Below are positions 1-64,000 of a DNA stretch of 64,000 bases, piece by piece. The position numbers were made by a program, and so were the translations under genes. Source of the stretch: Methanofastidiosum sp. (GTDB lineage Archaea; Methanobacteriota_B; Thermococci; Methanofastidiosales; Methanofastidiosaceae); the NCBI GenBank assembly GCA_020854815.1, contig JAHKLW010000005.1:7422-71421 (forward strand), given 5' to 3'. Each line of letters starts with the position of its first letter. Positions within the stretch are counted from its first letter, which is position 1. The notes under the pieces are model-generated. The model made no database searches. It saw only the letters and a program-made list of their open reading frames with translations, and was not told the DNA's origin.

Positions 1-611
1 TTACTGACTTAGTAATAAGTCTCTATCACTTTGCCATAGGCATGTTTTTTGGTATTGTGCTTGGCATACCCCTTGGAATGCTAATGGGGTGGTTCAAAAA
101 AGTTGACAATTTTATGGATCCTCTAATCGAATTAGTAAGGCCAATACCCCCTCTTGCGTGGATACCTTTTGCAATAGTCTGGTTTGGGCTTACACATCAG
201 TCTGCAGGATTTATTGTATTTGTTGGAACTTTTTTCCCAATACTGACAAATACATATTCTGGATTTAGCAGCGTGCCAAAAACTCTTGTTGAAGCTGCCA
301 TGGTTTTGGGATGTACAAAAAACAAGGATTTATTGAAATCCGTTGGTCTGCCTTCATCGTTTCCAGATATCGCAGTAGGTCTTAGAGTTGCTATGGGAAT
401 AGGTTGGATGTGTCTTGTTGCAGCTGAACTTTTTGGAGTCAGCAAAGAAGGCCTTGGGTATAAGATCTGGTGGTATTACTATCTTCACAGAATGGACAAT
501 GTGCTTTCGTATATGATAGCTTTGGGATTAATTGGGCTTGGAATTAACTGGGCATTTAGATATATAGTGGAGAAGAAGCTTCTCAAGTGGATGGAAGGGA
601 CTGTATATTAA
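1..611 (+). CDS. ABC transporter permease, NitT/TauT (TauC/SsuC-like) family; N-terminus lies outside the window
   Basis: The frame is open from nt 3 to the stop at 609-611, with no stop upstream of the tracked Met at 42. The profile is multi-TM hydrophobic. The EAA-loop-like segment LVEAAMVLGCTKNKDLLKSVGLP is typical of binding-protein-dependent permeases. Confidence 0.8.
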   Translation, partial: TDLVISLYHFAIGMFFGIVLGIPLGMLMGWFKKVDNFMDPLIELVRPIPPLAWIPFAIVWFGLTHQSAGFIVFVGTFFPILTNTYSGFSSVPKTLVEAAMVLGCTKNKDLLKSVGLPSSFPDIAVGLRVAMGIGWMCLVAAELFGVSKEGLGYKIWWYYYLHRMDNVLSYMIALGLIGLGINWAFRYIVEKKLLKWMEGTVY

Positions 612-1380
612 TTTCTTCCATTAATTCATCCAAAATCTCTTTCCTAAGCATTACGAATTCTATATTAGTTCTTTTTCTTCTTCTGGAAAGTGGGACCTTA
701 AATTCTTTTTTAATCTTTGCAGGCCTTTTGGTCAAAACTAGTACTCTGTCTCCAAGATAAACAGCTTCGTCAACATTATGTGTAATAAAGATAATTGTCT
801 TTTTTGTTTCTGTCCATATTCTTAATAATTCATCTTGAAGGATATTTCTTGTTTGCGCATCTAATGCCCCAAATGGTTCGTCCATCAACAAAACATCAGG
901 GTCGTTTACTAGAGCTCTTGCTATCGCAACTCTTTGCTTCATTCCTCCTGATAGCTGATGGGGATAGCTATTCTCATATCCACTTAATCCAACCATTGAA
1001 ATGAATTTTTTTGATAATTTTTCTCTCTCTTCAGGAGGCAGACCCTTATACTCTAGTCCAAATTCAACATTTTTCTGAACAGTCCTCCAAGGAAACAATG
1101 CAAATTCCTGAAAGACCATTCCTTTCTTTGAAGATGTAGATTCAACTTTTTTCCCATCTAGTAATACTTCACCTTTATCTGCATACTGCAGACCGGCTAT
1201 AATCCTTAAAATAGTAGTTTTGCCACATCCTGAAGACCCAACTATGCAAAGAAACTCTCCGTCATTAACTTTAAAGCTAATGTTGTCAACTACAGGCAGA
1301 GGTTTTCCATCTTCAGACTTAGAAAAGCTCTTTGAAATATTATTTACCTCAACCTTAACCTTTTCCATAATCATTTTCAT
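583..1380 (-). CDS. ABC transporter ATP-binding protein, NitT/TauT (TauB/SsuB-like) family
   Basis: Walker A GSSGCGKTT, ABC signature LSGGMKQR and Walker B LLMDEPFGALD are present. The VFQEFALFPWRTV block is characteristic of nitrate/sulfonate/taurine-type ATPases. Confidence 0.9.
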   Translation of the reverse strand: MKMIMEKVKVEVNNISKSFSKSEDGKPLPVVDNISFKVNDGEFLCIVGSSGCGKTTILRIIAGLQYADKGEVLLDGKKVESTSSKKGMVFQEFALFPWRTVQKNVEFGLEYKGLPPEEREKLSKKFISMVGLSGYENSYPHQLSGGMKQRVAIARALVNDPDVLLMDEPFGALDAQTRNILQDELLRIWTETKKTIIFITHNVDEAVYLGDRVLVLTKRPAKIKKEFKVPLSRRRKRTNIEFVMLRKEILDELMEEINIQSLPST

Positions 1381-1442
1381 ATAATACTACTTTTAAATTT
1401 TCCCATGATTTAATTTATAAATAAAAATACATCCAGATATCT

Positions 1443-1916
1443 ATGAAAATAGTTGGGGTTTATGGTTTTAAGAAGTCTGGAAAAACAACAGTTGTAACTT
1501 CAATTATCAATGCCCTAGTAAAAAAAGGTTACTCCGTTTCCTCAGCAAAAAGCATCCATATAGAGGATTTCTCTCTAGAAAGGGAAGGAACAGACACATT
1601 CAAACATCATGCTTCCGGTGCAGATAGGGTCGGCTTAGTTTATCCAAAAGGCAAGGCAATACTATATTATGATCAAGATGATGAAGAAATTCTAAATAAT
1701 TTTGAATCAGACTACCTTATTCTTGAAGGGTTTAGGGAGTATAAATGCCCAAAAATCCTCTGTGCTAGAGATGAAGAAGACATTATTAATGATTTAAGGG
1801 ATGAAGTTTTTTGTATATCTGGCATAATCTCAAATGAGATATCCGAATACAAGGGGATGCCAGTAATTAACTATGAACAAGTTGAAAAAATAATAGAAAT
1901 AATTGAGAATCTATAA
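1443..1916 (+). CDS. mobB: MobB-like P-loop protein (molybdopterin-guanine dinucleotide biosynthesis adapter family)
   Basis: The N-terminus MKIVGVYGFKKSGKTT is the typical MobB P-loop. Size is about 157 aa. Confidence 0.65.
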   Translation: MKIVGVYGFKKSGKTTVVTSIINALVKKGYSVSSAKSIHIEDFSLEREGTDTFKHHASGADRVGLVYPKGKAILYYDQDDEEILNNFESDYLILEGFREYKCPKILCARDEEDIINDLRDEVFCISGIISNEISEYKGMPVINYEQVEKIIEIIENL

Positions 1917-2231
1917 CTTCTCAATGCATTTTTCAAGAGTCTCTTTTGTTTTAAGGTATTCGGATAGAATCTTTTCTCCAAAAGGTGTTAACTCTGAATG
2001 CCCGCCACCTTTTCCCCCTCTTGTTTTAGAGATAATTTCCTGGCCAGAGCTTCTTTCAATTGCTCTTATTTTTCTCCAAGCATGTGCATATGAAATATTG
2101 TAATAGTTTGCAGCTTCTGAGATAGATTTTAACTCTTTTATTTTAAGCAAAAGATCTGCAGTGCCTTTTCCCAAAATATATCTCTTTTCCTTGTCTTCAA
2201 GCCACATTTTAAATTTAGGTATATGTTCCAT
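1911..2231 (-). CDS. ModE N-terminal-domain-like winged-helix transcriptional regulator
   Basis: The segment SISEAANYYNISYAHAWRKIRAIE...GGKGGGHSELTPFGEKIL matches the ModE/LysR-type N-terminal HTH pattern. I prefer the ATG at 2231 (MEHIPKF) over the tracked TTG at 2243. Confidence 0.6.
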   Translation of the reverse strand: MEHIPKFKMWLEDKEKRYILGKGTADLLLKIKELKSISEAANYYNISYAHAWRKIRAIERSSGQEIISKTRGGKGGGHSELTPFGEKILSEYLKTKETLEKCIEKL

Positions 2232-2239
2232 AGTATCAA

Positions 2240-2377
2240 TCAAAAAAATATCACATAGGCTATAATCATAAATGCTATTAGTATTATTGCAAGAATTATG
2301 CTGTCCCTTTGGCTTAGTTTTGCTTTTGGCACTCCATCAATGTCCCTATTTATTTCTTCTTCCATAATAATTACCAT
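2240..2377 (-). CDS. Possible 45-aa single-pass membrane peptide (below ORF-track cutoff)
   Basis: Hand translation gives MVIIMEEEINRDIDGVPKAKLSQRDSIILAIILIAFMIIAYVIFF*. It has an ATG start and one hydrophobic helix, and ends just upstream of the ModE-like gene. There is no homology support. Confidence 0.2.
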   Translation of the reverse strand: MVIIMEEEINRDIDGVPKAKLSQRDSIILAIILIAFMIIAYVIFF

Positions 2378-2426
2378 TTTTATTTGAAATTAAAAGTATA
2401 TAACTTAAATGGTTTAGTTAATTGGA

Positions 2427-3098
2427 TTAGTATTTGTTATAAATAGATTTTACAATGTATAAAAATGGTGTATCGACAACAGCGATTATCCATTTTACTA
2501 TGTACTGACCTATAATTAATGAAATTAGAATGTTTGTGGGAGCTGTACCATAAAATGCTATTGTGATAAATATCACTGTGTCTACGAGCTGACTTATCAT
2601 AGTTCCCGCATTATTCCTAAGCCAGAGGTACTTTGGATATTTATTTTTGAAGAAAATGAAGATTTTTACATCAAGATTTTGAGAAACTATATATGCAATC
2701 ATTGACCCAAGAACGATTCTTGGTACTATCCCAAATATTGACTCAAATGCGGCCTGCCCCTGCCAAAACGGTGCTGGTTGCCATTGCACTGCTACCCAGA
2801 TTGAAAGAACTAAAACGATGTTTGAGATAAATCCTATCAAGACTGCTTTGATCGCCTCTTTTTCAGAATAAAGTTCAGAAAGAAAGTCAGTCAGTAAAAA
2901 TGTCGTAGAGTAAACTAAGACTGCAGCAGGGACTGTAAATGGCCCAAAAACGACTATTTTGGACGCAATTATATTAGCGACAACTGTAAAGCTTGCAAAC
3001 ATTCCGATAATGTATTCTACGCCATATCTCTTTGCAATAACTGCCGAGAAAGATCCAATCACAAGTGTCAAAAGCATCCAGACTATAATTTCAATCAT
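2427..3098 (-). CDS. VUT/YhhQ family transporter (queuosine/archaeosine precursor transporter-like)
   Basis: The protein is polytopic and 223 aa. The block FTVPAAVLVYSTTFLLTDFLSELY resembles the conserved YhhQ/DUF165 signature. Confidence 0.7.
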   Translation of the reverse strand: MIEIIVWMLLTLVIGSFSAVIAKRYGVEYIIGMFASFTVVANIIASKIVVFGPFTVPAAVLVYSTTFLLTDFLSELYSEKEAIKAVLIGFISNIVLVLSIWVAVQWQPAPFWQGQAAFESIFGIVPRIVLGSMIAYIVSQNLDVKIFIFFKNKYPKYLWLRNNAGTMISQLVDTVIFITIAFYGTAPTNILISLIIGQYIVKWIIAVVDTPFLYIVKSIYNKY

Positions 3099-3132
3099 AA
3101 GCGAGCCTTCTATTTTTTTTATATTAGTTGAT

Positions 3133-3747
3133 TTAAAGATTTTTCACGTTGTCAGTTTTATTTAAAAATCCATAAGGAATCAAGAAAGGTACTCTCGTTG
3201 TATAATCTAGGTATCGCTCCCCGAATAAAGCTATCATCGCCTTTTCTTCTTCTTTAGACATGTAAATAACAAAGATTGTGATTAACAGGGCAAATTCAAA
3301 ATATAATAAGTAAGGGCTTGCAATGATGAATCCCCACACAGCCAATAGCCATGAAAAATACAGAGGGTGTCTACAAATAGAGTATGCCCCATCATAGAAG
3401 AATACCTTTGGAGTATCCAATATACCAAAATATTGAGGTAGTCTATCAGCTTTTGATATTTGAAGTGTTACATAAAAAGATAACCACATAGCTATCAGAG
3501 GCGGGACTATTCCGATAAGACCTTTTATGGGGGTAAACAGTTCAGGTGTTATTTTTCTGTATAAAAATACAAGATACAAAGTAAGGCCCAAAAATAGGAG
3601 TGAGACGGGTATTCTTATCAAGGTGTATGAGGAAAGACTTAAATTAAATTTTGAGGTTAATGCTTTCTTAAAAAAGTCTTTTGCAGTGGCAGAATGCCAT
3701 ATGCTAAAAATCATGAAAACAAATAAAACTAGTACATATTCAATCAT
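3133..3747 (-). CDS. ICMT/PEMT-like membrane methyltransferase family protein
   Basis: The RHPLYFSWLL motif and the C-terminal EEEKAMIALFGERYLDYTTRVP are typical of isoprenylcysteine carboxyl / phospholipid methyltransferase-like proteins. It has multiple TM helices. Confidence 0.7.
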   Translation of the reverse strand: MIEYVLVLFVFMIFSIWHSATAKDFFKKALTSKFNLSLSSYTLIRIPVSLLFLGLTLYLVFLYRKITPELFTPIKGLIGIVPPLIAMWLSFYVTLQISKADRLPQYFGILDTPKVFFYDGAYSICRHPLYFSWLLAVWGFIIASPYLLYFEFALLITIFVIYMSKEEEKAMIALFGERYLDYTTRVPFLIPYGFLNKTDNVKNL

Positions 3748-3827
3748 AAAATCACATTTAAAGTTAATTCAATTAAATTAAAAAGGTTTGCTTAGAAAAT
3801 TAAAGAAAAAAATTAAAAATTAATATT

Positions 3828-5474
3828 TTATTTTGGTATTGCGCCAAAGAACTTGGTGTACCATGCTTCATACAAGAAGTAGTATAGTATCAAGGATACA
3901 AATAGTCCTATGAACCATGTCCACATTCCAGCTGCAGGTATTAAAAGAGGTAATCCCATGGAAACTACTATTCCAACGAACATTGAAACAGCACCGACCA
4001 TGTTAACTCCATGAATCTTTGCGTACCCAAGGTACATCGAACCTAAGACACCAAGTAATAAGACTGCTGTTGTAATCCACGAGGGCCATCCTGTTCCGAG
4101 GATTAATCCCTTAGTTGAGAAGTATATGATCAAAGCTGCACAGATTGCTAAGATTACAGTCATTATTGGATTTGCAGTCTTCTTGAAATCGTAGTATCCG
4201 TCTTTCTTGTATATGTCGTCTAGCTTAATTGTTTGCTTTCTCACAAGCCAGAAATCAGCCACTACTACACCTGCTACTGGTCCAAGGAATGCTCCGTATC
4301 CTAATAACCATGTCCAAATGTATGCATTTGGATCTGCCAAGAATCTCCAAGGCTGCATTAGTATACCTACCAAGCTTATGATAATAGTTGTAACTTCCCA
4401 GTTTAGTTTCTTTGGATATACGTGCATTACGTCGTTAATTGGAGCGACCATGTTTGCTGCAATATTTGTTGTAAGTGTTGCTAATATGACGAATATCAAT
4501 CCAACGTAGATGAAAAATACGCTTCCAGTTTTAATCATCAAGGCTACAGGATCCCAGATTGCGGTGCCGTATATAACGACGGTTGCTGATGTAACTGCTA
4601 CTCCGATAAATGAGTATAAGGTCATTGTTGTTGGCATTCCAACTGATTGACCGATATACTGAACCTTCTGATTCTTAGCGAACCTTGTCAAGTCCGATAT
4701 GTTAATAGCCAAAGTTGCCCAGTATGCCACCATTGCTGTTAAGAATGCTGGCCATATTGCAAAGGATGCTGTTGTTGGCTGGCTTAAAATCGGCCCCCAA
4801 CCACCTGCGTTCGAATACCCCCACCAGAGTAAACCTAGTCCGATGAGTAGTAATACAGGTGCTGCAAGATCGTTTAACCATTTTACACCTGGTGCAGATT
4901 TACCGGGCGAAGAGTAGTAACAAATTGCAACTGTCATTATCCATGAGATCATAAAGGATATGACTGTGTGCGTATTTAGCCCGAAAAAGGGAACAGTTCC
5001 TGCCATTCCACCGTATCCTAGAGGGCTCAATTCGACTAATATACCATCAATTGCAAATGCCATAATCATTGTCTGGATTCCAAACCATCCTATAGCAACG
5101 ATAGCCCTTAGCAAAGCTGGAATATTGGCTCCATAAATACCAAATGCACTTCTCAAGAAAACAGGAAACGGTATGCCGTACTTTGCTCCGGCGAAGGAGT
5201 TAAGAACCATTGGAATCAATACTATAATTTGACCTAGAGCGATAGTACCAACTACGACTGCCCAGTTGAATCCAGCGTCAACCATACTTGCACCTAGCAT
5301 CCATGTTGGAACACATACTGACATTCCTACCCATATAGCAATGTACTCGTAGTATCCCCACGTTCTTTTTGCAAAGGGAACTGGTGCTAAGTCTTTGTTG
5401 TAAAACTGAGAATCAGGCATTGCTTCAGTAAGTTCGAATCTACCGTCCATTTCTCTAACAATAGACTTTGCCAT
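3828..5474 (-). CDS. NCS1 family nucleobase/allantoin/hydantoin:cation symporter
   Basis: The protein is polytopic and 548 aa. The N-terminal NKDLAPVPFAKRTWGYYEYIAIWVGMSV is typical of NCS1 permeases. A strong SD lies upstream (GGAGGTAAAAAGATG, the reverse complement of 5472-5486). Confidence 0.85.
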   Translation of the reverse strand: MAKSIVREMDGRFELTEAMPDSQFYNKDLAPVPFAKRTWGYYEYIAIWVGMSVCVPTWMLGASMVDAGFNWAVVVGTIALGQIIVLIPMVLNSFAGAKYGIPFPVFLRSAFGIYGANIPALLRAIVAIGWFGIQTMIMAFAIDGILVELSPLGYGGMAGTVPFFGLNTHTVISFMISWIMTVAICYYSSPGKSAPGVKWLNDLAAPVLLLIGLGLLWWGYSNAGGWGPILSQPTTASFAIWPAFLTAMVAYWATLAINISDLTRFAKNQKVQYIGQSVGMPTTMTLYSFIGVAVTSATVVIYGTAIWDPVALMIKTGSVFFIYVGLIFVILATLTTNIAANMVAPINDVMHVYPKKLNWEVTTIIISLVGILMQPWRFLADPNAYIWTWLLGYGAFLGPVAGVVVADFWLVRKQTIKLDDIYKKDGYYDFKKTANPIMTVILAICAALIIYFSTKGLILGTGWPSWITTAVLLLGVLGSMYLGYAKIHGVNMVGAVSMFVGIVVSMGLPLLIPAAGMWTWFIGLFVSLILYYFLYEAWYTKFFGAIPK

Positions 5475-5727
5475 CTTTTTACCTCCATTTTTTTGCCGAA
5501 CTTATTGTCGACGTATTATTAAGTATTCCGATATTTAAAAATGTTTTGGTAGATTATTAGTTTAAATGAAATATAATTGGATAAGTGTGTAATAAAATAG
5601 CCAATAATCGAAAAACCTTTCAAATTATGTTGAAAATGTAATTTCAATGAAATATATCAGGATAAGATTACTTAGACTATTGTTGAAATCTAGAAAAATT
5701 TATAAAACTAGGAATATACAATAAATT

Positions 5728-5967
5728 GTGGCATCGACAATATTAATTAATTTGATTTTTACTGTAATAATATCTGTAATGGCTTACTTAAAATATCTAA
5801 GAGCAAAGAAAGACATTTACAAATACTTTGCAATAGGTTTTGCACTTTTTTCAATTCCTTCTCTCATGAGTGTATTTAGAATTTTGTTTTATGGAAGGAG
5901 TGAAATAGATCTGATAATCAACATCATAGGATACATTGCAATTATCTATGGATTAATGAATAGATAA
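5728..5967 (+). CDS. Hypothetical small membrane protein (79 aa, GTG start)
   Basis: There are two to three hydrophobic helices and no recognisable family. The start is non-ATG. Confidence 0.3.
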   Translation: MASTILINLIFTVIISVMAYLKYLRAKKDIYKYFAIGFALFSIPSLMSVFRILFYGRSEIDLIINIIGYIAIIYGLMNR

Positions 5968-5986
5968 AAAATTTTTAGAAAAAATT

Positions 5987-6064
5987 TGGTAGCGGGGAGT
6001 GGATTTGAACCACTGGCCTGCGGGTTATGAGCCCGCCGGGCACTCCTAGCTGCCCTACCCCGCT
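5987..6064 (-). tRNA. tRNA-Met (CAT), archaeal initiator type, with genomically encoded CCA
   Basis: The reverse complement reads AGCGGGGTAGGGCAGCTAGGAGTGCCCGGCGGGCTCATAACCCGCAGGCCAGTGGTTCAAATCCACTCCCCGCTACCA. It has an A1:U72 pair, three consecutive G:C pairs at the bottom of the anticodon stem, the loop CTCATAA, and the T-arm AGTGG/TTCAAAT/CCACT. Confidence 0.92.
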
Positions 6065-6078
6065 AGAATAAACATAAG

Positions 6079-6151
6079 CGGACCCGGAGGGATTCGAACC
6101 CTCGATCTACGGCTTAGAAGGCCGTCGCCTTATCCGCTGGGCTACGGGTCC
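6079..6151 (-). tRNA. tRNA-Arg (TCT)
   Basis: The reverse complement reads GGACCCGTAGCCCAGCGGATAAGGCGACGGCCTTCTAAGCCGTAGATCGAGGGTTCGAATCCCTCCGGGTCCG. The acceptor is GGACCCG/CGGGTCC, the anticodon stem is ACGGC/GCCGT, and the loop is CTTCTAA. CCA is not encoded. Confidence 0.9.
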
Positions 6152-6187
6152 CGGTGCCTTAGATTATAGTGTAATCTTTGTTGGCTA

Positions 6188-6195
6188 CTTATAAA
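6188..6195 (-). promoter_or_regulatory. Candidate TATA box for the tRNA-Arg/tRNA-iMet transcription unit
   Basis: TTTATAAG on the minus strand lies about 37 nt upstream of the tRNA-Arg 5-prime end, in an otherwise AT-rich spacer. Placement is by eye only. Confidence 0.3.
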
Positions 6196-6348
6196 TGTTT
6201 CTCTCAAAAATAAAGTTTAAAATTAATGAAGATTAAAGATAATACTCATTTTTTTATCATTTATAGAAATTTTAACAGAATAATATTGAATATTATAAAA
6301 ATAAATTTATAAGAAAGGCATATAAATTTCAAGGTTAAAAAGATAGAT

Positions 6349-7212
6349 ATGTATCGGCCTGCTTATGTTGCCGGGAGTTTTTATCCGGCAGATAAATCAT
6401 CTCTTCAAAAAATGATTGAAAAGTTTATGGATGCGGCAAAGACAAATATTGATTTTATTGACGAAGGAAGATTTGCAGGCGTGCTCTGCCCTCATGCAGG
6501 ATACGTTTTTTCCGGCAAAACTCAGGCATATTCATATTATTATTTATCGAATTCACCACCCGAAACTTTTGTAATTCTTGGGCCAAATCACACTGGTTTG
6601 GGCCTCCCTGTTGCACTGATGGACAAAGGCTCGTGGGAAACACCTTTTGGAGAAATAAAGATCAATGAAGAGCTTGCATCAAAAATAGTTGAAAACTCTG
6701 GATCTATAGGCATTGATTCAGCTGCCCATAAATACGAGCATTCCATAGAAGTTCAGTTACCATTTTTACAGTACATAAAAAAGGATGCAACTTTTGTCCC
6801 AATATGTATGGGGATCCAAGACAGAGAAACAGCAATTGGAATAGGAAAGGCAATAGCAAAATCAAGTAAAGAACCTTTAGGTGTAATTGCTTCAAGTGAT
6901 CTCGTGCATTATGGTAGTCGTTTCGGATATAATCCTGTTAGAGGTAACAAAGAAGAAACTCTTTCATGGATAAAGAGCAACGATATGGAAATACTAAAAA
7001 TGGCTGAGCATTTTGATATTGAAGGATTATATAATTTCATAGATAGCAAAGACTATACTACATGTGGCTATGGTCCACTTTCAGCAATGCTTTCATGTAT
7101 GAGAGAATTAGGTGGAAGAAAAGCAAGAATTTTAGATTATTCAAATTCATATGAAACTTCAGGGGATTACAGCACAGTTGTAGGCTACGGTTCGGTGGGG
7201 GTCAAATGTTAG
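6349..7212 (+). CDS. MEMO1 family protein (AmmeMemoRadiSam system protein B)
   Basis: The N-terminus PAYVAGSFYP and the block CPHAGYVFSG are hallmark MEMO1/AmmeMemoRadiSam-B signatures. Size is 287 aa. Confidence 0.85.
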   Translation: MYRPAYVAGSFYPADKSSLQKMIEKFMDAAKTNIDFIDEGRFAGVLCPHAGYVFSGKTQAYSYYYLSNSPPETFVILGPNHTGLGLPVALMDKGSWETPFGEIKINEELASKIVENSGSIGIDSAAHKYEHSIEVQLPFLQYIKKDATFVPICMGIQDRETAIGIGKAIAKSSKEPLGVIASSDLVHYGSRFGYNPVRGNKEETLSWIKSNDMEILKMAEHFDIEGLYNFIDSKDYTTCGYGPLSAMLSCMRELGGRKARILDYSNSYETSGDYSTVVGYGSVGVKC

Positions 7213-8183
7213 TATCTGCACCAGGAAAAATAATCCTATTTGGAGAGCATTCAGTTGTTTATGGAAAAGGAGCAATAGCTTCAGCAATTGATTTACGTAC
7301 ATATACTGATGGGAAACTCCTAAATGAAAAAATAATCAAGATCCACGCAAATGACCTTAAAATACCGGGCCTTAGCATATCATTTTCTGAGGAAGAGGTC
7401 TTTTTAGGAACAGATTACGGCAAGGCTGGCTTTGTCGTGTCATATGTAAAATCTGCAATTGAAAGGATATTCACTGAATACGGTTCAAGAAAGGGTTTTG
7501 AGATTTCAATAAGATCTGATATCCCCGTTGGTGCAGGGCTTGGATCTTCTGCGGCAGTTGTTGTCCCAACTTTAAAGCTTCTTTCAGAGCTTCTTGAAAT
7601 GAAGCTTTCAAATGAGAAGATAGCAAGGATGGGAAAAGAAGTTGAAATTGAAGTCCAGGGTAGTTCAAGCGGAATTGATCCTGCAGTTTCAGCACTTGGT
7701 GGCGGACTTTATTTTAAGAAAGGAAAAATCGAGAGATTTTCTGCCCCAAATCTTCCACTGATAGTTGGATACACTGGAGAGAAGGGAAGCACTAAGATTC
7801 TTCTTGAAAAAGTAAAGACAATGAAGGAAGACTACCCAGATATAGTTGACAATATCATGGATGCTATGGGAGAGATAGCAAATAGAGGGAAAAAAATATT
7901 GAGCGAAAATGGGGACCTAAAAGAACTGGGTGCTTTGATGAACATCAATAACGGTCTTCTCGAAGCAATTGGCGTTTCGACAAAAGAGCTATCTGAGCTT
8001 GTTTTCGCATCAAGGATTTCTGGTGCTCTCGGTGCAAAGATAACTGGTGCCGGTGGTGGAGGATGCATGTACGCTTTAGCACCGAATAAACAGAGGGAAG
8101 TTGAAACTGCGATAAAGATTTCTGGTGGTATACCCATTAAAACTAAAACAACGGATGAAGGAGTAAGAATAGAGCATGGGTGA
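7206..8183 (+). CDS. mvk: Mevalonate kinase
   Basis: GHMP kinase motifs are present: APGKIILFGEHSVVYG, PVGAGLGSSAA and KITGAGGGGCM. It overlaps the upstream gene by 7 nt. Confidence 0.9.
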   Translation: MLVSAPGKIILFGEHSVVYGKGAIASAIDLRTYTDGKLLNEKIIKIHANDLKIPGLSISFSEEEVFLGTDYGKAGFVVSYVKSAIERIFTEYGSRKGFEISIRSDIPVGAGLGSSAAVVVPTLKLLSELLEMKLSNEKIARMGKEVEIEVQGSSSGIDPAVSALGGGLYFKKGKIERFSAPNLPLIVGYTGEKGSTKILLEKVKTMKEDYPDIVDNIMDAMGEIANRGKKILSENGDLKELGALMNINNGLLEAIGVSTKELSELVFASRISGALGAKITGAGGGGCMYALAPNKQREVETAIKISGGIPIKTKTTDEGVRIEHG

Positions 8184-9378
8184 ATATTTATCCTATATTA
8201 TTAATGAACGGGCAAGGAACTATTCTCTTAGTAAAACTTCAACGGATTTTGTTTCAAATAATGTTGCAAAAAAGGTTAGGTCAATTTACTCTGCTATGCC
8301 TGAATATCAAAGAACTCCTTTGGTATCATTAGACAATCTCTCTAAAAGGATAGGTGTTGGAAAAATTTGGGTGAAGGATGAATCCTATAGATTTGGCCTT
8401 AATTCGTTTAAGTCTCTTGGAGGCGTCTATGCGATTTACAAGACATTGGAAGAGATGGCCCCTAGGAGTATCTCAATCTCAGAGATATTTTCACCTTCGT
8501 TTAAGGAAACTGTTGGTGAATTGACATTTTCAGCTGCGACAGATGGAAATCATGGCCTTGGAGTTGCATGGGCTTCAATGAAGCTTGGACAAAAAGCTAT
8601 AATATATCTCCCAACGGGCACAGCTTCACAAAGAATTGAAGCCATAAGAAAGACTGGGGCTAAAGCAGTCGTGATAGATGGGAACTATGACGATGCCGTA
8701 GAGAAGATGGCAAGAGATGGTGAAAAGGAAGGTTGGCAAGTAATGTCAGACACTGCATGGGAAGGCTATCAAGATATACCTGCCTGGATTATGCAGGGCT
8801 ATACCGTCTTATTTGATGAAGCGATGGAAGAAATAAAAGAAAAAGGTGGAGATATGCCAACTCATGTAATCCTCCAAGCAGGCGTCGGTTCATTTTCTGC
8901 TTCAGGTATTGGTTACTTTAACTCCATATATGGAAAGAAAAGACCTATCTCAATTATCGTTGAGCCAGATAATGCGGCATGTTTTTATGAGTCGATTCAG
9001 ATTAATGACGGAAAACCTCACAGAGCAAAGGGGGATCTTTCGACCATAATGGCAGGATTATCTTGTGGGGTACCTAATCCAATAGCGTGGAACATTCACC
9101 TCGACTATTCAGATATTTTTGTTTCTTCTAGAGATGAACTTTCTGCCCTTTCGATGAGAGTCTTGGGAAATCCTTTGAAAGGTGACAAAAAGGTCATTTC
9201 AGGAGAAAGTGGTGCAATTGGGCTGGGGGTCCTAATGCACATCAAAAAAGATTTAGAAATTGGAAATGATTCAGAAATTCTATTAATCAGCACTGAAGGT
9301 GATACAGACCCCAAAGGATATCATGATGTTGTGTGGGGAGGGAAACTCCCCTCGAGACTTCCTACAGAGTCAAGATGA
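8176..9378 (+). CDS. dpaL: Diaminopropionate ammonia-lyase-like PLP enzyme (tryptophan synthase beta fold)
   Basis: KDESYRFGLNSFKSLGG carries the PLP lysine context typical of DpaL/YgeX-type enzymes. The protein is 400 aa and overlaps mvk by 8 nt. Confidence 0.65.
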   Translation: MGEYLSYIINERARNYSLSKTSTDFVSNNVAKKVRSIYSAMPEYQRTPLVSLDNLSKRIGVGKIWVKDESYRFGLNSFKSLGGVYAIYKTLEEMAPRSISISEIFSPSFKETVGELTFSAATDGNHGLGVAWASMKLGQKAIIYLPTGTASQRIEAIRKTGAKAVVIDGNYDDAVEKMARDGEKEGWQVMSDTAWEGYQDIPAWIMQGYTVLFDEAMEEIKEKGGDMPTHVILQAGVGSFSASGIGYFNSIYGKKRPISIIVEPDNAACFYESIQINDGKPHRAKGDLSTIMAGLSCGVPNPIAWNIHLDYSDIFVSSRDELSALSMRVLGNPLKGDKKVISGESGAIGLGVLMHIKKDLEIGNDSEILLISTEGDTDPKGYHDVVWGGKLPSRLPTESR

Positions 9379-9946
9379 TAATGGCTCCAATTGCCATCAA
9401 TGCAATCCACCATATTTTTTCATGACGAAATATTTTTGTCCCGTCAAGTGGCCCAAATGGTAAAAGGTTGAATACACCAATAAATGCACTGACATATGCA
9501 ATCTGCGCCAATAGAGGGATAAATGTAAATCTAAACAATGCAAGAGTGGAAACTGCGACTATAATATTTGCAAGAGGTCCTGAAAGAGATATCTTCGCAT
9601 CTTTCTTTTCATCTGTCAATCCATAAATGTAGACTGCACCAGGTGCCGCAAATACTATTCCAAGGGCAAATGACATCCCCAGAGCAAGTAAAAGCCCAGT
9701 CTGCCAAACATGAAACTGTGCAGGATATCCGTATCTAATTGCAGTGAATTTGTGTGAGAGTTCATGAATCAAAAATGCTGCCCCAACTATCACAAAATAT
9801 TTTGGGAGTGTTGATATAAAAAATATTATTCTGTTGACACTGCCCAATGCAAATGCACCACCACTGAAGGCGAATCCAAATGCAAGAGATAATACTGACC
9901 ACGCAACTAAAAGCTCAATAACTTCTTTTTTATTAAAATTATACAT
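9362..9946 (-). CDS. Site-2 protease (peptidase M50) family membrane metalloprotease, short form
   Basis: HELSH sits in a TM helix, together with the NLLPFGPLDG motif (NxxPxxxLDG). The protein is polytopic and 194 aa. Confidence 0.8.
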   Translation of the reverse strand: MYNFNKKEVIELLVAWSVLSLAFGFAFSGGAFALGSVNRIIFFISTLPKYFVIVGAAFLIHELSHKFTAIRYGYPAQFHVWQTGLLLALGMSFALGIVFAAPGAVYIYGLTDEKKDAKISLSGPLANIIVAVSTLALFRFTFIPLLAQIAYVSAFIGVFNLLPFGPLDGTKIFRHEKIWWIALMAIGAIIILTL

Positions 9947-10592
9947 CTATTTCACCTAAGTATCGTTTTATCCCAGAAACATGACCTGCTCCCACGATAG
10001 CTAAAACCTTTTCTTTCTGTATTCTTTTTAAGTTTTCTGCCATGAATCTATCCCGCTCATCGACAAGCACTTCATATATGTAAGGATATCTATGCTTTAT
10101 TTCATCAATTAGCTCACCTGAATTTTCGTAAACATAATCAATTGTATACTCTTTGTCTGGAAGAACTGCGTCTTTTAAAATCATGACCTTTTCTTTGAAT
10201 CCTACTTTCTCTAAAAGCTTCTGTATTGTTATCCTAAGATCCCTATCAATCAATGCGACTGGTATTCCTTGAGACCTAGCCTCAATGGCAGCTTCGATCA
10301 TTTCTCTACCAGCCACAATTCCCGTGTCAGTTGATATCTTCTTCTGAAGATAAGACATAAATAATAACAAAAAAGCATTTTTAAACCCGAACTCTTTCAT
10401 TTCTCTAAGCGTTGGCTTTCTATCGTCATTGTGTAAGAGAGCATCAAGTCTTGCAGGATCAAGCTCAAGGGCAACTATATCTGGTTTTTCCTCTCTTATG
10501 GCTTCCCGGACTTCAATAACGCTCTTCTCATAGACGTGGGCTGTGCCAAGGATTATATAGGTGGTCTCACCAAGCTTTAGGTACTCCTTCAT
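9939..10592 (-). CDS. TraB/PrgY/GumN (Tiki-like) family protein, soluble domain only
   Basis: ILGTAHVYEKS...IVALELD...GAGHV is typical of the TraB family. At 217 aa it lacks the C-terminal TM region found in many TraB proteins. Confidence 0.75.
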   Translation of the reverse strand: MKEYLKLGETTYIILGTAHVYEKSVIEVREAIREEKPDIVALELDPARLDALLHNDDRKPTLREMKEFGFKNAFLLLFMSYLQKKISTDTGIVAGREMIEAAIEARSQGIPVALIDRDLRITIQKLLEKVGFKEKVMILKDAVLPDKEYTIDYVYENSGELIDEIKHRYPYIYEVLVDERDRFMAENLKRIQKEKVLAIVGAGHVSGIKRYLGEIDV

Positions 10593-11642
10593 TTACACCC
10601 TCTTTAGCATCAGTATTTCAGAAAATCTAAGTATATCTGTTTTTGAGATGAATCCGACAAGTTTACCATTTTCAAGAACTGGTGCCCTCCCAAGATTTTT
10701 TTCTGTAAGTTTTGTATGCAGATCAAATACTTCCATATCAGGAGATGCTATGATGATGTCTTTTACCATGACATCTTCAACTTTGGTATCGATCCATTTA
10801 ATCCTTGGGACTGACAGAAGCTCATTCGTAGTTATAATGCCAAGAACTTTGTCATCAAAAACAACGGGGTATCCTTTGTGTCTTTTTTCTATCAAGAGTT
10901 TTTCAAAATCCTCCATGGTATCATAAGGTGAGACCGTCGCAATGTTTTTTACCATGAGGTCCTTTACCTTAATCCCTTTCAACGCTGAGGACATCTGAGT
11001 TGACTGGTATTCCCCCATGCCTCCCATGTAAATAAAAAAGGCGATAATAATAAGCCAAGGATTATAAAAAACACCAACAAATGCAAAAATAATTGCAAGC
11101 CCTTGTCCTATCCTAACAGATATTTCTGTTGCCTTGAGATATTCCATCCTTGAAGAAAGAAATGCCCTAAGTACCCTGCCTCCGTCCATGGGAAATGCCG
11201 GGATTATGTTAAACAGTCCCAATATGAAATTAAGAGACATCACAATCCTAACTATATCTGTAATGGAGTCTAATTGGATCCAGTTGAAGTCAAAGTACAT
11301 ACTAAGCCCGAAAAGAGTTCCGAATAAAAATAATAGTGCACCTATGGCTATGCTTGTAATTGGGCCAATCACAGCTATTGCAAACTCATGCCCCTTTGGT
11401 ATAGCCTCCATCTGAGAAACTCCTCCTATTGGGAGAAGAGTAATCTTTTTAATCTTGGCGCCATAACGCCTTCCAACAAGAGAATGTGCCAACTCATGCA
11501 CTAAAACTGACGCAAATAATAATAAAATGACCAGTAACGGAATGAAGCCAAATATTGCGAAAATCAAAAGAAGCAGTAAGAATGTAATGTGAAGCTCTAT
11601 CTGTATACCGAATATACTTCCAAACTTTAAACTCCAAGGCAT
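10593..11642 (-). CDS. Site-2 protease (peptidase M50) with C-terminal CBS domain pair
   Basis: HELAHSL and NIIPAFPMDGGRVL motifs are present. The C-terminal roughly 130 aa shows a tandem CBS-like pattern (VKDLMVKNIATVSP..., VEDVMVKDIIIASP...). Confidence 0.85.
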   Translation of the reverse strand: MPWSLKFGSIFGIQIELHITFLLLLLIFAIFGFIPLLVILLLFASVLVHELAHSLVGRRYGAKIKKITLLPIGGVSQMEAIPKGHEFAIAVIGPITSIAIGALLFLFGTLFGLSMYFDFNWIQLDSITDIVRIVMSLNFILGLFNIIPAFPMDGGRVLRAFLSSRMEYLKATEISVRIGQGLAIIFAFVGVFYNPWLIIIAFFIYMGGMGEYQSTQMSSALKGIKVKDLMVKNIATVSPYDTMEDFEKLLIEKRHKGYPVVFDDKVLGIITTNELLSVPRIKWIDTKVEDVMVKDIIIASPDMEVFDLHTKLTEKNLGRAPVLENGKLVGFISKTDILRFSEILMLKRV

Positions 11643-11685
11643 AAATCATCTTTAAGCAACAACACTTATAAGTTTTAGTTTTTGG

Positions 11686-11756
11686 GGGAGCCAAAAAATT
11701 TGTACCCTCTGAGAAATTATACTGCATTGGCTCCCAGACTAAAGAAATTGGGTACA
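11686..11756. repeat. Two interleaved GC-rich inverted repeats (pseudoknot-like arrangement) in an AT-rich divergent intergenic region
   Basis: GGGAGCCAA (11686-11694) is complementary to TTGGCTCCC (11727-11735). TGTACCC (11701-11707) is complementary to GGGTACA (11750-11756). Confidence 0.6.
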
Positions 11757-11931
11757 TTTATATAATTTTGGTTGATTTGAATTGAATACTAATTCTAATT
11801 AGAGATTTATGTTACAATTAACAAAAAATTGAAGAAATAGGTAATGCCTTAAAGAATCGGCATATAAATGCTTGATATAATATGTAAAAGAAGTTTCTTA
11901 ATGATATATTTAAATATCTCAATACTGTAAT

Positions 11932-12141
11932 ATGATTGATATCATGGAATCAAAGATAAAAGATTTAACCATTGAAGAGTTCCGTCTGCTCTTATCGGAT
12001 ACTCTAAAAGAAGTAATGGAAGATTTGAAGGAGGACATGTTGGCTCTTTCAAGTCAGGATTATATTGATTCAATTGAAGAGTCGAGGAAAGATTACAAAG
12101 AAGGGAAATTTAAAAATCTAGAGGATATACTAAATGTATAA
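11932..12141 (+). CDS. Type II antitoxin (small acidic protein upstream of the RelE/ParE toxin)
   Basis: The protein is 69 aa and acidic. It overlaps the downstream toxin gene by 8 nt, the classical TA arrangement. Confidence 0.6.
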   Translation: MIDIMESKIKDLTIEEFRLLLSDTLKEVMEDLKEDMLALSSQDYIDSIEESRKDYKEGKFKNLEDILNV

Positions 12142-12388
12142 TGTCGTTATCCCCGACAGAGCCTCCAAGGATTTAGAGAAAATTGATAAAAAAACTCAGA
12201 AGATAATCCTTTTAAAAATAAAAGAATATTCCTCGAATCCTTTTAGATATTCAACTAGATTAAGTGATACTAGGATTGGAGATTATAGATTTAGAATTGG
12301 TAAGTACAGAGTCATTTTTGATATTGATGGGGATAATTTAGTAGTTTTGAGAATAGGCCATAGAAAGAATATTTATAAAAATATATAA
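12134..12388 (+). CDS. relE: RelE/ParE family type II toxin
   Basis: The protein is 84 aa. RIGDYRFRIGKYRVIFDIDGDNLVVLRIGHRKNIY is the typical RelE/ParE C-terminal pattern. Confidence 0.8.
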   Translation: MYNVVIPDRASKDLEKIDKKTQKIILLKIKEYSSNPFRYSTRLSDTRIGDYRFRIGKYRVIFDIDGDNLVVLRIGHRKNIYKNI

Positions 12389-12398
12389 TAAAAAACAA

Positions 12399-12472
12399 CG
12401 GACCAGGGGGGATTTGAACCCCCGACCTATAGCTTAGGAGGCTATCGCCATATCCACTAGGCCACTGGTCCC
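12399..12472 (-). tRNA. tRNA-Arg (CCT)
   Basis: The reverse complement reads GGGACCAGTGGCCTAGTGGATATGGCGATAGCCTCCTAAGCTATAGGTCGGGGGTTCAAATCCCCCCTGGTCCG. The anticodon stem is ATAGC/GCTAT and the loop is CTCCTAA. Confidence 0.9.
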
Positions 12473-12482
12473 AAATCGGATT

Positions 12483-14303
12483 TTATAACATTATATATAA
12501 GTTTTTACCATTCATAATGCCGTCTTCGATTTGCTCAGCGATTGGATTTTTGTTTGATATCTTGATTTTTCCAGACTTTGGAACATTAATCTCTTCAAGG
12601 TAATCATCCTCTAGGAATATTTTGACACTTTTTCGTGCAAATCTTTTTTCAACATTTATGAGAACATACTTTTCCCTGAAGTCAACATCCACTGGGATTC
12701 TGCCCTTTTTACCCTTCTCCTGAGTCTTTTCCATTGGTCTTACATCAATTGAAAATCCTATTGCATTCTCAAGTGCCCTTATGTTTTTTCCTTCCTTACC
12801 TATTATTGAGGGAATATCATCATTTTTAACATAAAGAGCAATCCTAGAATCTGATACTGCTTCTAGATCAAATTGTATCCCAAGTTCAGCGTTTAACTTT
12901 TCCTTTAGCTTTGATAGAGCTAATTTCTTCATAGGAGATGTTTCTTTTCTCCGGGCTTTAAGGGGCATCACGACGACCTGCTCCCCATATGTGTAAATCT
13001 CATAAAGCGGAGTCTTTGAGTAGAAATCCTTTATCTCAACTATCGGTCTTGCAAGGTCAGCTTCACTCATGCCGTGAGGAACTTTTACCAAAAATTCTAA
13101 TTCTAAGACCTGATTCAATTCTCCGTTTTTTATGAAGATAATAGTGTCAATGAGCTGCGGTATAATACCTAGCTCAATCCTTCCTATGAAACGCTGAATT
13201 GCATCGACAGGTTTTGTCGCATGGACAACGCCAACCATGCCCACACCTGCAAGCCTCATATCAGCATATATCTTGAAATCATTTGTGACCCTCATTTCAT
13301 CAAAGATTGTAAAATCTGGCCTTACTAAAAGTAGTATATCGCCGGTCTTTGCCATATCACCTTCTAGTGCAGTATACTGAGTTATCTCAGGCTGGACATT
13401 TAGGTCCCTTGGCTTTTCCATTGTCTTTACTATCTTTTCTAAAGATGCGTAGTACTCTGCTATGGCCTGGGCAAATGTGGACTTACCCATACCTGGTGCA
13501 CCTGCGATAAGAATTCCTTCTGCAGTTTCAAGCCTCTTCATGAGCTGCTCAGGCAGATTATAATCTTCCAAGCTAAGTTTTTTAACAGGTCTCACAGCAG
13601 TTATTTCAAATCTATCTGAAAATGGCGGTGAAGTAATTACTATCCTGTATTCTTGCAACTGGACAACACTCGCTCCTTTTTCATCAAGTTCGATAAAGCT
13701 ATCCCTTGTAGTTTTTGCTCTCTCTAAGATATCAAGAGAGATTTCCTTTAGCTCATCTTCGCTGTAAATCCTATCATACTTTTCTAAGACTATTGAGCCG
13801 GGCTTTCCTTTCTTTCTTGCTGGCATGATGCCATCTTTTAGGTGAACAGATAAGGTTTCTAAATCAAAGAAATCCTCAATCTTTAGTTTTACCTTTTTAT
13901 ATGGCTTTAGAAAAATTGACTGCACCCCTTTGGCCTCGGCAATATCTTTTTGGATTAGGTCGCCTGTTATTAGGGTGCCGCCTAAATCCATTGCGGCCTC
14001 CCTGATGATGGCGTCAATATCGCCTTTTTTAGCACCTGCAATCTCATACCTTGTTGGCCTCTTGCCGTAGTATTCCAAAGGTACGAATATCTCCTTTGAA
14101 ATATTGAATATTGCCTTTAACTCTGCGATGCCAGATATTCCAGAGGATTTCCCCTCGTTTGCTAGATGCTCAACCTCTGCAACTGTGGCTTCAGCTATGA
14201 CAATTCTTTCTAAATCCTTTACAAAATCAGCATCGCGCAAAAGAGCCTTGAATCTACCGTCAACTACAACGGATGTGTCCGGTACAGCAATCATATGAAT
14301 CAC
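12483..14303 (-). CDS. PIN domain + PilT/VirB11-type ATPase + KH domain protein (archaeal PINc/PilT-family ATPase)
   Basis: The N-terminus is PIN-like (VPDTSVVVDG). Walker A is GAPGMGKST and the C-terminal KH GXXG motif is IGKEGKNIRALE. Size is 606 aa. Confidence 0.8.
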   Translation of the reverse strand: MIHMIAVPDTSVVVDGRFKALLRDADFVKDLERIVIAEATVAEVEHLANEGKSSGISGIAELKAIFNISKEIFVPLEYYGKRPTRYEIAGAKKGDIDAIIREAAMDLGGTLITGDLIQKDIAEAKGVQSIFLKPYKKVKLKIEDFFDLETLSVHLKDGIMPARKKGKPGSIVLEKYDRIYSEDELKEISLDILERAKTTRDSFIELDEKGASVVQLQEYRIVITSPPFSDRFEITAVRPVKKLSLEDYNLPEQLMKRLETAEGILIAGAPGMGKSTFAQAIAEYYASLEKIVKTMEKPRDLNVQPEITQYTALEGDMAKTGDILLLVRPDFTIFDEMRVTNDFKIYADMRLAGVGMVGVVHATKPVDAIQRFIGRIELGIIPQLIDTIIFIKNGELNQVLELEFLVKVPHGMSEADLARPIVEIKDFYSKTPLYEIYTYGEQVVVMPLKARRKETSPMKKLALSKLKEKLNAELGIQFDLEAVSDSRIALYVKNDDIPSIIGKEGKNIRALENAIGFSIDVRPMEKTQEKGKKGRIPVDVDFREKYVLINVEKRFARKSVKIFLEDDYLEEINVPKSGKIKISNKNPIAEQIEDGIMNGKNLYIML

Positions 14304-14308
14304 AAGGG

Positions 14309-15052
14309 CTAGTAAATTTCTCCCTGTGGATATACCACTATGCCCTCTTTAGAGATGGAAAACGGATACTGCTTTATCTTATGATTTGTCTCCCTCATCT
14401 TCCTGATGAATATGCTCCTCTTGTACTCTGCCATCCTGGGCATGGCCTTTTCCCCTTCGACAAGGTGCATTGTGATAACTCCCCTAGTTATGAACTCTTC
14501 ATATCCAAATCGGGAATAACCGTGGCCATTAATAATCTCAGTTATCAGAATTGAAGTTGCCTTTGTCTCAGTTAAGACCCTTCCCATCATATAGATATCG
14601 TCTCGCATGTTTTCAGGTTCTTCAGAGAAGAAAAATGCTGGGAGGGAATCTATGACAATTCTTTTTGCATTAATATCCATAGCTATCTCATATAATTTTG
14701 AAAGAAGGGATTTTATGTCGACATCGCTTTTGACGTAAAAGTTTTCATCTGTGGGAACACCTACCCTTAAAGATGCAGCGTCGAGGATGACAATTTTTTT
14801 CTGATCTTCGTATTTTTTAAAATCCCATCCGAACTGGAGAGCTTCTCTTCTTAGCTCTTCAGGTTTTTCTTCAAACGTTACATAGATGCCTGCCTCTCCA
14901 AAATCCTTGGCACCAGAGTAGATATACTGCAGGGAAAATATAGTTTTTCCTGTTCCTGCCTCACCAGACAATAATATTGACGAGCTTTGAGGTAACCCCC
15001 CTCCAATTAGCTCATCGAGCCCTTTAATTCCTGTCTTTACTCTTTCATCCAT
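14309..15052 (-). CDS. KaiC/RadA-like RecA-superfamily ATPase (single domain, 247 aa)
   Basis: GIKGLDELIGGGLP is followed by Walker A GEAGTGKT and Walker B RIVIDSL. Confidence 0.85.
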   Translation of the reverse strand: MDERVKTGIKGLDELIGGGLPQSSSILLSGEAGTGKTIFSLQYIYSGAKDFGEAGIYVTFEEKPEELRREALQFGWDFKKYEDQKKIVILDAASLRVGVPTDENFYVKSDVDIKSLLSKLYEIAMDINAKRIVIDSLPAFFFSEEPENMRDDIYMMGRVLTETKATSILITEIINGHGYSRFGYEEFITRGVITMHLVEGEKAMPRMAEYKRSIFIRKMRETNHKIKQYPFSISKEGIVVYPQGEIY

Positions 15053-15060
15053 ATTCTCAC

Positions 15061-15354
15061 CTATATTCTTAACGTAACTAGGAAAAATGAAAGTATCATT
15101 ATGATAAGTCCTAATATAAATACACTAAACGATGTGTTAATAAATGCTTCCTTTCTTATATTTTCCTCTTTTAGTTTTGAAGATTTAAATGCGGTAATAA
15201 ATGATCCCATGAAGAGTATGCTTGATATTAATAAGAAAACAGATAACGATTCTTTGTACACATAATTTGATATGAGCGCATACTGTGCTAAAAATAATGA
15301 TGCTGCAAACATTATTATGGATGCATGAAGTATGCTTTGGGATGTTTCGTTCAT
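15061..15354 (-). CDS. Small polytopic membrane protein (97 aa, about 3 TM by eye)
   Basis: It has three hydrophobic stretches. Its start overlaps the upstream stop by 1 nt (TAATG). No family was recognised. Confidence 0.55.
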   Translation of the reverse strand: MNETSQSILHASIIMFAASLFLAQYALISNYVYKESLSVFLLISSILFMGSFITAFKSSKLKEENIRKEAFINTSFSVFILGLIIMILSFFLVTLRI

Positions 15355-15764
15355 TACCTCACCCCCACTATAAGGCCGTAAAGGTAGAAGATGTAACCTA
15401 AAACCCCTATTATCAGGTAAATGATGTAATGATTCTTATGGTCATTTTCTTCAAGATTATATTTAAACTGTAAAATGATATGAACTGTGTAGAGGAAAAT
15501 TGAGATTAATATACTTGATGACCTCGCAATCTCAGGGTATGACGCAGGAGAAAACTTCAATAGAGCATTTAAAATATCTGAAGAACTCAAGATAAATATG
15601 AACAATAAGAGGTACCCCATGATGCTAAAAGTTTCCCCCATGATGAAGTACATCGTCTTTGATTTGTAGTCGTTTGTGGTGTTATACAAAATGAATGTGA
15701 TAAGTTCTACTGTGAAAAATAGGAGAATGGCTGTTCCAATCCCTAAAAATAGTACATCTGCCAT
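15354..15764 (-). CDS. Small polytopic membrane protein (136 aa, about 4 TM by eye)
   Basis: It has four hydrophobic stretches and is packed inside the operon. No family was recognised. Confidence 0.55.
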   Translation of the reverse strand: MADVLFLGIGTAILLFFTVELITFILYNTTNDYKSKTMYFIMGETFSIMGYLLLFIFILSSSDILNALLKFSPASYPEIARSSSILISIFLYTVHIILQFKYNLEENDHKNHYIIYLIIGVLGYIFYLYGLIVGVR

Positions 15765-15772
15765 GGAATCCC

Positions 15773-16378
15773 TTATATTCTGAATCTATCAAATATTACA
15801 TTATTATTATTTATACGATACTTTATTCTTTTATAGTTTCCGCTATAAAGCTTGCCAAAATCAACATAAAAAACCTCTTCCCCCATTTCAACGGCCCTTT
15901 CCAAGAAGAGCGTAGCTTCGGCCAAATGCCTTATTGATACTTCAACTTCATCTTTGTGCATGCCCTTGTGTAAAAAGATTATTATCCGGGCATTTTTTTC
16001 CCTCCCCATTGCAAATAGCCTCTGGAGAAACCGGTAAACTGGAACAAGGCCTAGCGTTACTAATAAGGAAGAAATAGAGTCTATAATTACTGTCGTATCT
16101 TTTCCTGTTTCTTCCCTTGCCATGAAGATATTTCTTATGATTTCATCTAAATCGTATGCATAAGAGATGTGGTATTTCTCAGAGCTTTTGATCCCAAGCC
16201 TTTCGGTATAACAGTCAATTATGAATTTGGGCTTGAAGAGCTCTCTTATCTCTAGTGGGCTTTTGTCTATGCCCACATATATTAAATCGCCCTTGATTAA
16301 TTCTTTGCCAAAATACTCTTTTCCAGTTTCTGGCTCTCCTAGAAGAAGTATGTTGTTCTGTTCTAACTCTTTGAGCAT
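15773..16378 (-). CDS. KaiC/RecA-fold protein with degenerate P-loop (201 aa)
   Basis: LLLGEPETGKEYFG is a Walker A-like motif lacking the Ser/Thr after Lys. Walker B-like TVIIDSIS is present. The overall pattern resembles the 247-aa neighbour. Confidence 0.6.
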   Translation of the reverse strand: MLKELEQNNILLLGEPETGKEYFGKELIKGDLIYVGIDKSPLEIRELFKPKFIIDCYTERLGIKSSEKYHISYAYDLDEIIRNIFMAREETGKDTTVIIDSISSLLVTLGLVPVYRFLQRLFAMGREKNARIIIFLHKGMHKDEVEVSIRHLAEATLFLERAVEMGEEVFYVDFGKLYSGNYKRIKYRINNNNVIFDRFRI

Positions 16379-16806
16379 AGGGCGATCTCACCCCAAATTT
16401 TGTCTATTTCATTTATCGTTGCAACTTTTATGCCGGGAAGGTCAATCTTTGGTTTATCTTTACCAGCATATATTGCACAGAACTTTCCGATCTGCATGAA
16501 AGAATCCCTGACTTTGACAGCCATCAATATCCCTTCCATTTTTCTCAATCTTTCAAATAAATCCTCTGCCTTTTTTATAGTGATTGAGTCGATTGCATAA
16601 GTTTCAGGAATTATTTCAATGATATAGTAAGTTTCGCCAAGCTTTTTGTGATTTAGGGTTAATCTGTAATTTAGGACATTTCTCAGTTTTTTTAATCGGA
16701 AGTGAATTGTAGTGTCTGGGATGTTCGTGAGTTTTGAGATGTCAGTTATTGAGATTCTCGCATTTTCCTTCATGACATCTATAATCTTTTGATCTATATC
16801 TTTCAT
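16363..16806 (-). CDS. Lrp/AsnC-family transcriptional regulator
   Basis: The N-terminal HTH IDQKIIDVMKENARISITDISKLTNIPDTTIHFRLKKL is followed by an alpha/beta RAM-like C-terminal half. Confidence 0.75.
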   Translation of the reverse strand: MKDIDQKIIDVMKENARISITDISKLTNIPDTTIHFRLKKLRNVLNYRLTLNHKKLGETYYIIEIIPETYAIDSITIKKAEDLFERLRKMEGILMAVKVRDSFMQIGKFCAIYAGKDKPKIDLPGIKVATINEIDKIWGEIALCSKS

Positions 16807-16838
16807 GAAAAGTATTATTTCTGTTACTATTTAAATTT

Positions 16839-16905
16839 ATCGCAATTTAATTTGTTGTTATTGGAATTTAATTATTGGTAATTTTGATTATTGCGAATTT
16901 AACGT
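16839..16905. promoter_or_regulatory. Four direct copies of an AT(T/C)G(G/C)-AATTT motif in the divergent promoter region (candidate Lrp operator array)
   Basis: ATCGCAATTTAA starts at 16839, ATTGGAATTTAA at 16859, ATTGGTAATTTT at 16874 and ATTGCGAATTTA at 16890. Spacings are 20, 15 and 16 nt. Confidence 0.4.
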
Positions 16906-16976
16906 AGATTACCGAAACACTTAAAAACAATCCCAATCTATTTGTTATTGTCCATATAAAAATGGAGGATGATTAA

Positions 16977-17435
16977 ATGATGAAATTTTTTAGAAAACAC
17001 AGAAAGGCTGTTTCACCAGTTATTGCGGTCATGTTATTGGTCGCAGTAGCTGTTGCAGCCGTTGGAGCATACTTCATATGGTTTAGATCTTTCCAGACGC
17101 AAACTCAAGGTTCAGTTCAGCAGCAAGCTAGTGGAGCACTTGGAACAGGATTGCAAGTGGTAAGCTTTGCTAATGACTCTGCATACTACTATGTATCTCT
17201 TAGAAATTCTTCATCGGCGACTCTTGATGTTAAGGCTATTAAAAGAGGTACAGATGCTAATAAGACTGTAGATGATCAAGCCGGCATGCCTGTAAGACTA
17301 CTGCCTAATCAGACTGCTACAGTTTTATTTGTACCCTCAGCGCCAATTCCAAGTGGTAAAACAGATACCTTCACTGTAGACTTTAATTCTTCAACTAGTA
17401 CAGGTGTTTTAGTCCACACTTACACAGCTTCTTAA
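16977..17435 (+). CDS. Archaeal type IV pilin-like protein with class III signal peptide
   Basis: The N-terminus MMKFFRKHRKAVSPVIAVMLLVAVAVAAVGAYFIWF is the canonical archaeal prepilin/archaellin-like signal, with KAVSPVIA at the cleavage region. The protein is 152 aa and Ser/Thr/Asn-rich. The SD GGAGGATGA lies upstream. Confidence 0.85.
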   Translation: MMKFFRKHRKAVSPVIAVMLLVAVAVAAVGAYFIWFRSFQTQTQGSVQQQASGALGTGLQVVSFANDSAYYYVSLRNSSSATLDVKAIKRGTDANKTVDDQAGMPVRLLPNQTATVLFVPSAPIPSGKTDTFTVDFNSSTSTGVLVHTYTAS

Positions 17436-17442
17436 AAAATAT

Positions 17443-17480
17443 TTTATTTTTTGAATATTTTTTCTTTTCTTCTTTTTCTA
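17443..17480 (+). terminator. Oligo-T tracts downstream of the pilin gene (archaeal-type terminator candidate)
   Basis: T6 runs occur at 17447-17452 and 17458-17463, with further T-runs immediately after the stop codon. Confidence 0.4.
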
Positions 17481-17529
17481 ATCAAACTTAAAGAAACTCT
17501 TATATATCTTTATAATTAAAAAGCATTGA

Positions 17530-18336
17530 ATGATAGCCTACAAGATGAGGATTATTGACCTTGTCAATGGTAAGTTAAAAAATGACGATATGGGAGGAGT
17601 TATCCTTTCTACACCCTTTGGCGAATCCAAGGAAGCAAGAATACTTGGCACTATAATAGATTCATATAGAAACAATGAAAATACCTATGGCTCTGTAACA
17701 ATTGACGATGGAACTGCAACGACAAGATTAAAAGCATGGCAAGAAAAAATTGAGCTTCTTGACAAATTCAAAGTTGGGGAAATTGTCGATATAATCGGAC
17801 GAGTTGGAGAATTTCAGGACGAAATATACATCGTTCCAGACATAATAATCCCTGTCACGCCAAACTACTGGATCTATAGAGAACTAGAGCTCTCAAAAAG
17901 AATAAAAGAGCTAATGGAGAGAGGATTGTCATTTGAGTACAAAGAAGATAAAATAGATTCCTATACACCAGCTGCACCGGAAATCCCTCAAAAAGAAGAA
18001 ACATATGAAGAAGTCACTGAAGAGGTGCATATCTCTGAGGTAGAAGAAGCCTTGCAAGAAACAGAAATAGAATCTCTGATGGAAGAAGTTTCTGAGGAAA
18101 CTCTTACTAAAGACATGACAGAAGACAAAGGCGATATGTCGTTTTACGAAGATATCGATGAAGAAGAGATAAAGGAAAGTATATATAACCTTCTAAAGAC
18201 CGACCCCAGGATATCAAAATCAGAAATATCAAATGTTTTGAGTATCGATGAGCTTGATGTTGAGCTATCTATAAAAGACTTAATGGACGAAGGCCGAATA
18301 AAAACAAAGGAAGACGGGTTTGAGATAATTGAATGA
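17530..18336 (+). CDS. OB-fold protein with acidic linker and C-terminal winged-helix (RPA32/Stn1-like architecture)
   Basis: The OB-like segment is ARILGTIID...GSVTIDDGTATTRLKAW...GEIVDIIGRVGEFQDEIYIVPD. It is followed by a long Glu-rich linker and a wH-like C-terminus. Confidence 0.5.
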   Translation: MIAYKMRIIDLVNGKLKNDDMGGVILSTPFGESKEARILGTIIDSYRNNENTYGSVTIDDGTATTRLKAWQEKIELLDKFKVGEIVDIIGRVGEFQDEIYIVPDIIIPVTPNYWIYRELELSKRIKELMERGLSFEYKEDKIDSYTPAAPEIPQKEETYEEVTEEVHISEVEEALQETEIESLMEEVSEETLTKDMTEDKGDMSFYEDIDEEEIKESIYNLLKTDPRISKSEISNVLSIDELDVELSIKDLMDEGRIKTKEDGFEIIE

Positions 18337-18886
18337 TAGGTATGTCCTCTACGCATTAGCCTTCTCTTTCATCTTTGTTTCTGCATTTGTTCTTTTATCC
18401 TTTAGCGAAGTAAAGATTCCTGAAGAGCATTTCACACGACTTTATTTCAATACTACAATACTAGAAAAGGATAGCAATACATCAAACTTAGACGGGGTAG
18501 AACTTATAATAAAAGATGGCGGACTGTCACTTAACAATAAAGATTACTATTACCCTGGCGATACTTTTTTTGCCAGCGGGAAAGGATACACCATTAATAT
18601 GATTGACAATAGTTCAATACTTCTCTATAACTATACTAAGAAAACAAATGGATTAATCTATTTCGATTTTACTATTGAAAATATCGAAGGTATTGATAAG
18701 AATTATAATTATGATATCTATATTGGCGAAAATAAAGTTCTTGAAGGAAATGAATCTATAAAAAAAGATGAAAAAAAGATTATCCAGAAAGAAATTAAAT
18801 ACAATGAGATGGGAGATTACAGATTAAGGATAGTCTTGGATACAGGTTCAGAAATATACTTTAATTTTTCTTCGGTGAAAGAATGA
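18329..18886 (+). CDS. Hypothetical N-terminally anchored extracytoplasmic protein
   Basis: It has a single N-terminal TM helix (LYALAFSFIFVSAFVLLSF) and many N-x-S/T sequons. It overlaps both neighbours by 8 nt and 4 nt. Confidence 0.45.
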   Translation: MNDRYVLYALAFSFIFVSAFVLLSFSEVKIPEEHFTRLYFNTTILEKDSNTSNLDGVELIIKDGGLSLNNKDYYYPGDTFFASGKGYTINMIDNSSILLYNYTKKTNGLIYFDFTIENIEGIDKNYNYDIYIGENKVLEGNESIKKDEKKIIQKEIKYNEMGDYRLRIVLDTGSEIYFNFSSVKE

Positions 18887-19830
18887 AATCAAAGATACTT
18901 GAAATCCTTGAGAAGAAAGGCAGCTATGTTTCTGGAGAAGAAATCTCAAAAGAAATTGGAGTTTCAAGAGCGGCTGTCTGGAAGCATATCAAAAAACTTA
19001 GGGAATTGGGCTATGAAATAGATTCAAAAACAAATGAGGGGTATAAGCTTGTCAAATCCCCTGAAAAGCAGATAGAATTTGAGCTAGAAAGAATGCTTGA
19101 CACAAAAATTATTGGAAAAAAGATACTATTCTTTGAAGAAATAGATTCAACAAACAACAAGGCAAAACAAATTGCATTAGAAGAAAAAGAAGGAACAGTT
19201 GTAATATCGGAGATGCAGACATCTGGTCGTGGTAGAAGGGGGAGAGGGTGGTATTCACCTAAAGGCGGAATTTATGTAACTTTTATACTAAAACCGACTG
19301 TTTCACCTGAAAAAGCATCTCAATTGACTCTAGTTTCTTCGTTAGCTCTTGTTGAAACGTTGAATTCAATTAATGGCAATCTTGATGCAAAAATCAAGTG
19401 GCCCAATGATGTATTAATATCTGGAAAAAAAATATCTGGCATACTGACAGAGCTTTCCGCCGATATGGAGAAGATAAATTACATAGTTGTTGGGGTTGGA
19501 ATAAATCTAAATACAGAGAAAGAAATTCTCCCAGAAAACGGGACCTCGTTAAAAATAGAAATGAGAGAAGAGGTATCCATTAAACTATTCTTAAAGAACT
19601 TTTTAGAGCATTATGATTCAATTTACCAAGAATATGTAAATGGCGAAATTGGCGAAATAATTAGAAGATGGAAAGATAATTCTGATACGCTTGGTAAAAA
19701 TGTCAGGATAATAGGCATAAATGAAACTTACGAAGGTATAGCAAAAGATATTGATGAGAACGGTGCATTGATATTACGGAGTGATAACAAAGAAATCAAG
19801 GTCTACTCGGGGGATGTGTCTTTAAGATAA
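18883..19830 (+). CDS. birA: Biotin--protein ligase with N-terminal HTH (BirA)
   Basis: The N-terminal HTH is followed by the GRGRRGRGW biotin ligase signature and KWPNDV. Size is 315 aa. Confidence 0.9.
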   Translation: MKSKILEILEKKGSYVSGEEISKEIGVSRAAVWKHIKKLRELGYEIDSKTNEGYKLVKSPEKQIEFELERMLDTKIIGKKILFFEEIDSTNNKAKQIALEEKEGTVVISEMQTSGRGRRGRGWYSPKGGIYVTFILKPTVSPEKASQLTLVSSLALVETLNSINGNLDAKIKWPNDVLISGKKISGILTELSADMEKINYIVVGVGINLNTEKEILPENGTSLKIEMREEVSIKLFLKNFLEHYDSIYQEYVNGEIGEIIRRWKDNSDTLGKNVRIIGINETYEGIAKDIDENGALILRSDNKEIKVYSGDVSLR

Positions 19831-19854
19831 ATTTACAAAAATTGATTGAAAAAA

Positions 19855-20180
19855 TTATTCATTCGCTGATAATAATTCTATTATTATCTTTATTACTTCG
19901 TTAATTTTTTCACTTTTTATCTTTCCCACTCTATAAACGACGATTTTTTCATCGGCTGTGAATATTCTATTTGGCCTTATATTACTCTCTTGATTTATTT
20001 CGCCATCTTTAAAATCACTAGAAGATAACAAAATAGCATAATTATCCTTTACTTTTTGGCTAGTAATCTGACATAAAATAATATCATCTCCTGGAGGTGA
20101 TGCCAAAACTAAAGCAGGTCTCCTTTTTATTGTGTCAAATCAGAGAATGGAAAAGGTACTACTACAACATCGCCTTTCAC
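19855..20180 (-). pseudogene. mazF: MazF/PemK-family toxin gene interrupted by a frameshift
   Basis: GTG at 20180 opens VKGDVVVVPFPFSDLTQ*, with TAA at 20127-20129. The next frame continues FDTIKRRPALVLASPPGDDIILCQITS... to 19855. Together these give the canonical MazF pattern (KGDVV.V.FPFSD...KRRPALVLS). The shift lies at an A5 run (20124-20128). Confidence 0.7.
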
Positions 20181-20368
20181 AAATATGCCCAAGCTTCATC
20201 CTCCTCAGGTTTTAGCCAATCTTTTTTCAATGAAGACTCACTAAGAATTGCAGTTTCTGAGATAATATTTGATTTGTTTTTTAAAAAAACTATAAAATCA
20301 AATACTTCTTCGAGTATTGGTTCTGGAGTTTTTTCTATTTCTTTTATAACTAAATCTTTAATGTTCAT
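20177..20368 (-). CDS. Type II antitoxin (63 aa) upstream of the mazF remnant
   Basis: The C-terminal WLKPEEDEAWAYL is typical of small archaeal/cyanobacterial antitoxins. Its TGA stop overlaps the GTG of the toxin reading frame (GTGA). Confidence 0.6.
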   Translation of the reverse strand: MNIKDLVIKEIEKTPEPILEEVFDFIVFLKNKSNIISETAILSESSLKKDWLKPEEDEAWAYL

Positions 20369-20473
20369 TTAATCCCCAAGCAAGAGATAGTTAATGTAGT
20401 ATTAATAACTTTGGTTAAATATTTTACGTTTTACCGGGTAAATTATTTAAAGGGTTAGAACTTATTAGAGAAT

Positions 20474-23329
20474 ATGAAGAAAGAATCTAAAAAAAATGGG
20501 AAGGGGTTTGACCCAAAAGGATTGTTATATTTTATTGTTTTTGCTCTAATAATCGGATACTTCTTTGGGATTCCTATCTACTTTAATTTGAAAGTTCTCT
20601 ACACATTGTTCTATGAGCAGTTTATTGTAAAGCTATCTCTTTACATGATCGGTGTGGTATGGAGTTTGATCCTGGCACTTATCATATTTTTAATAATGTT
20701 CTTTGTGACACCACTAAGAAACATAATAAAGCAGGAGGTCGGAAAGAATATTGCAGGAAAGCTTATCTATCTGCTGTTATTCTTTTTGATCTTCATTTTC
20801 ATGCCAGTGCCGATGCTTTATCTAAGATATGCCCTTTATTTGCAGCAGCTTCCTGAAATAACAAGGCCCCTTATTATGGATTTCATATACAACACAGAAA
20901 GCTTCTATCAAAGCTACCTTTATCTTAATCTGATCAATATCGGGAAAGGTATTCTTTTCATTTTGACCTTGGTGGTCGCATTGCCTTACATAGCTAATCT
21001 ATTATTAGAAAGGGCTAGGAGACTTGGCAGAGTTTTTGAAGATGGGATAGTAAGAGAAGAGCCGAAGGAAATTGTTCTAGAAAAAACACATAGTACTATA
21101 ACAGCAGTGATTTTATTCCTGGCTCTACTGGTCTTCTCAATATTTCTGTTCTTCGGTAACGTATTCACATTCTATATTAATAATCCGGATTATGTCAAGT
21201 TTGGGATACTAAGCTTCTTACAAATTGGTTGGGTTATAGAATCCTTAATCCTTATAGGTATTGGAGCCATGAACATTGTCGTTTCAAGAGACAGAACAGA
21301 ACTTGGAATAATGGGTGGCATATCTTTGATAGCGTTGTTCATGCCAGGTATTGTCAAGGCAGCGTTACTTGTGGTGGCACTAGTCTTTATGCCAACTCTG
21401 AAAAGCATTGTAGATATGAAATTTACTGAAGCAAACGTTGAAGATTACAAGAAAAGGTTCTTTAGCAAACGTGGAATTATCGCACTTTTGGTAATACTTT
21501 TGATAGTTTCACCAACAGCTGCTGCCGGTGTAAAGGGATTTTTACTTGAGAGAAGTGTTGCTGGAAATCCTCTGCTAAACACCCCTTACATTCAAAGAGA
21601 AATAGACTCAAACAGATGGGTTTCCTATGTTGAGAATGTTGAGAGGATAAGTGTAGACATATTACCTCAGACAGAAATTAAGAATATGGTGGTGCAGGAC
21701 TTCTTAGACGAAAATCGTTATCTAATAGACAGGGCCAGAGTCTGGGATTATGTTACAGCATATGTTCTTGCAAGACCGCAACTTGGCCCTAGATATTACC
21801 TTATATCAGATACTGACCTATTCCTGGATCCGGAAGAAAAGAGAATTTATTGGGCCACCTATAAAACTATAAAACCAGAAACACCTGTCACAGACAATTT
21901 TTACAACAGGAACTTGTTCTATGTTGGAACAGACGATATAATTATCATGGACTCAAACACTAGGCAAATTACAAATATACCATCCAAAATATACTTTGGA
22001 GAAGGGCAGCTTGATTATGTCTATTCAAATGGTCTTGAGGTAGAATCTGTGGCCACAAATTCATACGCAACAAATATGTACCTAGCAGAGGACAGGAGCA
22101 CAAATCTTGGGGACAATCTTCAAACTCTAAATGTCGATACAATAAACATTAGCGGATTAATTTTGTTTAGGCTTGAAGGTTACGGTGTCTGGTCAGAGTA
22201 CGCATCACTGGATTATGTTCCATATAGATCGGTAGATGAGAGGAATTCTATTTACCTGCCGGCAGAGTTTGAAAGAGACCTCGATAGTTATATAGTATTA
22301 TACGATAACGAGCCTTACTTCTTAACAGATTACAATTTAAGGCTTGATGCGGGAACTTATATGCCCTATGTAAATCTCGATTACAAGAGAAACGTTGCAA
22401 GAGTCCTTACAAACATGGAAACTGGAGAAGTTTTGGTCTATTATGTTGGCCCTGATGACATCTTTAAAGATATATATCTAGAGATATATCCATGGATTAA
22501 AGATGGTAGTGAAATACCTGCTGAAGTCAGATCCCAGTTAAGGGCGCCTGATGATTATTTCCACTATGTATCTGATGCCTATACAACTTACCACATAACA
22601 GATCCAAAAGAGTATATCGAGGCGACAAACTTCTATGAGTTTGATCTTGGGGATAGTGTCGGAAGATACACTGATTTCATATACAACATCATTGCCAAAA
22701 ATCCAAAAACTGAGAGTTATGAATATGCGGCATTTTTACAGATGATCTTAAGGAGGGCTGAATCAAGAGAACTTACAGCCTTAATGTATGGTTACCTTGA
22801 TGATGAAAACTCAGAGGCAAAGTTCTATGCCATTGACATCTCAGCAGAAAAAATCACAGGTAAGAGAATTACACAGGAATTCTTGAACAGTCAATATCAG
22901 GAAGAGTTTAGACTTTTGGCAGAAACTAAAAGACAGGGAAATATGATTCTCTACCCATTTACATACAAGGAGAGGACGGTACCGTTATATCTCCTCTCAG
23001 TTTACGTACAAAGGGCGGAATCTGTAAATCTATGGGACATAGTCGCGATAGATCCAAGGTCAATGACATTTGGTAGAGGCCAGACTGTTGATGATGCTTT
23101 AATAAATCTCTTTTCAAAGATAACTGTTGCTCCTGTAACACCTACAACACCCACAGACGGAGGGCCTGTTGTCGGACCCACACCGACAGGCGATAAAGAA
23201 GACCTAGTTGCTTCTTTAATTAAGATATATATCCAAAGAGAATCTTTACAACCGGGCTCTGCTGAGTACAGGAGACTTACTGAAGAGATTGTTTCGCTCC
23301 TTAAACAACTTGAATCCCTAGAAGGATAA
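20474..23329 (+). CDS. UPF0182 (COG1615) family large membrane protein
   Basis: The protein is 951 aa. The N-terminal third has about 7 TM helices, followed by a large extracytoplasmic domain, a Pro/Thr-rich linker (APVTPTTPTDGGPVVGPTPTG) and a terminal helix containing AEYRRL. Assignment rests on architecture and recalled family features. Confidence 0.5.
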   Translation: MKKESKKNGKGFDPKGLLYFIVFALIIGYFFGIPIYFNLKVLYTLFYEQFIVKLSLYMIGVVWSLILALIIFLIMFFVTPLRNIIKQEVGKNIAGKLIYLLLFFLIFIFMPVPMLYLRYALYLQQLPEITRPLIMDFIYNTESFYQSYLYLNLINIGKGILFILTLVVALPYIANLLLERARRLGRVFEDGIVREEPKEIVLEKTHSTITAVILFLALLVFSIFLFFGNVFTFYINNPDYVKFGILSFLQIGWVIESLILIGIGAMNIVVSRDRTELGIMGGISLIALFMPGIVKAALLVVALVFMPTLKSIVDMKFTEANVEDYKKRFFSKRGIIALLVILLIVSPTAAAGVKGFLLERSVAGNPLLNTPYIQREIDSNRWVSYVENVERISVDILPQTEIKNMVVQDFLDENRYLIDRARVWDYVTAYVLARPQLGPRYYLISDTDLFLDPEEKRIYWATYKTIKPETPVTDNFYNRNLFYVGTDDIIIMDSNTRQITNIPSKIYFGEGQLDYVYSNGLEVESVATNSYATNMYLAEDRSTNLGDNLQTLNVDTINISGLILFRLEGYGVWSEYASLDYVPYRSVDERNSIYLPAEFERDLDSYIVLYDNEPYFLTDYNLRLDAGTYMPYVNLDYKRNVARVLTNMETGEVLVYYVGPDDIFKDIYLEIYPWIKDGSEIPAEVRSQLRAPDDYFHYVSDAYTTYHITDPKEYIEATNFYEFDLGDSVGRYTDFIYNIIAKNPKTESYEYAAFLQMILRRAESRELTALMYGYLDDENSEAKFYAIDISAEKITGKRITQEFLNSQYQEEFRLLAETKRQGNMILYPFTYKERTVPLYLLSVYVQRAESVNLWDIVAIDPRSMTFGRGQTVDDALINLFSKITVAPVTPTTPTDGGPVVGPTPTGDKEDLVASLIKIYIQRESLQPGSAEYRRLTEEIVSLLKQLESLEG

Positions 23330-23333
23330 TAAA

Positions 23334-23726
23334 ATGATCTTGAGCGGAAGAAAGATATCCAAGGGTATAGCAGAAGGTGAGGTATTGAAAAGTACCTCGC
23401 CAATTTCTTTTCTTGGAGGGGTTGACCCTAAAACAGGAATAATAACGGACAAAAATTCCAATGCGTGTGGAAAGAGTATAAAAGATAAAATTTTTGTCTT
23501 TCCAATGGGTAAAGGCTCAACTGTTGGATCCTATGTTATTTACCAGTTGAAGAAGAATGGTGCGGCCCCTCTTGCAATAATAAATAAAGAAGCAGAAACA
23601 ATAGTTTCAGTTGGCGCTATAATTTCAGACATACCGATGATTGACAAGATAGAAATTGACAATATCGAAGAAGGAAAAAAAGTGAAGGTCAATGGTGACA
23701 AAGGAACAGTAGAATTAGTTTTTTGA
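23334..23726 (+). CDS. Aconitase X swivel-domain protein (DUF126); phosphomevalonate dehydratase small-subunit-like
   Basis: GRKISKGIAEGEVL...PISFLGGVDPKTGII...GKSIKDKIFVFPMGKGSTVGSYVIYQLKKNGAAPLAIIN is the characteristic AcnX small-subunit pattern. Confidence 0.8.
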   Translation: MILSGRKISKGIAEGEVLKSTSPISFLGGVDPKTGIITDKNSNACGKSIKDKIFVFPMGKGSTVGSYVIYQLKKNGAAPLAIINKEAETIVSVGAIISDIPMIDKIEIDNIEEGKKVKVNGDKGTVELVF

Positions 23727-23729
23727 TTT

Positions 23730-25502
23730 TTATGCTTTAAAGTAGTAATATTCGCCTGATGACTTCTGCTCCCGGTCTTTTTGTGAATCAATCTTATTTG
23801 ATCTTGGTCTTCCAGACTCGGGCTCTCTTCTAAATGTTATTCCGATCTCTTTTAAGAATCTATTCATTCCATCACGAAGCGATAACGGGGGGGAAGCTAT
23901 CCCAGATACACTAGGTCTTCCAGAGAATACTATAGCCTTATCTGAAGTGTAGTCTAAGGAAACTAAGTCGTGCTCAACTATAATTGCCATGAGCTTCTTG
24001 TCTCCAATAAATCGCCTCAATACCTTTGAAAAGTTAAGTCTCTGCTCAATGTCAAGATATGCTGAAGGCTCATCAAATAGGTATAGGTCTGCGTCTTGGG
24101 AAAGACATGCGGCAATTGCCACCCTCTGCAATTCTCCGCCAGAAAGCTCTGAAACTGTATTATCAATTATTGGGTCTATTTCTAAAGGTCTTAGTATTTC
24201 TGCCTTGTAAATATTTGTGAAAAATTTCTCCTTTGCAACCTCTGCTAAAAGGTTTCTTACAGTTCCTTCATAATCTCTTTGGATATACTGTGGCTTGTAG
24301 GATACTTTCAACTCAGTCTCAAATTTGTTTCCATTGTCAGGTTCTAAGACTCCAGCAAGTATTTTAATAAAAGTACTCTTACCGGTAGCATTTGGCCCAA
24401 CAATTCCAATGACTTCGCCTTTATGTAGGGAGCCACCATCAGTTTTGAGTGAAAAGCTGTCATAGCTCTTTTCAAAAGATGGGTACTCTAAAAGAACCTT
24501 TCTTAATTTTGAGGATTTGTCTTCCTTTTGATAAAATTTAATTGATTCTTCCCTAAATCTAACATTATCTTCCTTTATGTAGCCATCGAGATACATATTA
24601 ATCCCAACTCTAACACCAAGAGGCGTTGAGACTATCCCGTATACTCCTGGCTGCCCATAAAGAATATGGATATGATCGCTCAAATAATCAAGAATTGCAA
24701 GGTCATGCTCGATCACGACAACAGTCTTTTGCTCTGCAAGATTTCGTATTACCTTTGCGACGTTTAATCTCTGCTTTATGTCAAGATATGATGTAGGCTC
24801 GTCCAAAAAATAAATGTCGGCGTCTTTAGATATTGAAGCAATCATGGCAACTCTCTGTAATTCTCCCCCACTTAAAACAGAAATATCCTTATCAAGAGCA
24901 TCTTGTAAATCAAGTTCACCAATAAGCTCTTTTGCAACTCCTCTTTCATCGACCTTGTCAAGGAGATCTGAAGTATTCCCTTTCACGACTTGAGAAAGTT
25001 TATCCACATATTGAGGCTTTAAGGAACTCTTTATATTTTTGGCTTCAATCTTTTCAAAATACCCTTGAAGCTCAGTTCCTCTAAAATAAGAAGTGAGATT
25101 TTTCATCTCTTTTGAGGCATAATCTCCCATATTGGGGTAAAGCTCTCCAGAAAGAATTCTAATTGCTGTTGTTTTTCCAACACCATTTTGACCTATGAGA
25201 CCCAGTACCTTTCCTTCTTTTGGTATCGGCAATCGATATAGCCTAAACGTATTTGGCCCATACTGATGTATTGGCTGAGAAAGTTCTTCGGGCAAATTGA
25301 CTATAGAAATCGCTTTGTAGGGGCACTTATGAATGCATATACCGCACCCAGTGCACAAGACCTCAGAGATAATAGGTTTTTTTGTTACTTCGTCTATTAT
25401 TATAGTCTCTTCATTCATCCTGGGCCCGGGACAATAGTTAAGACACAATAGATTACACTTTTTTGGTTGACATTTATCGTAATCTATTACAGCAATTCTC
25501 AA
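23730..25502 (-). CDS. ABCE1 / RNase L inhibitor-type ribosome recycling ATPase
   Basis: The N-terminal Fe-S motifs are CQPKKCNLLCLNYCP and CTGCGICIHKCP. It has two ABC cassettes (GQNGVGKTT and GPNATGKST, each with LSGGELQR). Confidence 0.95.
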   Translation of the reverse strand: MRIAVIDYDKCQPKKCNLLCLNYCPGPRMNEETIIIDEVTKKPIISEVLCTGCGICIHKCPYKAISIVNLPEELSQPIHQYGPNTFRLYRLPIPKEGKVLGLIGQNGVGKTTAIRILSGELYPNMGDYASKEMKNLTSYFRGTELQGYFEKIEAKNIKSSLKPQYVDKLSQVVKGNTSDLLDKVDERGVAKELIGELDLQDALDKDISVLSGGELQRVAMIASISKDADIYFLDEPTSYLDIKQRLNVAKVIRNLAEQKTVVVIEHDLAILDYLSDHIHILYGQPGVYGIVSTPLGVRVGINMYLDGYIKEDNVRFREESIKFYQKEDKSSKLRKVLLEYPSFEKSYDSFSLKTDGGSLHKGEVIGIVGPNATGKSTFIKILAGVLEPDNGNKFETELKVSYKPQYIQRDYEGTVRNLLAEVAKEKFFTNIYKAEILRPLEIDPIIDNTVSELSGGELQRVAIAACLSQDADLYLFDEPSAYLDIEQRLNFSKVLRRFIGDKKLMAIIVEHDLVSLDYTSDKAIVFSGRPSVSGIASPPLSLRDGMNRFLKEIGITFRREPESGRPRSNKIDSQKDREQKSSGEYYYFKA

Positions 25503-25530
25503 AAGATCACCTGAAAAAAAAATAATATAT

Positions 25531-25788
25531 TTATGAGTTAAATATAATTATCCAAAACATTAGCCAGCTCCCAATAAATGAGAAGACCCCTGATTTTAAA
25601 ATGCTGCCTCTGTTTGAGTATTTTGCCATATCAACACCTACAATCTTGACAAGATACTGTGAAACATAGAATATAACAAATGCTAAAGGAACAGTAACAA
25701 GATTAGGTAGGGATGCGACCCCAGATATTACGCCTGCTATGAGCCCAGTTACAGCAAAAACAAGCCCTATTTTATGATTGTCATCCAT
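25531..25788 (-). CDS. Small membrane protein (85 aa, about 3 TM)
   Basis: The profile is hydrophobic and Gly-rich in the first helix. It lies 28 nt upstream of ABCE1 on the same strand. The family is not recognised with confidence. Confidence 0.45.
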   Translation of the reverse strand: MDDNHKIGLVFAVTGLIAGVISGVASLPNLVTVPLAFVIFYVSQYLVKIVGVDMAKYSNRGSILKSGVFSFIGSWLMFWIIIFNS

Positions 25789-25912
25789 AAAAACTCACCA
25801 TTTAAAGAGATGAGAAGTGTTACATTTAAAAAGTTTATTATCATCCGGGCCAGTTTCTTATAGTTTTAGAGAATTCGTAAAATTTATATTGAAATAGTGT
25901 TATCATGATTTA

Positions 25913-26824
25913 ATGAAAAGATTACTTGTAGTGCTCCTTTTGTTAGCTTTTGCTCTTCAGCCTGTGAGAGGTGATTATGTCGACCTTATACTTTCTTACC
26001 CTGAAAATGTAGATAAGGGTGAAGAAATACAAATTACTTTTGAAATAATAAACCAATCAAATGAGATGCTCTGGGACGGGAGGATAAGTATTGAAGATTC
26101 ACTTATGGATAAATACAAATCAGACATCCAATCTGAGAGAGACTATCAGGCTAATCCTTTCAGATTCTCAACTGTTGGGCCTGGCAAGAGTTTCAAAGAA
26201 ACGTTTGTTTTGACATTTAGTAAAGACTTTCCATTAAATGAAGCAAGTTTTAACATTTTATTGAAATGTGGTAAAGGCCCATGTAGAGGTGGTTGCAAGC
26301 CCTTTTACTTGGAGAAGAATGTAACTGTTAAGCTTAATAAAAAAAGGGCAGAAGTTGTCCTAAAATTAGATGTTAATGAGTTCACATCGTATAGGGGCGA
26401 AACTTTGGAAATACCCTTCACCTTAGAAAATGTTGGGGGGCTCCAGATCAAAAATATCAAAGCGGAAATTAAAGGGGATATATTATCGGATAATACTGTC
26501 AATATTTCTGCAATTAATCCTCAAAGAGCGGCTTCTGGTAGACTGTTTGTCTCAATTGATGAAAATAATTCTAAAACATCCTTTAATCCTCTTGTTGTGA
26601 TAAGATTCCAAGACCCCGAAGGCAGAGAAGGGGTGTTATACCAGAACATTTCTATAAATGTAATTGAGAAAGAAAAGATAGAAGAATCAAATGCATCTGA
26701 AGTTAAGGAGATAACAAACGAAGCCAAGACGCCCCCTTCCGGGATATTCTATTTTTTCCTGCTTTTGTCAATTTTTGCAGTTGTTTTAGTAATTATCTTT
26801 TTAATGCTCCTGTTTAAGAGATAA
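25913..26824 (+). CDS. Secreted, C-terminally anchored two-domain (CARDB/Ig-like) envelope protein with a CxxGCKP motif
   Basis: It has a signal peptide (MKRLLVVLLLLAFALQPVRG), the motif CGKGPCRGGCKPF, and a C-terminal TM plus basic end (LMLLFKR). It is a clear paralogue of 52698-53816. Confidence 0.7.
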   Translation: MKRLLVVLLLLAFALQPVRGDYVDLILSYPENVDKGEEIQITFEIINQSNEMLWDGRISIEDSLMDKYKSDIQSERDYQANPFRFSTVGPGKSFKETFVLTFSKDFPLNEASFNILLKCGKGPCRGGCKPFYLEKNVTVKLNKKRAEVVLKLDVNEFTSYRGETLEIPFTLENVGGLQIKNIKAEIKGDILSDNTVNISAINPQRAASGRLFVSIDENNSKTSFNPLVVIRFQDPEGREGVLYQNISINVIEKEKIEESNASEVKEITNEAKTPPSGIFYFFLLLSIFAVVLVIIFLMLLFKR

Positions 26825-26864
26825 TTTTTTAAATAATCCTATCCTTTTTCATAAAGGTGCTTTA

Positions 26865-28352
26865 TTGTCCTATGAACTTATACGTACTACTGACTCAATA
26901 TGTCCGATATGCCAAAAAAGAATTAAAGCAGATATCAAAGAAGTTCAAGGACAAATCCTAATGGAAAAGGAATGCCCTGACCATGGTTTTTTCTCAGACG
27001 CTCTTTCAGATGACCCTGAATATTACAAAAGATTAGATCGACTTGACCAAGTTGCAGAAAATTCTGTTATGAAAACAAAAAACAAAAATAAAGGATGCCC
27101 TTATGATTGCGGCTTGTGTGAGGATCATTTGACCCCATCGATTTTTGTTAATATTGATTTGACAAATAGGTGCAATATGAGTTGTCCAGTGTGCTTTGCA
27201 AGTGCAGGTGCAACTAAAAAATTGTACGAGCCTTCCTTTGAAGAAATTAGAAAAATACTTGAAAGCATGACTTCAATAAAACCAAATCCTCCATTTGCAA
27301 TACAATTTTCAGGTGGCGAACCGACATTAAGAAATGACCTGCCAGAATTAATTCAAACTGCAAAAACTTTAGGAATCTCACAGATTCAAGTTGCAACAAA
27401 TGGAAAGAGATTTTCTAAAGACCCCGAGTACTTAAAAAAAGTCATTGATGCCGGTATAAACACTTACTATCTTCAATTTGACGGATTAAACCCTGCTTCA
27501 TATATCAAATTCCGTGGATATGACACTTTTCCGGAAAAGAAAAAAGCTATAGAAAATCTAAGAAGTTTTGGGGAAACTAGTCTTGTTCTTGTTCCCACTG
27601 TTTCAAAAGGCGTAAATGATCAAGAACTTGGTGACATAATATATTTTGGGCGAGACAATTTTGATGTTATTAGAGGGATTAACTTTCAACCTCTTTCCTT
27701 TTCTGGCCGCGCAAGAAAGGAAGAAATGAAAAATTCCAGGATAACGATAACAGATCTAGTAAGACTTATAGAAGATCAAACAGATGGAGAAATCGGAAAA
27801 GAAGACTTTTACCCAATTCCATTTGTAGTTCCTGTATCCAAGTTTGTTGAATCTTTGAAAGGGGCAGATATGCCTCATTTTTCAACACACCCGCAATGTG
27901 GTGTTGCAACATACGTGTTTGTAAAAGATGGAAAGATAATACCAATTACTCGATTTGTGGATGTTGAAGGGTTCTTTGAGTACCTTAAAGAGAGAAATCA
28001 AAGTATAAACTGTGCGGGAAGAATAAGAAAAAGTATTGAGATATCTAAAATCTTAAAGGATATGAGATCTTTTATTGATAATGAAAAAATGCCAAAAGAT
28101 TTCAATCTTTTAGAAATTACAAAGGGCATTTTAAATGGCGGAGGTAAGGAATACCTTGCAAAACTTCACCATAAGTCACTATTTATTGGGACTATGCACT
28201 TTATGGACCCCTTTAACTTTGATTTAGATAGGGTAAAAAGGTGTGCAATACACTACGCCCTGCCTGACGGCACATTTATCCCTTTTTGCAGTTACAATTC
28301 GATTCATAGGGAAACTATCGAGAAACGGCTAACTACGCCAATTGACGAATAG
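26865..28352 (+). CDS. Radical SAM enzyme, tetraether lipid synthase (Tes / GDGT-MAS, COG1964)-like
   Basis: The tracked start is TTG. The N-terminus has a Cys/His knuckle (CPICQ...ECPDHG), followed by GCPYDCGLCEDH, the radical SAM CNMSCPVC motif, and C-terminal Cys residues (RCAIHY...FCSYN). Family assignment is from recalled motif order. Confidence 0.55.
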   Translation: MSYELIRTTDSICPICQKRIKADIKEVQGQILMEKECPDHGFFSDALSDDPEYYKRLDRLDQVAENSVMKTKNKNKGCPYDCGLCEDHLTPSIFVNIDLTNRCNMSCPVCFASAGATKKLYEPSFEEIRKILESMTSIKPNPPFAIQFSGGEPTLRNDLPELIQTAKTLGISQIQVATNGKRFSKDPEYLKKVIDAGINTYYLQFDGLNPASYIKFRGYDTFPEKKKAIENLRSFGETSLVLVPTVSKGVNDQELGDIIYFGRDNFDVIRGINFQPLSFSGRARKEEMKNSRITITDLVRLIEDQTDGEIGKEDFYPIPFVVPVSKFVESLKGADMPHFSTHPQCGVATYVFVKDGKIIPITRFVDVEGFFEYLKERNQSINCAGRIRKSIEISKILKDMRSFIDNEKMPKDFNLLEITKGILNGGGKEYLAKLHHKSLFIGTMHFMDPFNFDLDRVKRCAIHYALPDGTFIPFCSYNSIHRETIEKRLTTPIDE

Positions 28353-28406
28353 TATTTCACCGAAAGATATTTATTAGGCCCTTGAATCTTCAAGATTGGT
28401 GAGTAT

Positions 28407-29369
28407 ATGAAAAAAGCAAGTATTGTATTCGCCCTGATATTTTTAATTTCAGTTGCTACATTCTCAGGGTGTATTTCACAGAAAGAAGAAAATGGTACAG
28501 ATGTTAATACGACGCCGGTGCAAACTGGCAAAACAGTATCCTATCTTAAGGCTAGAATTAATATTTCACAGCCATATGATCTTTCAGATTTAAATTCATC
28601 ACGACAAAAAGTCGTCATAATTAGGGACAGTGGTATTAGACTTGAAGCAATAGTCACATTGTATGGTGAAACCTATCCATTTGACGATACTGTCAGGATA
28701 CCTATTGTAGAAACAGAAGAAGATGCAGTAAAAGTTCTCAATAGCTTCCCAGATGACGTTTTACCCTATGTTATAGGAATGGAATTAGATGAAGGGATAT
28801 GGGGAACTGGAACGGTCCACTGGACTGAACATATGCGTAACAATATTGCATTGAGATATGCAAAAGAAGACGCAGATTATAACTTATATGGAACCGCCTT
28901 CTTAATAATGAAAGACCAAAGAGACAGAATTAGAGTTGATGAAAGTCCATATTTAAATATGGGTTATGAGTACTGGTGGATGCAAGGTGCTACTGAAACT
29001 CTATCTACAAGTAAAGCATTGGGTTTTGGCCCTTACACGACACTATATGCTTCACTAATGAGGTCTATGATGGTCCCAACAAAAGTAGTATACGGACTTT
29101 ACTATGACTTGGAAGAGGGAGGTATATGGAAACCATACTCTTGGAATGAACTATACTTTAACGGGAGATGGGTACCTGTTGATCCCTATAGGCAGCAGAT
29201 AGGCACTTTATCAAGATACTACTTGACATTAGACAAGACTGTAGACCTACTAGAACTCAATAATGATTTTGCTTGTTATAGAAGCGATTTAGAAGGAAAA
29301 GGTTGTAAACCTTTCATGATAGAGATTCTAGAGCAGGGAACAGTTTTAGAAAGTGAAATCAACAACTAA
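28407..29369 (+). CDS. Lipoprotein-like secreted protein with a degenerate transglutaminase-like core
   Basis: It has a signal sequence and a lipobox-like FSGC. GPYTTLYASLMRSMMVPTKVVYG...YSWNELYFNGRWVPVDP aligns with the TGase-core pattern G.C..FA...R..GIPAR.V.G...HAW.EVY..G.W...DP, but the Cys and His positions are not conserved. Confidence 0.5.
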   Translation: MKKASIVFALIFLISVATFSGCISQKEENGTDVNTTPVQTGKTVSYLKARINISQPYDLSDLNSSRQKVVIIRDSGIRLEAIVTLYGETYPFDDTVRIPIVETEEDAVKVLNSFPDDVLPYVIGMELDEGIWGTGTVHWTEHMRNNIALRYAKEDADYNLYGTAFLIMKDQRDRIRVDESPYLNMGYEYWWMQGATETLSTSKALGFGPYTTLYASLMRSMMVPTKVVYGLYYDLEEGGIWKPYSWNELYFNGRWVPVDPYRQQIGTLSRYYLTLDKTVDLLELNNDFACYRSDLEGKGCKPFMIEILEQGTVLESEINN

Positions 29370-29377
29370 AATCTTTT

Positions 29378-30592
29378 TTAATTTAAATATTTCTTTATTA
29401 TATCAACAATTTTTTCGGCGAGTTTTTCTTTATCATCTAGAGGTAAGTGGAACACCTTTTTTGTTTTGTCTATGATAAAGACTTCATTTGTTTTAGACTC
29501 AAATCCCCTCATTTCTTTTCCAACATCATTTGCAACGATTAAATCCATATTAGAGCTTTGGAGCCTGTCATATGCCTTTCGTATAAGCTGATCTTCTGAA
29601 ACGGAATATTCTGCTTTAAATCCAACTATAAAGGACTTTGAAACTTTTGAAAACTCTTCTATTATTTTTCTGTTTGGGGAGAGCGTAATATTAAAAGGTT
29701 GATTTGAAGAAATCTTTCCAGATGCACAATTATCAACGTGGAAATCAGATGTTGCGGCTGCAAAAAGGGCTAGGTCCACTTCTTTATTTGAGATGACGGC
29801 ATTTAACATCTCTTCATAAGTTTCAACTTGATGAGTTTTTACACAGGAACTCAATTGAGTAGGCCCTAAAATTAAAGTTACTTCGGCCCCCCTCATATCA
29901 AACTCTTCAGCCAATTTTATTCCCATTAATCCACTACTTTTATTTGTGATAAATCTAACATCATCAATCTTCTCAATTGTAGGGCCTGCTGTTACCAAAA
30001 CTTTTTTGCCATGAAAATCTTTGACATATAATTTTTTTATCACTGCTGTTACAATGTCATCGATTTCAGGAAGCTTTGCCTTGTTTTCTTCGAATTTCGG
30101 GGTGAGAAATTCAATGCCATATTTTTTTAGCTTTTCAATATTTTCAAGAATGATAGGATTCCTATACATTGAGCTATGCATAGCGGGAACTATGATAATC
30201 GGAATTTTGCCTAATCCCGTGGATACAACTGTTGTGACGGGTGTATCATCGATTCCGGATACTATCTTTGAAATTGTGTTTGCTGTTGAGGGTGCTATAA
30301 GAATTAAATCACATCTCTTATCGTGTTCTCCAGCATAAGAAACATGCTCTATCTTGCCAGTTATTTCATCAACAACTGGATTTCCAGTGCCAAACTCAAG
30401 CGCGTATGGGTGGATTATCTTTTTTGCATCTTGACTCATGACGACGTATACCTCTGCCCCATGCCTCATGAGCTCTCTAGATAGTTTAACTGATTCAACT
30501 GCGGCAATACTCCCAGTAATGCCCAACACAATCCCTTTTCCAGCCAACTTACTTGACTTACTCCCCTTTATCGACTTTCTATGCATCATCAT
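29378..30592 (-). CDS. coaBC: Bifunctional phosphopantothenoylcysteine decarboxylase / synthetase
   Basis: The N-terminal flavoprotein domain (GITGSIAAVE) is followed by a C-terminal CoaB domain (VLVTAGPT...ITNKSSG). Size is 404 aa. Confidence 0.9.
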   Translation of the reverse strand: MMMHRKSIKGSKSSKLAGKGIVLGITGSIAAVESVKLSRELMRHGAEVYVVMSQDAKKIIHPYALEFGTGNPVVDEITGKIEHVSYAGEHDKRCDLILIAPSTANTISKIVSGIDDTPVTTVVSTGLGKIPIIIVPAMHSSMYRNPIILENIEKLKKYGIEFLTPKFEENKAKLPEIDDIVTAVIKKLYVKDFHGKKVLVTAGPTIEKIDDVRFITNKSSGLMGIKLAEEFDMRGAEVTLILGPTQLSSCVKTHQVETYEEMLNAVISNKEVDLALFAAATSDFHVDNCASGKISSNQPFNITLSPNRKIIEEFSKVSKSFIVGFKAEYSVSEDQLIRKAYDRLQSSNMDLIVANDVGKEMRGFESKTNEVFIIDKTKKVFHLPLDDKEKLAEKIVDIIKKYLN

Positions 30593-30649
30593 AGAAATAG
30601 CCTAAATCTTTATAAAAATTGTTATTATGCAGATTAAATAGGTGAGTAA

Positions 30650-31183
30650 ATGACTAATAATCTCTTAGTATATGACACAAAATATGGATCAACTGAGGTA
30701 ATAGCGAGATGGATATCTGAGGAAATAAAAAATATTGTCGTTAAAAAACCGTCAGAAGTAAGTTCTATTGACGAGTACCCATTGATAATTATAGGTTCGC
30801 CCGATTACGATGATAAGCCTCTGAAAAGTATAAGTGAATTTATAGAAAAATTCAATAAGGAACTAAAGCAAAAGAAGATAGCAATTTTTGTCGTGTGTAA
30901 TGATATCGAGGAAAATGAATATCAAGGTAAACAAATAGGCGGCAAGTTCAATCTTGAGATACTGAAAAGGGAACTTCCAAAGGAAAATATCATCTTAGAG
31001 GAAGTATTGGGTGGAGTATTCAATCCTAAAATCCTTGACGAGCAAGATCAGGAAAGAATAGTGAACTTCTTTAAAGAAATTGGCAAGCCAATTAGGAAAG
31101 AAGATCTAGTTTTCATGCCAGTGTTGAATAAACTTGATAAAGACAAATGCAAACAGTTTATCAGTAAGCTTAAGGCAGTATAA
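30650..31183 (+). CDS. Flavodoxin-like domain protein
   Basis: LLVYDTKYGSTEVIARWISEEI matches the flavodoxin FMN-loop pattern. Size is 177 aa. Confidence 0.6.
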   Translation: MTNNLLVYDTKYGSTEVIARWISEEIKNIVVKKPSEVSSIDEYPLIIIGSPDYDDKPLKSISEFIEKFNKELKQKKIAIFVVCNDIEENEYQGKQIGGKFNLEILKRELPKENIILEEVLGGVFNPKILDEQDQERIVNFFKEIGKPIRKEDLVFMPVLNKLDKDKCKQFISKLKAV

Positions 31184-31192
31184 AGGCGTTTT

Positions 31193-32074
31193 ATGTACAG
31201 TTCAGAATGCTATGTTCCTTCACATATAACTGGCTTTTTTGTCCCCTTCTTTAGTGATGACTGTTTGAAAACAGGCTCAACTGGTACAGGGGTATCGCTT
31301 TCTTTGGGCGTCAATACTAAAATTAATGTGATGGAAGGTAGAGGCTCAGTTGACATCTATCTAAATGGCACTAAGAAGAATAGTGCACCGGTGTCATTGA
31401 ACTGTATAAATTTAGTTAAAAAAAAATATCTCAAATATTTTACCAATAAAGATATATTGATACAGCATGAAAGTGATGTTCCGGTTGAATCTGGATTTGG
31501 GGCATCTGCCTCAGCTGCCCTTGGAATATGTTTTTCAATTAAAGATATGATAAAAATGTCTCCTGAAGAATGTATAAAAATTGCACATGAAACTGAAGTT
31601 AATACACTAGGTGGTCTTGGAGATGTAGTGGCCGAGGTAAAGGGGGGTATTGAGATAAGGAAATCCCCGGGTGTAGATGGAGAAATCGAAAATATACCTT
31701 CAAACGGTCTAAAAGTAATTGCAATAAGCCTTGGTATGAAAAAGACGGAAAGTGTCTTAAAAAATCCTGAAAAGGTCAAGATAATTGAAAAATGTGGAGC
31801 TAAATTATTAAAGAAACTTATCAGTGAGCCCACTGTTGAAAGGATGATGGAGTGCTCAAAGAAATTCACATATTCAACTGGGATTATGCCCAAAGAAATT
31901 CTGGATTTAATCGAAATAGTTAGTGAGATTAATAGTTTCAATGCTTCAGGCATTATGATCGGAGAAGGAGTATTCACATTTATTAATGAAGAAGATGAAA
32001 AAAAAGTATTGGAAAGTTTAATAGACATTAAAGGAGACTTTATTGTCTCCCCAATAGCATTAGGATTATTATAG
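31193..32074 (+). CDS. Pantoate kinase (archaeal GHMP-family, COG1829)
   Basis: VPSHITGFF and the GHMP motif ESGFGASASAALG are present. It sits directly upstream of phosphopantothenate synthetase. Confidence 0.8.
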   Translation: MYSSECYVPSHITGFFVPFFSDDCLKTGSTGTGVSLSLGVNTKINVMEGRGSVDIYLNGTKKNSAPVSLNCINLVKKKYLKYFTNKDILIQHESDVPVESGFGASASAALGICFSIKDMIKMSPEECIKIAHETEVNTLGGLGDVVAEVKGGIEIRKSPGVDGEIENIPSNGLKVIAISLGMKKTESVLKNPEKVKIIEKCGAKLLKKLISEPTVERMMECSKKFTYSTGIMPKEILDLIEIVSEINSFNASGIMIGEGVFTFINEEDEKKVLESLIDIKGDFIVSPIALGLL

Positions 32075-32842
32075 GTGCTACAGATGGATATATCCGAAAA
32101 TCATCCACGTTATGAGTCTCTTATATTGAGAGAGAAGGTAAAAGACTGCCTTAAGGATGGAGTTCTTTCAGAAGTTGGTATAGCGGCACATGGTAGAGGA
32201 GAGGCTTTTGACTACTTTTTAGGAGAAAAAACTACCTTGGCAGCTGAGAAGTCAATAAAAGCGGCCGCTATTATGTTGTGTAGAGCAAAAAAACCAGTTG
32301 TATCTGTCAATGGAAACATTGCATGCCTCGTTCCAAATGAAGTTGTAGAGCTATCAAAGATTTTACCTTTGAAGATAGAAATCAATCTGTTTTACAGGAC
32401 ACTTGAAAGAGAGATTAAGATTAAAGAAAGACTTGAAAAATACGGTGCTATAGATATTCTGGGTGTTGGGAATAACGCAACTGAGACTATACCAGGTCTT
32501 GATTCGCCAAGGGGTAAAGTTTCTAAAGAGGGCATCTTCACTTCTGACGTATTACTTGTACCTTTAGAAGACGGAGACCGGGCTTTGGCACTTAAAAAAA
32601 TGGGGAAAAAGATTATAGCAATTGATCTAAATCCGCTATCAAGGACTTCCTTATGCTCCGATATAACAATAGTTGATAATGTTGTTAGGGCAATGCCCAG
32701 ACTTATTCAAGAGATAAAGAAATTTAAAGATAAAGATATTAAAGAAGATCTGGTATTTGACAATAATGAGAATACTAAGAAATCAATTCAAATAATGAGA
32801 AATAATCTTCATAGTTGGGAAGAAAAAATTAATGAAAGGTGA
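32075..32842 (+). CDS. Phosphopantothenate synthetase (4-phosphopantoate--beta-alanine ligase, COG1701)
   Basis: HPRYESLILREKV...AHGRGEAFDYFLGEKT is the characteristic archaeal PPS N-terminus. The start is GTG at 32075 or ATG at 32084. Confidence 0.8.
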   Translation: MLQMDISENHPRYESLILREKVKDCLKDGVLSEVGIAAHGRGEAFDYFLGEKTTLAAEKSIKAAAIMLCRAKKPVVSVNGNIACLVPNEVVELSKILPLKIEINLFYRTLEREIKIKERLEKYGAIDILGVGNNATETIPGLDSPRGKVSKEGIFTSDVLLVPLEDGDRALALKKMGKKIIAIDLNPLSRTSLCSDITIVDNVVRAMPRLIQEIKKFKDKDIKEDLVFDNNENTKKSIQIMRNNLHSWEEKINER

Positions 32843-34142
32843 TTCTATTAGTAAAATAATCCTTCAACTTGCACTAGATATATTGAATCTTGATAGGGCT
32901 ATTTCTATGACAAAAGAAGCCATTGGCGGAGGAGTTGACTGGATTGAAGCCGGGACGCCTCTGATAAAAAGTGAAGGGATGGAAGCCCTAAGAGAACTAA
33001 AGCATATTTTTCCAGATAAGAAGATAATTGCAGATATGAAGACTATGGACACAGGTGATTTTGAAACTGAGATGGCATCAAAAGCCGGCGCCGACATAGT
33101 CTCAATCTTGGGGGCTTCGGATGACAGCACAATAAAAGAAGCAATTAAAGCCGCTAAGAAGTATAATTCTGAAATTATGATTGACTTGATCAATGTCAAA
33201 AACAAAGTGGATAGGGCGGCTGAAGTTCAGAAAATGGGTGCAAAATATGTCTGTATTCACGTTGGAATTGACCAGCAGATGAAGGGAGAAAATCCATTGC
33301 AGGATATAAAAGATGTAAAAGAGGCGGTGAATATTACTATTGCAACTGCAGGTGGATTGAATTCTGAGAACATCCCTGATGTAGTTTCTGCAGGGGCCGA
33401 TATAGTTATTGTTGGTGGCGCCATTACAAAAGCTTCTGACCTTCTCGAGGCTACAAAAAGAATCAGAAAGAGTATTGACCTTGCAAAACCTATTGAAAGT
33501 ATAGAATTTAGAAAATACAAAAGAGAAGAGCTTATTGATGCCTTAAAAAAAGTCTCATCTTCAAACGTCTCAGACGCCATGCATAGGGGTGGCGCGATGA
33601 AAGGCATACATACAGTTGTGCCTGGACTTAAGATGGCAGGAAAAGCATTAACTGTTAAGACTATGAACGGAGACTGGGCAAAGGTCGTTGAAGCGATAGA
33701 TTTGGCAGAGAAAGGAGACATTCTAGTGATAGATACAAATTGTGGTAATATAGCTGTTTGGGGAGAGCTTGCAACTTGGAGTTCTGTTACGAGAGGACTT
33801 GGAGGGATTGTTGTAGATGGTGCAGTTAGGGATATTGATGACCTAAAAGAAATTCGTTTTCCAGTGTTTGCAAGATATGAAGTTCCTGATGCAGGAGACC
33901 CAAAAGGATTTGGAGAGATAGGGTGTGAAGTTATATGTGGTGGCCTTAAAGTAAACAAAGGAGACTATATAATAGGAGATGACAGTGGAGTTGTTGTAAT
34001 CCCTCAAGAAGATGCGCAAGAGATAATAAACAGAAGCCTTGATGTTAAAGAAAAGGAGAACAGAATAAGGGAAGAGATAAAGAGAGGGTCCACTCTATCA
34101 AAAGTTCTAAAACTTAAAAAATGGGAAAAAATTGTAGGATAA
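32832..34142 (+). CDS. Fusion protein: 3-hexulose-6-phosphate synthase (OMPDC-fold) domain + RraA-like (class II aldolase/decarboxylase fold) domain
   Basis: The N-terminal half has LQLALD...DWIEAGTPLIKSEG...KIIADMKTMDTG, an HPS signature. The C-terminal half has GELATWSSVTRGLGGIVVDGAVRD, an RraA/DMK-methyltransferase-like signature. It overlaps the PPS gene by 11 nt. Confidence 0.8.
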   Translation: MKGDSISKIILQLALDILNLDRAISMTKEAIGGGVDWIEAGTPLIKSEGMEALRELKHIFPDKKIIADMKTMDTGDFETEMASKAGADIVSILGASDDSTIKEAIKAAKKYNSEIMIDLINVKNKVDRAAEVQKMGAKYVCIHVGIDQQMKGENPLQDIKDVKEAVNITIATAGGLNSENIPDVVSAGADIVIVGGAITKASDLLEATKRIRKSIDLAKPIESIEFRKYKREELIDALKKVSSSNVSDAMHRGGAMKGIHTVVPGLKMAGKALTVKTMNGDWAKVVEAIDLAEKGDILVIDTNCGNIAVWGELATWSSVTRGLGGIVVDGAVRDIDDLKEIRFPVFARYEVPDAGDPKGFGEIGCEVICGGLKVNKGDYIIGDDSGVVVIPQEDAQEIINRSLDVKEKENRIREEIKRGSTLSKVLKLKKWEKIVG

Positions 34143-34187
34143 TTTTTATCTGACGAAATATTTATAAATAATATATTTCTTTATGAC

Positions 34188-34204
34188 ATATCATTATATG
34201 ATAT
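34188..34204. promoter_or_regulatory. 17-bp palindrome ATATCAT-TAT-ATGATAT immediately upstream of the PadR gene (candidate operator)
   Basis: It is a perfect 7-bp inverted repeat with a 3-bp spacer, ending 13 nt before the ATG at 34217. Confidence 0.4.
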
Positions 34205-34216
34205 ATCGGTGCCTAT

Positions 34217-34564
34217 ATGACATTTAGACAAATTCACAATAGGTTTCATTATTTCCACATTTTGGATACATTCGGCCTTTGGTTATTCAGCAAGAAAGAG
34301 CTATGCGGTTACGACATAATAAAAGAGTTTGAAATTAGGTCGAAAGGTACTTGGAAACCTTCTCCGGCATTAATTTATCCTAAAATATTAATATGGATAT
34401 CAGAAGGATTAATTGAAGAAACAAACAAAGGAACGAGGGGTAAAAAATATTATAAAATTACTCCAAAGGGTAATATAAAACTAAATGAGAATATGGGCAA
34501 TCTAAAAAGAGATCTCCTAGATTATGAGGATTTTCTGGGGGAAGTTTTTGAGGTGGATAAATGA
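34217..34564 (+). CDS. PadR family transcriptional regulator
   Basis: CGYDIIKEFEIRSKGTWKPSPALIYPKILIWISEGLIEE...KKYYKITPKG matches the PadR wHTH pattern. Confidence 0.75.
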   Translation: MTFRQIHNRFHYFHILDTFGLWLFSKKELCGYDIIKEFEIRSKGTWKPSPALIYPKILIWISEGLIEETNKGTRGKKYYKITPKGNIKLNENMGNLKRDLLDYEDFLGEVFEVDK

Positions 34565-35643
34565 AAGAGCTAAGAGACACTCTATTTGGAAAACTTGGAC
34601 TTATTGAATACAAGTACAGTAAGATTATAGTGGCCTCAATGTTACTGATAACTATTTTTTTATCATTTGGTGTATTAAACTTAAAGTTTGAATCGGATTT
34701 CATGAAAGAACTTCCCCAAAACTTTGACGTTGTAAAGACTCAAAATCTCATTAACAGTGAATTTGGCGAAGAAGAAGGTATTATAATTCTATTGGAAACT
34801 GATTTTGATGTTGTAGATGACATAAGGAATAAACAAAGCCTTGAAAGTATATATCAACTTGAGAAAAGATTAAAATCCAGACCCGAGATAATTGATGTAA
34901 TTGGTCCTGGGACGGTCTATTATTCAATCTTTAGGGGAATTCCTTCAGATGACGTGGCATTGAGGGATGTGGCAAAGACTATACCAGGATTAATATCAAA
35001 AGATTATACGTCAGCCATAGTCATGGTCAGGATGAGTGGAGTAAGGAGCGAAGAGGAAATTCAAGCTGCAATTGACATAGTAGAAGAAGAAACTGAAAAA
35101 GTACAGTTGTATGGATTGAATTATACCATAACTGGATCCCCTGTGTTAAGTAAAACTATTCTTAAAGTTCTGAGAGAAGATTCAATGAAAACTATGGCCA
35201 TATCTGCAATAATTGTATTTATATTACTGAGTTTAATATTAAGATTCAAATCATTCTTTGTTATAATTCCACTTATTTGCGGAGTAGTCTGGACAGGAGG
35301 AATTCTATCTTATATTGGTATCCCAATAAGTCTCGTGACAACTAGCATTGGAGCCATTGTCATAGGTCTCGGTGCTGAATACGGGATATTTATGGTATTA
35401 CGTTACAACGAGGAGGCAAAAAAAGATAAGCCAAATGAAGAAAGAGTTGTGGCTATGGTTGCAGGTGTTGGCCGTGGTACAATAGGATCAAGTGTAACAA
35501 CAGTTGCTGGCTTTATGGCTCTAGCGCTTTCTTCAATGCCTATGATGGTCCATCTTGGAACTGCTTTATCTTTGGGAATAATAAGTTGTCTTATAGGAGC
35601 TTTAGTTTTTTTACCTTCAATTATGGCTTTGAGGGAGTGGTAA
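34561..35643 (+). CDS. RND-superfamily (MMPL-type) exporter, half-size subunit A
   Basis: The topology is one N-terminal TM, an extracytoplasmic domain of about 170 aa, then a 5-TM bundle. That equals one RND repeat. Size is 360 aa. Confidence 0.7.
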   Translation: MKELRDTLFGKLGLIEYKYSKIIVASMLLITIFLSFGVLNLKFESDFMKELPQNFDVVKTQNLINSEFGEEEGIIILLETDFDVVDDIRNKQSLESIYQLEKRLKSRPEIIDVIGPGTVYYSIFRGIPSDDVALRDVAKTIPGLISKDYTSAIVMVRMSGVRSEEEIQAAIDIVEEETEKVQLYGLNYTITGSPVLSKTILKVLREDSMKTMAISAIIVFILLSLILRFKSFFVIIPLICGVVWTGGILSYIGIPISLVTTSIGAIVIGLGAEYGIFMVLRYNEEAKKDKPNEERVVAMVAGVGRGTIGSSVTTVAGFMALALSSMPMMVHLGTALSLGIISCLIGALVFLPSIMALREW

Positions 35644-35644
35644 T

Positions 35645-36724
35645 ATGTCCCGTTACGATAAACTAATAAGAGATTTTTCAGATATTCATGGAAAAAATTC
35701 CAAGAGGCTTCTAATACTGTCATTTATTATAACAATAATTTTAGGATCTGGGATCTCCCTCATCAAGATAGAACAAGGAGATGATATGAGCCAGTTGCCC
35801 AATAATATTGAGGAGATTCAGGTGTTCATGAAGATGGAGGACAAGTTTGAAAGATATAACTCCATTATTGTTGTAATCAACTCAGAAAATATAGGCTCCC
35901 CAGACATCTTGAAGGAAGCTTATTTATTGAATCAAGAACTTATGAATGTCTATGGGATAGAAAGCTCTTCTTTTACTCTTAAACTAGATGAGATATATCT
36001 GCCAAAAGAAGAGCTAAAGAACAGGGTTGAAGTTTCAGATAATCTTGGATACATGCTGATAAGACTTAATGTCATTAAGGGCGTCGATAATATGAAGGTA
36101 TATGACGACGTGAAAGAAATAATCTCAAAAACTACATTGAATGTTCAGCCGGGAGGCGGCATAGCAATGGTTAAAGAACTTACAGACATAATCTTACCTG
36201 AGATGTCAAAGATATCTACATTTGGGATTATAGGAGTCTTACTTTGTGTTATACTGACATTCAGATCAATAAGATTTGGCATAATGCCTTTGATATGTGT
36301 TGGTGTGGGAATAGTATGGATGATGGGAATATCGGGATTTGCAGGAATTTCTTTAAGTTCTGAGTTAGTAGGAGTTATTTCAATGATGACCGGAATTGGA
36401 ATTGATTTCGCAATACAGACTATAAATAGATATAATCAAGAGCGTACTCCTATAATTTTAGAGAAAATAGTCAGGACTTTAGAAGGTGTTGTTGAGCCTA
36501 TAGTTGTTTCGTCTATTGTTGCAGGATTTGGATTCATTGCAATGCTTGCGGGGTCTTTATCCATACTTGATACGATGGGAAAGATGCTTTTCATAGGTGT
36601 ATTTAGCTGCATGGGGGTAACGCTTATATTTCTCCCATCGTTTTTAGTAGTTCAAGAAAAAATATTTGAAGATACAAAAAAATTAATTAAGAAGAAAATG
36701 GAGGCGTATAATGAAGAAAATTAG
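35645..36724 (+). CDS. RND-superfamily (MMPL-type) exporter, half-size subunit B
   Basis: It has the same 1+5 TM topology as subunit A. Its ATG starts 1 nt after the upstream stop. Size is 359 aa. Confidence 0.7.
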   Translation: MSRYDKLIRDFSDIHGKNSKRLLILSFIITIILGSGISLIKIEQGDDMSQLPNNIEEIQVFMKMEDKFERYNSIIVVINSENIGSPDILKEAYLLNQELMNVYGIESSSFTLKLDEIYLPKEELKNRVEVSDNLGYMLIRLNVIKGVDNMKVYDDVKEIISKTTLNVQPGGGIAMVKELTDIILPEMSKISTFGIIGVLLCVILTFRSIRFGIMPLICVGVGIVWMMGISGFAGISLSSELVGVISMMTGIGIDFAIQTINRYNQERTPIILEKIVRTLEGVVEPIVVSSIVAGFGFIAMLAGSLSILDTMGKMLFIGVFSCMGVTLIFLPSFLVVQEKIFEDTKKLIKKKMEAYNEEN

Positions 36725-38210
36725 TATGTTTTTAATAGGAGTTTTTTTAATGAGTGTTTTAGCGCCAAGCGCTTATGGAAGCACAGATACGGTGATTTAT
36801 TCAGGGTACCTTTATGATAGCGAATTTGTCTTTGTTGGACCATATGCTTTAGCACTTACTGACTATAAAAACACGATGGCGTCGTTTATGGTTTTGGAAG
36901 GTACTGCACCTGTTGGGCCTTTGGGGGCCTATATCTCAGAAGGTGAGACACTCAAAGTAAATGATATCACGATTACTCTAATCGATGTTTCAAACGTGGG
37001 CGTAAATGTAATAATCAAAGGGCCTGTCGGATACAAAATTGGAAGAAGTCAATATGAGTTTGTCATTAAGGAAGTAAAAACGAATCCTTTGAATGTAGAG
37101 CCTGGAGAAGCCTTTGATCTTGAAATCTTGCTTTCAAATGAGGGATCAATGAAAGCATACACTGTAAAAGCAAGTTTGAATGTCCCTCCTAGTGGCACTG
37201 TAATTCCTTTCATGCCAGAGAATACTTCAGATTCTATTTATATTGGGGACCTTGAAGCAAAAAAAGATAAATTACTTTCATTTAATTTGAGAGCAAATGA
37301 AAAAATAACAGCAGGAAATTATCCGATGACACTTGTGCTAAACTTTTATGATGGCTCAATGCCATACCCAAGACCTTATACAATTCAATTTGGGCTTCGA
37401 GTCTCGGGGAGAACAGAGATAATGGTAGTTAATTTTTCATCTACCCCAGAAAATGTAAGGGCAGGAAACGAAAATATTAAGATAAAAGTAAATCTTGCAA
37501 ATCAAGGTACTGAAAGTGCAAAGTATGTGAAGGCTTATCTTGATCTAAATGAGCCTTTTTCATTATCAAAATCTTATGAGAGCTCTTTCAATCTTGGAAC
37601 ACTTTCTGGCGGGCAGTCGAAGGATGCGGAATTTCTCATTAACGTTGGTAAGGATGCAAAAAAAATGACATATGCGGTGCCAATGTTTGTTGAATACAGG
37701 GACTCTTCAAACAATCTAATTAAGGAAGAGTTTCAATTGAATTTGGATATAAAAGGAAAACCTGACCTAGAAATCATTGAATACCGTCTTTCTCCTGAAA
37801 CAGTGAGGGCTGGAGGAAGCGCAAAGATTAATCTGACCATACAAAACAAAGGAGAAGAGAAAGCCGAATCAATAATAGTTGAGGCGATTGAAAGGTCAGA
37901 ACAGCCTTTTGACTTCACATCAAAAAATGATTACATTGGAGTCCTTGAACCAGGACAGAAAGCAGAAGTAGTGTTAGCCACAAATGTCAAATCAACTGCA
38001 GAAGAGAAAACCTATCAACTAAATCTAAGGATTAGAGCAATTGGCGACAAGGAAAAGCAGGATTTAAACGTCTACTTATTCCAAAAGAACATTGAAATAC
38101 CGGTAACGAAATCAGTAAGTAATATAAGAATCTTTGCAATTATCGGGCTTGTAGTTGTATTGTTAATAGGAGGATACTACGCATACAACAATTATATAAA
38201 GAAAAAATAA
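36711..38210 (+). CDS. COG1361/CARDB-repeat cell-surface protein with C-terminal TM anchor
   Basis: It has a signal peptide and three repeats of the pattern P..V..G....(I/L).(I/L).(L/N).N.G...A..V.A.L (NVEPGEAFDLEILLSNEG, NVRAGNENIKIKVNLANQG, TVRAGGSAKINLTIQNKG). The C-terminal TM ends in KKK. Confidence 0.75.
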   Translation: MKKISMFLIGVFLMSVLAPSAYGSTDTVIYSGYLYDSEFVFVGPYALALTDYKNTMASFMVLEGTAPVGPLGAYISEGETLKVNDITITLIDVSNVGVNVIIKGPVGYKIGRSQYEFVIKEVKTNPLNVEPGEAFDLEILLSNEGSMKAYTVKASLNVPPSGTVIPFMPENTSDSIYIGDLEAKKDKLLSFNLRANEKITAGNYPMTLVLNFYDGSMPYPRPYTIQFGLRVSGRTEIMVVNFSSTPENVRAGNENIKIKVNLANQGTESAKYVKAYLDLNEPFSLSKSYESSFNLGTLSGGQSKDAEFLINVGKDAKKMTYAVPMFVEYRDSSNNLIKEEFQLNLDIKGKPDLEIIEYRLSPETVRAGGSAKINLTIQNKGEEKAESIIVEAIERSEQPFDFTSKNDYIGVLEPGQKAEVVLATNVKSTAEEKTYQLNLRIRAIGDKEKQDLNVYLFQKNIEIPVTKSVSNIRIFAIIGLVVVLLIGGYYAYNNYIKKK

Positions 38211-38231
38211 TGAATCGATATCGGTGGAAAT

Positions 38232-40172
38232 ATGAGAAGAGGCCTAATACTACTTTCAATTATTTTAATCTCTATACTTTTTCCATTTGATGTGGCCTCT
38301 TCTTCAGTCCCAGAAGATGCTTTCTTTTTTGATGAAGATGCTGTGAAGTCTATGATAGTTGTTGGAGAAACAGCAACATCATCAGATGTCATCTCTGCTT
38401 CAAAGCTTGCATTTCTCATTGCCAATCACCACACTGAAAGAATTGAGAATACTATATATGAAGAGTACAAAGTTTCTTTAAAGAATGTGAATGCTAGCGA
38501 TATAATAAGAATCGATCCTGGTAACACCACAATAAATTCAATTAAGGTGGCCGATGGATTAAAATCGCTATGGTGGGATGACGGATATAAATATTCATCA
38601 TTTCTCTATCCCTATGGTGACGGAGATAAAGTATTCGATTATGATGAAACGCATGAAGAGATATTCATAAAGTTATCGGATATTGAGTCCCCTGATGATT
38701 ATTGTCTTGATTTTAATATATCTGACATAATATATAGGGTATCATTTATCCGTACACCCCTCCAAAGACAGGTATTTGCCGGTTGCAGCGGCCCTCTTTA
38801 TGATGTACCATATAATTCATATAAAATAAGATTATTTGAGAAAGAGTATCCAATAATAAATAATGGCGTATATCGCTCTAAAGATCAAAATATAAGTTAT
38901 TTTATTTATGGGATTCCTATTTATTCTCCAGATACCATATTCAAAGTAGGGGACACGAGAGTCTTTGGCTGGTACACTGTAACACTTCTAGACATACACA
39001 GCCCAACAACAGAAGAGACTTCTAAAGATGACAAGTTTAAGGTTAAAAGTGGTGGAAGCTTTTCGGGCGAGTACAAAGTTTACCTTAGAGTATCTGACTT
39101 CACAGGGAAAAGTGATGATTTCTTAATGGTGATGGATGCTAATAGTTCAAGGTGTTGCACCTGCGTTTCTCTATGCGATCCAAAAGGAGGATACGGCTCC
39201 TTTACAACTGTTCCAACAAGGCAATATGAGAATGACCCATATTTCATCTTTGATAGAGGTACACGAGTTATTGATGGGATTGAGGAAACTATATGGTCTA
39301 TCCCTGTTTTTTATATAGATGGAATAAAAGTCTTTGAAGGTGCCGACAATAGCTTGCTTGCAGCGTTTGATATTTTTTCTTTGAAGGACTATGGGGCTAT
39401 TGAAGAAACTTCTTGTTGTATGCCATTTGTTACATATCCAAACGACTATAATCTTAGCATCTCCAATCTTTTGGAGGATATTATTGCATTTGGAGTTGAT
39501 ATTAATCTTGATGGAAATCTATCTCCTGAAGAACAACAGATACCTGTATTTGAAACTCCTGGAGAAGAATGTAACGCTTCTATCAAATTACCCTTTCCTT
39601 CGCCAGTTTATATAAATCCTGGAAAAGATGGTATATTTGGAACATGCGATGATTATCTAGATATTAATCCCGCTAATCCAAGATTTAAGAAGTGTAATTA
39701 CGATACAATTGATGTAATTTTGTGTGATAAAATAGATCTCACATGCTGTGACCCGCAGATTGTATATGGCCCAAAGAACTATTTCAAGATAGATATACTT
39801 GATTCAAACTACAAGCAGAAGGACGGCGATGGTATAGAACTTGAGGTCAGCCAGAAAAAATCAAAATTATATTTATTCTACGACTCTACAGTTAAAATTG
39901 AGCCTGCTTCGCTTATAAAAAGAGACATAGATGTTACTGGCTCCGATAAGGCTATGAAGAATCTCATTTTAATTGGAAATGAAAACAGCAATCTCTTAAT
40001 AAAAGATTTGTATGACGCAGGTATTTCTAAAGTCGTATGGTCAAGGTCTTTTGGCCAGTGGGAATATCTAAGAAATGTCTTCTATGAAAACAGCGTTTTA
40101 ATCGTGGGCGGTAGAAACGGTGAGGCCACTAACAACGCTTTGGAAGACCTTATGAAATTATTGTTTGTTTGA
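38232..40172 (+). CDS. Large secreted Cys-rich protein with S-layer-protein-like termini
   Basis: It has a signal peptide. The N-terminal MIVVGETATSSDVISASKLAFLIA and C-terminal NLILIGNENSNLLIKDLYDAG resemble the conserved ends of Methanococcales/Thermococcales-type S-layer proteins, as I recall them. It contains many Cys clusters (CCTCVSLC, SCCMP, TCCDP). Confidence 0.45.
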   Translation: MRRGLILLSIILISILFPFDVASSSVPEDAFFFDEDAVKSMIVVGETATSSDVISASKLAFLIANHHTERIENTIYEEYKVSLKNVNASDIIRIDPGNTTINSIKVADGLKSLWWDDGYKYSSFLYPYGDGDKVFDYDETHEEIFIKLSDIESPDDYCLDFNISDIIYRVSFIRTPLQRQVFAGCSGPLYDVPYNSYKIRLFEKEYPIINNGVYRSKDQNISYFIYGIPIYSPDTIFKVGDTRVFGWYTVTLLDIHSPTTEETSKDDKFKVKSGGSFSGEYKVYLRVSDFTGKSDDFLMVMDANSSRCCTCVSLCDPKGGYGSFTTVPTRQYENDPYFIFDRGTRVIDGIEETIWSIPVFYIDGIKVFEGADNSLLAAFDIFSLKDYGAIEETSCCMPFVTYPNDYNLSISNLLEDIIAFGVDINLDGNLSPEEQQIPVFETPGEECNASIKLPFPSPVYINPGKDGIFGTCDDYLDINPANPRFKKCNYDTIDVILCDKIDLTCCDPQIVYGPKNYFKIDILDSNYKQKDGDGIELEVSQKKSKLYLFYDSTVKIEPASLIKRDIDVTGSDKAMKNLILIGNENSNLLIKDLYDAGISKVVWSRSFGQWEYLRNVFYENSVLIVGGRNGEATNNALEDLMKLLFV

Positions 40173-42932
40173 TTGCCAGAACATCTTTGTCCTAGCATAT
40201 ACTCTTTCAGCGGCAAGAATATCTTTTAAGAGATCTTCCTCATTTTTTCTATCCTTTGTTAGAATTCTTTTAGCTGTTCTTGGACCTATTCCAATCCCTG
40301 CTAGAACGATAATCGCCTTTTTCCCATAGGGGAGAATTAAATCTGCAGAATCTTTAATCTCCTTCAAGCTCTTCTTTTCTTCATCATCTATTTTTCCTTT
40401 GGCGCCTTTTCGGACTATTTCGAGGTCCTCCCTTCTCCTCAAAATTCCAATATACCGTGCACCGCATTTGGGGCATTTTGGATTATCCTCAAAGTTATTT
40501 ACAGAAAGGGTCGTCTTCCAGTTTCTGCAGTGAAGGCAAGCAAGTGTAACCCTTTTTTCAAGTAGTCTCTTCTTCAAATATTTTATAATCTCTTTATCAG
40601 GCCTTTTTGGATACAAAAGTTCAAATGATGAGCCTTCAAGAAGATATCTTGAAAAGGTTGATGGTTCTTCGTTTTTGCTTATAATAATATTTAGTTTCCC
40701 ATCTTTCAGATCTCGTATTAATTGCTTTACAGGTTCAATCTCGAGTTTATCGTGGTATAGCTCATTTAATGTTTCTTCATAAAGCGGGGTATTCTTATAG
40801 AGTTTTAGTATGTTCTTCATTAAATATTTCTCAGAGTTTGCTCTTATAACTCCAAATCTCTTTGCTATCTGGATCATCTTCCATTCAAATAAAGGAGTAT
40901 TTTTTAAGACAATGTCAAGGATAGGTATCACGTGGTCCTCATTTAGTTCAAGAAGTGTATTTCTCACTACGCCACCACCATCTTTGATCCCGGGAGGGAA
41001 TTTTATCATTATGTGATACGGGTCTGTCCTCATCCCTATTGACTCCCCAAATCTCTGTGCAAGAAGGGAGGTAATGACCCTACCCAGTGTATCGTTTGCT
41101 TTAGAGCCGTTAAAGATATGCAGGATGACAAACTCACCTATATCTTCGATGACTATTGAATTCTTAGAATAAGGGAAATATTTTGACTGCTCATCAAGCA
41201 AATCATTTAGAATTTCTTTTGTATCTGGATTTAATGGCAACTCATCTATTTTTGTTTTATTATCAAAAATTTCAAAAACATCTCTGGAAACAAACAATGG
41301 GACTGGTATGAGTTCACCTTCCCAAGAAGGAATTGCGCCAACAGATCTAGTCTCAGTGACTTCAATTTTTTCCTCTTCAATATTTAATACCTTCCAGGTT
41401 CTTCCCCGAACTATAAAATTACCGCCAACTTCAATATTCGAAACAATAAAGTTCTCATCGAGTACACCAAGAGATGAACCAGTTCCTACTTCAACAACCC
41501 TATACTGTTTCGTATCTGGTATCATTGATAGGTTTTCAAAATAATAAAACATTCCTTGCTTGGACCTTTTGTAAGTTATTCCGTTATTGATCCAAATCAG
41601 CCTTATGCTTTCTAAAAAGTAGAGAACTCTCCAAAATTCATCATAACTCAAATTTCTGTAAGGATAGGATTTTTTAAAGATAGAGTAAGCTTCTTCAATT
41701 GATACTTCGTTACTTTCCATGGAAAGGCCTATTATTTGGTGAGATAGAACATCAAGTGATTTTTCCGGTATTTGTGAGCTTTCAATCTTATAGTTCAATG
41801 CATTTTTTGCTATTACTGCAGATTCGCATATCTCTTCGTCACTTGTAAGTATTACTCCTTTAGAAACAAGATAAGTTTTGTGACCTGCCCTGCCAACTCT
41901 CTGCAAAAGCTTTGATACTTGTCTTGGGCTACCATACTGGATAACTAGATCAACGGCGCCGACATCTATCCCAAGTTCCATGCTTGAAGTACAGACTATT
42001 CCTTTTATTTGCCCATTCTTGAATCTACTTTCAACATCAATTCTAGTTTCTTTGGAGAGAGATGAATGGTGCACATCAATAAAATTCATTTCCATAAGGT
42101 TAAATCTTGAAGAAAGAGTCTCAGCCATTTGACGAGTATTAACAAAAAGAAGAATGCTTTTGTGAGCATCAATTAACTCCTTAATCCTTCGTATTGATGA
42201 TGCGACATAAGGCGATATTTTTAGATTTTCTGCAGTCATTATATCTTCTTCAAAGATTTCTGGGGTTTCAACTTCAATGTCAAACTCTTTTTTTATTTGA
42301 GATTGAATTATTTGAACTTCTCTTTCTTGGCCCACTAAAAATCTTGCAACTTCCTCCTTTGAGCCAACAGTTGCAGAAAGTCCAATCCTCTGGATTCTGC
42401 CGCTCTTTAGCCTTTCTAGCCTCTCAAGCGCCAGACTTAATTGAACCCCCCTTTTATCTTCTGCAATTTCATGGATTTCATCAACGACGACAGCCAAAAC
42501 AGATTTGAGATGTTCTCTCAACTTCTTACCAGTGAAGAGTGCTTGAAGTGTTTCTGGGGTAGTAATCAATATATCTGGAGGCTTCAGACTTTGCCTTCTC
42601 CTCTCACTTTGGACTGTGTCACCATGTCTTGCTTTGATTGTAATCCCCATCGCTTCGCCTATTTTTTCAAGCCTCAGAAGAAGATCTCTATTGAGGGCCC
42701 TTAGTGGAGCTATATAGATAATCTTTATTCCTTGGGCATTACTATCCTTGACAAGTCTTAGAAGAGGAAGAATGGCAGCTTCAGTTTTTCCTGAACCTGT
42801 TGGAGCCATCAATAATACATTTTTTCTTTTTAATATTTCTGGAATTGAGCTTTTCTGGATATCGGTAGGTGAAGTAAAATTAAACTCTTTCAAAACATTG
42901 AAAATGTCATCTCCTAAAAGCTCAAAACTCAT
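40158..42932 (-). CDS. lhr: Lhr-like superfamily 2 DEAH-box helicase with C-terminal zinc ribbon
   Basis: Helicase motifs are APTGSGKT, DEIH, SAT and QRVGRAGH. The C-terminus has CLHCRN...CPKCG and an HhH-like GIGIGPRTAKRIL. Size is 924 aa. Confidence 0.85.
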   Translation of the reverse strand: MSFELLGDDIFNVLKEFNFTSPTDIQKSSIPEILKRKNVLLMAPTGSGKTEAAILPLLRLVKDSNAQGIKIIYIAPLRALNRDLLLRLEKIGEAMGITIKARHGDTVQSERRRQSLKPPDILITTPETLQALFTGKKLREHLKSVLAVVVDEIHEIAEDKRGVQLSLALERLERLKSGRIQRIGLSATVGSKEEVARFLVGQEREVQIIQSQIKKEFDIEVETPEIFEEDIMTAENLKISPYVASSIRRIKELIDAHKSILLFVNTRQMAETLSSRFNLMEMNFIDVHHSSLSKETRIDVESRFKNGQIKGIVCTSSMELGIDVGAVDLVIQYGSPRQVSKLLQRVGRAGHKTYLVSKGVILTSDEEICESAVIAKNALNYKIESSQIPEKSLDVLSHQIIGLSMESNEVSIEEAYSIFKKSYPYRNLSYDEFWRVLYFLESIRLIWINNGITYKRSKQGMFYYFENLSMIPDTKQYRVVEVGTGSSLGVLDENFIVSNIEVGGNFIVRGRTWKVLNIEEEKIEVTETRSVGAIPSWEGELIPVPLFVSRDVFEIFDNKTKIDELPLNPDTKEILNDLLDEQSKYFPYSKNSIVIEDIGEFVILHIFNGSKANDTLGRVITSLLAQRFGESIGMRTDPYHIMIKFPPGIKDGGGVVRNTLLELNEDHVIPILDIVLKNTPLFEWKMIQIAKRFGVIRANSEKYLMKNILKLYKNTPLYEETLNELYHDKLEIEPVKQLIRDLKDGKLNIIISKNEEPSTFSRYLLEGSSFELLYPKRPDKEIIKYLKKRLLEKRVTLACLHCRNWKTTLSVNNFEDNPKCPKCGARYIGILRRREDLEIVRKGAKGKIDDEEKKSLKEIKDSADLILPYGKKAIIVLAGIGIGPRTAKRILTKDRKNEEDLLKDILAAERVYARTKMFWQSNKQ

Positions 42933-42992
42933 TTCTGCACCTACTTAGAACTCACCAAAGCATTTTTATATTTAATTTATTGGGTTTAAATT

Positions 42993-43667
42993 ATGGACCT
43001 ATATCCAGTGATTAATAAACCTGCAATAATCATTGAATCTGATAAAAGATATCTTGTTGTAGCTGACTTACATCTCGGTAAAGAGTACGAATATTACAAA
43101 AAGGGGATTAAGGTCCCAGATGTCGGACAAAAAATGAAGGCAGATCTATTAAAAATCATAAAAAGAAAAAATATAGATGAACTTATACTTTTAGGAGATA
43201 TAAAGCATAATCTTCCATTTACTTCCTATTTTGAAAAAATGAATCTACCTAAGTTCTTACATTTTGATATACCTGTCAAACTGATCAAGGGGAATCATGA
43301 TGGAAATATAGAAGAAATAGTCCAAAATGAAGTCATGAAATCTTTCAAAATAGAAGATCACATCTTAACTCATGGCCACATACTTATTGGGGGCAACAAT
43401 TTGATTATGGGCCATGTCCATCCTGTAGTTGAATTTGTTGACTCAAACGGTAAGATAACTCGTTTGAAATGCTTTCTTAAAATAGAAGGAGGCCAAAATG
43501 TTATTGTTTTGCCTTCTTTTAATCCAGTTATCGAAGGTGTTTCTATAAACAAGAATGAAGAGATCCCGGGCCCTTATTTTGAAAGTGGTAGATTAGAAAT
43601 AAAAAATTTTGAGTGTTATCTCTTAGACGGAACTTATATGGGAAAAGTGAAGGATATTTACTTTTGA
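42993..43667 (+). CDS. Calcineurin-like metallophosphoesterase (Lhr-associated MPE type)
   Basis: The motifs VVADLHLGKE, LLGDIKHN, GNHD and GHVH are in the canonical metallophosphoesterase order. Confidence 0.75.
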   Translation: MDLYPVINKPAIIIESDKRYLVVADLHLGKEYEYYKKGIKVPDVGQKMKADLLKIIKRKNIDELILLGDIKHNLPFTSYFEKMNLPKFLHFDIPVKLIKGNHDGNIEEIVQNEVMKSFKIEDHILTHGHILIGGNNLIMGHVHPVVEFVDSNGKITRLKCFLKIEGGQNVIVLPSFNPVIEGVSINKNEEIPGPYFESGRLEIKNFECYLLDGTYMGKVKDIYF

Positions 43668-45469
43668 ATTTTACCACAATCTTCATCTATGGCATTTATC
43701 GCGTCTTCAATTAACATTCCCTCGTTATGGTCTATGTATTCTTCAATTCTCTTTAACAGGTGCCCCTCTTCAATTTTCTCAGACATGTCGATGAATAAGT
43801 CTTTTTTGATTGCATTTATCACTTTATCAGCAGTTTCCCCAAGCTCTTTTGAAACTTCGTAACATTCATTGATGATGTTTGAACAGAGCACTTCACATGT
43901 TTTTTCAACATACAGCTTGCTATGGTAAATATTGTTTATTATATCGATTAATTTAGCGTATTTATCAAGCCTATTTATATAGTACTTCTTTGTTTTTATA
44001 ACAATATTTTTTATCATCGCACCCGATATAGTTTCCTTTATTGGAACATTGATAAGCCCGAGTTTTTCAATGTTACAAATTCTGTTCTTCTCATAAAGCT
44101 CGTCCAATATTGTTTCTTTCATGACTTCAGTGAATTTCTTGAGGGATCCATATTTTTCAATTTCAGATGGATGAGGGATTAATTGGTCTGGCTTTAGGTA
44201 TATTTCCAGGATTTTTTCTCCAGAATCTCTTGTGTCCGGCCTTCCAATTCTGATGTGCTTATCGATTCTTCCGGGCCTTAGAATTGCAGAGTCAATTATA
44301 TCCGGTCTGTTTGTGGCTATTATAATAATAACGTCTCCCATTTCCTCAAGGCCGTCAAGAAGTTGTAAAAATTTATTTACTATTGGGTTCTCAAGTCTTG
44401 CTGCCTCTGACCCACTTTCTCTTTCTGGCACTAGACTGTCAAATTCATCAAAGAATAAAACGGATGGTGCCTTTTCCTCTGCATACTTGAATAATTCCTC
44501 AATGTTTTGCTGAGTCTCTCCAAACCATTTGCTTCTAAGCTCTTTGTCAACATTGATGAAATTTCTCGAAGAAATAGAGGCTGCATAACGTGCAATTAAT
44601 GTTTTACCGCATCCAGGTGGCCCATAAAGCATGATTCCTTTAGTCCTCTCGATTTTTAATTTTTGTACTTTTTCTCTGATAAAATCATAACTCAGAGCAG
44701 ACCCAACGGCCTGATCAATTTCTAAAATTGCCTCGTCAAGACCACCTACTTCTTCTCGTTTTACCTTAGGTTTCTTCTCAAGAAGAAGATCATCACCATA
44801 TTTCACATTAATCTTTATATCAAGTATTTCCCAGTCTTTTGAATTTCCAAATAAGGTTACTGTGGCCCCGGCTTTAAGGTAAGGATTTTTAGAATCCACA
44901 AAATCCCCAATATCCAACATCATCTCATGATAAGTATCAAATCTTATTGTTGCATATCTACCTTCAATCTTTAGTATCTCACCAAGTGTTGTATCGACTT
45001 TGCCAGGGTGTCTTTCGAGAATTACAAATCTTCCGCCATCTTTTGCCTCAATGAACTTGTATCTTATCTTATCTCCTTTGTTCACCTCTAGGTCATCAAT
45101 CATGTAGGCTATTATTCTATAGTTTACATAATCGAAAATCTCGTGCATCCCTTCTCGGTCAAGAGGTCTTACATAAATACCAATCAGAAACGGAGGCTCG
45201 TTTAATTCTCTAATTCTCTGCTCAAGTCTGTTAATGCGGCCTTCAAGGAAAGTCTTGATTTCATTTTTTAGCATTCCTCGCTCATGCTGTATCTGGTTTA
45301 TTACTTCTTGAGAAGAAGCTATGAGTTCTTTAATTTCTTCCTTTTCAAGCACTTTTTGAGAAAATCCTTTTTCCTTTAACACTTGGACAAGGTCAAAATA
45401 CTCATATTCTTCTTTTAGATATGCCCTAACCTTTTCTGTCTTTTTTAAATCAGAAGATTCCACAAACAA
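43658..45469 (-). CDS. PAN/ARC-like AAA+ ATPase with N-terminal coiled coil, long OB-like region and C-terminal extension
   Basis: Walker A is GPPGCGKT, Walker B is VLFFDEFDSL, and the SRH is ATNRPDIIDSAILRPGRIDKHI. The N-terminus has heptad-like LKNEIKTFLEGRINRLEQRIRELNEPP followed by FLIGIY. The start is uncertain (TTG at 45469 or GTG at 45463). Confidence 0.75.
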   Translation of the reverse strand: MFVESSDLKKTEKVRAYLKEEYEYFDLVQVLKEKGFSQKVLEKEEIKELIASSQEVINQIQHERGMLKNEIKTFLEGRINRLEQRIRELNEPPFLIGIYVRPLDREGMHEIFDYVNYRIIAYMIDDLEVNKGDKIRYKFIEAKDGGRFVILERHPGKVDTTLGEILKIEGRYATIRFDTYHEMMLDIGDFVDSKNPYLKAGATVTLFGNSKDWEILDIKINVKYGDDLLLEKKPKVKREEVGGLDEAILEIDQAVGSALSYDFIREKVQKLKIERTKGIMLYGPPGCGKTLIARYAASISSRNFINVDKELRSKWFGETQQNIEELFKYAEEKAPSVLFFDEFDSLVPERESGSEAARLENPIVNKFLQLLDGLEEMGDVIIIIATNRPDIIDSAILRPGRIDKHIRIGRPDTRDSGEKILEIYLKPDQLIPHPSEIEKYGSLKKFTEVMKETILDELYEKNRICNIEKLGLINVPIKETISGAMIKNIVIKTKKYYINRLDKYAKLIDIINNIYHSKLYVEKTCEVLCSNIINECYEVSKELGETADKVINAIKKDLFIDMSEKIEEGHLLKRIEEYIDHNEGMLIEDAINAIDEDCGKIQK

Positions 45470-45520
45470 AATAGGAACTAATCTTTTAAAAGTGTTTGCA
45501 AAATTCTTGGTGTGACTATA

Positions 45521-46312
45521 TCAGACAAATGTCATGCTGCCATATCCCAAAACTCGGATATATGTTCCAAGCCCCAGGATGAGAATAGAAAAGGCCATAG
45601 TTATGTAATCCCTTTTCTTAAGAGAGATCTCATTTAAAAATGTCCTTTCTCCGTATCCAAATCCTCTAGACTCTATAGCTATTGCAAGCTCTTCGGCCAT
45701 TCTTATTGAACCTATTATTAATGGAGTAATTATTGGGATGTAGTTTCTTATTCTTTTGAATATTGGGCCTTTATCTAGCTCAAGTCCTCTTGACCTCTGT
45801 GCATCCATTATTGTATATGTGATTCCAGCCAGTGTAGGGACATATCTTAAGGATATAGCCAAAGTCAAACAGTATTCGTAAGGTACCTTAAATTTCATTA
45901 AACCGAGGACAAGGTCACGCTGAAGTGTTGTCATTAAAAGGAGAAATGTGCCAGTGATTATTGCAAAGATCCTAAAAGTCATTGCAAGCCCCATTCTTAT
46001 GCCGTCTTCACTCACGCTTATCCTCCAATATTCAAAGATTATCTTGCCTGTTGGTTGGAAAAATGGCCATAAAATTAATGACATTAAAATGAGTGGGAGT
46101 ATTGGTTTTATGTATGCTGCAAGTCTTCTTATTTTGATTTTGCAGAGAAATTTTATCATCAATAAAACTGAAACAGCTATGGTGCCAAGATAAAGTGGAT
46201 CTTTGTATAGAAGGGCAAGACCAAATATAGATGAAAGAATCACTATTTTTGTTCTTGGGTCAAGGCTATGAAAAAATGAAGATTCCTTGACATACATAGA
46301 ATACTTTATCAT
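45521..46312 (-). CDS. ecfT: Energy-coupling factor transporter transmembrane (T) component (EcfT/CbiQ family)
   Basis: The protein is 263 aa with 5-6 TM. The conserved arginine-containing coupling helices are DAQRSRGLEL and ESRGFG. Confidence 0.7.
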   Translation of the reverse strand: MIKYSMYVKESSFFHSLDPRTKIVILSSIFGLALLYKDPLYLGTIAVSVLLMIKFLCKIKIRRLAAYIKPILPLILMSLILWPFFQPTGKIIFEYWRISVSEDGIRMGLAMTFRIFAIITGTFLLLMTTLQRDLVLGLMKFKVPYEYCLTLAISLRYVPTLAGITYTIMDAQRSRGLELDKGPIFKRIRNYIPIITPLIIGSIRMAEELAIAIESRGFGYGERTFLNEISLKKRDYITMAFSILILGLGTYIRVLGYGSMTFV

Positions 46313-46345
46313 AATAAAAGAAATAAAAGATTTAGATTTAAAAGT

Positions 46346-46903
46346 TTAGGGTTTATCTATGCCGACAATGACTGTTCCAAGGTTTTCTCCCATAGTATTA
46401 TACTTTTCTTTGAAGAAAAGGTCTGTTGGAACGCAGAGACTTGCAGAAATCCCTTTTAAATCCTTAAGCTCTTCTACATTTTGAGCTGGGATCACAAAGT
46501 AAGGTTTACCCTGTGTCTTTACGTTGGTGAATATGACAAACTCCTCCCCCATAAAAACAACGTCGTCTCTTTTCTGGTACTCAGGTATTTCGTCTTTTCT
46601 TATCAGTTTTCCAAGAACATTGCCTGAAGGGTCCTTCATTAATGTAAGGCTTTGCCCATGTTTTCTATCTGAAAAAGTATCATCGATAAAAATAAGGAAA
46701 ACTAATCCTTTCGATAAAACTTCCCAGACACCTTCATTGATAAAGTCCATCATGCCCCCGGCGGCCTTATTCTTTTCAGCCTGGATTTCAAATTCTCTGA
46801 TTTTATCAATATCTTCTGAATTTAATATGAAGGCATCTATAATACCCTTTACGGACTTCAAACGTTTTAGTATGTCTTCTTCAATTCCCATGTTTATCCT
46901 CAA
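46346..46903 (-). CDS. Hypothetical soluble protein (185 aa)
   Basis: The ORF is continuous and overlaps the asd stop by 4 nt. No family was recognised. Confidence 0.5.
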   Translation of the reverse strand: MRINMGIEEDILKRLKSVKGIIDAFILNSEDIDKIREFEIQAEKNKAAGGMMDFINEGVWEVLSKGLVFLIFIDDTFSDRKHGQSLTLMKDPSGNVLGKLIRKDEIPEYQKRDDVVFMGEEFVIFTNVKTQGKPYFVIPAQNVEELKDLKGISASLCVPTDLFFKEKYNTMGENLGTVIVGIDKP

Positions 46904-47991
46904 AGATATCCTTTTGCTTTTAGAAGTTCAGCGTTTAATATTCCCCCGCCTGCAGCCCCTCTAACTGTGTTGTGAGAAAGACAGACGAATCTGATATCGA
47001 ATACCTTACATTCTCTGAGTCTTCCAACTGTGGCAGCCATCCCTTTGTCTGAGTCTCTATCTTTTCTTGGCTGGGGTCTGTTAGGTTCTTCTCTGTAAAT
47101 AATCGGTTGTTTTGGGGCAAAAGGCAAGTTTAACTCCTGTGGTTCAGAGCGGAAATCTTTCCATATTTTTTTGATCTCTTCAAGAGAAGGTTTATTCGCG
47201 CCAAATTCTAGACTTACACATGCTGTGTGACCATCGATTACTGGAACTCTGTTGCAGTGAGCAGAAATTGCCATGCTTGTATCGTTTACAATCTTTCCAT
47301 TTACAATCTTGCCCATAATTTTCTGTGGCTCTACTTCCGATTTTTCTTCTTCTCCAGATATAAGAGGAACTATATTGTCTATCATATCAAGAGAAGGTAC
47401 GCCAGGGTACCCCGCTCCAGAAACAGCCTGCATTGTAGTAATTATCATTCTCTTAACTTCATATCCAGCTTTAACTAAAGCATAAACAGGTGTCATGTAA
47501 CTTTGTAATGAGCAGTTTGGTTTTACAACTATGAATCCTTTGTCCCAACCGTTTACCCTCTTCTGTTCAGGGATTATTTCAATATGGTTACTGTTAATTT
47601 CAGGGATTAACATTGGTACATTGTCAACGTGTCTATTGGCAGAAGCGTTTGAAAAAACTGGTATTCCAGCTTTAGCATATGATGCTTCAAGATCTTTGAT
47701 TTTTTCCTTTTCCATTTCAAGGGCAGAAAAAACTAAGGCACATTTTCCAACTGCTTGACTTACGTCATTTGCATCTCCAACTATAAGTTTTCTTACTTTT
47801 TCTGGAGGGTCTGTAACCATCTGCCATTTTCCCATTACCGCCTCTTCGTAGCTTTTGCCCGCACTTTTGGGTGACGCTGCGACATATGTCACATTAAACC
47901 AAGGATGATTATCCAATAATATTATGTAATTTTGGCCTACCATTCCAGTAGCTCCAATTACGCCTACGTTTATCTTTTCCATGATTATCAT
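46900..47991 (-). CDS. asd: Aspartate-semialdehyde dehydrogenase
   Basis: It has GVIGATGMVGQ (NAD(P) binding) and the active-site context KPNCSLQ. It lies adjacent to hom. Size is about 360 aa. Confidence 0.9.
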   Translation of the reverse strand: MIIMEKINVGVIGATGMVGQNYIILLDNHPWFNVTYVAASPKSAGKSYEEAVMGKWQMVTDPPEKVRKLIVGDANDVSQAVGKCALVFSALEMEKEKIKDLEASYAKAGIPVFSNASANRHVDNVPMLIPEINSNHIEIIPEQKRVNGWDKGFIVVKPNCSLQSYMTPVYALVKAGYEVKRMIITTMQAVSGAGYPGVPSLDMIDNIVPLISGEEEKSEVEPQKIMGKIVNGKIVNDTSMAISAHCNRVPVIDGHTACVSLEFGANKPSLEEIKKIWKDFRSEPQELNLPFAPKQPIIYREEPNRPQPRKDRDSDKGMAATVGRLRECKVFDIRFVCLSHNTVRGAAGGGILNAELLKAKGYL

Positions 47992-47995
47992 CTTA

Positions 47996-48748
47996 TCATA
48001 TTAAGTAATTTTTTAATACTCCTATTCCTTCTATTTTAGCTTCTACGGTATCCCCCCTATTCATTGGACCAACTCCAGGTGGTGTGCCAGTTGCAATGAC
48101 ATCTCCAGGTTCAAGGGGCATTATCTCAGATATAAATTCGAGTAATTCATAACAATTGAATATCATGTTCTTCGTGGAAGAATTTTGTTTTGTAGTTCCA
48201 TTTAGTTTAAGTGATATTGGGAGGTCAAATGGATCTATGTTGGTCTCAATAAGAGGTCCTATTGGGGCAAATGTATCATATGATTTCGCTCGTGTCCATT
48301 GTATATCTTTCCTCTGTAAATCTCTTGCAGTGACATCGTTGAATACTGTGTATCCTAATATATAATCCCCAGCTTCATCTTTTTCAACATTCTTTGCTCT
48401 CCTGCCTATGACTATCCCGAGTTCAACTTCGTAATCGACTTGATTTGAAGTTTCAGGATATATTATCGGGTCTTCAGGTCCAACGACAGTGCTTGCGGGC
48501 TTAATGAATATTATTGGATTTTTGGGAATTTCCATTTTAAGCTCCTTTGCATGGTCAACATAATTTAGACCTACAGCCACAATCTTTGAAGGCATCGTTG
48601 GAGAGAGTAACTTGACAGAATTTGGATCAATTTCATTTTCAGTTATTTCAAATCCGGAAAAGAAATCCCCTTTTATTTTTTTTATTACATTGTCCTCAAG
48701 AATTCCTTGTTCTACCTTATCTTTGTAGCTGTATCTCAGAAGCTTCAT
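47996..48748 (-). CDS. Fumarylacetoacetate hydrolase (FAH) family protein
   Basis: VGLNYVDHAKE...DYEVELGIVIG...GDVIATGTPPGVG is the FAH-family pattern. Confidence 0.85.
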   Translation of the reverse strand: MKLLRYSYKDKVEQGILEDNVIKKIKGDFFSGFEITENEIDPNSVKLLSPTMPSKIVAVGLNYVDHAKELKMEIPKNPIIFIKPASTVVGPEDPIIYPETSNQVDYEVELGIVIGRRAKNVEKDEAGDYILGYTVFNDVTARDLQRKDIQWTRAKSYDTFAPIGPLIETNIDPFDLPISLKLNGTTKQNSSTKNMIFNCYELLEFISEIMPLEPGDVIATGTPPGVGPMNRGDTVEAKIEGIGVLKNYLI

Positions 48749-48759
48749 TATTTCACCTT

Positions 48760-49776
48760 TTACTTAACAATAGCAAACACGTCACTCATTATTGCAGCGG
48801 CTGTTTCTATTTGTCCTGCGCCTCTCCCCATTACTGTTATATCTTGGGATAAATCTGTTTCAAAGACGGCAACGTTCAATGTCCCTGTTACAGCTAATGG
48901 CGAGTTTAGAGGAACAGGTGTCGGCTCAACTTTTGCACCTTTCTCTGTAACCTCTACCAGTAGTTTTATGATGTTCCCGCTCTTCTTTGCCTCTAAAACA
49001 TCTTTCATCATTATGCCAGTGATTCCCTTGACTTTAACATCACTTAAAGTCATTGATTTCCCCATTAGAGCGTTTGAAAGTATTGTTGCTTTACATGCTG
49101 CGTCCCATCCTTCAATGTCCTGGCCAGGATTTGCTTCGGCATAACCCTTTTCTTGTGCTTCCTTTAATGCATCACCAAACTTTTTCCCTTCAAATGCCAT
49201 ATTGGAAAGAATGTAATTTGTAGTACCGTTTAGTATACCTTTTACAGAGATAATTTCATTTCCTTTGAGTGCTTCTTGGGCAAGGTTTAAAACGGGCATT
49301 GTGCCTCCAACAGTTGCCTCGAATCTTAATTCCTTTCCACTTTTCTCTTTAGCCTTGATTACTTTATCATAGTGAAGTGCTAGAGGTCCCTTGTTTGAAG
49401 TGACTACATGCATTCCTCTATCAAAGGCTTTAAGGAGATGATTTAATCCCGGTTGGGCATCTTTGATATTTGTTGGAGTAACTTCAACGACAATATCTGC
49501 TTCCATATTTTCTACAGCAGCTTCCCCGTTCCATTTTTTATCTTTTGAAGAATCAGGGTAATTTATCATAAGTGATCTTTCTTGATTATGGTCCATTAGC
49601 TTGGCAAGATCAATTCCATTTTCATCGTAGATAGAATTCATCATATCAGCAACACAAACTATTCTGACGTCAACGCCGTATTTCTTTTTGTATTGCTCCG
49701 CTCTGTCTCTAATTACTTTGCAAACTCCTTTACCAACTATACCGAAACCAACGACTCCTAAACGTACTTTCTTCAT
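48760..49776 (-). CDS. hom: Homoserine dehydrogenase
   Basis: The N-terminal Rossmann motif is LGVVGFGIVGKGV. It also has VTSNKGPLA and GILNGTTNYIL motifs. Confidence 0.9.
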   Translation of the reverse strand: MKKVRLGVVGFGIVGKGVCKVIRDRAEQYKKKYGVDVRIVCVADMMNSIYDENGIDLAKLMDHNQERSLMINYPDSSKDKKWNGEAAVENMEADIVVEVTPTNIKDAQPGLNHLLKAFDRGMHVVTSNKGPLALHYDKVIKAKEKSGKELRFEATVGGTMPVLNLAQEALKGNEIISVKGILNGTTNYILSNMAFEGKKFGDALKEAQEKGYAEANPGQDIEGWDAACKATILSNALMGKSMTLSDVKVKGITGIMMKDVLEAKKSGNIIKLLVEVTEKGAKVEPTPVPLNSPLAVTGTLNVAVFETDLSQDITVMGRGAGQIETAAAIMSDVFAIVK

Positions 49777-49941
49777 AATGAATCATCCTCTTAAATATAG
49801 TGAATACTCTATTCTTATTCTTTATTTAAAAGTTTCGGGAAAGTTATTATTTTATTTTTTGAAATAAAAAAGAATACCGAAACCTTTTTAAAAAGGCTTA
49901 AGATAGGGAGATAAAGCTATATTATAGAGGGTGAAAAAGAT

Positions 49942-50448
49942 TTGGAGCTACCTTTTTGTGAGATCTGTTTGAAGACCGGAATGCTCTGCCCAGGTTGTAC
50001 TGCAAAGATTAAAGATGGCGAACTTAATGACAACGACCTTGAAATAGCCAAAGAACTTTACAGGCTTTCTCAAGAAAACAAAGGACTTAAAGATGTAAAG
50101 TTCAAGAGAAGTATTAAGGTTGGCAGTCTTATAATTATTCTCATCGAAGCAGGAGAGATAGGAAGTATTATTGGCAAAGGTGGCAATGTAATAAGGGGAT
50201 TAAGTAAAAAATTAAATAAAAAGATAAGAGTTATTGAAGAAAGCAAAGATGTTAAAAAAGTTGCTTCTGACTTGTTATACCCTGCAAAAGTTTATGGTAT
50301 AAACATTGTTTACATGCCTGATGGAACAATAATTAAAAGACTCAGATTAGGAAAAGAATTTGAGCGAAAACTTCCTATTGCAATAAAAAGTGTAAAAGAA
50401 ATACTTTTGTTGATCACGGGCGAGAATGTTGATATTGTATTTGAATAA
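49942..50448 (+). CDS. Zinc-ribbon + KH-domain RNA-binding protein (NusA-like KH type)
   Basis: The tracked start is TTG. The N-terminus has CEICLKTGMLCPGC, and the KH GXXG motif is IGKGGNVIRGL. Confidence 0.45.
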   Translation: MELPFCEICLKTGMLCPGCTAKIKDGELNDNDLEIAKELYRLSQENKGLKDVKFKRSIKVGSLIIILIEAGEIGSIIGKGGNVIRGLSKKLNKKIRVIEESKDVKKVASDLLYPAKVYGINIVYMPDGTIIKRLRLGKEFERKLPIAIKSVKEILLLITGENVDIVFE

Positions 50449-50453
50449 TTTTT

Positions 50454-51569
50454 CTAATACTTTCTTTTTATTATAAAATCGCAAAGGTCAGTTAGAAATA
50501 TTTTTGATTTGTCTTTCATGTTTGGATCTATAGACTCTTTGGCTGCTTTGATTAATCTAGATTCCTTTTCAATACAGTAATCCAAAGCTCCGCAAATTTT
50601 CATTATGTCTTTTATTTCGGCTATGTCTTCAGAAGAAGCATTTCTGTTTCCTAAAATGGCCTTAACTTTCTTCAATTGATTTTCATCTGCTAATTCAAGT
50701 GTTTTAATTACTAATAATGTATTTTTTCCTTCTTTGATGTCGCTGTCAACAGGTTTTCCAGTTGTCCCTTCTTCTCCAAAGACCCCAAGAATATCATCAT
50801 GGACTTGAAATGCTCTTGAAAGATTTATAGAGTAAGTATCTAATGAGCAGATATCTGCCTTCTCAGTGAAAAGAAGGCCAATTTTTAAAGGGTATTTAAA
50901 GAGGATACCGGTCTTGTGGTCTATCATTTCAAAATATTTGTCTTCGTTTCCACCTTTTTGTTCCATCAGAATATCTAATAACTGGCCCTCGTTTAATATT
51001 TTGTACATTTCTCTCTGCATTATCATTGCTTGAGTAACTATCTTATCCTCAAATCCACTTGATCTTATTGCCTTCCCACTTAAAGCATAAAGTATGTTAG
51101 AGCCCAAAACTGAAAGTGCGTAAGAATATCTAGAGATTGCTCTTTGCATCAGAAGTAGTTGAGAAAGCCCATCTTTTTTAATCCAGTTGCCACCCTCATA
51201 ATAGGGATTCAAGTCAAATCTTGTAGATTTCAAAAATTTTTCTGCATATATTGCATTGAATGTTTTTTCTCCATGCCTTACTACGTCTTCATCCATAGCG
51301 TCGTCAAGTATAAGGGAAGAAGAATGAAGAAGCTCAAATGCTATAGATGTTCTTAAAATTTTAGGATTATAGTCTGAATAACCACAATAGGCCATTATAC
51401 ACATTATTGGTCTAAGGCGTTTTCCGCCAAGGAGCGTGTGATGTCTTATATCTTTATAAAAATCACAAAGAGTATCATTATCAATAGATTTTAATTCTGC
51501 TTCAAAAAATTTTTTAATTTCTTCTTCTATATCTTTTTTGAGCTCGCCTGCGACCTTAGCAAAGTCCAT
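50454..51569 (-). CDS. idsA: Polyprenyl (geranylgeranyl/longer) diphosphate synthase
   Basis: The first Asp-rich motif is LILDDAMDED and the second is FQVHDDILGVFG. GKP and EGK blocks are also present. Confidence 0.85.
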   Translation of the reverse strand: MDFAKVAGELKKDIEEEIKKFFEAELKSIDNDTLCDFYKDIRHHTLLGGKRLRPIMCIMAYCGYSDYNPKILRTSIAFELLHSSSLILDDAMDEDVVRHGEKTFNAIYAEKFLKSTRFDLNPYYEGGNWIKKDGLSQLLLMQRAISRYSYALSVLGSNILYALSGKAIRSSGFEDKIVTQAMIMQREMYKILNEGQLLDILMEQKGGNEDKYFEMIDHKTGILFKYPLKIGLLFTEKADICSLDTYSINLSRAFQVHDDILGVFGEEGTTGKPVDSDIKEGKNTLLVIKTLELADENQLKKVKAILGNRNASSEDIAEIKDIMKICGALDYCIEKESRLIKAAKESIDPNMKDKSKIFLTDLCDFIIKRKY

Positions 51570-51654
51570 TGTTGCACCTTTAACAAATTTTTTATTTTTA
51601 GTTTAAATAAGTTTTGAACATAGCTTTTAAAGGGAAATTAATAAATCATTTTAG

Positions 51655-52701
51655 ATGCCAATAAAGAAAACTGATGCTAACTCATTTTACACCGGAAAGC
51701 TACAGAAAGGTTGCAAATTGTGTATTAAAGGTAGGAAATCTGTACTTTTTGTCACTGGAATTTGCCACGTAAATTGTTATTATTGTCCCGTATCGAATGA
51801 GAAAAAGGATAAGGATATCTCGTACATCAATGAGAGAAAAATAGAAAAAAAAGGAGATATTTTAGAAGAGATAAATGCCTGTAGGTCAAAAGGAATCAGT
51901 TTTACTGGGGGGGATCCTCTTCTAAAAATAGACAAATGCCTTGACTATGCTAAACTAATCAAAGAAAATTATAGTGACCACCATATCCATCTATATACAG
52001 GCAGTACTGATAAAACATCTAAAAAGCTATGCAAACTAGAAGGATATGTCGATGAAGTTAGATTCCACGTTAAAAATGAAAAAGAAGTATCCAGACTAAA
52101 GAGCATTATTAATATGGATTATAGTTTTGGTATTGAGATCCCTGTTATACCAGGAGATTTTCAAAGAATTTGCTCGATAATTGAATCGGCATCTTCTGTT
52201 GGCTTCTCTTTTGTCAATTTGAATGAATTTGAATATACAGAAACAAATTGGGAGAATCTTTCTAAAAAGGGTTTTGATTTTGATGACGATACAAGTATGA
52301 TAAAGGGTAGTAAAGATCTATCCCTGAAATTATTAGAGAAGTACAAAAATCTCCCGATATCGATCCATTTCTGCCCTTCTGTTCTAAAGGATGCGATCCA
52401 ACTTAGGAGGAGATGGGAGAGACGGGCAAAGAATACAAAAAAATATTATGAGGAGATTGAAGACTGCCTAATAGTAAAAGGTGAGCTATCAGGGGACATA
52501 AAAGAAATAGTAAACTATCTTAACGAGGAACTTAATATTTCTAAAAAGATGTATGAAGTTCAGGAAAACAAGGTATTCACCCACTGGGCGATAGCAGAGG
52601 ATATATCTGAGGATAAAGAAATATCAAAGAAGATAAAATCAGCAATAATAAAAGAATACCCGATATATAAAAGAGTTATAGCTGAATACATCCCTCTTTA
52701 A
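51655..52701 (+). CDS. Radical SAM protein (PFL-activase-related, COG2108-like)
   Basis: The CHVNCYYC (CX3CX2C) motif lies near the N-terminus, followed by SFTGGDPLL. Size is 348 aa. Confidence 0.7.
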   Translation: MPIKKTDANSFYTGKLQKGCKLCIKGRKSVLFVTGICHVNCYYCPVSNEKKDKDISYINERKIEKKGDILEEINACRSKGISFTGGDPLLKIDKCLDYAKLIKENYSDHHIHLYTGSTDKTSKKLCKLEGYVDEVRFHVKNEKEVSRLKSIINMDYSFGIEIPVIPGDFQRICSIIESASSVGFSFVNLNEFEYTETNWENLSKKGFDFDDDTSMIKGSKDLSLKLLEKYKNLPISIHFCPSVLKDAIQLRRRWERRAKNTKKYYEEIEDCLIVKGELSGDIKEIVNYLNEELNISKKMYEVQENKVFTHWAIAEDISEDKEISKKIKSAIIKEYPIYKRVIAEYIPL

Positions 52702-53816
52702 ATCAACTCATTTTTAGGAATACTAGATGACTTTGGGGATTTTGGTTTTCTATTCAAAGTTCCAAGTAGTACGCCAAATTCCATTGTGACTGCACTAAGC
52801 AGCACTCCAAATATTATGTACATTGAAGGAGATATGTTTGATTTTTTTAATTCGATTTCTGTTTTGACAAGCTCTATCCTTGCATCAATTTCGCTGACTT
52901 TGGCAGTTAATCCAAGCTCTTGGTATGCCAATTTTGCTTTTTCATACTCTTCAAGAGCTTTTGGATAATTTTTCTTTGTGAAGTATTCGTTTCCCTGTGA
53001 ATAATAGTTCTCTGCTTCTTTTACAAGAGCTGAATCTTTAATTGTAAAAGAGATCGATTCAGTAGTGGCTCTCTTATTGCCATATGGATCAAAATACTCA
53101 ACCATTACATCAGTCTTGTAGTTTCCAGCGGGAGTGTCGCCTTTTGCAGCTATTGTTAATGTGACGTTTCGTGACTCTTGTGATCTCATTAGCCCAATTG
53201 ACTCTACATCTAAAGATGTTGTAAAATTGTTAGTTGAAGGAACAGTTAATTTAATATTGTTTCCGTATCCAACGCCATAGTTTGATATCTTAAATGGGAT
53301 CTTTATACTCTGACCCTGAAAGACTTCTATTGGTTGGGAAGATAATTCTACTTTAAGAGTAGGAAATTCTTTAATTACTTTGAATTCAATTTCTTTCATA
53401 AGCAAATAAGGTTTGCATCCTTGTCGGCAATTTCCAATTTCCCCCTTAATCTTTAAGGGTATTTTATAGGTGCCGGCGTCAGCATTATTTTCAATTTGGA
53501 TTGATAGCCTTATACTAGCCTTGTCTTGCACATTAATAGTATGATCCCCATCCCCAGGCACAAATTCTTTTTCGGCGTCTATAAGTTTTACATAATTTCT
53601 AATATCAGAAGGGATTTCATTTAATTCGATTACCCCTTTTAAGTCCCAGAGCATCTCAGAAGTCGTATTATGTAAGTTTACATCAATAAATATTAGTTTA
53701 CCTGGCTCAACTTCCTTAGGATACGTTAATTCTACCTGTGGATCGGCATCTGCTGCACTATACAAAGGTAACAAAATCAAGGAAATAAGCAGTAAAGGTA
53801 AGGCCTTCTTCATCAT
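52698..53816 (-). CDS. Secreted two-domain (CARDB/Ig-like) envelope protein with CxxGCKP motif, TPR-like helix pair and C-terminal TM; paralogue of 25913-26824
   Basis: It has a signal peptide and shares blocks with the paralogue: SEMLWD, GNCRQGCKPYLL, IKIPFKISNYG and YFDPYGN. The helix pair is YYSQGNEYFTKKNYPKALEEYEKA. A TM lies near the C-terminus. Confidence 0.7.
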   Translation of the reverse strand: MMKKALPLLLISLILLPLYSAADADPQVELTYPKEVEPGKLIFIDVNLHNTTSEMLWDLKGVIELNEIPSDIRNYVKLIDAEKEFVPGDGDHTINVQDKASIRLSIQIENNADAGTYKIPLKIKGEIGNCRQGCKPYLLMKEIEFKVIKEFPTLKVELSSQPIEVFQGQSIKIPFKISNYGVGYGNNIKLTVPSTNNFTTSLDVESIGLMRSQESRNVTLTIAAKGDTPAGNYKTDVMVEYFDPYGNKRATTESISFTIKDSALVKEAENYYSQGNEYFTKKNYPKALEEYEKAKLAYQELGLTAKVSEIDARIELVKTEIELKKSNISPSMYIIFGVLLSAVTMEFGVLLGTLNRKPKSPKSSSIPKNELI

Positions 53817-53867
53817 AAATGATAGTATATAATAAGTCTTTTAAGCGTTACCCCATATATTTTTTTA

Positions 53868-55490
53868 ATGAACAGACGTTTTTTCTCGGTTTTTACCTGC
53901 TTGATGCTAATATGCTCGATAAATTTCGTATTAGCGGCTGATGAAAAAAAAGAAGTAACCATAATGATACATCTTTATGAAAAAGAAAACGAAAGTTATA
54001 CCATATCAGGAGATATCTATAATTACGAGATAAGGCTCGTAGATGTAGATGTCTGTGATCCAGACCTATATCTGGGCACTTCTTGTATTAATACTATAGA
54101 ACTTAATATACTTCAGAAACATAAGTATACAAATGAAGTCATTAAAACAGTAGTAGTACCTGACATTGTAAAGGTCAGAGATATCGAAATGAGTAATGAA
54201 TTTGAAGATATTAAATTTGATGCAATATTTGTATTTACAATTTACTTTGACCGTGGTGCTGCAAACTTCAAGATTAATTATACGAAAAAAGATGTTGTGA
54301 GGGGCATGAATCTTGTTTATTCAGGAGAGCTTACCGATACACCACTTTCACTTTATTTTGGAGAGGGGGATAAAGTATACCCAGTGATTGTGAATAGCAC
54401 TGGGGAAAGACTTATTGTTAACGTTAGGGATAATCAAGATTCAAAAACTCTATATGGGTTACCGGATGATATTCTTGCATTTGGTTCAATCATGGTAAGA
54501 GTCATGAACAAAACAGATAATGGTATAAGATTTACAATTTATTCGCCCTCAAACGTGAAGTCATTGGAAAAATCTGAGATCTCGTTGAGAAAAGGAGAAA
54601 CGAGTAATATCGGAGGCATGGACTTTAAGATTTCAGATGCTTCGGCTCTTTCAGCAACAATTAATGTAGATAATCAAGATTATGCAATAAGAAAACGCTC
54701 ATTTAAAGGAATCAGCAATTTTATCTTTGAAGTAAACGATGTAGCGAGGGATACTGTAAAGTTAAACATTTACCATCAGCCATCAGTTTCTATCGTAGGA
54801 TATAACCCAAATGTTAGCCTCACAGTCACGAAAAAACTTGAATCTGAAGAGGGAGATATATTCGAAATACCTTTCACTCTTGCAAATACCGGCAGAGCTC
54901 ACGCAAATAATCTAAAAGTCAATTTACAGAGCTCATCTGGAAACATTGTTGAAGGATCATGGAGTGGTTCACTAAATGTTGGAGAAACTAAAGAACTTAA
55001 ATTTAAAGCAAGATTTGATGAACCTGGAGACTATGTATTAATTTTTAATGTAAATGCAGGCCAAACTACTGAAGGGTTTCAAGAAGAGGTAAGTGTAAAA
55101 TCTAAAGTAACTTCAGTGCTAAAAGAGGGCCCTATGAAATCCCTAATTTTTATAGCTGGCGAATACATCCTAACTCCGGATAGGATTAGATTGGCCCAGA
55201 ATTCTATTAATATCTTTTTATATGTAGGAATTTTATTGTCAAGTTTAATAGTAATAAATTCTGCAAGGCAAAAACTTCCTAACATGGAAATACAACAGAA
55301 AAGGCCTAAGAAGAATATTGTAAAAAGAAAACAGGAAACTAGTAATGTAAATGGCCGGCCCATCAAAAGAGAAGAAGCACCAACTATCAAGAAAAGAAAT
55401 GATGTAGCAATGGGTCAAGAAAGAATAAAACCGCCAAGAGAAAGAAAAGAGGGCGGCATTAAAAAGAAAAGTGTAAAAAAGAGAGAATGA
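53868..55490 (+). CDS. Secreted envelope protein with CARDB-like domain, TM anchor and a roughly 75-aa highly basic cytoplasmic tail
   Basis: It has a signal peptide. EGDIFEIPFTLANTGRAHANNLKVNL is a CARDB-like block. The TM is INIFLYVGILLSSLIVI, and the Lys/Arg-rich tail ends KKKSVKKRE. Confidence 0.65.
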   Translation: MNRRFFSVFTCLMLICSINFVLAADEKKEVTIMIHLYEKENESYTISGDIYNYEIRLVDVDVCDPDLYLGTSCINTIELNILQKHKYTNEVIKTVVVPDIVKVRDIEMSNEFEDIKFDAIFVFTIYFDRGAANFKINYTKKDVVRGMNLVYSGELTDTPLSLYFGEGDKVYPVIVNSTGERLIVNVRDNQDSKTLYGLPDDILAFGSIMVRVMNKTDNGIRFTIYSPSNVKSLEKSEISLRKGETSNIGGMDFKISDASALSATINVDNQDYAIRKRSFKGISNFIFEVNDVARDTVKLNIYHQPSVSIVGYNPNVSLTVTKKLESEEGDIFEIPFTLANTGRAHANNLKVNLQSSSGNIVEGSWSGSLNVGETKELKFKARFDEPGDYVLIFNVNAGQTTEGFQEEVSVKSKVTSVLKEGPMKSLIFIAGEYILTPDRIRLAQNSINIFLYVGILLSSLIVINSARQKLPNMEIQQKRPKKNIVKRKQETSNVNGRPIKREEAPTIKKRNDVAMGQERIKPPRERKEGGIKKKSVKKRE

Positions 55491-56831
55491 TTATCTCCTT
55501 TTTCGTAATGCAATATATATCGCACCTAATAATGTGCCCCCAAGAATTCCAACTTCTTCAAATGGAACATTTTTAGTTTCGCCTTTCGGCTGCTCCACTT
55601 CAGGTGGTTTATCAACAACTGATTTGTTCTCTTCTTCTGGAGTTTCAACTATTTCTTTTTCTTGAAGTAATAAGTATATTCTATTATCATTGGAGCCAAC
55701 GATAATATCCTGTTTGCCATCTTTATTGATATCAATTATGTAAAAAGTTTCAATCCAGCCTTGAGTTTGGAACTTATATTCAGTGCTACCAGTGTTATAA
55801 TCAATAATATAAAGATTATTGTCTTTGCATCCGGCAACTAAATAGTTAGTATTTTCTTCCTTAATTACGTCAATCATGAATATTCTGTCTGGCAGATCGA
55901 ATCTTTTCAGAAATCCGCCTTTTGAGTCAAGAACTATTATTTCTCCATTGTTACCGGCAATAATTACTTCATCTCTGCCATCGTTATTTACATCAAAAAG
56001 TGCTGATGCGCTTGATTCAGTTTCTGTTCTAAATTCCCACATTGACACTAAATTCCTGTTTAAAGAGTAGACAACTGTTCCTTTCCAGTTTTGAGAATCT
56101 TCTCTAAACCAACGGGATACGTGAATAATATTGTTGTATCGGTCAAGATAAAGGTCTCTTAGGATATGTTTTGTTGTGTAAGATTTAGTAAGCTTTCCTA
56201 GACCATCAAGCATGTAAGTATTGTCCCAAGATACGATCATGATTTCGTTTATCCCGTCTTCATTAAGATCCACGATAAGAGACCTAAAGTTATACCCTCT
56301 AGTTTTGTAGTCCCAAAGTAGATTAAGTTCCTCATCAAAAAGATAGACATTACCATCGTCAGCACCAACAAGTGTTTCATAGGTTCCGTTTGAGTCGACA
56401 TCCCCTATATCTACATCAAGTACTGATCCCAAAATAGGTATGATCACAATTTCATTTCCTTGAGAATCAAGGAAGTAAACTAATGCATTATATATCTCTT
56501 TTTGGGAAACAACTCTATTTTCTGTTCCCAAGATAATTTCGTTTCCTTGGGAATCAAGAATATCCATGACTTTCATCATTGAAAAAGAATTATTTGATTC
56601 TAGAGTCCACTTGAGAGTTCCTTTATCGTCTAGACAGAAAAACTTCTTACCGGCTGTATAGGCAAGAATCTCATAATTTCCATCGCCATTTAGATCACTT
56701 GCCATAACGTTTAGTATATCAAATTCATCGTTGTGAATTGATTTACTTTCAAATTCTAAAGACATTGCGGAAGATATTGTTCCAATTGAAAATAGTAAAA
56801 TAATTAATATGGCTATAATTTTAAATTTCAT
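55491..56831 (-). CDS. FG-GAP/VCBS-repeat beta-propeller surface protein with C-terminal TM + RKRR
   Basis: Repeated Ca-binding-like DxNxDGxxE motifs occur (DLNGDGNYEI, DVDSNGTYET, DLNEDGINEI, DVNNDGRDEV, DINKDGKQDI). I prefer the ATG at 56831 (MKFKIIAILIILLFSIGTISSAMS signal peptide) over the tracked start at 56939. Confidence 0.75.
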   Translation of the reverse strand: MKFKIIAILIILLFSIGTISSAMSLEFESKSIHNDEFDILNVMASDLNGDGNYEILAYTAGKKFFCLDDKGTLKWTLESNNSFSMMKVMDILDSQGNEIILGTENRVVSQKEIYNALVYFLDSQGNEIVIIPILGSVLDVDIGDVDSNGTYETLVGADDGNVYLFDEELNLLWDYKTRGYNFRSLIVDLNEDGINEIMIVSWDNTYMLDGLGKLTKSYTTKHILRDLYLDRYNNIIHVSRWFREDSQNWKGTVVYSLNRNLVSMWEFRTETESSASALFDVNNDGRDEVIIAGNNGEIIVLDSKGGFLKRFDLPDRIFMIDVIKEENTNYLVAGCKDNNLYIIDYNTGSTEYKFQTQGWIETFYIIDINKDGKQDIIVGSNDNRIYLLLQEKEIVETPEEENKSVVDKPPEVEQPKGETKNVPFEEVGILGGTLLGAIYIALRKRR

Positions 56832-56981
56832 ATGACCACGAAACAGATTATTTTTTCTTTTATTTAAAACTATTCGTAAATGAGTCAATAAAAATATTAT
56901 AAAAAATATATAGGCCCTATATTTTAAATAAATATCCAAAACTTTTTAAGGATTGATTTTAGAAGGAGTTCAGGTGTAATT

Positions 56982-59423
56982 ATGGCCCAAGACAAGGAAA
57001 ATAAATTAATCCTATTATTTGAAGAGATAGATATAGATGATATTCCTTTTGTAGGTGGTAAGAATGCCTCTCTTGGTGAGATGATAAGAAATCTTAAAAG
57101 CAAGGGGATTAAAATCCCTGAAGGATTTGCCATTACATCTTATGCTTATGATTATTTTTTAAAGAATGCTGGGATAGAGAAAAAGATAAAGGACATTCTA
57201 AAGGACCTTGACACAAACATTTACGAAAATCTTGCAACGCGGGGAGAAAAAATAAGACAGGCCATAATTGAAGCAGAATTTCCTGATGAGTTAAAGAAAG
57301 AAATTATTAAGGCTTATGGAAAGTTAGAAGAAATATATGGTAAAAATGTGGATGTTGCTGTGAGGTCGTCCGCAACTGCTGAAGACCTTCCCGATGCTTC
57401 ATTTGCAGGCCAACAAGAAACTTTTCTTAACATTACCGGCCCAGATGCCTTGATTTTATCATGTAAAAAATGTTTTGCTTCTCTATTTACTAATAGAGCC
57501 ATATCATACAGACACGATAAGGGGTTTGACCATTTCTCAGTCAAACTCTCAATAGGCGTTCAGAAAATGGCTAGAAGTGATACTGGGTCAAGTGGCGTTA
57601 TATTCACTATTGATACAGAGTCTGGTTTTAAAGATGTAGTTTTAGTTACTTCTATTTATGGTCTTGGTGAGAATATTGTTCAGGGTACTGTAAATCCCGA
57701 TGAATTTTATGTCTTTAAACCTACTTTAAAGAAAGGTTACAAATCAATCATCAATAAAAAACTTGGATCGAAACAGAGAAGAATGATTTATTCTGATGAC
57801 CCTAATGAAAGTACAAAAAATATAAGGGTCGATGAAAAAGAAAGAAACAAATTCTCAATAACTGATGAAGATGTCCTAAAACTTGCCAGATGGGCGGTAA
57901 TAATAGAAGATCACTATTCTAACAAAAAAGGTAAACAGACACCCATGGACATTGAATGGGCAAAGGATGGAACTAACGGGGAGCTTTACATTCTGCAAGC
58001 AAGACCTGAAACTGTTCATTCTCAAAGAGATTTCAATACAATAAAGACCTACATCCTGAAAGAAAAAGGGAAAAAGCTTGTGACAGGTCAAGCAGTTGGA
58101 GATCTAATTGGGCAGGGAATGGTCCATATCATAAGGACCCCTAAGGAAATTTCTCTTTTCAGAGAGGGGGAAATCCTTGTAACAGAAATGACAGACCCAG
58201 ATTGGGAACCTGTTATGAAAAAAGCAAGCGCTATTGTGACAAATAGAGGTGGGAGAACCTGCCATGCAGCTATAGTGTCACGGGAACTTGGTATACCGTG
58301 CATCGTTGGAACTGATGACTCAACTGAAGTTTTGTCTGATGGACAGAAAGTTACTGTAAATTGCGCTGAAGGGGAGATAGGTGCAGTATATGATGGGTTA
58401 CTAAAATATGAAGTGGAAGAAATAGATATACAGAAACTTCCAGAAACTAGAACTAAGATAATGATGAACGTGGGAATACCAGAAAAAGCATTCTACCAGT
58501 CACAGATCCCAAACGATGGTGTTGGATTAGCAAGAGAAGAGTTTATTATTAATTCTTACATAGGGATCCACCCAATGGCCCTTGTTAACTTTGAAGAGTT
58601 GAATGAAAAAGCAAGATACGATATGGCTGTTGCAGAAGTTATAAAACAGATAGAAGATAAAACAGGTGGATACGCGGAAAAAACTCACTTCTATATTGAC
58701 AAGCTTACATATGGCATATCAATGATTGGGGCAGCATTTTATCCTAAAGACGTCATTCTTCGTCTAAGCGACTTCAAATCCAATGAATATGAGAATCTTA
58801 TTGGTGGGAAGTTCTATGAACCTAAGGAAAGCAATCCAATGATCGGTTGGAGAGGGGCTTCTAGATACTACGATGAAAAATTCAAGCAAGGTTTTGCCCT
58901 TGAGTGTAAGGCCATTAAGAGGGCTAGAGAAGAGATTGGACTGGATAACATCAAGCTGATGGTTCCATTTTGTAGAACGCCTGCTGAAGGTAGAAAAGTT
59001 ATAAACACTTTGAAAGAGTTTGGACTAGTCCAAGGCGAGAATGGCCTTGAAGTTTATGTGATGTGTGAAATCCCTTCAAATGTTCTTGCCGCAGACGAAT
59101 TCTGTGAGATATTTGATGGATTCTCTATTGGTTCAAATGATCTTACGCAACTTGCCCTTGGTCTCGATAGAGATTCAGAGATTGTTTCAAGCATCTATGA
59201 TGAAAGGAACATTGCAGTCAAAAGATTGATTAAAAAGGCAATTGAAGTAGTGAAATCAAAGAGCAAAAAAATAGGCATATGCGGTCAAGCGCCGTCAGAC
59301 TTCCCAGAGTTTGCATCCTTCCTAGTTGAAAGCGGGATAGACTCAATAAGCTTGAATCCAGACACAGTCATAAAGACTAGACTAAACGTTTGGGAAAAGG
59401 AAAAAGAGATGGGGTTCATATAG
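56982..59423 (+). CDS. ppsA: Phosphoenolpyruvate synthase (pyruvate, water dikinase)
   Basis: The phosphohistidine swivel motif is GGRTCHAAIVSRELGIPC. It has an N-terminal ATP-grasp and a C-terminal PEP-utilising domain (GSNDLTQ). Size is 813 aa. Confidence 0.95.
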   Translation: MAQDKENKLILLFEEIDIDDIPFVGGKNASLGEMIRNLKSKGIKIPEGFAITSYAYDYFLKNAGIEKKIKDILKDLDTNIYENLATRGEKIRQAIIEAEFPDELKKEIIKAYGKLEEIYGKNVDVAVRSSATAEDLPDASFAGQQETFLNITGPDALILSCKKCFASLFTNRAISYRHDKGFDHFSVKLSIGVQKMARSDTGSSGVIFTIDTESGFKDVVLVTSIYGLGENIVQGTVNPDEFYVFKPTLKKGYKSIINKKLGSKQRRMIYSDDPNESTKNIRVDEKERNKFSITDEDVLKLARWAVIIEDHYSNKKGKQTPMDIEWAKDGTNGELYILQARPETVHSQRDFNTIKTYILKEKGKKLVTGQAVGDLIGQGMVHIIRTPKEISLFREGEILVTEMTDPDWEPVMKKASAIVTNRGGRTCHAAIVSRELGIPCIVGTDDSTEVLSDGQKVTVNCAEGEIGAVYDGLLKYEVEEIDIQKLPETRTKIMMNVGIPEKAFYQSQIPNDGVGLAREEFIINSYIGIHPMALVNFEELNEKARYDMAVAEVIKQIEDKTGGYAEKTHFYIDKLTYGISMIGAAFYPKDVILRLSDFKSNEYENLIGGKFYEPKESNPMIGWRGASRYYDEKFKQGFALECKAIKRAREEIGLDNIKLMVPFCRTPAEGRKVINTLKEFGLVQGENGLEVYVMCEIPSNVLAADEFCEIFDGFSIGSNDLTQLALGLDRDSEIVSSIYDERNIAVKRLIKKAIEVVKSKSKKIGICGQAPSDFPEFASFLVESGIDSISLNPDTVIKTRLNVWEKEKEMGFI

Positions 59424-59426
59424 GTA

Positions 59427-60047
59427 ATGTTTGAATCGCTAGTTTCGTCAATCGTTTTAGGTGTCACAGCGGGATTATGCCCCTTAAATCTTTTTTTTAT
59501 TATTCCTATTTTTCCAAAAGTTTTGGGGGTGCGAGCCCCACTTAATGCTATTTTATTTTCTTTAGGTGTGTCTACAATATTTATACCCCTTGGACTTTTG
59601 GGTAATTTTGGAGTTTCTTCAATATTTAATTCAGATACTAGATTAGGATTCTTATTAGGGGCAGTAATATCTATTGCTATAGGGCTAATACTTCTAAGAG
59701 TAATAAAAATTAGTTATATTCTATCAGTAAAAAGAGAGAGAAAATTTTACGGTTCAACTCCATATACGTATGGAATTTCATATGGATTAATAACGATTGC
59801 AAGGGCCGCCCCACTTTTGATATCATTAATATCAATAGTTTCCCTAGAAAAAAATATATTGGTAGCAATAGCTTCCCTTTTGATTTACTCTTTCTTAGTT
59901 GGCATGCCTCTTATTGTAATTTCTTCAGTTTTTGGATTAAAGCGGGTTGAAGATTTTATTAAGAAATACTCAAAGTCATTAGACAGGACAAGTGGCTTGA
60001 TGCTGGTACTAATTGGATTGTATTACCTATATTTATTTCTCTATTGA
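59427..60047 (+). CDS. Six-TM membrane protein, DsbD/CcdA-like (family uncertain)
   Basis: TAGLCPLNLFFIIP in TM1 resembles the CcdA first-Cys context. The second conserved Cys is not evident (RAAPLL). Confidence 0.3.
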   Translation: MFESLVSSIVLGVTAGLCPLNLFFIIPIFPKVLGVRAPLNAILFSLGVSTIFIPLGLLGNFGVSSIFNSDTRLGFLLGAVISIAIGLILLRVIKISYILSVKRERKFYGSTPYTYGISYGLITIARAAPLLISLISIVSLEKNILVAIASLLIYSFLVGMPLIVISSVFGLKRVEDFIKKYSKSLDRTSGLMLVLIGLYYLYLFLY

Positions 60048-60195
60048 TATAAGGTATTTAATGAATTTATATTATTTTAATATAAGAGATAATATAGAAC
60101 AAATTTTATAATTTGTTTTAATTTTTAGTATTATGTCCTAATATAATAGATAAACTTAAATAGGGTTATACTGAACTTCAATAGCCGGATAGAAG

Positions 60196-61392
60196 GTGAT
60201 GACATTGAATGTTTCAGAAAGATCGTCAACGATAAGTTATGCTATTCGAGATGTAGTTGAATATGCAAGAAAACTTGAATCTAAAGGAGACACTATACTA
60301 AAATTAAATATAGGAGACCCATTAAAGTTTGACTTTAAAACTCCAGAACCTATGGTAGATGCCATCATCAATGCGGCTAGAGGCAGTTTTAACGGATATG
60401 AGGATTCTCTTGGAAATACAGAATTGAGAAGAGTCATTGCCGAAAGAGAATCTAAAAACAACGGAAAGATATATCTAGAAGATGTTGTTATAACTGCAGG
60501 CGTAACTGAAGGTGTCAATTTAGTCTTTGGTGCTACACTTGAGCCTGGGGACGAAGTGCTAGTTCCAGGCCCAGGTTACCCAACATATACGGCATATGCA
60601 AATTATTTTGGTGCAATTCCTATTCCATATAGGACTATTGAAGAAGAGAACTGGAACATCGACGTTCAAGACCTCAAATCTAAGATAACAGATAGGACAA
60701 AATGCATAGTCATAATAAATCCAAATAACCCCACAGGTGCAACATATTCTAAAAAAAATCTAAAAGAGATACTTGATATTGCTATTGAACATGATCTCTT
60801 TATTATTTCTGATGAGATATATGACAGAATCACATTTAAAGATTCTTTTGTGAGCCCGGCTTCCATGACTGATGAGGTTCCCATAATAACATTCAACGGT
60901 ATTTCAAAGATCTATCTTGCCCCGGGGTGGAGGGTTGGATATATGGCATTCTATAACTGGGATACCCTGTTTGATATAAAAGAGGGGATAATGAAGGAAC
61001 TTCGTGCAAGGATTTCTGCAAATTCAATATGCCAGGTGGGGGCTATTGAAGCTTATAAGAGTAGTGAAAAATACTTAGTAGAAATGGTCTCAAAGTTAAA
61101 GCAGAGGAGCGAATTTGCTTATAAGAGATTAAATGAAATCCCAGGGATAAGTACGGCAAAACCTATGGGTGGACTTTATATCTTTCCAAAAATTGAGCTA
61201 GAAAACAGGTGGAAGGATGATAAAGAGTTCGTATATGAATTTTTAAAAATGAAAAAAGTTCTTTTGGTCCACGGTAGTGGATTTTGCCCCACTTATGGAA
61301 AGGATCATTTTAGATCAGTTTTTCTGCCTCCAGTTGAAACAATGGAAGACGCTTTTTCGAGACTTGAAGATTTCATGAAAACTAAAAAATGA
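60196..61392 (+). CDS. Class I/II pyridoxal-phosphate aminotransferase (aspartate/alanine aminotransferase type)
   Basis: INPNNPTG is present, and SKIYLAPGWRVGY carries the PLP lysine context. The protein is 398 aa. The start is GTG at 60196 or ATG at 60199. Confidence 0.9.
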   Translation: MMTLNVSERSSTISYAIRDVVEYARKLESKGDTILKLNIGDPLKFDFKTPEPMVDAIINAARGSFNGYEDSLGNTELRRVIAERESKNNGKIYLEDVVITAGVTEGVNLVFGATLEPGDEVLVPGPGYPTYTAYANYFGAIPIPYRTIEEENWNIDVQDLKSKITDRTKCIVIINPNNPTGATYSKKNLKEILDIAIEHDLFIISDEIYDRITFKDSFVSPASMTDEVPIITFNGISKIYLAPGWRVGYMAFYNWDTLFDIKEGIMKELRARISANSICQVGAIEAYKSSEKYLVEMVSKLKQRSEFAYKRLNEIPGISTAKPMGGLYIFPKIELENRWKDDKEFVYEFLKMKKVLLVHGSGFCPTYGKDHFRSVFLPPVETMEDAFSRLEDFMKTKK

Positions 61393-61437
61393 TTTTTTAG
61401 AGATAATTATTTATATTTTAAATTTCTAATATATAAT

Positions 61438-61797
61438 ATGCGGGCTACAGATCCAGAAATTCTCGATGCCATTAAGAAAGTTCTAAGAGAAGACATAGTA
61501 ATTCACTCACAAAAAGAACTCTTTGAAAAGGTAAGAAAAAAGCTATCTGATAATGATGAAGTTAGAGTCTCGGCAGAGAGGATAAGGAGAGTTGCTAAAA
61601 AATATGGTGTAAGAGTTCAGGTCCATTCTCGTAAGGGCAAAGAAATAAAGATCTGCCCCTTTTGTGGAAAAGACCTTCAGGATATTATTTCTCAAGACCT
61701 ATTTGGTAGATCAACGACAATTGGCAAAGTTTGTAAGAGCTGTAAGTTTGAAATAGGACTTGGCAGAAGTCCTGCAAGATACATATTCAGAAGATAG
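61438..61797 (+). CDS. Hypothetical basic protein with C-terminal zinc ribbon
   Basis: It has CPFCGK...CKSCKF. The protein is 119 aa and no family was recognised. Confidence 0.5.
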   Translation: MRATDPEILDAIKKVLREDIVIHSQKELFEKVRKKLSDNDEVRVSAERIRRVAKKYGVRVQVHSRKGKEIKICPFCGKDLQDIISQDLFGRSTTIGKVCKSCKFEIGLGRSPARYIFRR

Positions 61798-61807
61798 AAT
61801 ATTGTAT

Positions 61808-62893
61808 CTAAAATCTGAAAAATCTTCTTTTCGATGTTGCTTCTTTAGTAATAGTTTCGGCAACACCTATAATCAGACCAATGATAATGGGCCCATAAAG
61901 CAGCCCTATCGGCCCAAGCATGTAGAATCCGCCAAATAGGCCTATCAGAATTATAAAGGGATGTAGTTCAGATTCTTTATCTCTAAATTTGGGATATAAA
62001 TAATGATTGTATAAAATAGTGAGTACTACCACACAATAAATTAAAAGGCCAAATCCCTTAAAATAATTTCCCAAATTGATATAGTAAACTGCCAATGGAA
62101 CAAAAACTATCCAAGAGCCTATAAGTGGGAGTAACGATGCAAGGAAGACTAAAAGGCCAAATAGAAATGAATAAGGAACGCCCAACAGTGTAAATCCAAT
62201 AATTGCAAGTAATCCAGTTACCATAGCGTTCATAATATTTCCATAAATTAATCCGTCGATAACTTTCTTTGTAGGTTGTAGTATTTCAATTAAGTCTTTG
62301 TGATATGAAGTAGGCATTATTTTACGGATAAATTCTTCAATAGATTCCCTTTCACTTAAGAAGTAATAGAGGGCTAGAAAAAGGATTACCATGTTTAATA
62401 ATGTCAAAGGTAGTTGACTCATTGTCTTTGAGAATAGTGCTGTTATATCTATTATCTGTGAAAATGTTTGGAGAATAAATTCATAAGCTGGAGATTCAGG
62501 TATATTTATCCCAAAAAAGCTTAGAATCGAGATATAGGATTGAGTTCTTAATATTTCAATCACTACATCAAGTTCGGAGAGCGCCTTAAATAATGCATAG
62601 AGTAATGCAACTAAGATAGGGGTGGATATGAAAAGAGTTGTGAATGCAGCAGATATATTGTTTCTTTTTATTTTGCTAAATATTCTATTATAGATGGGAA
62701 GGAATGTGTATGCAAACACAAAACCCCCAATTAATCCAGGTATGATTGGGTAGACTAGATATATTCCCGATACTAAGATAACTATAGATATGGCTATCTT
62801 GATGTAAGAAAGTTTATCCATTAAGGAATATATTATAAGGCCGTATTTAAGAGTTGCCCAAATTAAAAATAAAAATAAAATTAGAATTATCAA
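61808..62893 (-). CDS. AI-2E (PerM/UPF0118) family transporter
   Basis: The protein is 361 aa with about 8 TM. Its topology and Gly/Pro-rich C-terminal helices are typical of AI-2E family permeases. Confidence 0.7.
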   Translation of the reverse strand: MIILILFLFLIWATLKYGLIIYSLMDKLSYIKIAISIVILVSGIYLVYPIIPGLIGGFVFAYTFLPIYNRIFSKIKRNNISAAFTTLFISTPILVALLYALFKALSELDVVIEILRTQSYISILSFFGINIPESPAYEFILQTFSQIIDITALFSKTMSQLPLTLLNMVILFLALYYFLSERESIEEFIRKIMPTSYHKDLIEILQPTKKVIDGLIYGNIMNAMVTGLLAIIGFTLLGVPYSFLFGLLVFLASLLPLIGSWIVFVPLAVYYINLGNYFKGFGLLIYCVVVLTILYNHYLYPKFRDKESELHPFIILIGLFGGFYMLGPIGLLYGPIIIGLIIGVAETITKEATSKRRFFRF

Positions 62894-63834
62894 TCAGTTG
62901 GGCACTCTTCATCCCAAGGTCTGATGCATTTTTTAAGTCCTTCACACCATTGGTAACCTGATGCAACTAGACATCCGTGCTCATCAACGTCGCCGCCAAT
63001 TGTGCATGACTCTTCCCAGGTTCTGATGCACTTATTTTTGACCTCACACCATGTATAGCCTGCTGATTCTTTACATCCGTGCTCGTCGACATCCCCTCCG
63101 ATACTGCATGTTTCTTCAAAAGACCTGTAACATTTCTGTGTGTACTGACACCACTGGTATCCTGCTGCTATTAAGCATCCGTGGGCGTCTCTGTCTCCGC
63201 CTATTGGTTGTGTCTGAGTACATGACTCTTCCCATGACCTTAGACATTTCTGTTTGACTTCACACCACTCATATCCTGCTGCAATTAGGCATCCATGTGC
63301 ATCTCTGTCCCCACCTATTGGAGGTGCTGGCGGATCTGGAGTGCATGATTCTTCCCAAGACCTATAGCATTTCTGTTTGTATTCGCACCACTGGTATCCT
63401 GCTGCTATAAGGCATCCGTGGGCGTCTCTGTCTCCTCCAATGGGAGGTGATTCAGTACAATGCTCTTCCCAAGGTCGGATACATTTATTTTTTAAGGCAC
63501 ACCATTCTTCTCCATCATCAATCAAACAGCCGTGTACATCTTTATGTATCACAATAGAGCAATTTTCTTCCCATGGTCTGATGCATCTCTGTTTAATATC
63601 GCACCATGTGTACCCTGCACTACCAATGCATCCATGTTCATCCCTGTCACTGCCATATGGCTGCACGCATTCTTCCGGCGGTTTAATACATTTCTGTAAA
63701 GCGTTACACCAAGAATAACCTGAAGAGGTAATACATCCATGTTCATCCTTCTGTTCTTTTGGAGTTTGTGCACAGCCTAGTAGAAGTGATAATATCACCA
63801 TACTAGAAATCAGAATTATGTAAGTTTGTTTCAT
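62890..63834 (-). CDS. Lipoprotein-like secreted protein built from 8 tandem four-cysteine repeats
   Basis: It has a signal sequence and lipobox-like LLLGC, followed by 8 copies of D.HGC....GY.WC.....C.R.WEE.C separated by short Pro/Gly linkers. Confidence 0.8.
   Translation of the reverse strand: MKQTYIILISSMVILSLLLGCAQTPKEQKDEHGCITSSGYSWCNALQKCIKPPEECVQPYGSDRDEHGCIGSAGYTWCDIKQRCIRPWEENCSIVIHKDVHGCLIDDGEEWCALKNKCIRPWEEHCTESPPIGGDRDAHGCLIAAGYQWCEYKQKCYRSWEESCTPDPPAPPIGGDRDAHGCLIAAGYEWCEVKQKCLRSWEESCTQTQPIGGDRDAHGCLIAAGYQWCQYTQKCYRSFEETCSIGGDVDEHGCKESAGYTWCEVKNKCIRTWEESCTIGGDVDEHGCLVASGYQWCEGLKKCIRPWDEECPTD
62893..63747 (-). repeat. Intragenic tandem repeat array (8 units of about 100-120 bp)
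   Basis: Repeat units 4 and 6 are near-identical at the DNA level: 63149-63198 and 63386-63435 match at 48 of 50 nt by hand alignment. Confidence 0.8.
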
Positions 63835-63893
63835 CGGAAAAGTTAAGATTAAGAAATATATAAATGTTTTGATTAATTAGGCTGTGGGACATA

Positions 63894-64000
63894 ATTAACC
63901 TGCATTTAGCTTCAAAAGATTGTGCCAGAGCACGAGGCATGAGACGGTGCAGTTTATTCTGCCCGTTAACTTCTGCTCTATCTTCCAGCCAAATCGCCTC
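63894..64000 (-). other. Possible 3-prime end of a minus-strand gene running off the window (or a structured RNA); unresolved
   Basis: G+C is noticeably higher than in the flanking spacer. Two minus-strand frames are open from the window edge: ...RRFGWKIEQKLTGRINCTVSCLVLWHNLLKLNAG* ends at 63894, and ...EAIWLEDRAEVNGQNKLHRLMPRALAQSFEAK... continues further. Confidence 0.25.

Follow-up and report, generated by a model that had tools for sequence, protein, structure and literature searches.

A gene for a soluble TraB-domain protein, placed between two genes for site-2 proteases (S2Ps) on an archaeal chromosome, raises the question of whether the three products work together and, if so, on what. 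We examined this question in a window of 64,000 nt, the whole stretch of DNA analyzed, from Candidatus Methanofastidiosum (contig JAHKLW010000005.1), where the following features are found:

10593..11642, minus strand: M50-CBS, an MJ0392-type S2P of 349 aa with an N-terminal membrane core and a C-terminal CBS pair
9939..10592, minus strand: TraB, a soluble, predicted TraB/Tiki-superfamily hydrolase domain of 217 aa (motifs GTAH, ELD, DERD and GAGH)
9362..9946, minus strand: sM50, a minimal six-helix S2P paralogue of 194 aa (HELSHK, NLLPFGPLDG), the proposed membrane dock of TraB
10596..10603, minus strand: purine-rich putative SD-like sequence AGAGGGTG, within the 3' end of M50-CBS and just 5' of the TraB ATG
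9952..9957, minus strand: putative SD-like sequence AGGTGA, within the 3' end of TraB and 5 nt 5' of the sM50 ATG
11666..11671, minus strand: TATA-like TTATAA, approximately 24 nt 5' of the start codon of M50-CBS, putative promoter of the trio
11682..11736, minus strand: non-coding element TGGGAGCCAATG-N27-TTGGCTCCCCCAA, directly upstream of the TATA-like box and nearly invariant in nine loci

The junctions and both SD-like sequences were read directly from the DNA. The M50-CBS TAA (10595-10593) abuts the TraB ATG (10592-10590) with no gap, and the sM50 ATG (9946-9944) overlaps the TraB TAA (9941-9939) in ATGTATAA, an overlap of 8 nt. Gene order and both junction geometries were constant in all 13 Methanofastidiosum loci recovered, as far as the contigs reach, and no terminator-like site was found inside the three-gene unit. 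The host is an archaeon, TraB being 79-91% identical to proteins from Methanofastidiosum metagenome-assembled genomes, and the flanks are chromosomal (mevalonate kinase, a PLP enzyme, a ParE toxin pair, a tRNA and a PIN-KH ATPase). A single transcription unit comprising M50-CBS, TraB and sM50 is part of the best explanation of this arrangement, and the three genes are probably co-translated. A first-pass annotation of this DNA had described three minus-strand genes that abut or overlap; its ORF coordinates, the TAA/ATG boundary at 10592/10593 and the 8-nt overlap were all exact, and the motifs it listed for the long (HELAH, PMDGG) and the short (HELSH, PFGPLDG) M50 protein are all present in the translations.

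We then considered the two S2Ps. M50-CBS carries VHELAHS and the third-ligand motif NIIPAFPMDGG, corresponding to the HExxH and NxxPxxxxDG signatures, and was matched by Pfam Peptidase_M50 (PF02163; 70.5 bits, cut-off 27.2) and by CBS in two stretches (89.7 bits, cut-off 24). Its residues 2-228 align with MJ0392 (PDB 3B4R; E 6.7e-45) and residues 228-345 with the PDB 5G5R chain named 'SITE-2 PROTEASE' (E 2.7e-18), while SpoIVFB is also a homologue (E 9.6e-9); homology to a structurally defined core, together with the C-terminal CBS pair, places it in the CBS-type S2P subgroup. The shorter paralogue, sM50, also matches Peptidase_M50 (46.1 bits, cut-off 27.2), with IHELSHK and NLLPFGPLDG present, has six hydrophobic helices, and shows H61, E62, H65 and D168 invariant in 40 homologues. 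Its similarity to MJ0392 is remote (E 9e-5), and it carries neither a CBS nor a PDZ domain. An S2P core fold is suggested by its AF2 model (pLDDT 91.4): the search against the PDB returned MjS2P (3B4R) on top with E 1.2e-3, a TM-score of only 0.47 and the sole match with probability 1.0, followed by RseP structures. As Pfam detected only Peptidase_M50 in sM50, and only Peptidase_M50 and CBS in M50-CBS, both appear by sequence to be MJ0392-like rather than of the Eep/RseP type.

The TraB protein was recognized by Pfam TraB_PrgY_gumN (PF01963) with 79.9 bits (cut-off 26.8). TIGR00261 reached 172.7 bits, under its curated cut-off of 178.35, and covered model positions 3-217 of 380 only; moreover, neither a signal peptide nor a hydrophobic segment was found in TraB (maximum 19-residue Kyte-Doolittle mean 0.75). 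The partial match and the lack of a hydrophobic segment indicate that, as first proposed from the raw translation, TraB is devoid of the usual C-terminal multi-helix membrane domain; it is a domain-only form and not a full-length TIGR00261 'TraB family protein'. Alignment of 32 homologues showed G16, H19, E43 (of ELD), R180 (of DERD) and G201-A-G-H204 to be invariant or nearly so, so that the suspicion that the catalytic residues might be missing on careful alignment can be set aside. The His/Glu-type assignment is made on two GxxH motifs and one conserved glutamate, E43, the TIKI family site consisting of 2His/2Glu (PMC6254334). In its AF2 model (pLDDT 84.6) a TIKI-type alpha/beta fold is predicted, the matches being the Tetrahymena TraB-family subunit 8BQS_DQ (E 4e-8, TM 0.62) and ChaN 2G5G (probability 1.0). 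TraB is thus probably a catalytically intact Tiki-superfamily hydrolase, which need not act on peptides, since the superfamily includes esterases (Ere) and haem binders (ChaN).

Whether TraB and S2P genes belong together was assessed in 83 TraB-anchored loci outside Methanofastidiosum, with 393 kb of flank in total; the metagenomic sample consists of the 80 matches closest to the query TraB, and is neither random nor taxonomically labelled. All 32 M50-type ORFs in this flank immediately adjoin TraB and none lies elsewhere; one of them had been flagged as non-adjacent solely from an overlap of stop-to-stop ORFs, and was counted as adjacent. An adjacent M50 gene occurs in at least 23 of 50 lineage clusters, the chance rate of approximately 0.4% being our own assumed estimate, and same-strand TraB-S2P pairs were found in independent and distantly related archaeal lineages, among which Methanothrix and Woesearchaeota could be named. 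Approximately half of the sampled TraB lineages, mostly with long forms of the protein, have no adjacent M50 gene. The enrichment that the first-pass annotation had suggested looking for in archaeal gene neighbourhoods is therefore present, and its idea of a conserved module coupling TraB to two proteases holds as regards the linkage but not the triad: the conserved units are two dyads, M50-CBS followed by TraB, and TraB followed by sM50. The full triad was observed only in Methanofastidiosum and one other lineage (loci L020, L074 and L083). In agreement with the same annotation, which regarded the module as uncharacterized, no description of a TraB-S2P pairing was found in the literature.

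The first dyad, M50-CBS and TraB, was present in nine lineages, including the named Methanothrix genome; outside Methanofastidiosum the spacing is tight in six (from a 4-nt overlap to a 22-nt gap), and amounts to a gap of 66-272 nt in the remaining two (L031, L046, L062 and L077). The second dyad follows the architecture of TraB closely, as sM50 lies downstream in 14 of 18 short-TraB lineages but in only 1 of 24 long-TraB lineages (Fisher p = 7.5e-7). The second triad lineage combines both states: in L020 TraB is long, has a genuine membrane domain and is accompanied by both M50 genes, and in L074 and L083, which are at least 78% identical to L020, TraB ends before the membrane domain and both M50 genes are kept. 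Among the short-TraB lineages, L021 and L032 have no partner, L100 has M50-CBS only, and L102 has no M50 partner, a rhomboid gene lying two genes away instead. No gene that might encode a substrate or a regulator is conserved beside the dyads, the flanks of which vary by lineage (e.g., ribosomal genes, TBP, GyrB).

The correlation with anchorless TraB fits the earlier suggestion that the short M50 protein serves as its membrane partner, and two further observations are in line with it. The membrane domain of long TraB proteins and sM50 are not homologous (hhalign probability 0.1%), and the partner is kept when inactive: in Woesearchaeota and Nanoarchaeota HDxGQ replaces HExxH in 117 of 120 proteins, with PPLDG retained, and in two loci (L101 and L067) all metal ligands are gone from a partner that still stands beside TraB. 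Where the S2P-like partner decays, the TraB motifs stay invariant throughout. That the DPANN partner remains beside TraB without an active site speaks in favour of a function as dock or scaffold, and TraB and the S2P-fold protein may be in physical contact. In turn, two of the three distant sM50 homologues examined do not adjoin TraB, which indicates that sM50 has TraB-independent roles too.

Based on these results, the reading that we favour, with moderate confidence, is that the trio forms a membrane-associated proteolytic module at the cytoplasmic face, acting on membrane-released peptides, e.g., signal-peptide remnants. M50-CBS would be an MJ0392-type intramembrane zinc protease, the cytoplasmic CBS pair of which probably couples its activity to an adenosine-type ligand. 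Since TraB has no membrane anchor of its own, we propose that an S2P-fold protein, chiefly the downstream-encoded sM50 and possibly M50-CBS as well, serves as the dock that keeps it at the membrane. The S2P-fold proteins would bind or cut membrane-embedded peptide segments, most likely signal peptides left behind in the membrane, those from lipoproteins among them, or stubs of other kinds that span the membrane once, and TraB would then trim or destroy the portion exposed or released on the cytoplasmic side. The cytoplasmic orientation of TraB is suggested on two grounds, its lack of a signal peptide and the cytoplasmic CBS pair. A narrower version of this proposal may also be considered. The archaeal Tiki-superfamily membrane protease arCOG02142 is within the top 25 arCOGs co-occurring with predicted lipoproteins, a set in which just two membrane-protein families, this one included, are unassigned, and no protein has yet been identified as the lipoprotein signal peptidase of archaea (PMC12462473). 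Because of this co-occurrence and of the missing enzyme, TraB and its S2P-fold partner might belong to the missing downstream machinery of lipoprotein biogenesis in archaea, either as the functional counterpart of the lipoprotein signal peptidase or as a dedicated remover of lipoprotein signal peptides; we see this as a long shot. If it were true, the HDxGQ and ligand-less DPANN partners would represent the first S2P-fold pseudoproteases working as substrate-presenting scaffolds.

Regulated intramembrane proteolysis, the best surviving alternative, is possible though unlikely. TraB would be a site-1-like or priming protease, or a finishing one, for a specific membrane-tethered regulator that one or both S2Ps release with the CBS pair as input sensor, and the system would be a switch instead of housekeeping clearance. 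S2Ps classically work in two-step cascades, one sM50 homologue (L095) adjoins a gene for a PrsW-type site-1 protease, and the strongly conserved inverted repeat just upstream of the candidate operon promoter suggests that the operon itself is regulated. However, in none of the lineages are the dyads accompanied by a conserved gene for a regulator or substrate, TraB has no extracytoplasmic or sensor part, and the literature establishes no substrate or biological role for any archaeal S2P. We regard as distinctly doubtful that TraB is no protease here but a regulatory or adaptor subunit gating substrate access to the S2P, as BofA/SpoIVFA do for SpoIVFB. CBS-domain S2Ps are described as controlled by partners that fill the active-site cleft (PMC9042235), and some Tiki-superfamily members are non-catalytic, such as PMT, which is without the 2His/2Glu site (PMC6254334); nevertheless, the catalytic motifs are kept in 32 of 32 aligned TraB homologues, and in DPANN the active site is lost from the S2P-like partner and not from TraB, the opposite of what an adaptor role predicts. 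Finally, the adjacency might simply be an inherited order of unrelated housekeeping genes that are coupled neither functionally nor physically; this is already disfavoured and very improbable. In its favour, neighbours are also syntenic over long distances (a PIN-KH ATPase is found close to TraB in Methanofastidiosum as well as in Methanococcus maripaludis) and many TraB genes have no M50 neighbour. Against it, the pairs recur amid otherwise unrelated flanks, the flank surveyed contains no M50 ORF that is not an immediate neighbour, partner presence correlates with loss of the TraB anchor, and in several lineages the two genes overlap or are closely spaced.

The proposed clearance of membrane-released peptides can be compared with better-known systems. 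MjS2P (MJ0392, 3B4R) and the 5G5R chain resemble M50-CBS in the membrane core, CBS pair, HExxH and xDG motifs, and the core fold is probably common to sM50 too; no partner or substrate is known for them in the literature, whereas the Methanofastidiosum S2P is coupled to TraB. In Bacillus subtilis, SpoIVFB is likewise a CBS-containing S2P, acting in a multi-protein membrane complex with the dedicated partners BofA and SpoIVFA, but these are inhibitory membrane proteins and not a Tiki-type hydrolase, and its substrate, Pro-sigmaK, is known. The fold and the conserved His/Glu-type motifs of TraB are common to Tiki1/TRABD2 and the TIKI superfamily (RRSP, Ere esterases, ChaN), the best-known members of which target specific soluble or lipidated proteins (Wnt, Ras); the protein found here is a bare 217-aa domain. 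To our knowledge, no TIKI-superfamily member pairs with an intramembrane protease. iRhoms, inactive rhomboids from a different protease clan than the S2P-like partners, are pseudoproteases that scaffold another protease, and may offer an analogy for the DPANN partners, which likewise keep fold and position and lose catalytic residues; we know of no S2P pseudoprotease scaffold described so far. In Enterococcus faecalis (pCF10/pAD1), Eep and PrgY/TraB belong to the same two families and, if our proposal is correct, deal with the same class of membrane-derived peptides. A review describes PrgY as a membrane-localized protein with a domain that presumably works outside the cell, credits it with the probable degradation of the endogenous peptide pheromone cCF10, and cites work on the part played by the intramembrane protease Eep in pheromone processing (PMC7117660). 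The enterococcal genes are unlinked, eep being chromosomal and prgY/traB plasmid-borne, whereas those of Methanofastidiosum are linked; moreover, this locus is archaeal and chromosomal, has no plasmid or pheromone context, and its S2Ps match no Pfam domains beyond M50 and CBS. It does not belong to the pheromone shutdown systems, and the resemblance is best taken as a functional analogy.

These pairs matter for both families. The founding S2P structure is archaeal, and the TraB-S2P pairs offer concrete proteins with which the role of archaeal S2Ps and the mechanism of TraB become testable. The mechanism of TraB/PrgY is still conjecture, PrgY only being "thought to" degrade the pheromone (PMC7117660), and a conserved tight pair provides independent genomic evidence that the two families cooperate, as hinted by the enterococcal Eep/PrgY genetics. 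That the sM50 partner appears to replace the TraB anchor and outlives its own catalytic site in DPANN suggests that the S2P fold can dock another hydrolase at the membrane or present substrates to it, and the co-occurrence of arCOG02142 with lipoproteins ties the module to the search for missing steps of archaeal lipoprotein maturation.

Regarding the upstream region, ACTTATAA, which includes the TATA-like box, was invariant in nine Methanofastidiosum loci, with the 20 nt preceding the ATG variable, and the position of the box approximately 24 nt from the ATG would imply a leaderless or very short-leader mRNA. The element at 11682..11736 matched no Rfam family and gave a fold z-score of -1.1. 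It occurs once in the whole window and contains the inverted repeat GGGAGCC/GGCTCCC, and may possibly represent an operator or a small RNA.

In the window, the three minus-strand genes that the first-pass annotation had read as a protease triad were found as ORFs with exactly the extents and motifs claimed, lying in the order M50-CBS, TraB, sM50; Pfam agrees on their domains, and Shine-Dalgarno-like sequences stand before both downstream starts:

10593..11642, minus strand: M50-CBS, a site-2 protease (S2P) with a CBS pair, 349 aa; HELAH and PMDGG; Pfam Peptidase_M50 at 70.5 bits, CBS pair at 89.7 bits
10603-10596, minus strand: Shine-Dalgarno-like purine-rich AGAGGGTG before the TraB start
9939..10592, minus strand: TraB, 217 aa; Pfam TraB_PrgY_gumN at 79.9 bits
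9957-9952, minus strand: Shine-Dalgarno-like AGGTGA before the sM50 start
9362..9946, minus strand: sM50, 194 aa; HELSH and PFGPLDG; Pfam Peptidase_M50 at 46.1 bits

The tight coupling that had been proposed for these genes is likewise present in the sequence: the ATG of TraB (10592-10590) directly follows the TAA of M50-CBS (10595-10593), abutting it at 10592/10593, and ATGTATAA, at the 8-nt overlap of TraB and sM50, contains both the sM50 ATG (9946-9944) and the TraB TAA (9941-9939). A scan of bacterial type, applied here to an archaeal host, found no terminator-like site within the three-gene unit, and promoter prediction on the window, also of bacterial type, had no useful outcome. The host is Candidatus Methanofastidiosum, the window TraB being 79-91% identical to proteins from Methanofastidiosum MAGs. 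Within this group all 13 loci (ten from genomes, three from metagenomes) have the same gene order, and wherever the contig extends far enough the first junction abuts and the second overlaps by 8 nt, as in the window. Conservation continues upstream of M50-CBS, where ACTTATAA is invariant in nine Methanofastidiosum loci and two elements can be distinguished:

11671-11666, minus strand: TATA-like TTATAA, about 24 nt before the M50-CBS ATG
11682-11736, minus strand: 55-nt non-coding element TGGGAGCCAATG-N27-TTGGCTCCCCCAA, with the inverted repeat GGGAGCC/GGCTCCC

The 55-nt element, which stands upstream of TTATAA, is nearly invariant in the nine loci, and the 20 nt immediately 5' of the ATG are variable across them. 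It occurs once within the window, has no match in Rfam, and gave no significant structure in single-sequence folding. We infer from this pattern that the TTATAA region is probably the promoter for all three genes, giving a transcript with a short leader or none, and that an operator-like element lies upstream of it; the 55-nt element could act either as an operator or as a small RNA.

Each protein of the triad is a new member of an already known family. Residues 2-228 of M50-CBS matched 3B4R (E 6.7e-45), and its CBS pair matched the chain named 'SITE-2 PROTEASE' of PDB 5G5R (E 2.7e-18). By these sequence matches, M50-CBS is an orthologue-grade relative of MJ0392, the founding S2P structure; it shows every S2P feature that could be tested and is MJ0392-like. 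The only Pfam domains in the S2Ps of the window are M50 and CBS. sM50 belongs to a separate, widespread family of approximately 195-240 aa (698 matches, many annotated as site-2 protease family protein or Zn-dependent protease), among whose aligned homologues H61, E62, H65 and D168 are invariant. It has six hydrophobic segments, and its AF2 model (pLDDT 91.4) has MjS2P as sole significant fold match in the PDB (probability 1.0, TM 0.47). sM50 is a predicted minimal S2P.

TraB scored 172.7 bits against the full-length model TIGR00261, below the cut-off of 178.35, with only model positions 3-217 of 380 aligned, and it has no hydrophobic segment, which bears out the suggestion that the usual C-terminal membrane domain is missing. 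Its catalytic residues, whose absence would have spoken against the proposal, are in place: when 32 homologues, both short ones without the membrane domain and long ones with it, were aligned, G16, H19, E43, R180 and G201-A-G-H204 did not vary. Active TIKI-family enzymes carry a 2His/2Glu site (PMC6254334), and the invariant residues of TraB correspond, in the alignment, to the features by which such enzymes are defined: a pair of GxxH motifs and an acidic residue. The AF2 model (pLDDT 84.6) matches a Tetrahymena 'TraB family protein' subunit (TM 0.62) and ChaN 2G5G (probability 1.0), and only weakly the Ere-like 3B55 and PMT. TraB is a domain-only member of the TIKI superfamily, outside the full-length definition of TIGR00261.

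We then considered whether TraB and M50 genes are adjacent more widely. A single-protein genome search with TraB returned Methanofastidiosum relatives only, so that the wider survey rests on unlabelled metagenome contigs and a few look-ups. The contigs were searched with a TraB alignment and the best 80 loci kept, a sample consisting of the loci most similar to the query TraB, without taxonomy; all stop-to-stop ORFs were translated, and M50-type genes were sought among them with an sM50 profile (100 homologues) and with the membrane core and the CBS pair of M50-CBS as separate queries. In the 393 kb flanking 83 TraB-anchored loci outside Methanofastidiosum, 32 M50-type ORFs were found, and all 32 are immediate same-strand neighbours of TraB (one flagged as non-adjacent was an artefact of ORF overlap). 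When TraB proteins were clustered at 78% identity into 50 lineages, at least 23 had an adjacent M50 gene; by our own estimate, assuming a few M50 genes per genome of about 2,000 genes, the chance of an M50 gene at a neighbouring position is well under 1%. Adjacency is thus enriched, and a lack of enrichment would have spoken against the proposal. About half of the TraB lineages, mainly long forms and including Methanococcus maripaludis, have no M50 neighbour. Moreover, one of three distant sM50 homologues looked up from the sM50 side adjoins TraB and two do not, from which it follows that the sM50 family is broader than its association with TraB. One unlinked homologue, at locus L095 (3001-4373), is convergent and overlapping with a PrsW-protease gene. 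PrsW is a site-1 protease family that acts upstream of an S2P in Bacillus.

What recurs is a pairing rather than a triad. The three-gene module had been supposed to be conserved as such; the full triad is present only in Methanofastidiosum and in one further lineage (loci L020, L074 and L083), and was rejected as the conserved unit, while the TraB-S2P pairing recurs as two dyads, M50-CBS followed by TraB and TraB followed by sM50. The first dyad, with M50-CBS directly upstream, was found in nine lineages:

Methanofastidiosum
L020/L074/L083
L100
L022
L023
L046
L084
L031/L040/L048, with a named Methanothrix genome (L099)
L062/L077/L079/L092

In six of the lineages other than Methanofastidiosum, the two genes of this dyad overlap by up to 4 nt or are separated by up to 22 nt; in the other two (L031/L046/L062/L077) the gap is 66-272 nt. 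The TraB that follows M50-CBS is mostly the long form (about 400 aa), which has a C-terminal membrane domain of its own. The second dyad goes with the short form: an sM50-like gene lies directly downstream of TraB in 14 of 18 informative short-TraB lineages versus 1 of 24 long-TraB lineages (Fisher p = 7.5e-7, two manual class corrections included), and reciprocal look-up added a second long-TraB case (L097). Two short-TraB lineages (L021, L032) have no partner at all, and in L100 the sole partner is M50-CBS, which overlaps TraB by 4 nt. At L102 (2501-4641), a short TraB of 246 aa has no M50 partner; the same strand instead carries, two genes further down, a gene for a rhomboid intramembrane protease.

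The possibility that sM50 is a split-off TraB domain was rejected, since comparison of 45 long-TraB C-termini with the sM50 family gave an hhalign probability of 0.1%. As the two are not homologous, the sM50 partner is a non-homologous substitute and not a split gene. The L020/L074/L083 lineage, as read from its sequences, shows the long-to-short transition directly: the long TraB encoded by L020 matches the profile of the membrane domain at its C-terminus (E 7e-45), TraB of L074 and L083 (at least 78% identical to L020) ends just before that domain, and both M50 genes are retained in all three.

The downstream partners split into two groups. Group A (the window, L020, L026, L074 and L083 among others) comprises proteins of 195-225 aa in which HELxHK and PLDG are intact. 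Those of group B have about 250-265 aa, with named relatives annotated Woesearchaeota or Nanoarchaeota; PPLDG is retained, and HDxGQ, HHSAQ, HISAQ, HLAIQ and similar stand in place of HExxH, with HESGH surviving in L085 only. The partner at L011, used as database query, has 462 relatives, nearly all 'hypothetical' and without Pfam match; among the best 120, HDxGQ occurs in 117 and PPLDG in 118. At L101 (3207-3968) the motifs read NQIGQ and PLPGNLG, and L067 (4587-5327) is similar, so that all three predicted metal ligands are gone; both genes still directly follow TraB, which marks their products as clear S2P-fold pseudoproteases. The TraB motifs are invariant throughout, while the partner active site varies. 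This pattern of loss with retention would be hard to explain if the partner were valued only as a protease; it is consistent with an S2P fold that serves for docking or substrate presentation, the catalytic part being played throughout by TraB. In several DPANN loci the TraB/sM50-like pair has a small PRC-barrel-like ORF beside it: in three it lies divergently upstream of TraB (L011 3619-3930, L032 3618-3911, L067 3618-3956), and at L101 (4056-4334) it lies downstream of the sM50-like partner.

Overall, TraB and the S2P-fold proteins are probably linked both functionally and physically. CBS pairs are taken to be cytoplasmic, and TraB has neither signal peptide nor membrane segment, which would place the soluble parts on the cytoplasmic side. 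In the proposed membrane-docked module, the S2P-fold proteins would bind or cleave peptide segments embedded in the membrane, for which signal-peptide remnants are the most plausible candidates; TraB would then trim or destroy the product exposed to the cytoplasm, and activity would depend on a nucleotide-type ligand through the CBS pair. This specific role in signal-peptide handling is tentative. The closest functional precedent is enterococcal: according to one review (PMC7117660), PrgY/TraB presumably degrades the endogenous peptide pheromone, and for the processing of pheromone by Eep, an intramembrane protease, that review cites other work. The window locus is not a member of that system, having no plasmid, no Pfam domain beyond M50/CBS in its S2Ps, and an unanchored TraB. 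The archaeal TraB family, arCOG02142, ranks in the top 25 arCOGs by co-occurrence with predicted lipoproteins, and the archaeal lipoprotein signal peptidase is still to be found (PMC12462473); reviews list neither known substrates nor known roles for archaeal S2Ps.

A regulatory two-step cascade on a specific substrate would also employ both proteins; it is unlikely, as the dyads travel without a conserved regulator or substrate gene and their flanks differ between the lineages examined, which speaks more for a general function than for a dedicated switch in signalling. A non-catalytic gatekeeper role of TraB towards the S2Ps is quite improbable beside its invariant motifs. Mere synteny of TraB and M50 genes is very improbable. 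No description of a TraB-S2P pairing in archaea was found by full-text searches, and older work may mention it. Three aspects appear to be new: the pairing of TraB with S2P-fold proteins in operons, conserved among distantly related archaea, the probable use of sM50 in place of TraB's own anchor, and the putative S2P-fold pseudoprotease partners in DPANN.

The triad is flanked by the following genes:

7206-8183: mevalonate-kinase-like GHMP kinase, overlapping the PLP gene by 8 nt
8176-9378, plus strand: PLP-dependent enzyme, convergent with sM50, 3' ends overlapping by 17 nt (9362-9378)
11932-12141, plus strand: small ORF, presumably the antitoxin, upstream of the toxin gene and overlapping it
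12134-12388, plus strand: ParE-family toxin, beside tRNA-Arg(CCT)
12399-12471, minus strand: tRNA-Arg(CCT), which together with the toxin pair separates the triad from the PIN-KH ATPase gene
12483-14303, minus strand: PIN / T2SSE-type ATPase / KH protein, near TraB
14309-15052, minus strand: KaiC-family ATPase (Pfam ATPase/KaiC, E 1e-72), directly adjoining the PIN-KH ATPase gene

The PLP gene is absent at the corresponding position in L009 and L010 and apparently fragmented in L005. An ORF at 15773-16378 (minus strand) has a sub-threshold match to the KaiC family (25.6 bits, cut-off 26.6). The distance separating the PIN-KH ATPase and M50-CBS genes is not constant (269-1343 bp in related genomes), which suggests that the toxin pair is a variable insertion. 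The same PIN-KH ATPase (47% identity) lies near TraB in Methanococcus maripaludis (L014, 113-2005), where a long-form TraB has a stand-alone CBS-pair gene as divergent neighbour; the PIN-KH ATPase near TraB may be a remnant of old synteny.

Follow-up and report, generated by a model that had tools for sequence, protein, structure and literature searches.

The window analysed here, a 64,000-nucleotide stretch of DNA from Candidatus Methanofastidiosum, an uncultured methanogen, contains a cluster of six tightly packed minus-strand genes and a divergent plus-strand pilin gene (Table 1). All seven open reading frames (ORFs) claimed in an earlier note on this DNA were found on the strands and at the positions given there, as were the motifs GEPETGKE, GEAGTGKT, RIVIDS and GAPGMGKST. 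The domain calls of that note were also right (an Lrp/AsnC helix-turn-helix, a degenerate KaiC, an intact KaiC, a protein with PIN, PilT-class ATPase and KH domains, and a pilin with a class III signal peptide), and it rightly noted the lack of neighbouring arl or pil assembly genes.

Table 1. Genes and control region of the cluster (positions within the window).
Feature	Coordinates	Strand	Remarks
Lrp147, first cistron	16806-16363	minus	147 aa
dKaiC201	16378-15773	minus	201 aa
TM136	15764-15354	minus	136 aa
TM97	15354-15061	minus	97 aa
KaiC247	15052-14309	minus	247 aa
PINA, last cistron	14303-12483	minus	606 aa from GTG at 14303
Pilin-like gene	16977-17435	plus	152 aa
Divergent control region	16807-16976		170 bp, AT-rich

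Gaps between the minus-strand genes do not exceed 14 nt. Four of the junctions described previously stand (a 16-nt overlap, an 8-nt gap, a 1-nt overlap and an 8-nt gap), but the final gap of 5 nt depends on counting from the GTG at 14303. Orthologue alignment and the 603-aa length of database homologues indicate that the true start of PINA is most likely the ATG at 14294 (residue M4), which would yield 603 aa and a gap of 14 nt. A single consensus BRE/TATA precedes Lrp147 (GCGATAAATTTAAATA, minus strand, approximately 16843-16828), ending 21 nt before its ATG, and Shine-Dalgarno motifs are found before the internal genes. With so short a spacing and no such motif at the start of Lrp147 itself, the operon transcript appears to lack a leader. 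On the plus strand, a TATA-like element (CTTAAAAACA) lies approximately 50 nt 5' of the pilin ATG and is followed by a GGAGG Shine-Dalgarno sequence. The control region is conserved within the genus, with the invariant blocks TTGCGA, TTAAAT and TGTTTCGGT in a genus alignment, and it carries an inverted repeat, TCGCAAT (16840-16846) and ATTGCGA (16890-16896), one arm of which overlaps the BRE; we regard this repeat as a candidate operator. The proposal that the six genes act like one transcription unit is supported, and the tight cluster is conserved in evolution. One metagenome-assembled genome (MAG; L016) retains intact ORFs for TM136, TM97, KaiC and PINA but has lost Lrp, the promoter region and the greater part of dKaiC. 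If this deletion is real, transcription of the downstream genes must start from a further promoter, and the cluster is not strictly one transcript.

The product of the first cistron is assigned to the Lrp/AsnC family as a divergent transcription regulator. It matches the Pfam HTH_AsnC-type model (E=1e-9), its recognition helix carries PDTTIHFRLKKL and its best solved relatives are PF0864 (2ia0; E=2e-6) and PH1519, while no Pfam match to a RAM effector domain was obtained. Over its full length, Lrp147 is homologous to Asgard HTH proteins encoded directly upstream of an orthologous KaiC (hhalign probability 99.1%, 132 columns). The orthologous regulator-KaiC pair was present in about 25 Asgard loci, and in none of these was a pilin or PINA seen beside it. 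The existence of so widespread a two-gene module points to regulation or signalling rather than to a structural machine.

KaiC247 is a single-domain, apparently active KaiC-like ATPase of the core family. Walker A (GEAGTGKT) and Walker B (RIVIDS) are intact, as is the catalytic EE pair, and the protein matches Pfam PF06745 (E=1e-72). Among solved structures, PH0186 (2zts; E=1e-68) is closest to it; cyanobacterial KaiC (approximately 1e-55) and Sso2452 (1e-29) come next. In all module loci it adjoins PINA, with a gap of 5-14 nt or a 4-nt overlap, and the module seems to centre on it. A KaiC of the same subfamily is coupled in a similar way to a PilB-class ATPase in a Hydrothermarchaeaceae locus (L069), where the gene for a close KaiC homologue runs 4 nt into the start of the ATPase gene (T2SSE, E=2e-47). 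dKaiC201, by comparison of its motifs, is an inactivated KaiC-fold protein (iKaiC), a catalytically dead paralogue: the Walker A Ser/Thr is lost (GEPETGKE here, GxPGTGKR in a deeply diverged second clade) and DK or DI replaces the catalytic EE pair, with the Walker B hhhhDS kept. Its match to Pfam KaiC (E=9e-6) falls just below the cut-off, and relatives were found only in Methanofastidiosum (at least 80% identity) and in the deep clade (39-44%). An AlphaFold2 model (pTM 0.65, pLDDT 61) best matches Sso2452 and KaiC CI domains, with a TM-score of about 0.5.

The last gene of the operon encodes an orthologue of PINA, as identified by a full-length match to NCBIfam PRK13764 (778 bits, cut-off 340), in addition to matches to the SisPINA crystal structure 5f4h (E=8e-121) and the MJ1533 PIN domain 3i8o (E=1.5e-25). 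It comprises a PIN domain, a PilT/FtsK-HerA-class ATPase and a KH domain, it is 52-56% identical to Thermococcus and Pyrococcus PINA over its full length and all canonical motifs are kept, with no sequence specialization in module-linked PINA. As such an orthologue, this protein is no uncharacterized secretion-type ATPase with odd RNA domains. PINA is a characterized Holliday-junction branch-migration ATPase, reported from all sequenced archaea, the KH domain of which binds the helicase Hjm (PMC6061704).

The remaining products of the operon, TM136 and TM97, are orphans with four and three predicted transmembrane helices, respectively, in agreement with the earlier counts (hydropathy scan; near-identical orthologues, L038). 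The helices of TM136 carry conserved polar residues in invariant columns (E20, E/D44, R81 and H95). Neither protein had a family match in Pfam, NCBIfam or PADLOC, and an exhaustive phmmer search with TM136 over 1.84 billion representatives returned only same-clade relatives (P0253, 86%; P0256, 40%). TM97 orthologues are likewise confined to Methanofastidiosum (74-93% identity) and the deep clade (approximately 30%). Both genes are deleted in one Methanofastidiosum lineage that keeps everything else (L004, L005 and L015), where a remnant of approximately 30 nt from the 3' end of TM97 persists. The two membrane proteins are lineage-restricted and dispensable, and so do not form a fixed core. A TATA-like motif also occurs inside the TM136 gene, at 15467.

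The 152-aa protein encoded on the other side of the control region is pilin-like, of the archaeal type IV kind; it stands alone and carries a class III signal peptide (..HRKA|VSPVIAVMLL..). Its prepilin-like character was upheld by the NCBIfam archaellin/type IV pilin N-terminal model TIGR02537 (23.7 bits, cut-off 20), with a further match to Pfam Pilin_N (E=2.7e-4); its relatives in the PDB, all weak matches, are exclusively archaeal T4P-type filament subunits. Both clades have exactly the same first 27 residues, followed by a hypervariable C-terminal domain. In the deep clade, the pilin gene keeps its divergent position beside Lrp.

Linkage confined to this genome would have refuted the original proposal, but two deeply separated clades share it. 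The same order is found in Methanofastidiosum (at least 10 assemblies) and in five contigs of the second clade, which is only 50-57% identical (PINA approximately 53%) and has unrelated flanking genes; the arrangement is more than chance. The PINA divergence between the two clades is as deep as that between Methanofastidiosum and Thermococcus. All seven genes hold their order, orientation and near-zero spacing in so deeply diverged a clade, with the flanks on both sides replaced, and the linkage therefore appears to be kept by selection. The links to pilin and PINA are nevertheless restricted to these two clades, with none seen in the Asgard loci or in the four other genomes sampled for PINA, and could thus be a historical accident. 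The pilin, a five-gene KaiC signalling module and a housekeeping PINA (with a tRNA-Arg) would then be neighbours inherited from the common ancestor of the two clades, at most a loose 'uber-operon', with PINA and pilin functionally unconnected to the KaiC module. The PINA tree is compatible with such an ancestor, PINA stands alone, with no KaiC neighbour, in all four of the other genomes sampled (including Thermococcus and another 'Methanofastidiosa' MAG), module-linked PINA is not specialized, the Asgard pair exists without PINA or pilin and sub-blocks have been lost independently in natural variants. We nonetheless consider an accident unlikely, because order, orientation and spacing have outlasted complete replacement of the flanks at approximately 53% PINA identity. 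Furthermore, the operon overlaps in the deep clade (8, 1 and 4 nt) include a 4-nt overlap of KaiC stop and PINA start, a geometry typical of translational coupling, and the solitary PINA of the other 'Methanofastidiosa' MAG speaks against synteny simply frozen throughout the class.

The earlier note had read the cluster as an uncharacterized membrane-associated machine that echoes the archaellum. TM136 and TM97 would form its platform, KaiC247 and dKaiC201 an ArlH-like ring and PINA the motor, acting on the pilin (in assembly or retraction) or in a Ced-like translocation of nucleic acid. The conservation of the cluster, including the membrane genes and pilin in both clades, stands, as does the placement of a KaiC-like protein beside a PilT/VirB11-class hexameric ATPase. 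The PINA ATPase belongs to the FtsK-HerA 'pumping' superfamily, sister to PilT and secretion ATPases (PMC4858521), and the KaiC homologue of L069 is coupled to a genuine PilB-type ATPase. Nevertheless, the machine itself is very improbable. PINA appears to be a standard housekeeping orthologue with unchanged motifs and a documented role as a soluble DNA helicase (PMC6061704), and according to Makarova et al. MJ1533-like genes are never in secretion contexts (PMC4858521). Unlike the archaellum, which has its ArlJ platform, the cluster encodes no ArlJ/TadC-like protein, and a scan of the cluster and of 20 other large ORFs of the window detected neither such a platform nor a prepilin peptidase nor an assembly ATPase of the PilB type. 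Against the ArlH model, KaiC247 reaches 46.5 bits (cut-off 215), no known platform protein is detectably related to TM136 or TM97 and the lineage that deleted both membrane genes keeps the pilin, both KaiCs and PINA; the Lrp-KaiC pair, moreover, is widespread.

An operon for recombination or repair is also doubtful, although its central observation, one invariant and tightly coupled KaiC-PINA pair in all module loci, is sound. Here KaiC247 and dKaiC201 would be RadA-paralogue-like mediators (compare the aRadC/Sso2452-type proteins of Sulfolobales) that act with PINA on Holliday junctions or stalled forks, with Lrp147 a mere operon regulator and the pilin and membrane genes bystanders. The known partners of PINA are the recombination proteins Hjc, Hjm and RFC (PMC6061704), and pina adjoins hjc in S. 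acidocaldarius (PMC8775617), which shows that a functional pairing of genes can include PINA. dKaiC201 has its best structural match in Sso2452, a KaiC-like RadA paralogue, but only at the modest TM-score and model confidence given above. KaiC247, in contrast, is much closer to PH0186 and to the clock KaiC CI domain than to Sso2452, and it lies far under the cut-offs of the RadA and RadB models (20 bits against 172 for RadB). Its orthologues pair with an Lrp-type regulator, and once with a PilB-type ATPase, not with repair genes, and the conservation of two membrane proteins and a pilin in both clades would be left unexplained.

The gene set is therefore real and conserved, and resembles a regulatory module whose passenger or target is unusual rather than a new membrane machine; as a cluster, it matched no known defence system in PADLOC. 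The reading that we favour, at a probability of roughly 0.45, is a regulatory operon centred on KaiC, governing its own expression and that of the divergent pilin gene; PINA would be co-transcribed as the last gene and might be a partner under KaiC control. One leaderless transcript would run from the BRE/TATA 5' of Lrp147 through PINA, with dKaiC, TM97 and KaiC translated from GGTGA-type Shine-Dalgarno sites. KaiC247, probably with the inactive dKaiC201, would act as a nucleotide-dependent switch, to which TM136 and TM97 could provide a membrane tether or a membrane-derived input in most lineages. The state of this switch would modulate Lrp147, which may bind the shared control region at the candidate operator overlapping its own BRE and so set expression of both the pilin gene and the operon. 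More speculatively, the constant position of KaiC247 directly upstream of PINA suggests that PINA is made together with the switch, and KaiC247 might even bind and regulate the PINA hexamer directly, by analogy with the KaiC-like ArlH (FlaH), which binds the related hexameric ATPase ArlI (FlaI) (PMC4858521). Archaeal T4P loci show a strong association with KaiC families, which are putative regulators there (PMC4858521). In Haloferax, CsmR (Lrp/AsnC-like) and CirA (KaiC-like) flank and control archaellin genes (PMC13286277), a pair to which Lrp147 and KaiC247 may be analogous.

The earlier note's gene list, six tightly packed minus-strand genes opposite a plus-strand pilin-like gene, was reproduced exactly by our ORF scan, and the genes are referred to here by the names in the accompanying table. 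The junction distances it gave also held, with one exception: KaiC247 and PINA are separated by 14 nt and not 5 nt, because the start of PINA most likely lies at the ATG at 14294, which is residue M4 of the longest ORF and was placed there by orthologue alignment and by database homologues of 603 aa. The spacer between the pilin gene and Lrp147 (170 bp) is low in G+C, at 0.28-0.31. All of the close homologues are annotated as Candidatus Methanofastidiosum or Methanofastidiosa.

Table. Genes of the cluster and neighbouring features (window positions)
Feature	Position	Strand	Product	Source
Lrp147	16806-16363	-	147 aa	ORF scan
dKaiC201	16378-15773	-	201 aa	ORF scan
TM136	15764-15354	-	136 aa	ORF scan
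TM97	15354-15061	-	97 aa	ORF scan
KaiC247	15052-14309	-	247 aa	ORF scan
PINA	14303-12483	-	606 aa (probably 603 aa)	ORF scan
pilin	16977-17435	+	152 aa	ORF scan
tRNA-adjacent slot	11932-12388	+	two overlapping small ORFs, 69 aa and 84 aa	
tRNA-Arg(CCT)	12399-12471	-	tRNA	
OB-fold gene	17530-18336	+	268 aa	
Lhr-type helicase gene	40158-42932	-	924 aa	

What had looked like a PilT-like ATPase with odd RNA-type domains is explained by a known family, and the presence of those domains is accounted for by that match. The 606-aa protein has an N-terminal PIN domain, a central PilT-class P-loop ATPase (T2SSE) and a C-terminal KH domain in Pfam, scores 777.9 bits against NCBIfam PRK13764 (cut-off 340) with residues 3-604 of 606 covered, and matches the SisPINA structure 5f4h at E=8e-121 and the MJ1533 PIN domain 3i8o at E=1.5e-25. 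Full-length identity to the single 602-aa PINA of Thermococcus, Pyrococcus and Palaeococcus is 52-56%, and in an alignment with the Thermococcus and Pyrococcus orthologues all canonical catalytic (Walker A, Walker B) and KH motifs are kept. On its sequence, we assign the protein to the PINA family (PRK13764) as an orthologue; its lower score against the crenarchaeal equivalog NF053733, 'HJMigATPsPINA' (469.8 bits, below the cut-off of 800), is as expected, because this is the euryarchaeal orthologue. PINA is a hexameric Holliday-junction branch-migration ATPase that binds the helicase Hjm through its KH domain; it has been reported from every sequenced archaeon, with biochemistry on branch migration and Hjc/Hjm interaction for SisPINA only (PMC6061704). 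Its role in vivo is unsettled: pina is an essential gene of S. islandicus, whereas S. acidocaldarius tolerates its knockout and becomes sensitive to cold but not to mitomycin C (PMC6061704, PMC8775617). Neither of these papers addresses the regulation of PINA.

This PINA shares with its family the domain architecture, the full-length model match and the conserved motifs, but its setting is different. Here it closes a KaiC/Lrp operon as the final gene, whereas it is solitary, with no KaiC, Lrp or TM neighbours, in the four lineages sampled (T. kodakarensis, a Thermococcaceae contig, another 'Methanofastidiosa archaeon' MAG and a fourth lineage), and it adjoins hjc in S. acidocaldarius (PMC8775617). 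The best 120 PINA matches gave no indication that Methanofastidiosum has another PINA copy apart from the linked one. A 2016 survey never saw an MJ1533/PINA-family gene beside pilin and membrane genes (PMC4858521), and the cluster is, as far as we are aware, the first known genomic context of this kind.

The earlier note had named a linkage confined to this genome as grounds for refuting its proposal. The full layout (pilin on the opposite strand; Lrp, dKaiC, TM136, TM97, KaiC, PINA) is present in at least ten Methanofastidiosum assemblies at 74-96% identity and recurs in a second, deep clade (L006, L007, L008, L018 and L019), which is as distant from Methanofastidiosum as Thermococcus is. Identity between this clade and the window is 54-57% for KaiC, 50-55% for PINA, 39-44% for dKaiC, 36-43% for TM136 and ~30% for TM97, and the pilin N-terminus is identical. 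Its flanks are wholly different (thiolase, HMG-CoA reductase, SRP19 and AglB on one side; transglutaminase, NYN and Cas4 on the other), and its genes overlap by 8, 1 and 4 nt, with the KaiC stop overlapping the PINA start. Because both flanks have been replaced while order, orientation and spacing are kept, we argue that selection maintains the cluster. The layout is confined to these two uncultured clades, and the linkage might still be an accident of inherited gene order; given the replaced flanks, we consider this unlikely. A crude NJ tree of PINA was dropped as a test of a single origin against transfer of the linkage, since it is a near-polytomy and leaves the sisterhood of the two module clades undecided.

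Natural variants lack different parts of the cluster. The APG12 type, represented by two independent assemblies (L004 and L005/L015), is without TM136 and TM97 and keeps a 3' remnant of ~30 nt of the TM97 gene, and its TM loss is a secondary deletion of window 15092-15772. The opposite possibility, that the TM genes are an insertion, was rejected: both are present in the deep clade, and the variant retains the TM97 remnant. As this lineage has deleted both, TM136 and TM97 are dispensable. In the APG09 MAG (L016; contig of 133 kb), a clean deletion of 1,133 bp, equivalent to window 15850-16982 (L016 7100-7300), removes the start codon and promoter of the pilin gene, the whole control region, Lrp and dKaiC residues 1 to ~176, and fuses the pilin coding sequence, now lacking its start codon, with the final 28 codons of dKaiC; TM136, TM97, KaiC and PINA are intact. 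Either a real population variant or an artefact of assembly may lie behind this deletion; in the former case, expression of the downstream genes does not require the Lrp promoter. KaiC and PINA are the only pair never separated among the module loci and variants. The two deletions, one without the TM genes and one without Lrp and dKaiC, would provide ready-made comparisons in an organism that is not yet culturable.

Lrp147 matches the AsnC-type HTH family PF13404 (E=1.2e-9; 38.3 bits against a cut-off of 27), and its solved relatives are PF0864 (the best, with the same recognition-helix motif), PH1519 and LrpA. In its C-terminal half the RAM domain PF01037 was not reported at E<=0.1; the PH1519 and 7fby alignments reach residues 99-106, and this half is conserved with KaiC-linked regulators of Asgard archaea. 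We class Lrp147 as a divergent Lrp/AsnC regulator. KaiC orthologues of 40-47% identity in Asgard archaea are without PINA and lie consistently behind an AsnC-type HTH gene, whose product is a full-length homologue of Lrp147 (hhalign probability 99.1%), with the helix PDTTIHFRxKKL common to both. Thus, the regulator-KaiC pair is the old and widespread core. In Thermococci MAGs, the KaiC relative is found in a KaiC-KaiC tandem.

As the host is an archaeon, candidate promoter elements were located by a script search for BRE/TATA motifs in place of a sigma-70 scanner. A putative BRE/TATA of consensus type, GCGATAAATTTAAATA, ends 21 nt upstream of the Lrp147 ATG, and no Shine-Dalgarno motif was found before that ATG; both fit Lrp147 being a leaderless first cistron. 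GGTGA-type Shine-Dalgarno motifs precede dKaiC201, TM97 and KaiC247, and the pilin gene has a TATA-like element ~50 nt upstream and a GGAGG site. The control region also holds an inverted repeat (TCGCAAT, 16840-16846; ATTGCGA, 16890-16896), one arm of which overlaps the BRE, and both the repeat and the promoter elements are conserved genus-wide. The one other TTTAWATA motif on the operon strand lies inside TM136, at 15467.

Few uncharacterised regulators of archaea are as abundant as the KaiC-like ATPases. KaiC247 matches PF06745 at E=1e-72 with Walker A GEAGTGKT, a Glu pair (TFEE) and Walker B RIVIDS; its closest solved relative is PH0186 (E=1e-68), followed by the CI domains of clock KaiC (~1e-55) and by Sso2452 (1e-29). 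It is assigned as a single-domain, core-family KaiC with the motifs of an active ATPase (Walker A, Glu pair and Walker B). Clock-type KaiC has CI and CII domains, a length of ~500 aa and KaiB/KaiA partners; KaiC247 is a single domain of 247 aa that scores 154.6 bits against the circ_KaiC model (cut-off 546), a Pfam scan found no KaiB-like gene in the cluster, and we do not class it with the circadian type. The earlier note had also considered that the KaiC-like genes might fall in the RadB or ArlH clades, and KaiC247 scores far under both cut-offs, with 46.5 bits against the ArlH model NF052589 (dKaiC201, 14.5 bits; cut-off 215) and 20 bits against RadB (cut-off 172); RadA models gave 22-31 bits (cut-offs 259-403). 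dKaiC201 has lost the Walker A Ser/Thr and both catalytic Glu residues in both clades while keeping Walker B, and it is an inactivated KaiC. Its AlphaFold2 model is of moderate quality (pTM 0.65, pLDDT 61, shallow alignment) and best matches Sso2452 (top) and KaiC CI, which confirms the fold family and nothing finer.

Sso2452 (PDB 2w0m) is one of the KaiC-like RadA paralogues of Sulfolobales, which share the RecA/KaiC fold, and the adjacency of PINA gives a possible recombination context. The cluster might then be a recombination operon in which the KaiC proteins are RadA-paralogue-like mediators. However, KaiC247 is much closer to PH0186 and clock KaiC, dKaiC201 is without catalytic residues and PINA is the only DNA-repair partner in the operon, and we regard this explanation as doubtful. 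A defence system (PIN plus STAND-like P-loop) was rejected for want of a meaningful PADLOC match; only local P-loop and HTH matches to defence-system components were found (E>=8e-5, ~20 bits).

The two membrane proteins have four (TM136) and three (TM97) predicted TM helices, and no family model in Pfam, NCBIfam or PADLOC matched either of them, including TadC/ArlJ (T2SSF). When 1.84 billion representative proteins were searched exhaustively with HMMER, relatives of TM136 turned up only in the two module clades. The idea that TM136 and TM97 are paralogues was rejected (hhalign probability 27%, not significant). In Hermod-, Thor- and Promethearchaeota (L021-L033 and others), a small 3-TM protein is consistently encoded directly upstream of the Asgard Lrp-KaiC pair. 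As a homologue of TM136 or TM97 it was rejected (hhalign probability 1-2%), and the notion of a pan-archaeal triad of small TM protein, Lrp and KaiC was dropped for that reason. The Asgard protein has the motifs RIYYTRLIF and GGHxKGLxKGLGT and a weak EMC6 match (E=7e-4), and downstream of these loci, on the opposite strand, are genes for 5-6-TM and 2-3-TM proteins; this neighbourhood looks like conserved synteny.

The pilin scores 23.7 bits against TIGR02537, the archaeal pilin/archaellin N-terminal model (cut-off 20), and its only PDB relatives, all weak matches, are archaeal T4P-type filament subunits. It has a class III signal peptide and a hydrophobic N-terminal helix, and its stretch KKA|VSPVIAVMLLVAVAVAAVGAYFIW is identical in both clades. 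A PilB-type assembly ATPase and a PilC/TadC platform are both missing from the cluster and from the 20 further large window ORFs that were scanned, none of which is a T2SSE or T2SSF protein; PINA is the sole ATPase of the ArlI class in the cluster. In the deep clade (L006 2379-5129 (-); L007 2377-5145 (-)), an STT3/AglB oligosaccharyltransferase gene comes next after the Lrp-divergent pilin gene, and behind it lies a second small gene, which in L006 has a weak tblastn match to the window pilin (26% identity). The arrangement points to a unit for pilin glycosylation opposite the KaiC operon in that clade.

The reading that we favour, with a probability of a little under one half (about 0.45), is of a KaiC-hub regulatory operon that controls the divergent pilin gene and itself. 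The hub would comprise an Lrp-type regulator, an inactive and an active KaiC and two accessory membrane proteins of lineage-specific distribution, and we infer that it acts both on the pilin gene and on its own expression. It would have taken in the housekeeping PINA gene as its final cistron, with translational coupling, and PINA itself may be a hexamer under KaiC control, in analogy to ArlH-ArlI and to the KaiC-PilB pair of L069, a Hydrothermarchaeaceae MAG. There (6687-10180, +), a KaiC of 262 aa is followed by an EVE-KaiC fusion of 396 aa and a PilB3-like T2SSE ATPase of 482 aa; the fusion is 43% identical to KaiC247 and overlaps the start of the PilB-type ATPase by 4 nt (T2SSE E=2e-47). 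Fusion of an EVE (PUA-like) domain to KaiC is unusual, and it was also seen in a JGI match, P0048 (393 aa, PF01878 and PF06745).

The closest characterised analogue would be the CsmR/CirA system of Haloferax volcanii, in which the Lrp/AsnC-like CsmR and the KaiC-like CirA flank and co-regulate archaellin genes (csmR hvo_1209, arlA1/arlA2, cirA hvo_1212), pilin genes are also affected in the mutants, and the KaiC-like protein has been proposed to modulate the transcription factor post-translationally (PMC13286277). Both systems place an Lrp/AsnC-class regulator and a KaiC-like ATPase beside genes for T4-pilin-like subunits; the resemblance is in architecture and function only, as the Haloferax subunits are archaellins, the gene order is different and an inactivated KaiC, small membrane proteins and PINA are missing there. 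In a survey of archaeal T4P systems, a number of KaiC arCOGs show a strong association with T4P loci, where they are putative regulators (PMC4858521). The active single-domain KaiC, inactivated KaiC and HTH output protein are also the elements of the 'signal transduction hub' modules that Makarova, Galperin and Koonin (2017) are said to have described in archaea, in which an active KaiC reportedly has inactivated KaiC and HTH output neighbours. Methanofastidiosa genomes were barely available in 2017. The concept of an inactivated KaiC (iKaiC) is confirmed in a paper citing that study. In the window the combination consists of an Lrp with the PDTTIHFR motif, an iKaiC, two orphan TM proteins, KaiC and PINA.

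In the archaellum, ArlH (FlaH) binds ArlI (FlaI) in a nucleotide-dependent manner (PMC4858521). The cluster is similar in that a single-domain KaiC-like gene adjoins a hexameric ATPase of the PilT/VirB11/FtsK-HerA class, as does the close KaiC247 homologue coupled translationally to a PilB-type ATPase in L069. However, KaiC247 is not ArlH, the ATPase is PINA and not ArlI, and the ArlJ platform, archaellins, ArlF, ArlG, ArlC, ArlD and ArlE are all missing; the earlier note was right that the cluster has no canonical arl or pil genes. Its proposal of a categorically new membrane machine akin to the archaellum core fared less well. With PINA a member of a known family, the TM genes dispensable and no platform found in the cluster or among the 20 further ORFs scanned, a machine driven by PINA as its motor is very improbable. 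The same low odds apply to a more elaborate version, in which KaiC247 would be a dedicated ArlH-like partner that, with dKaiC201 and TM136/TM97, recruits PINA to the membrane to act with the pilin filament, in DNA import or export through or along the pilus for recombination, or in pilus retraction. If this long shot were true, PINA would have a second, envelope-associated role and would be a candidate for the missing PilT-like function, as archaea lack PilT-family ATPases according to one survey (PMC4858521). Under the regulatory-hub reading, the cluster would give a handle on the regulation of PINA and on KaiC outputs, through functional links that we infer. Because a core-family KaiC is coupled to PINA and paired with a dedicated Lrp-type regulator, it also yields a testable hypothesis, namely that KaiC controls a PilT-class hexameric ATPase as ArlH does ArlI.

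Several observations concern the neighbourhood. In the 268-aa product of the gene downstream of pilin, an acidic linker lies between an N-terminal OB fold (PF01336) and a C-terminal winged helix, an architecture that we take to resemble RPA32-type single-stranded-DNA-binding subunits. The gene is syntenic genus-wide and missing from the deep-clade locus, and its nearness to PINA may be a coincidence. The Lhr-type helicase (DEAD, Helicase_C, WH_Lhr, DEAD_assoc) is a further DNA-repair helicase of the window, encoded ~26 kb from PINA and unlinked to the cluster. The PINA stop is followed after 11 nt, on the same strand, by the tRNA-Arg(CCT) gene, an adjacency kept in six Methanofastidiosum loci and not in the deep clade; the tRNA may be co-transcribed with the operon, or have its own promoter inside the PINA 3' end. 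Finally, the slot just past the tRNA differs among strains, with ORFs of 65 and 65 aa in L001, 84 and 104 aa in L004 and 55 and 104 aa in L005; the equivalent gene in L004 has a weak ParE_toxin match (Pfam), and the slot looks like a tRNA-adjacent variable toxin-antitoxin islet.

Follow-up and report, generated by a model that had tools for sequence, protein, structure and literature searches.

A fusion of 3-hexulose-6-phosphate synthase with an RraA-like domain in a Methanofastidiosum coenzyme A cluster: a candidate functional replacement for PanB

The locus and its pathway context

The window considered here (the whole stretch of DNA that was analysed) comprises 64,000 nucleotides from Methanofastidiosum sp. 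(GCA_020854815.1 JAHKLW010000005.1:7422-71421). The original prediction described a minus-strand coaBC gene divergent from a plus-strand run of four genes, the last of which overlaps its predecessor by 11 nt; profile matches place all five genes at the positions then proposed, and the overlap is borne out by the start and stop coordinates (fusion ATG at 32832, PPS stop TGA at 32840-32842). The features are as follows.

29378-30592, minus strand: coaBC, bifunctional phosphopantothenoylcysteine synthetase/decarboxylase (TIGR00521, 407.8 bits, cut-off 219.7; PF04127 and PF02441)
30593-30649, no strand: divergent intergenic region, 57 bp (read directly from the sequence)
30650-31183, plus strand: flavodoxin-like gene, heading the plus-strand run (PF12724, 48 bits; Atlas cluster 'Flavodoxin_5')
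31193-32074, plus strand: pantoate kinase (PoK), GHMP kinase family (PF00288; the pantoate kinase models NF041122 and NF040725 are the top NCBIfam matches, but under their cut-offs)
32075-32842, plus strand: phosphopantothenate synthetase (PPS) (PF02006, 216 bits; NF010324, 324 bits, cut-off 227)
32832-34142, plus strand: HPS-RraA-like fusion gene, 436 aa (NF005442, 632.1 bits, cut-off 593)
32862-33464, plus strand: HPS domain of the fusion, OMP-decarboxylase fold, residues 11-211 (PF00215; TIGR03128, 245 bits, cut-off 200)
33561-34139, plus strand: RraA-like / HMG-CHA-aldolase-like domain of the fusion, Pfam core residues 244-389 (PF03737, 146 bits)

Spacing within the run is tight, with 9 nt between the flavodoxin-like gene and PoK and a zero gap between PoK and PPS. 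The spacer between coaBC and the flavodoxin-like gene contains a TATA-like box, TTTATAAAA, at about 30609-30618, and AGGTGA is read as a ribosome-binding site 5' of the flavodoxin-like gene; from these motifs the spacer would be expected to act as a promoter. A bacterial-type scan, little informative for an archaeon, found no terminators in 29000-34700. The same five-gene layout recurs in two further genomes of the genus (L170, L177), and PPS directly adjoins the fusion in all 14 of the genus genomes sampled. The flavodoxin-like gene belongs to the cluster only in Methanofastidiosum: it is absent from the clusters of sister families (L171-L173), and no homologue was detected next to the fusion at 80 loci of other lineages.

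Although coenzyme A is universal, methanogens and many other archaea without PanB (ketopantoate hydroxymethyltransferase, EC 2.1.2.11, PF02548) have, to our knowledge, no gene assigned to the first committed step towards pantoate. The original prediction had called for panB, panE and phi to be sought in the complete genome: both of the latter are present (PanE, TIGR00745, 286 bits; Phi, 6-phospho-3-hexuloisomerase, at G000:C11:16317-16874, TIGR03127, 188 bits, cut-off 160), while PF02548 has no match anywhere in the host genome (96.4% complete) nor in any of the 14 genus genomes. IlvD is present for the supply of 2-oxoisovalerate, as is a transketolase subunit; Fae is absent from the genome, and the fusion is its sole HPS.

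The fusion protein and its closest relatives

Residues 8-433 of the fusion match positions 3-428 of the NF005442 profile above its cut-off, with both domains in one frame and no stop codons within the match, and on this evidence the protein is a member of an already named family (NF005442 / PRK07028, 'bifunctional hexulose-6-phosphate synthase/ribonuclease regulator') that shares its full-length two-domain architecture. A Methanospirillum homologue (L050) is about 55% identical to it, differing in that its gene does not lie in a CoA operon; in Methanospirillum hungatei the family is represented by Mhun0647, 'HPS-MenG', for which HPS activity has been measured and whose second domain has no assigned function (PMC5241800). 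An AlphaFold2 model of the fusion has a pLDDT of 95 and a pTM of 0.87. In a quick tree the bacterial fusions form one group and the cluster-embedded ones from TACK and Asgard archaea another, the window's own fusion being weakly placed with Thermoplasmata (SH-aLRT 88).

The identity of the N-terminal domain is clear, both from PDB sequence matches (9lj9, 1e-68; 3ajx, 9e-48) and from Foldseek comparison (TM 0.94-0.95 by target length to 3ajx and 3f4w). Residues E39, D68, K70, D73 and H143, which reproduce the metal and catalytic pattern of HPS/KGPDC enzymes of the OMPDC suprafamily (Glu, Asp-x-Lys-x-x-Asp, His), are invariant among 71 fusions compared. The closest solved HPS domain, 9lj9, is that of the HPS-PHI fusion of Thermococcales, the sister order of the host; there the partner is an isomerase, and PanB is kept in 88 of 91 carriers.

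For the second domain the nearest PDB matches are the uncharacterised 3k4i (2e-24) and the HMG/CHA aldolase LigK/PcmE (3noj, 1e-22; in Foldseek E 2e-17, TM 0.82 by target length), and both have the fold of this domain (TM 0.82-0.88 by target length). R123/D124, the Arg-Asp pair with which 3noj binds the 2-oxoacid (pyruvate) and Mg2+, is kept as R333/D334, and a C-terminal helical extension beyond the Pfam core, reaching residue 436 in the fusion, is shared with LigK-type proteins and missing from short RraA proteins. Unlike the window's protein, LigK/PcmE is not fused to HPS, and the motifs GDWAK (280-284) and AGEPKG are invariant and specific to the fusion, being absent from 3noj, 3k4i and the host genome's free paralogue; GDWAK, R333 and D334 are all invariant across the 71 fusions. 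Scores fall below the LigK/HMG-CHA equivalog cut-offs (TIGR02798, 101.3 against 304.5; NF006731, 116.3 against 179), so that the domain's substrate is not readable from family membership; the conserved residues suggest a domain that is not filed as LigK but would work like one.

A role for this domain as an RraA regulator of RNase E was considered and rejected, given scores of 62.9 against 136 (NF006875) and 41.9 against 241 (TIGR02998) and an archaeal host, RNase E being a bacterial enzyme. The family name NF005442 implies just such a ribonuclease regulator, whereas the role that we infer for the second domain here lies in pantoate synthesis.

Distribution and gene neighbourhoods of the fusion and PanB

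Presence of the fusion and of PanB was compared in four samples totalling 554 genomes (Desulfobacteria, Thermoplasmatota, the window's own phylum and Asgard archaea). PanB is missing from 144 of the 146 fusion-bearing genomes and present in 355 of the 408 without a fusion, and the pattern holds within each sample: genomes lacking PanB make up 11/12 of those with the fusion against 11/189 of those without it in Desulfobacteria, 109/110 against 8/41 in Thermoplasmatota, 14/14 against 19/107 in the own phylum and 10/10 against 15/71 in Asgard. Fisher p values per sample run from 2e-6 to 1e-24, which overstates the significance, related genomes being non-independent; the complementarity is clade-structured, with few independent gains and losses. 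In a separate set, PanB is missing from 49 of 50 fusion-bearing genomes. Perhaps the clearest case is that of the 65 PPS-bearing Asgard genomes, among which 54 have PanB only, nine the fusion only, two neither and none both. All 12 fusion-bearing Desulfobacteria possess PanC, implying that pantoate is needed there. Two genomes, G015 and G249, carry both the fusion and PanB, and these count against replacement of one by the other. There are also genomes with PPS or PanC and neither fusion nor PanB (two Asgard, seven Desulfobacteria and Methanofastidiosales family f3), which implies that other solutions exist, for example pantoate salvage, variants of which are documented (PMC6593275).

Within the order Methanofastidiosales the distribution amounts to a natural experiment, in that PanE tracks the fusion. 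Fusion, PanE and PPS all occur in the genus Methanofastidiosum; sister family f3 has PPS without the fusion and without PanE (0/5 over cut-off); and families f2 and f4 lack all three. Family f3 appears to salvage pantoate: a membrane gene of 177 aa resembling an ECF S component, also lacking in f2 and f4, overlaps the end of its PPS gene. Pfam gives no match for this gene, and the Atlas feature search from which the resemblance comes suggests an ECF S component as a lead only.

The original prediction further asked whether such fusions co-localise with PoK and PPS in other archaea, which they do in several lineages: the fusion is embedded in CoA clusters of differing gene order in Bathyarchaeia, Nezhaarchaeales, a Nitrososphaerota MAG and Asgard archaea (other gene orders being seen at L030, L041 and L013), PoK adjoining PPS in all clusters compared. 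A normal panB in the host, together with a lack of co-occurrence with CoA genes elsewhere, had been named as grounds for abandoning the idea; panB is absent and the co-occurrence is found. The position between PPS and PanE is taken by the fusion in some Asgard CoA clusters and by PanB in others, the order being PoK-PPS-FUSION-PanE at L142 and L032 and PoK-PPS-PanB-PanE at L130; of 40 Asgard loci, 10 have PanB inside the CoA cluster. Against replacement it must be said that core CoA genes stand beside the fusion in only four of 80 loci (two more have just a PLP decarboxylase), and that in most lineages, Thermoplasmata, Methanosarcinales and Methanomicrobiales among them, it lies among genes with no connection to CoA. 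Ten bacterial loci have phi directly upstream of the fusion.

Proposed function and competing explanations

The hole in the pathway, the phyletic complementarity and the shared operon slot together point to ketopantoate formation by the fusion. On this comparative basis it is probably a functional replacement of PanB, acting as a folate-independent ketopantoate synthase, and the route put forward speculatively in the original prediction, in which HPS-derived formaldehyde is condensed onto a 2-oxoacid, gains comparative support from the absence of PanB, the complementarity and the CoA clusters. Beyond this, we lean towards a fuller reading, again from sequence comparison, in which the enzyme would be independent of methanopterin as well as folate, would obtain formaldehyde as its C1 unit by cleaving hexulose 6-phosphate within a single protein, and would fill the first, long-vacant step of pantoate and CoA synthesis in archaea without PanB (Methanosarcinales, Methanomicrobiales, most Thermoplasmatota, Methanofastidiosum and some TACK and Asgard lineages) and some anaerobic bacteria. 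The reaction proposed for it would presumably be that of the orphan 'ketopantoaldolase' (EC 4.1.2.12), an activity for which this would then be the gene. A literature search, with most subscription journals outside its coverage, found no published assignment of the fusion to pantoate or ketopantoate synthesis.

In the mechanism envisaged, Phi, encoded elsewhere in the genome, would convert fructose 6-phosphate to 3-hexulose 6-phosphate, which the N-terminal HPS domain would cleave to ribulose 5-phosphate and formaldehyde. The C-terminal RraA-fold domain, as a class II (Mg2+-dependent) 2-oxoacid aldolase of the HMG/CHA type, would then add 3-methyl-2-oxobutanoate, held as a metal-bound enolate, to the formaldehyde, giving 2-dehydropantoate (ketopantoate); PanE would reduce this to pantoate, and the presumably co-transcribed PoK and PPS, with the divergent CoaBC, would carry pantoate on to 4'-phosphopantetheine. 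Fusion of the domains may allow channelling, which would keep free formaldehyde low and draw the unfavourable cleavage of hexulose 6-phosphate forward. The same logic is seen in Fae-HPS of methanogens, where HPS is fused to the enzyme that captures its formaldehyde (PMC5241800), except that there the acceptor is tetrahydromethanopterin (H4MPT) and the flux is that of central carbon metabolism, whereas here the acceptor would be a 2-oxoacid and the partner an aldolase. With PanB the fusion would share its product, its 2-oxoacid and a Mg2+-bound enolate, but there is no kinship of sequence or fold (the Pfam domains of the fusion are PF00215 and PF03737, with no PF02548 homology), so that the fusion is proposed as a functional analogue only, and the C1 donor, methylene-tetrahydrofolate for PanB, would differ. 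That such chemistry is feasible is indicated by PanB and the class II aldolase YfaU, with both of which free formaldehyde serves in vitro as the acceptor for 2-oxoacids (PMC10127515). In M. hungatei, Fae-HPS has an activity of 6.05 U/mg and 'HPS-MenG' 0.21 U/mg (PMC5241800), the low value being in keeping with a fusion that serves biosynthesis at low flux.

If the proposal is true, it closes a gap in the pantoate and CoA synthesis of PanB-less archaea, corrects the misleading family names 'ribonuclease regulator' and 'MenG', explains the second, low-activity HPS found beside Fae-HPS in some methanogens, and changes which members of anaerobic communities are called vitamin B5 auxotrophs in metabolic models; it would also provide, in a naturally occurring enzyme, a link by way of bound formaldehyde between a sugar phosphate and C-C bond formation.

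The more conservative course is to regard the fusion as an ordinary ribulose-monophosphate enzyme, whose HPS half together with Phi makes ribulose 5-phosphate or detoxifies formaldehyde, whose RraA-like half is unrelated or regulatory (an oxaloacetate decarboxylase, say), and whose position after PPS arose by chance in this genus, PanB-less organisms salvaging pantoate. The original prediction had offered such a reading too, and as regards the HPS half it stands: the fusion is the genome's only HPS, Phi is present and the M. hungatei homologue has measured HPS activity (PMC5241800). The absence of CoA neighbours at most fusion loci, the documented salvage variants (PMC6593275) and the apparent salvage in family f3 also speak for it. 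Left unexplained by it are the near-exclusive distribution of fusion and PanB over the four samples, the presence of exactly one of them in 63 of the 65 PPS-bearing Asgard genomes, their common slot between PPS and PanE, and the tracking of the fusion by PanE within Methanofastidiosales. Furthermore, the bacteria with a phi-fusion pair, which keep PanC without PanB, presumably own a pentose phosphate pathway already. Taken as a whole, this explanation seems unlikely.

Decidedly improbable is a general formaldehyde sink, in which the RraA-like half would use pyruvate or some other abundant 2-oxoacid to take up the formaldehyde released by HPS (giving, for instance, 4-hydroxy-2-oxobutanoate), so disposing of the formaldehyde from pentose synthesis in Fae-less organisms such as the host, with ketopantoate no more than a by-product. 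Cells need orders of magnitude more pentose than CoA, and as the genome's only HPS the fusion may chiefly serve pentose synthesis, in which case its formaldehyde would far exceed the need for pantoate, a point that tells against replacement of PanB; pyruvate is, moreover, the nucleophile of HMG/CHA-type aldolases (the 3noj match), and class II aldolases are broad in the 2-oxoacids that they combine with formaldehyde (PMC10127515). A sink nevertheless gives no ground for the anti-correlation with PanB, the linkage to PoK, PPS and PanE or the co-occurrence with PanE; M. hungatei and Methanosarcina retain the fusion beside Fae-HPS, already a formaldehyde trap; and the transketolase subunit in the host genome means that pentoses need not derive from HPS.

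The coenzyme A locus of the genus Methanofastidiosum

The genome carrying the window is 1.95 Mb in size (96.4% complete), the window itself lying on contig C43, and the closest relatives of the fusion protein (95% identity) carry the label Candidatus Methanofastidiosum. Gene positions and profile matches bear out the five-gene arrangement of the original prediction, in which coaBC is divergent from a run of four plus-strand genes:

29378-30592, minus strand: coaBC
30650-31183, plus strand: flavodoxin-like gene (PF12724)
31193-32074, plus strand: pantoate kinase (PoK), GHMP-type
32075-32842, plus strand: phosphopantothenate synthetase (PPS)
32832-34142, plus strand: HPS-RraA fusion, 436 aa

PoK and PPS abut, and the 11-nt overlap claimed for PPS and the fusion can be read directly from the sequence, with the fusion ATG at 32832 and the PPS TGA at 32840-32842. 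On inspection, the 57-bp divergent spacer between coaBC and the flavodoxin-like gene contains a TATA-like TTTATAAAA. Elsewhere in the genus the same layout is seen in L170 and L177, and the fusion adjoins PPS in all 14 Methanofastidiosum genomes sampled.

The flavodoxin-like gene heading the PoK-PPS-fusion run is part of the cluster only within this genus, being missing from the CoA clusters of the sister family, TACK and Asgard archaea. Upstream of coaBC, at 26865-28352 (plus strand), come the gene for tetraether lipid synthase Tes (638 bits to NF045702, cut-off 450) and then one for a transglutaminase-like protein. Directly downstream of the fusion, at 34217-36724 (plus strand), are a PadR-type regulator and an HAE3/MMPL-family RND transporter, the latter as two neighbouring ORFs (34561-35643, then 35645-36724) that match the first and last thirds, respectively, of the TIGR00921 profile and may represent either a gene split in two or a form made up of two genes.

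Ketopantoate supply and complementarity with PanB

As regards panB, panE and phi, which the original prediction had proposed to check, a profile search of the genome with PF02548 found no PanB, while PanE (TIGR00745, 286 bits) and Phi (6-phospho-3-hexuloisomerase) are both encoded, so that PanE requires ketopantoate for which there is no known source. The genome also encodes IlvD, SHMT, a transketolase subunit, PoK, PPS and CoaBC; Fae was not found in it, and the fusion is its sole HPS.

This pattern extends well beyond the genus. PanB is missing from 49 of 50 fusion-bearing genomes in one set, and a separate comparison of 554 genomes, in four within-taxon samples, gave the following counts.

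Fusion and PanB in four within-taxon samples (order of counts: fusion without PanB; both; PanB without fusion; neither)
Desulfobacteria (n = 201): 11; 1; 178; 11
Thermoplasmatota (n = 151): 109; 1; 33; 8
Own phylum (n = 121): 14; 0; 88; 19
Asgard (n = 81): 10; 0; 56; 15
Total (n = 554): 144; 2; 355; 53

Fisher tests on these counts return extreme p-values, which are merely descriptive because related genomes are not independent. Among the controls, M. acetivorans has the fusion and lacks PanB, and Haloferax and Sulfolobus have PanB and lack the fusion. PanC is present in all 12 fusion-bearing Desulfobacteria, which therefore consume pantoate. PPS occurs in 65 of the Asgard genomes: PanB alone is found in 54 of these, the fusion alone in nine, neither in two and both in none; 13 of the 15 Asgard genomes without PanB and fusion also lack PPS. 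The exceptions are G015 and G249, which carry both genes; the Asgard genomes G547 and G591, where PPS is present and both are absent; and seven Desulfobacteria with PanC and neither gene (G103, G120, G146, G164, G201, G212, G218). Assembly gaps, salvage (pantoate salvage variants are documented in bacteria; PMC6593275) or some third solution could account for these.

Gene neighbourhoods and the sister families

When 80 fusion loci from public genomes were scanned with profiles made from the genes of the window, core CoA genes were found to flank the fusion in four: PPS-FUS-PanE-CoaBC in Hecatellales (L030), CoaBC-PoK-FUS-PanE-PPS in Nezhaarchaeales (L041), PoK-PPS-FUS-PanE in an Asgard archaeon (L032) and FUS-PanE in L013 (FUS being the fusion). 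Four loci, of which two are from Thermoplasmata, have a beta-alanine-type PLP decarboxylase next to the fusion, and phi lies immediately upstream in ten bacterial loci; in most Thermoplasmata, Methanosarcinales and Methanomicrobiales the fusion sits among genes with no connection to CoA. Co-localisation with CoA genes is thus real and recurs in varied gene orders, yet is a minority arrangement.

In 40 Asgard PPS loci that were fetched and annotated, PanB lies inside the CoA cluster in ten. The order PoK-PPS-PanB-PanE (L130) may be set beside PoK-PPS-fusion-PanE (L142, as in L032); fusion and PanB occupy the same slot. Many Asgard clusters (L131-L134, L138, L150, L159-L164) have a CoaBC-PoK gap of 1.0-1.5 kb with no match to the profiles used.

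Within Methanofastidiosales, the genus has the fusion, PPS and PanE (over cut-off in its own genome and in 5/5 others tested), and sister families f2 and f4 have neither fusion nor PPS. Sister family f3 has PPS, in a CoaBC/PoK-PPS cluster, without the fusion, PanB or PanE (0/5 over cut-off); since fusion and PanE occur together in the genus and are both absent from f3, PanE travels with the fusion. In f3, a conserved gene shares 13 nt with the end of PPS and encodes a multi-pass membrane protein of 177 aa (L172:8075-8608, plus strand; L171:7145-7651 and L173:5009-5509, minus strand). The protein has no Pfam match and was placed among ECF transporter S components by an Atlas feature search (score 0.94), from which it may be a pantoate importer; where fusion and PanE are both missing, as here, it is likely that a precursor importer stands in.

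The fusion protein and a candidate route to ketopantoate

Since its match to NF005442 ('bifunctional HPS/ribonuclease regulator', NCBIfam) exceeds the cut-off (632 bits against 593), the fusion is a new addition to a family already known and named. Its N-terminal half is a complete HPS (TIGR03128, 245 bits, cut-off 200; PDB 9lj9 at 1e-68, 3ajx at 9e-48), with E39, D68, K70, D73 and H143 invariant among 71 fusions. The C-terminal half has the RraA fold, with HMG/CHA aldolase nearest (3k4i at 2e-24, 3noj at 1e-22; Foldseek TM 0.82-0.88 by target length), and scores too low to pass the cut-off of either equivalog model, LigK or RraA. Its invariant R333 and D334 align with R123 and D124 of 3noj, the 2-oxoacid and Mg2+ ligands of that enzyme. 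The motifs GDWAK (280-284) and AGEPKG, invariant in the fusions, are absent from 3noj and 3k4i. An AlphaFold2 model is confident along the whole length (pLDDT 95, pTM 0.87).

In the proposed route, Phi would convert F6P to hexulose 6-phosphate, which the HPS domain would split into Ru5P and formaldehyde; the RraA-like domain would then join formaldehyde to the Mg-bound enolate of 2-oxoisovalerate, and the resulting ketopantoate would pass via PanE to pantoate and onward via PoK, PPS and CoaBC. Support for the Phi and HPS steps comes from family membership and from a homologue assayed in the literature, the 'HPS-MenG' fusion of M. hungatei, whose HPS activity was 0.21 U/mg (6.05 U/mg for Fae-HPS of the same organism) and whose MenG-like domain Kono et al. 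(2017) described as of unknown function (PMC5241800). From comparative genomics and the chemistry of related aldolases we infer the aldol reaction, the substrate it prefers and channelling, if any. Free formaldehyde is accepted by PanB, and also by YfaU, a class II aldolase, for addition of 2-oxoacids (PMC10127515).

This route has two main rivals. In the first, an unlikely one, the gene encodes an ordinary enzyme of the RuMP pathway whose second domain is unrelated; in the second, which seems more improbable still, it is a general sink for formaldehyde with pyruvate as the substrate. Both would leave unexplained the complementarity with PanB, the slot common to the two genes and the co-occurrence with PanE. 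Ketopantoate formation by the fusion would face a stoichiometric mismatch if its HPS domain is a source of pentoses as well. In the literature that could be searched, no publication was found to connect the fusion with pantoate, and the proposed function is new to it; if true, it would close a long-standing pathway gap.

The genome also encodes a free-standing RraA-like (HMG/CHA-aldolase-like) paralogue of 191 aa (G000:C21:38053-38496; L005:1387-1962, minus strand), which is 35% identical to the domain of the fusion and lacks GDWAK and AGEPKG. It is flanked by a family III CoA-transferase and histidyl-tRNA synthetase, and its sister-family orthologues adjoin birA.
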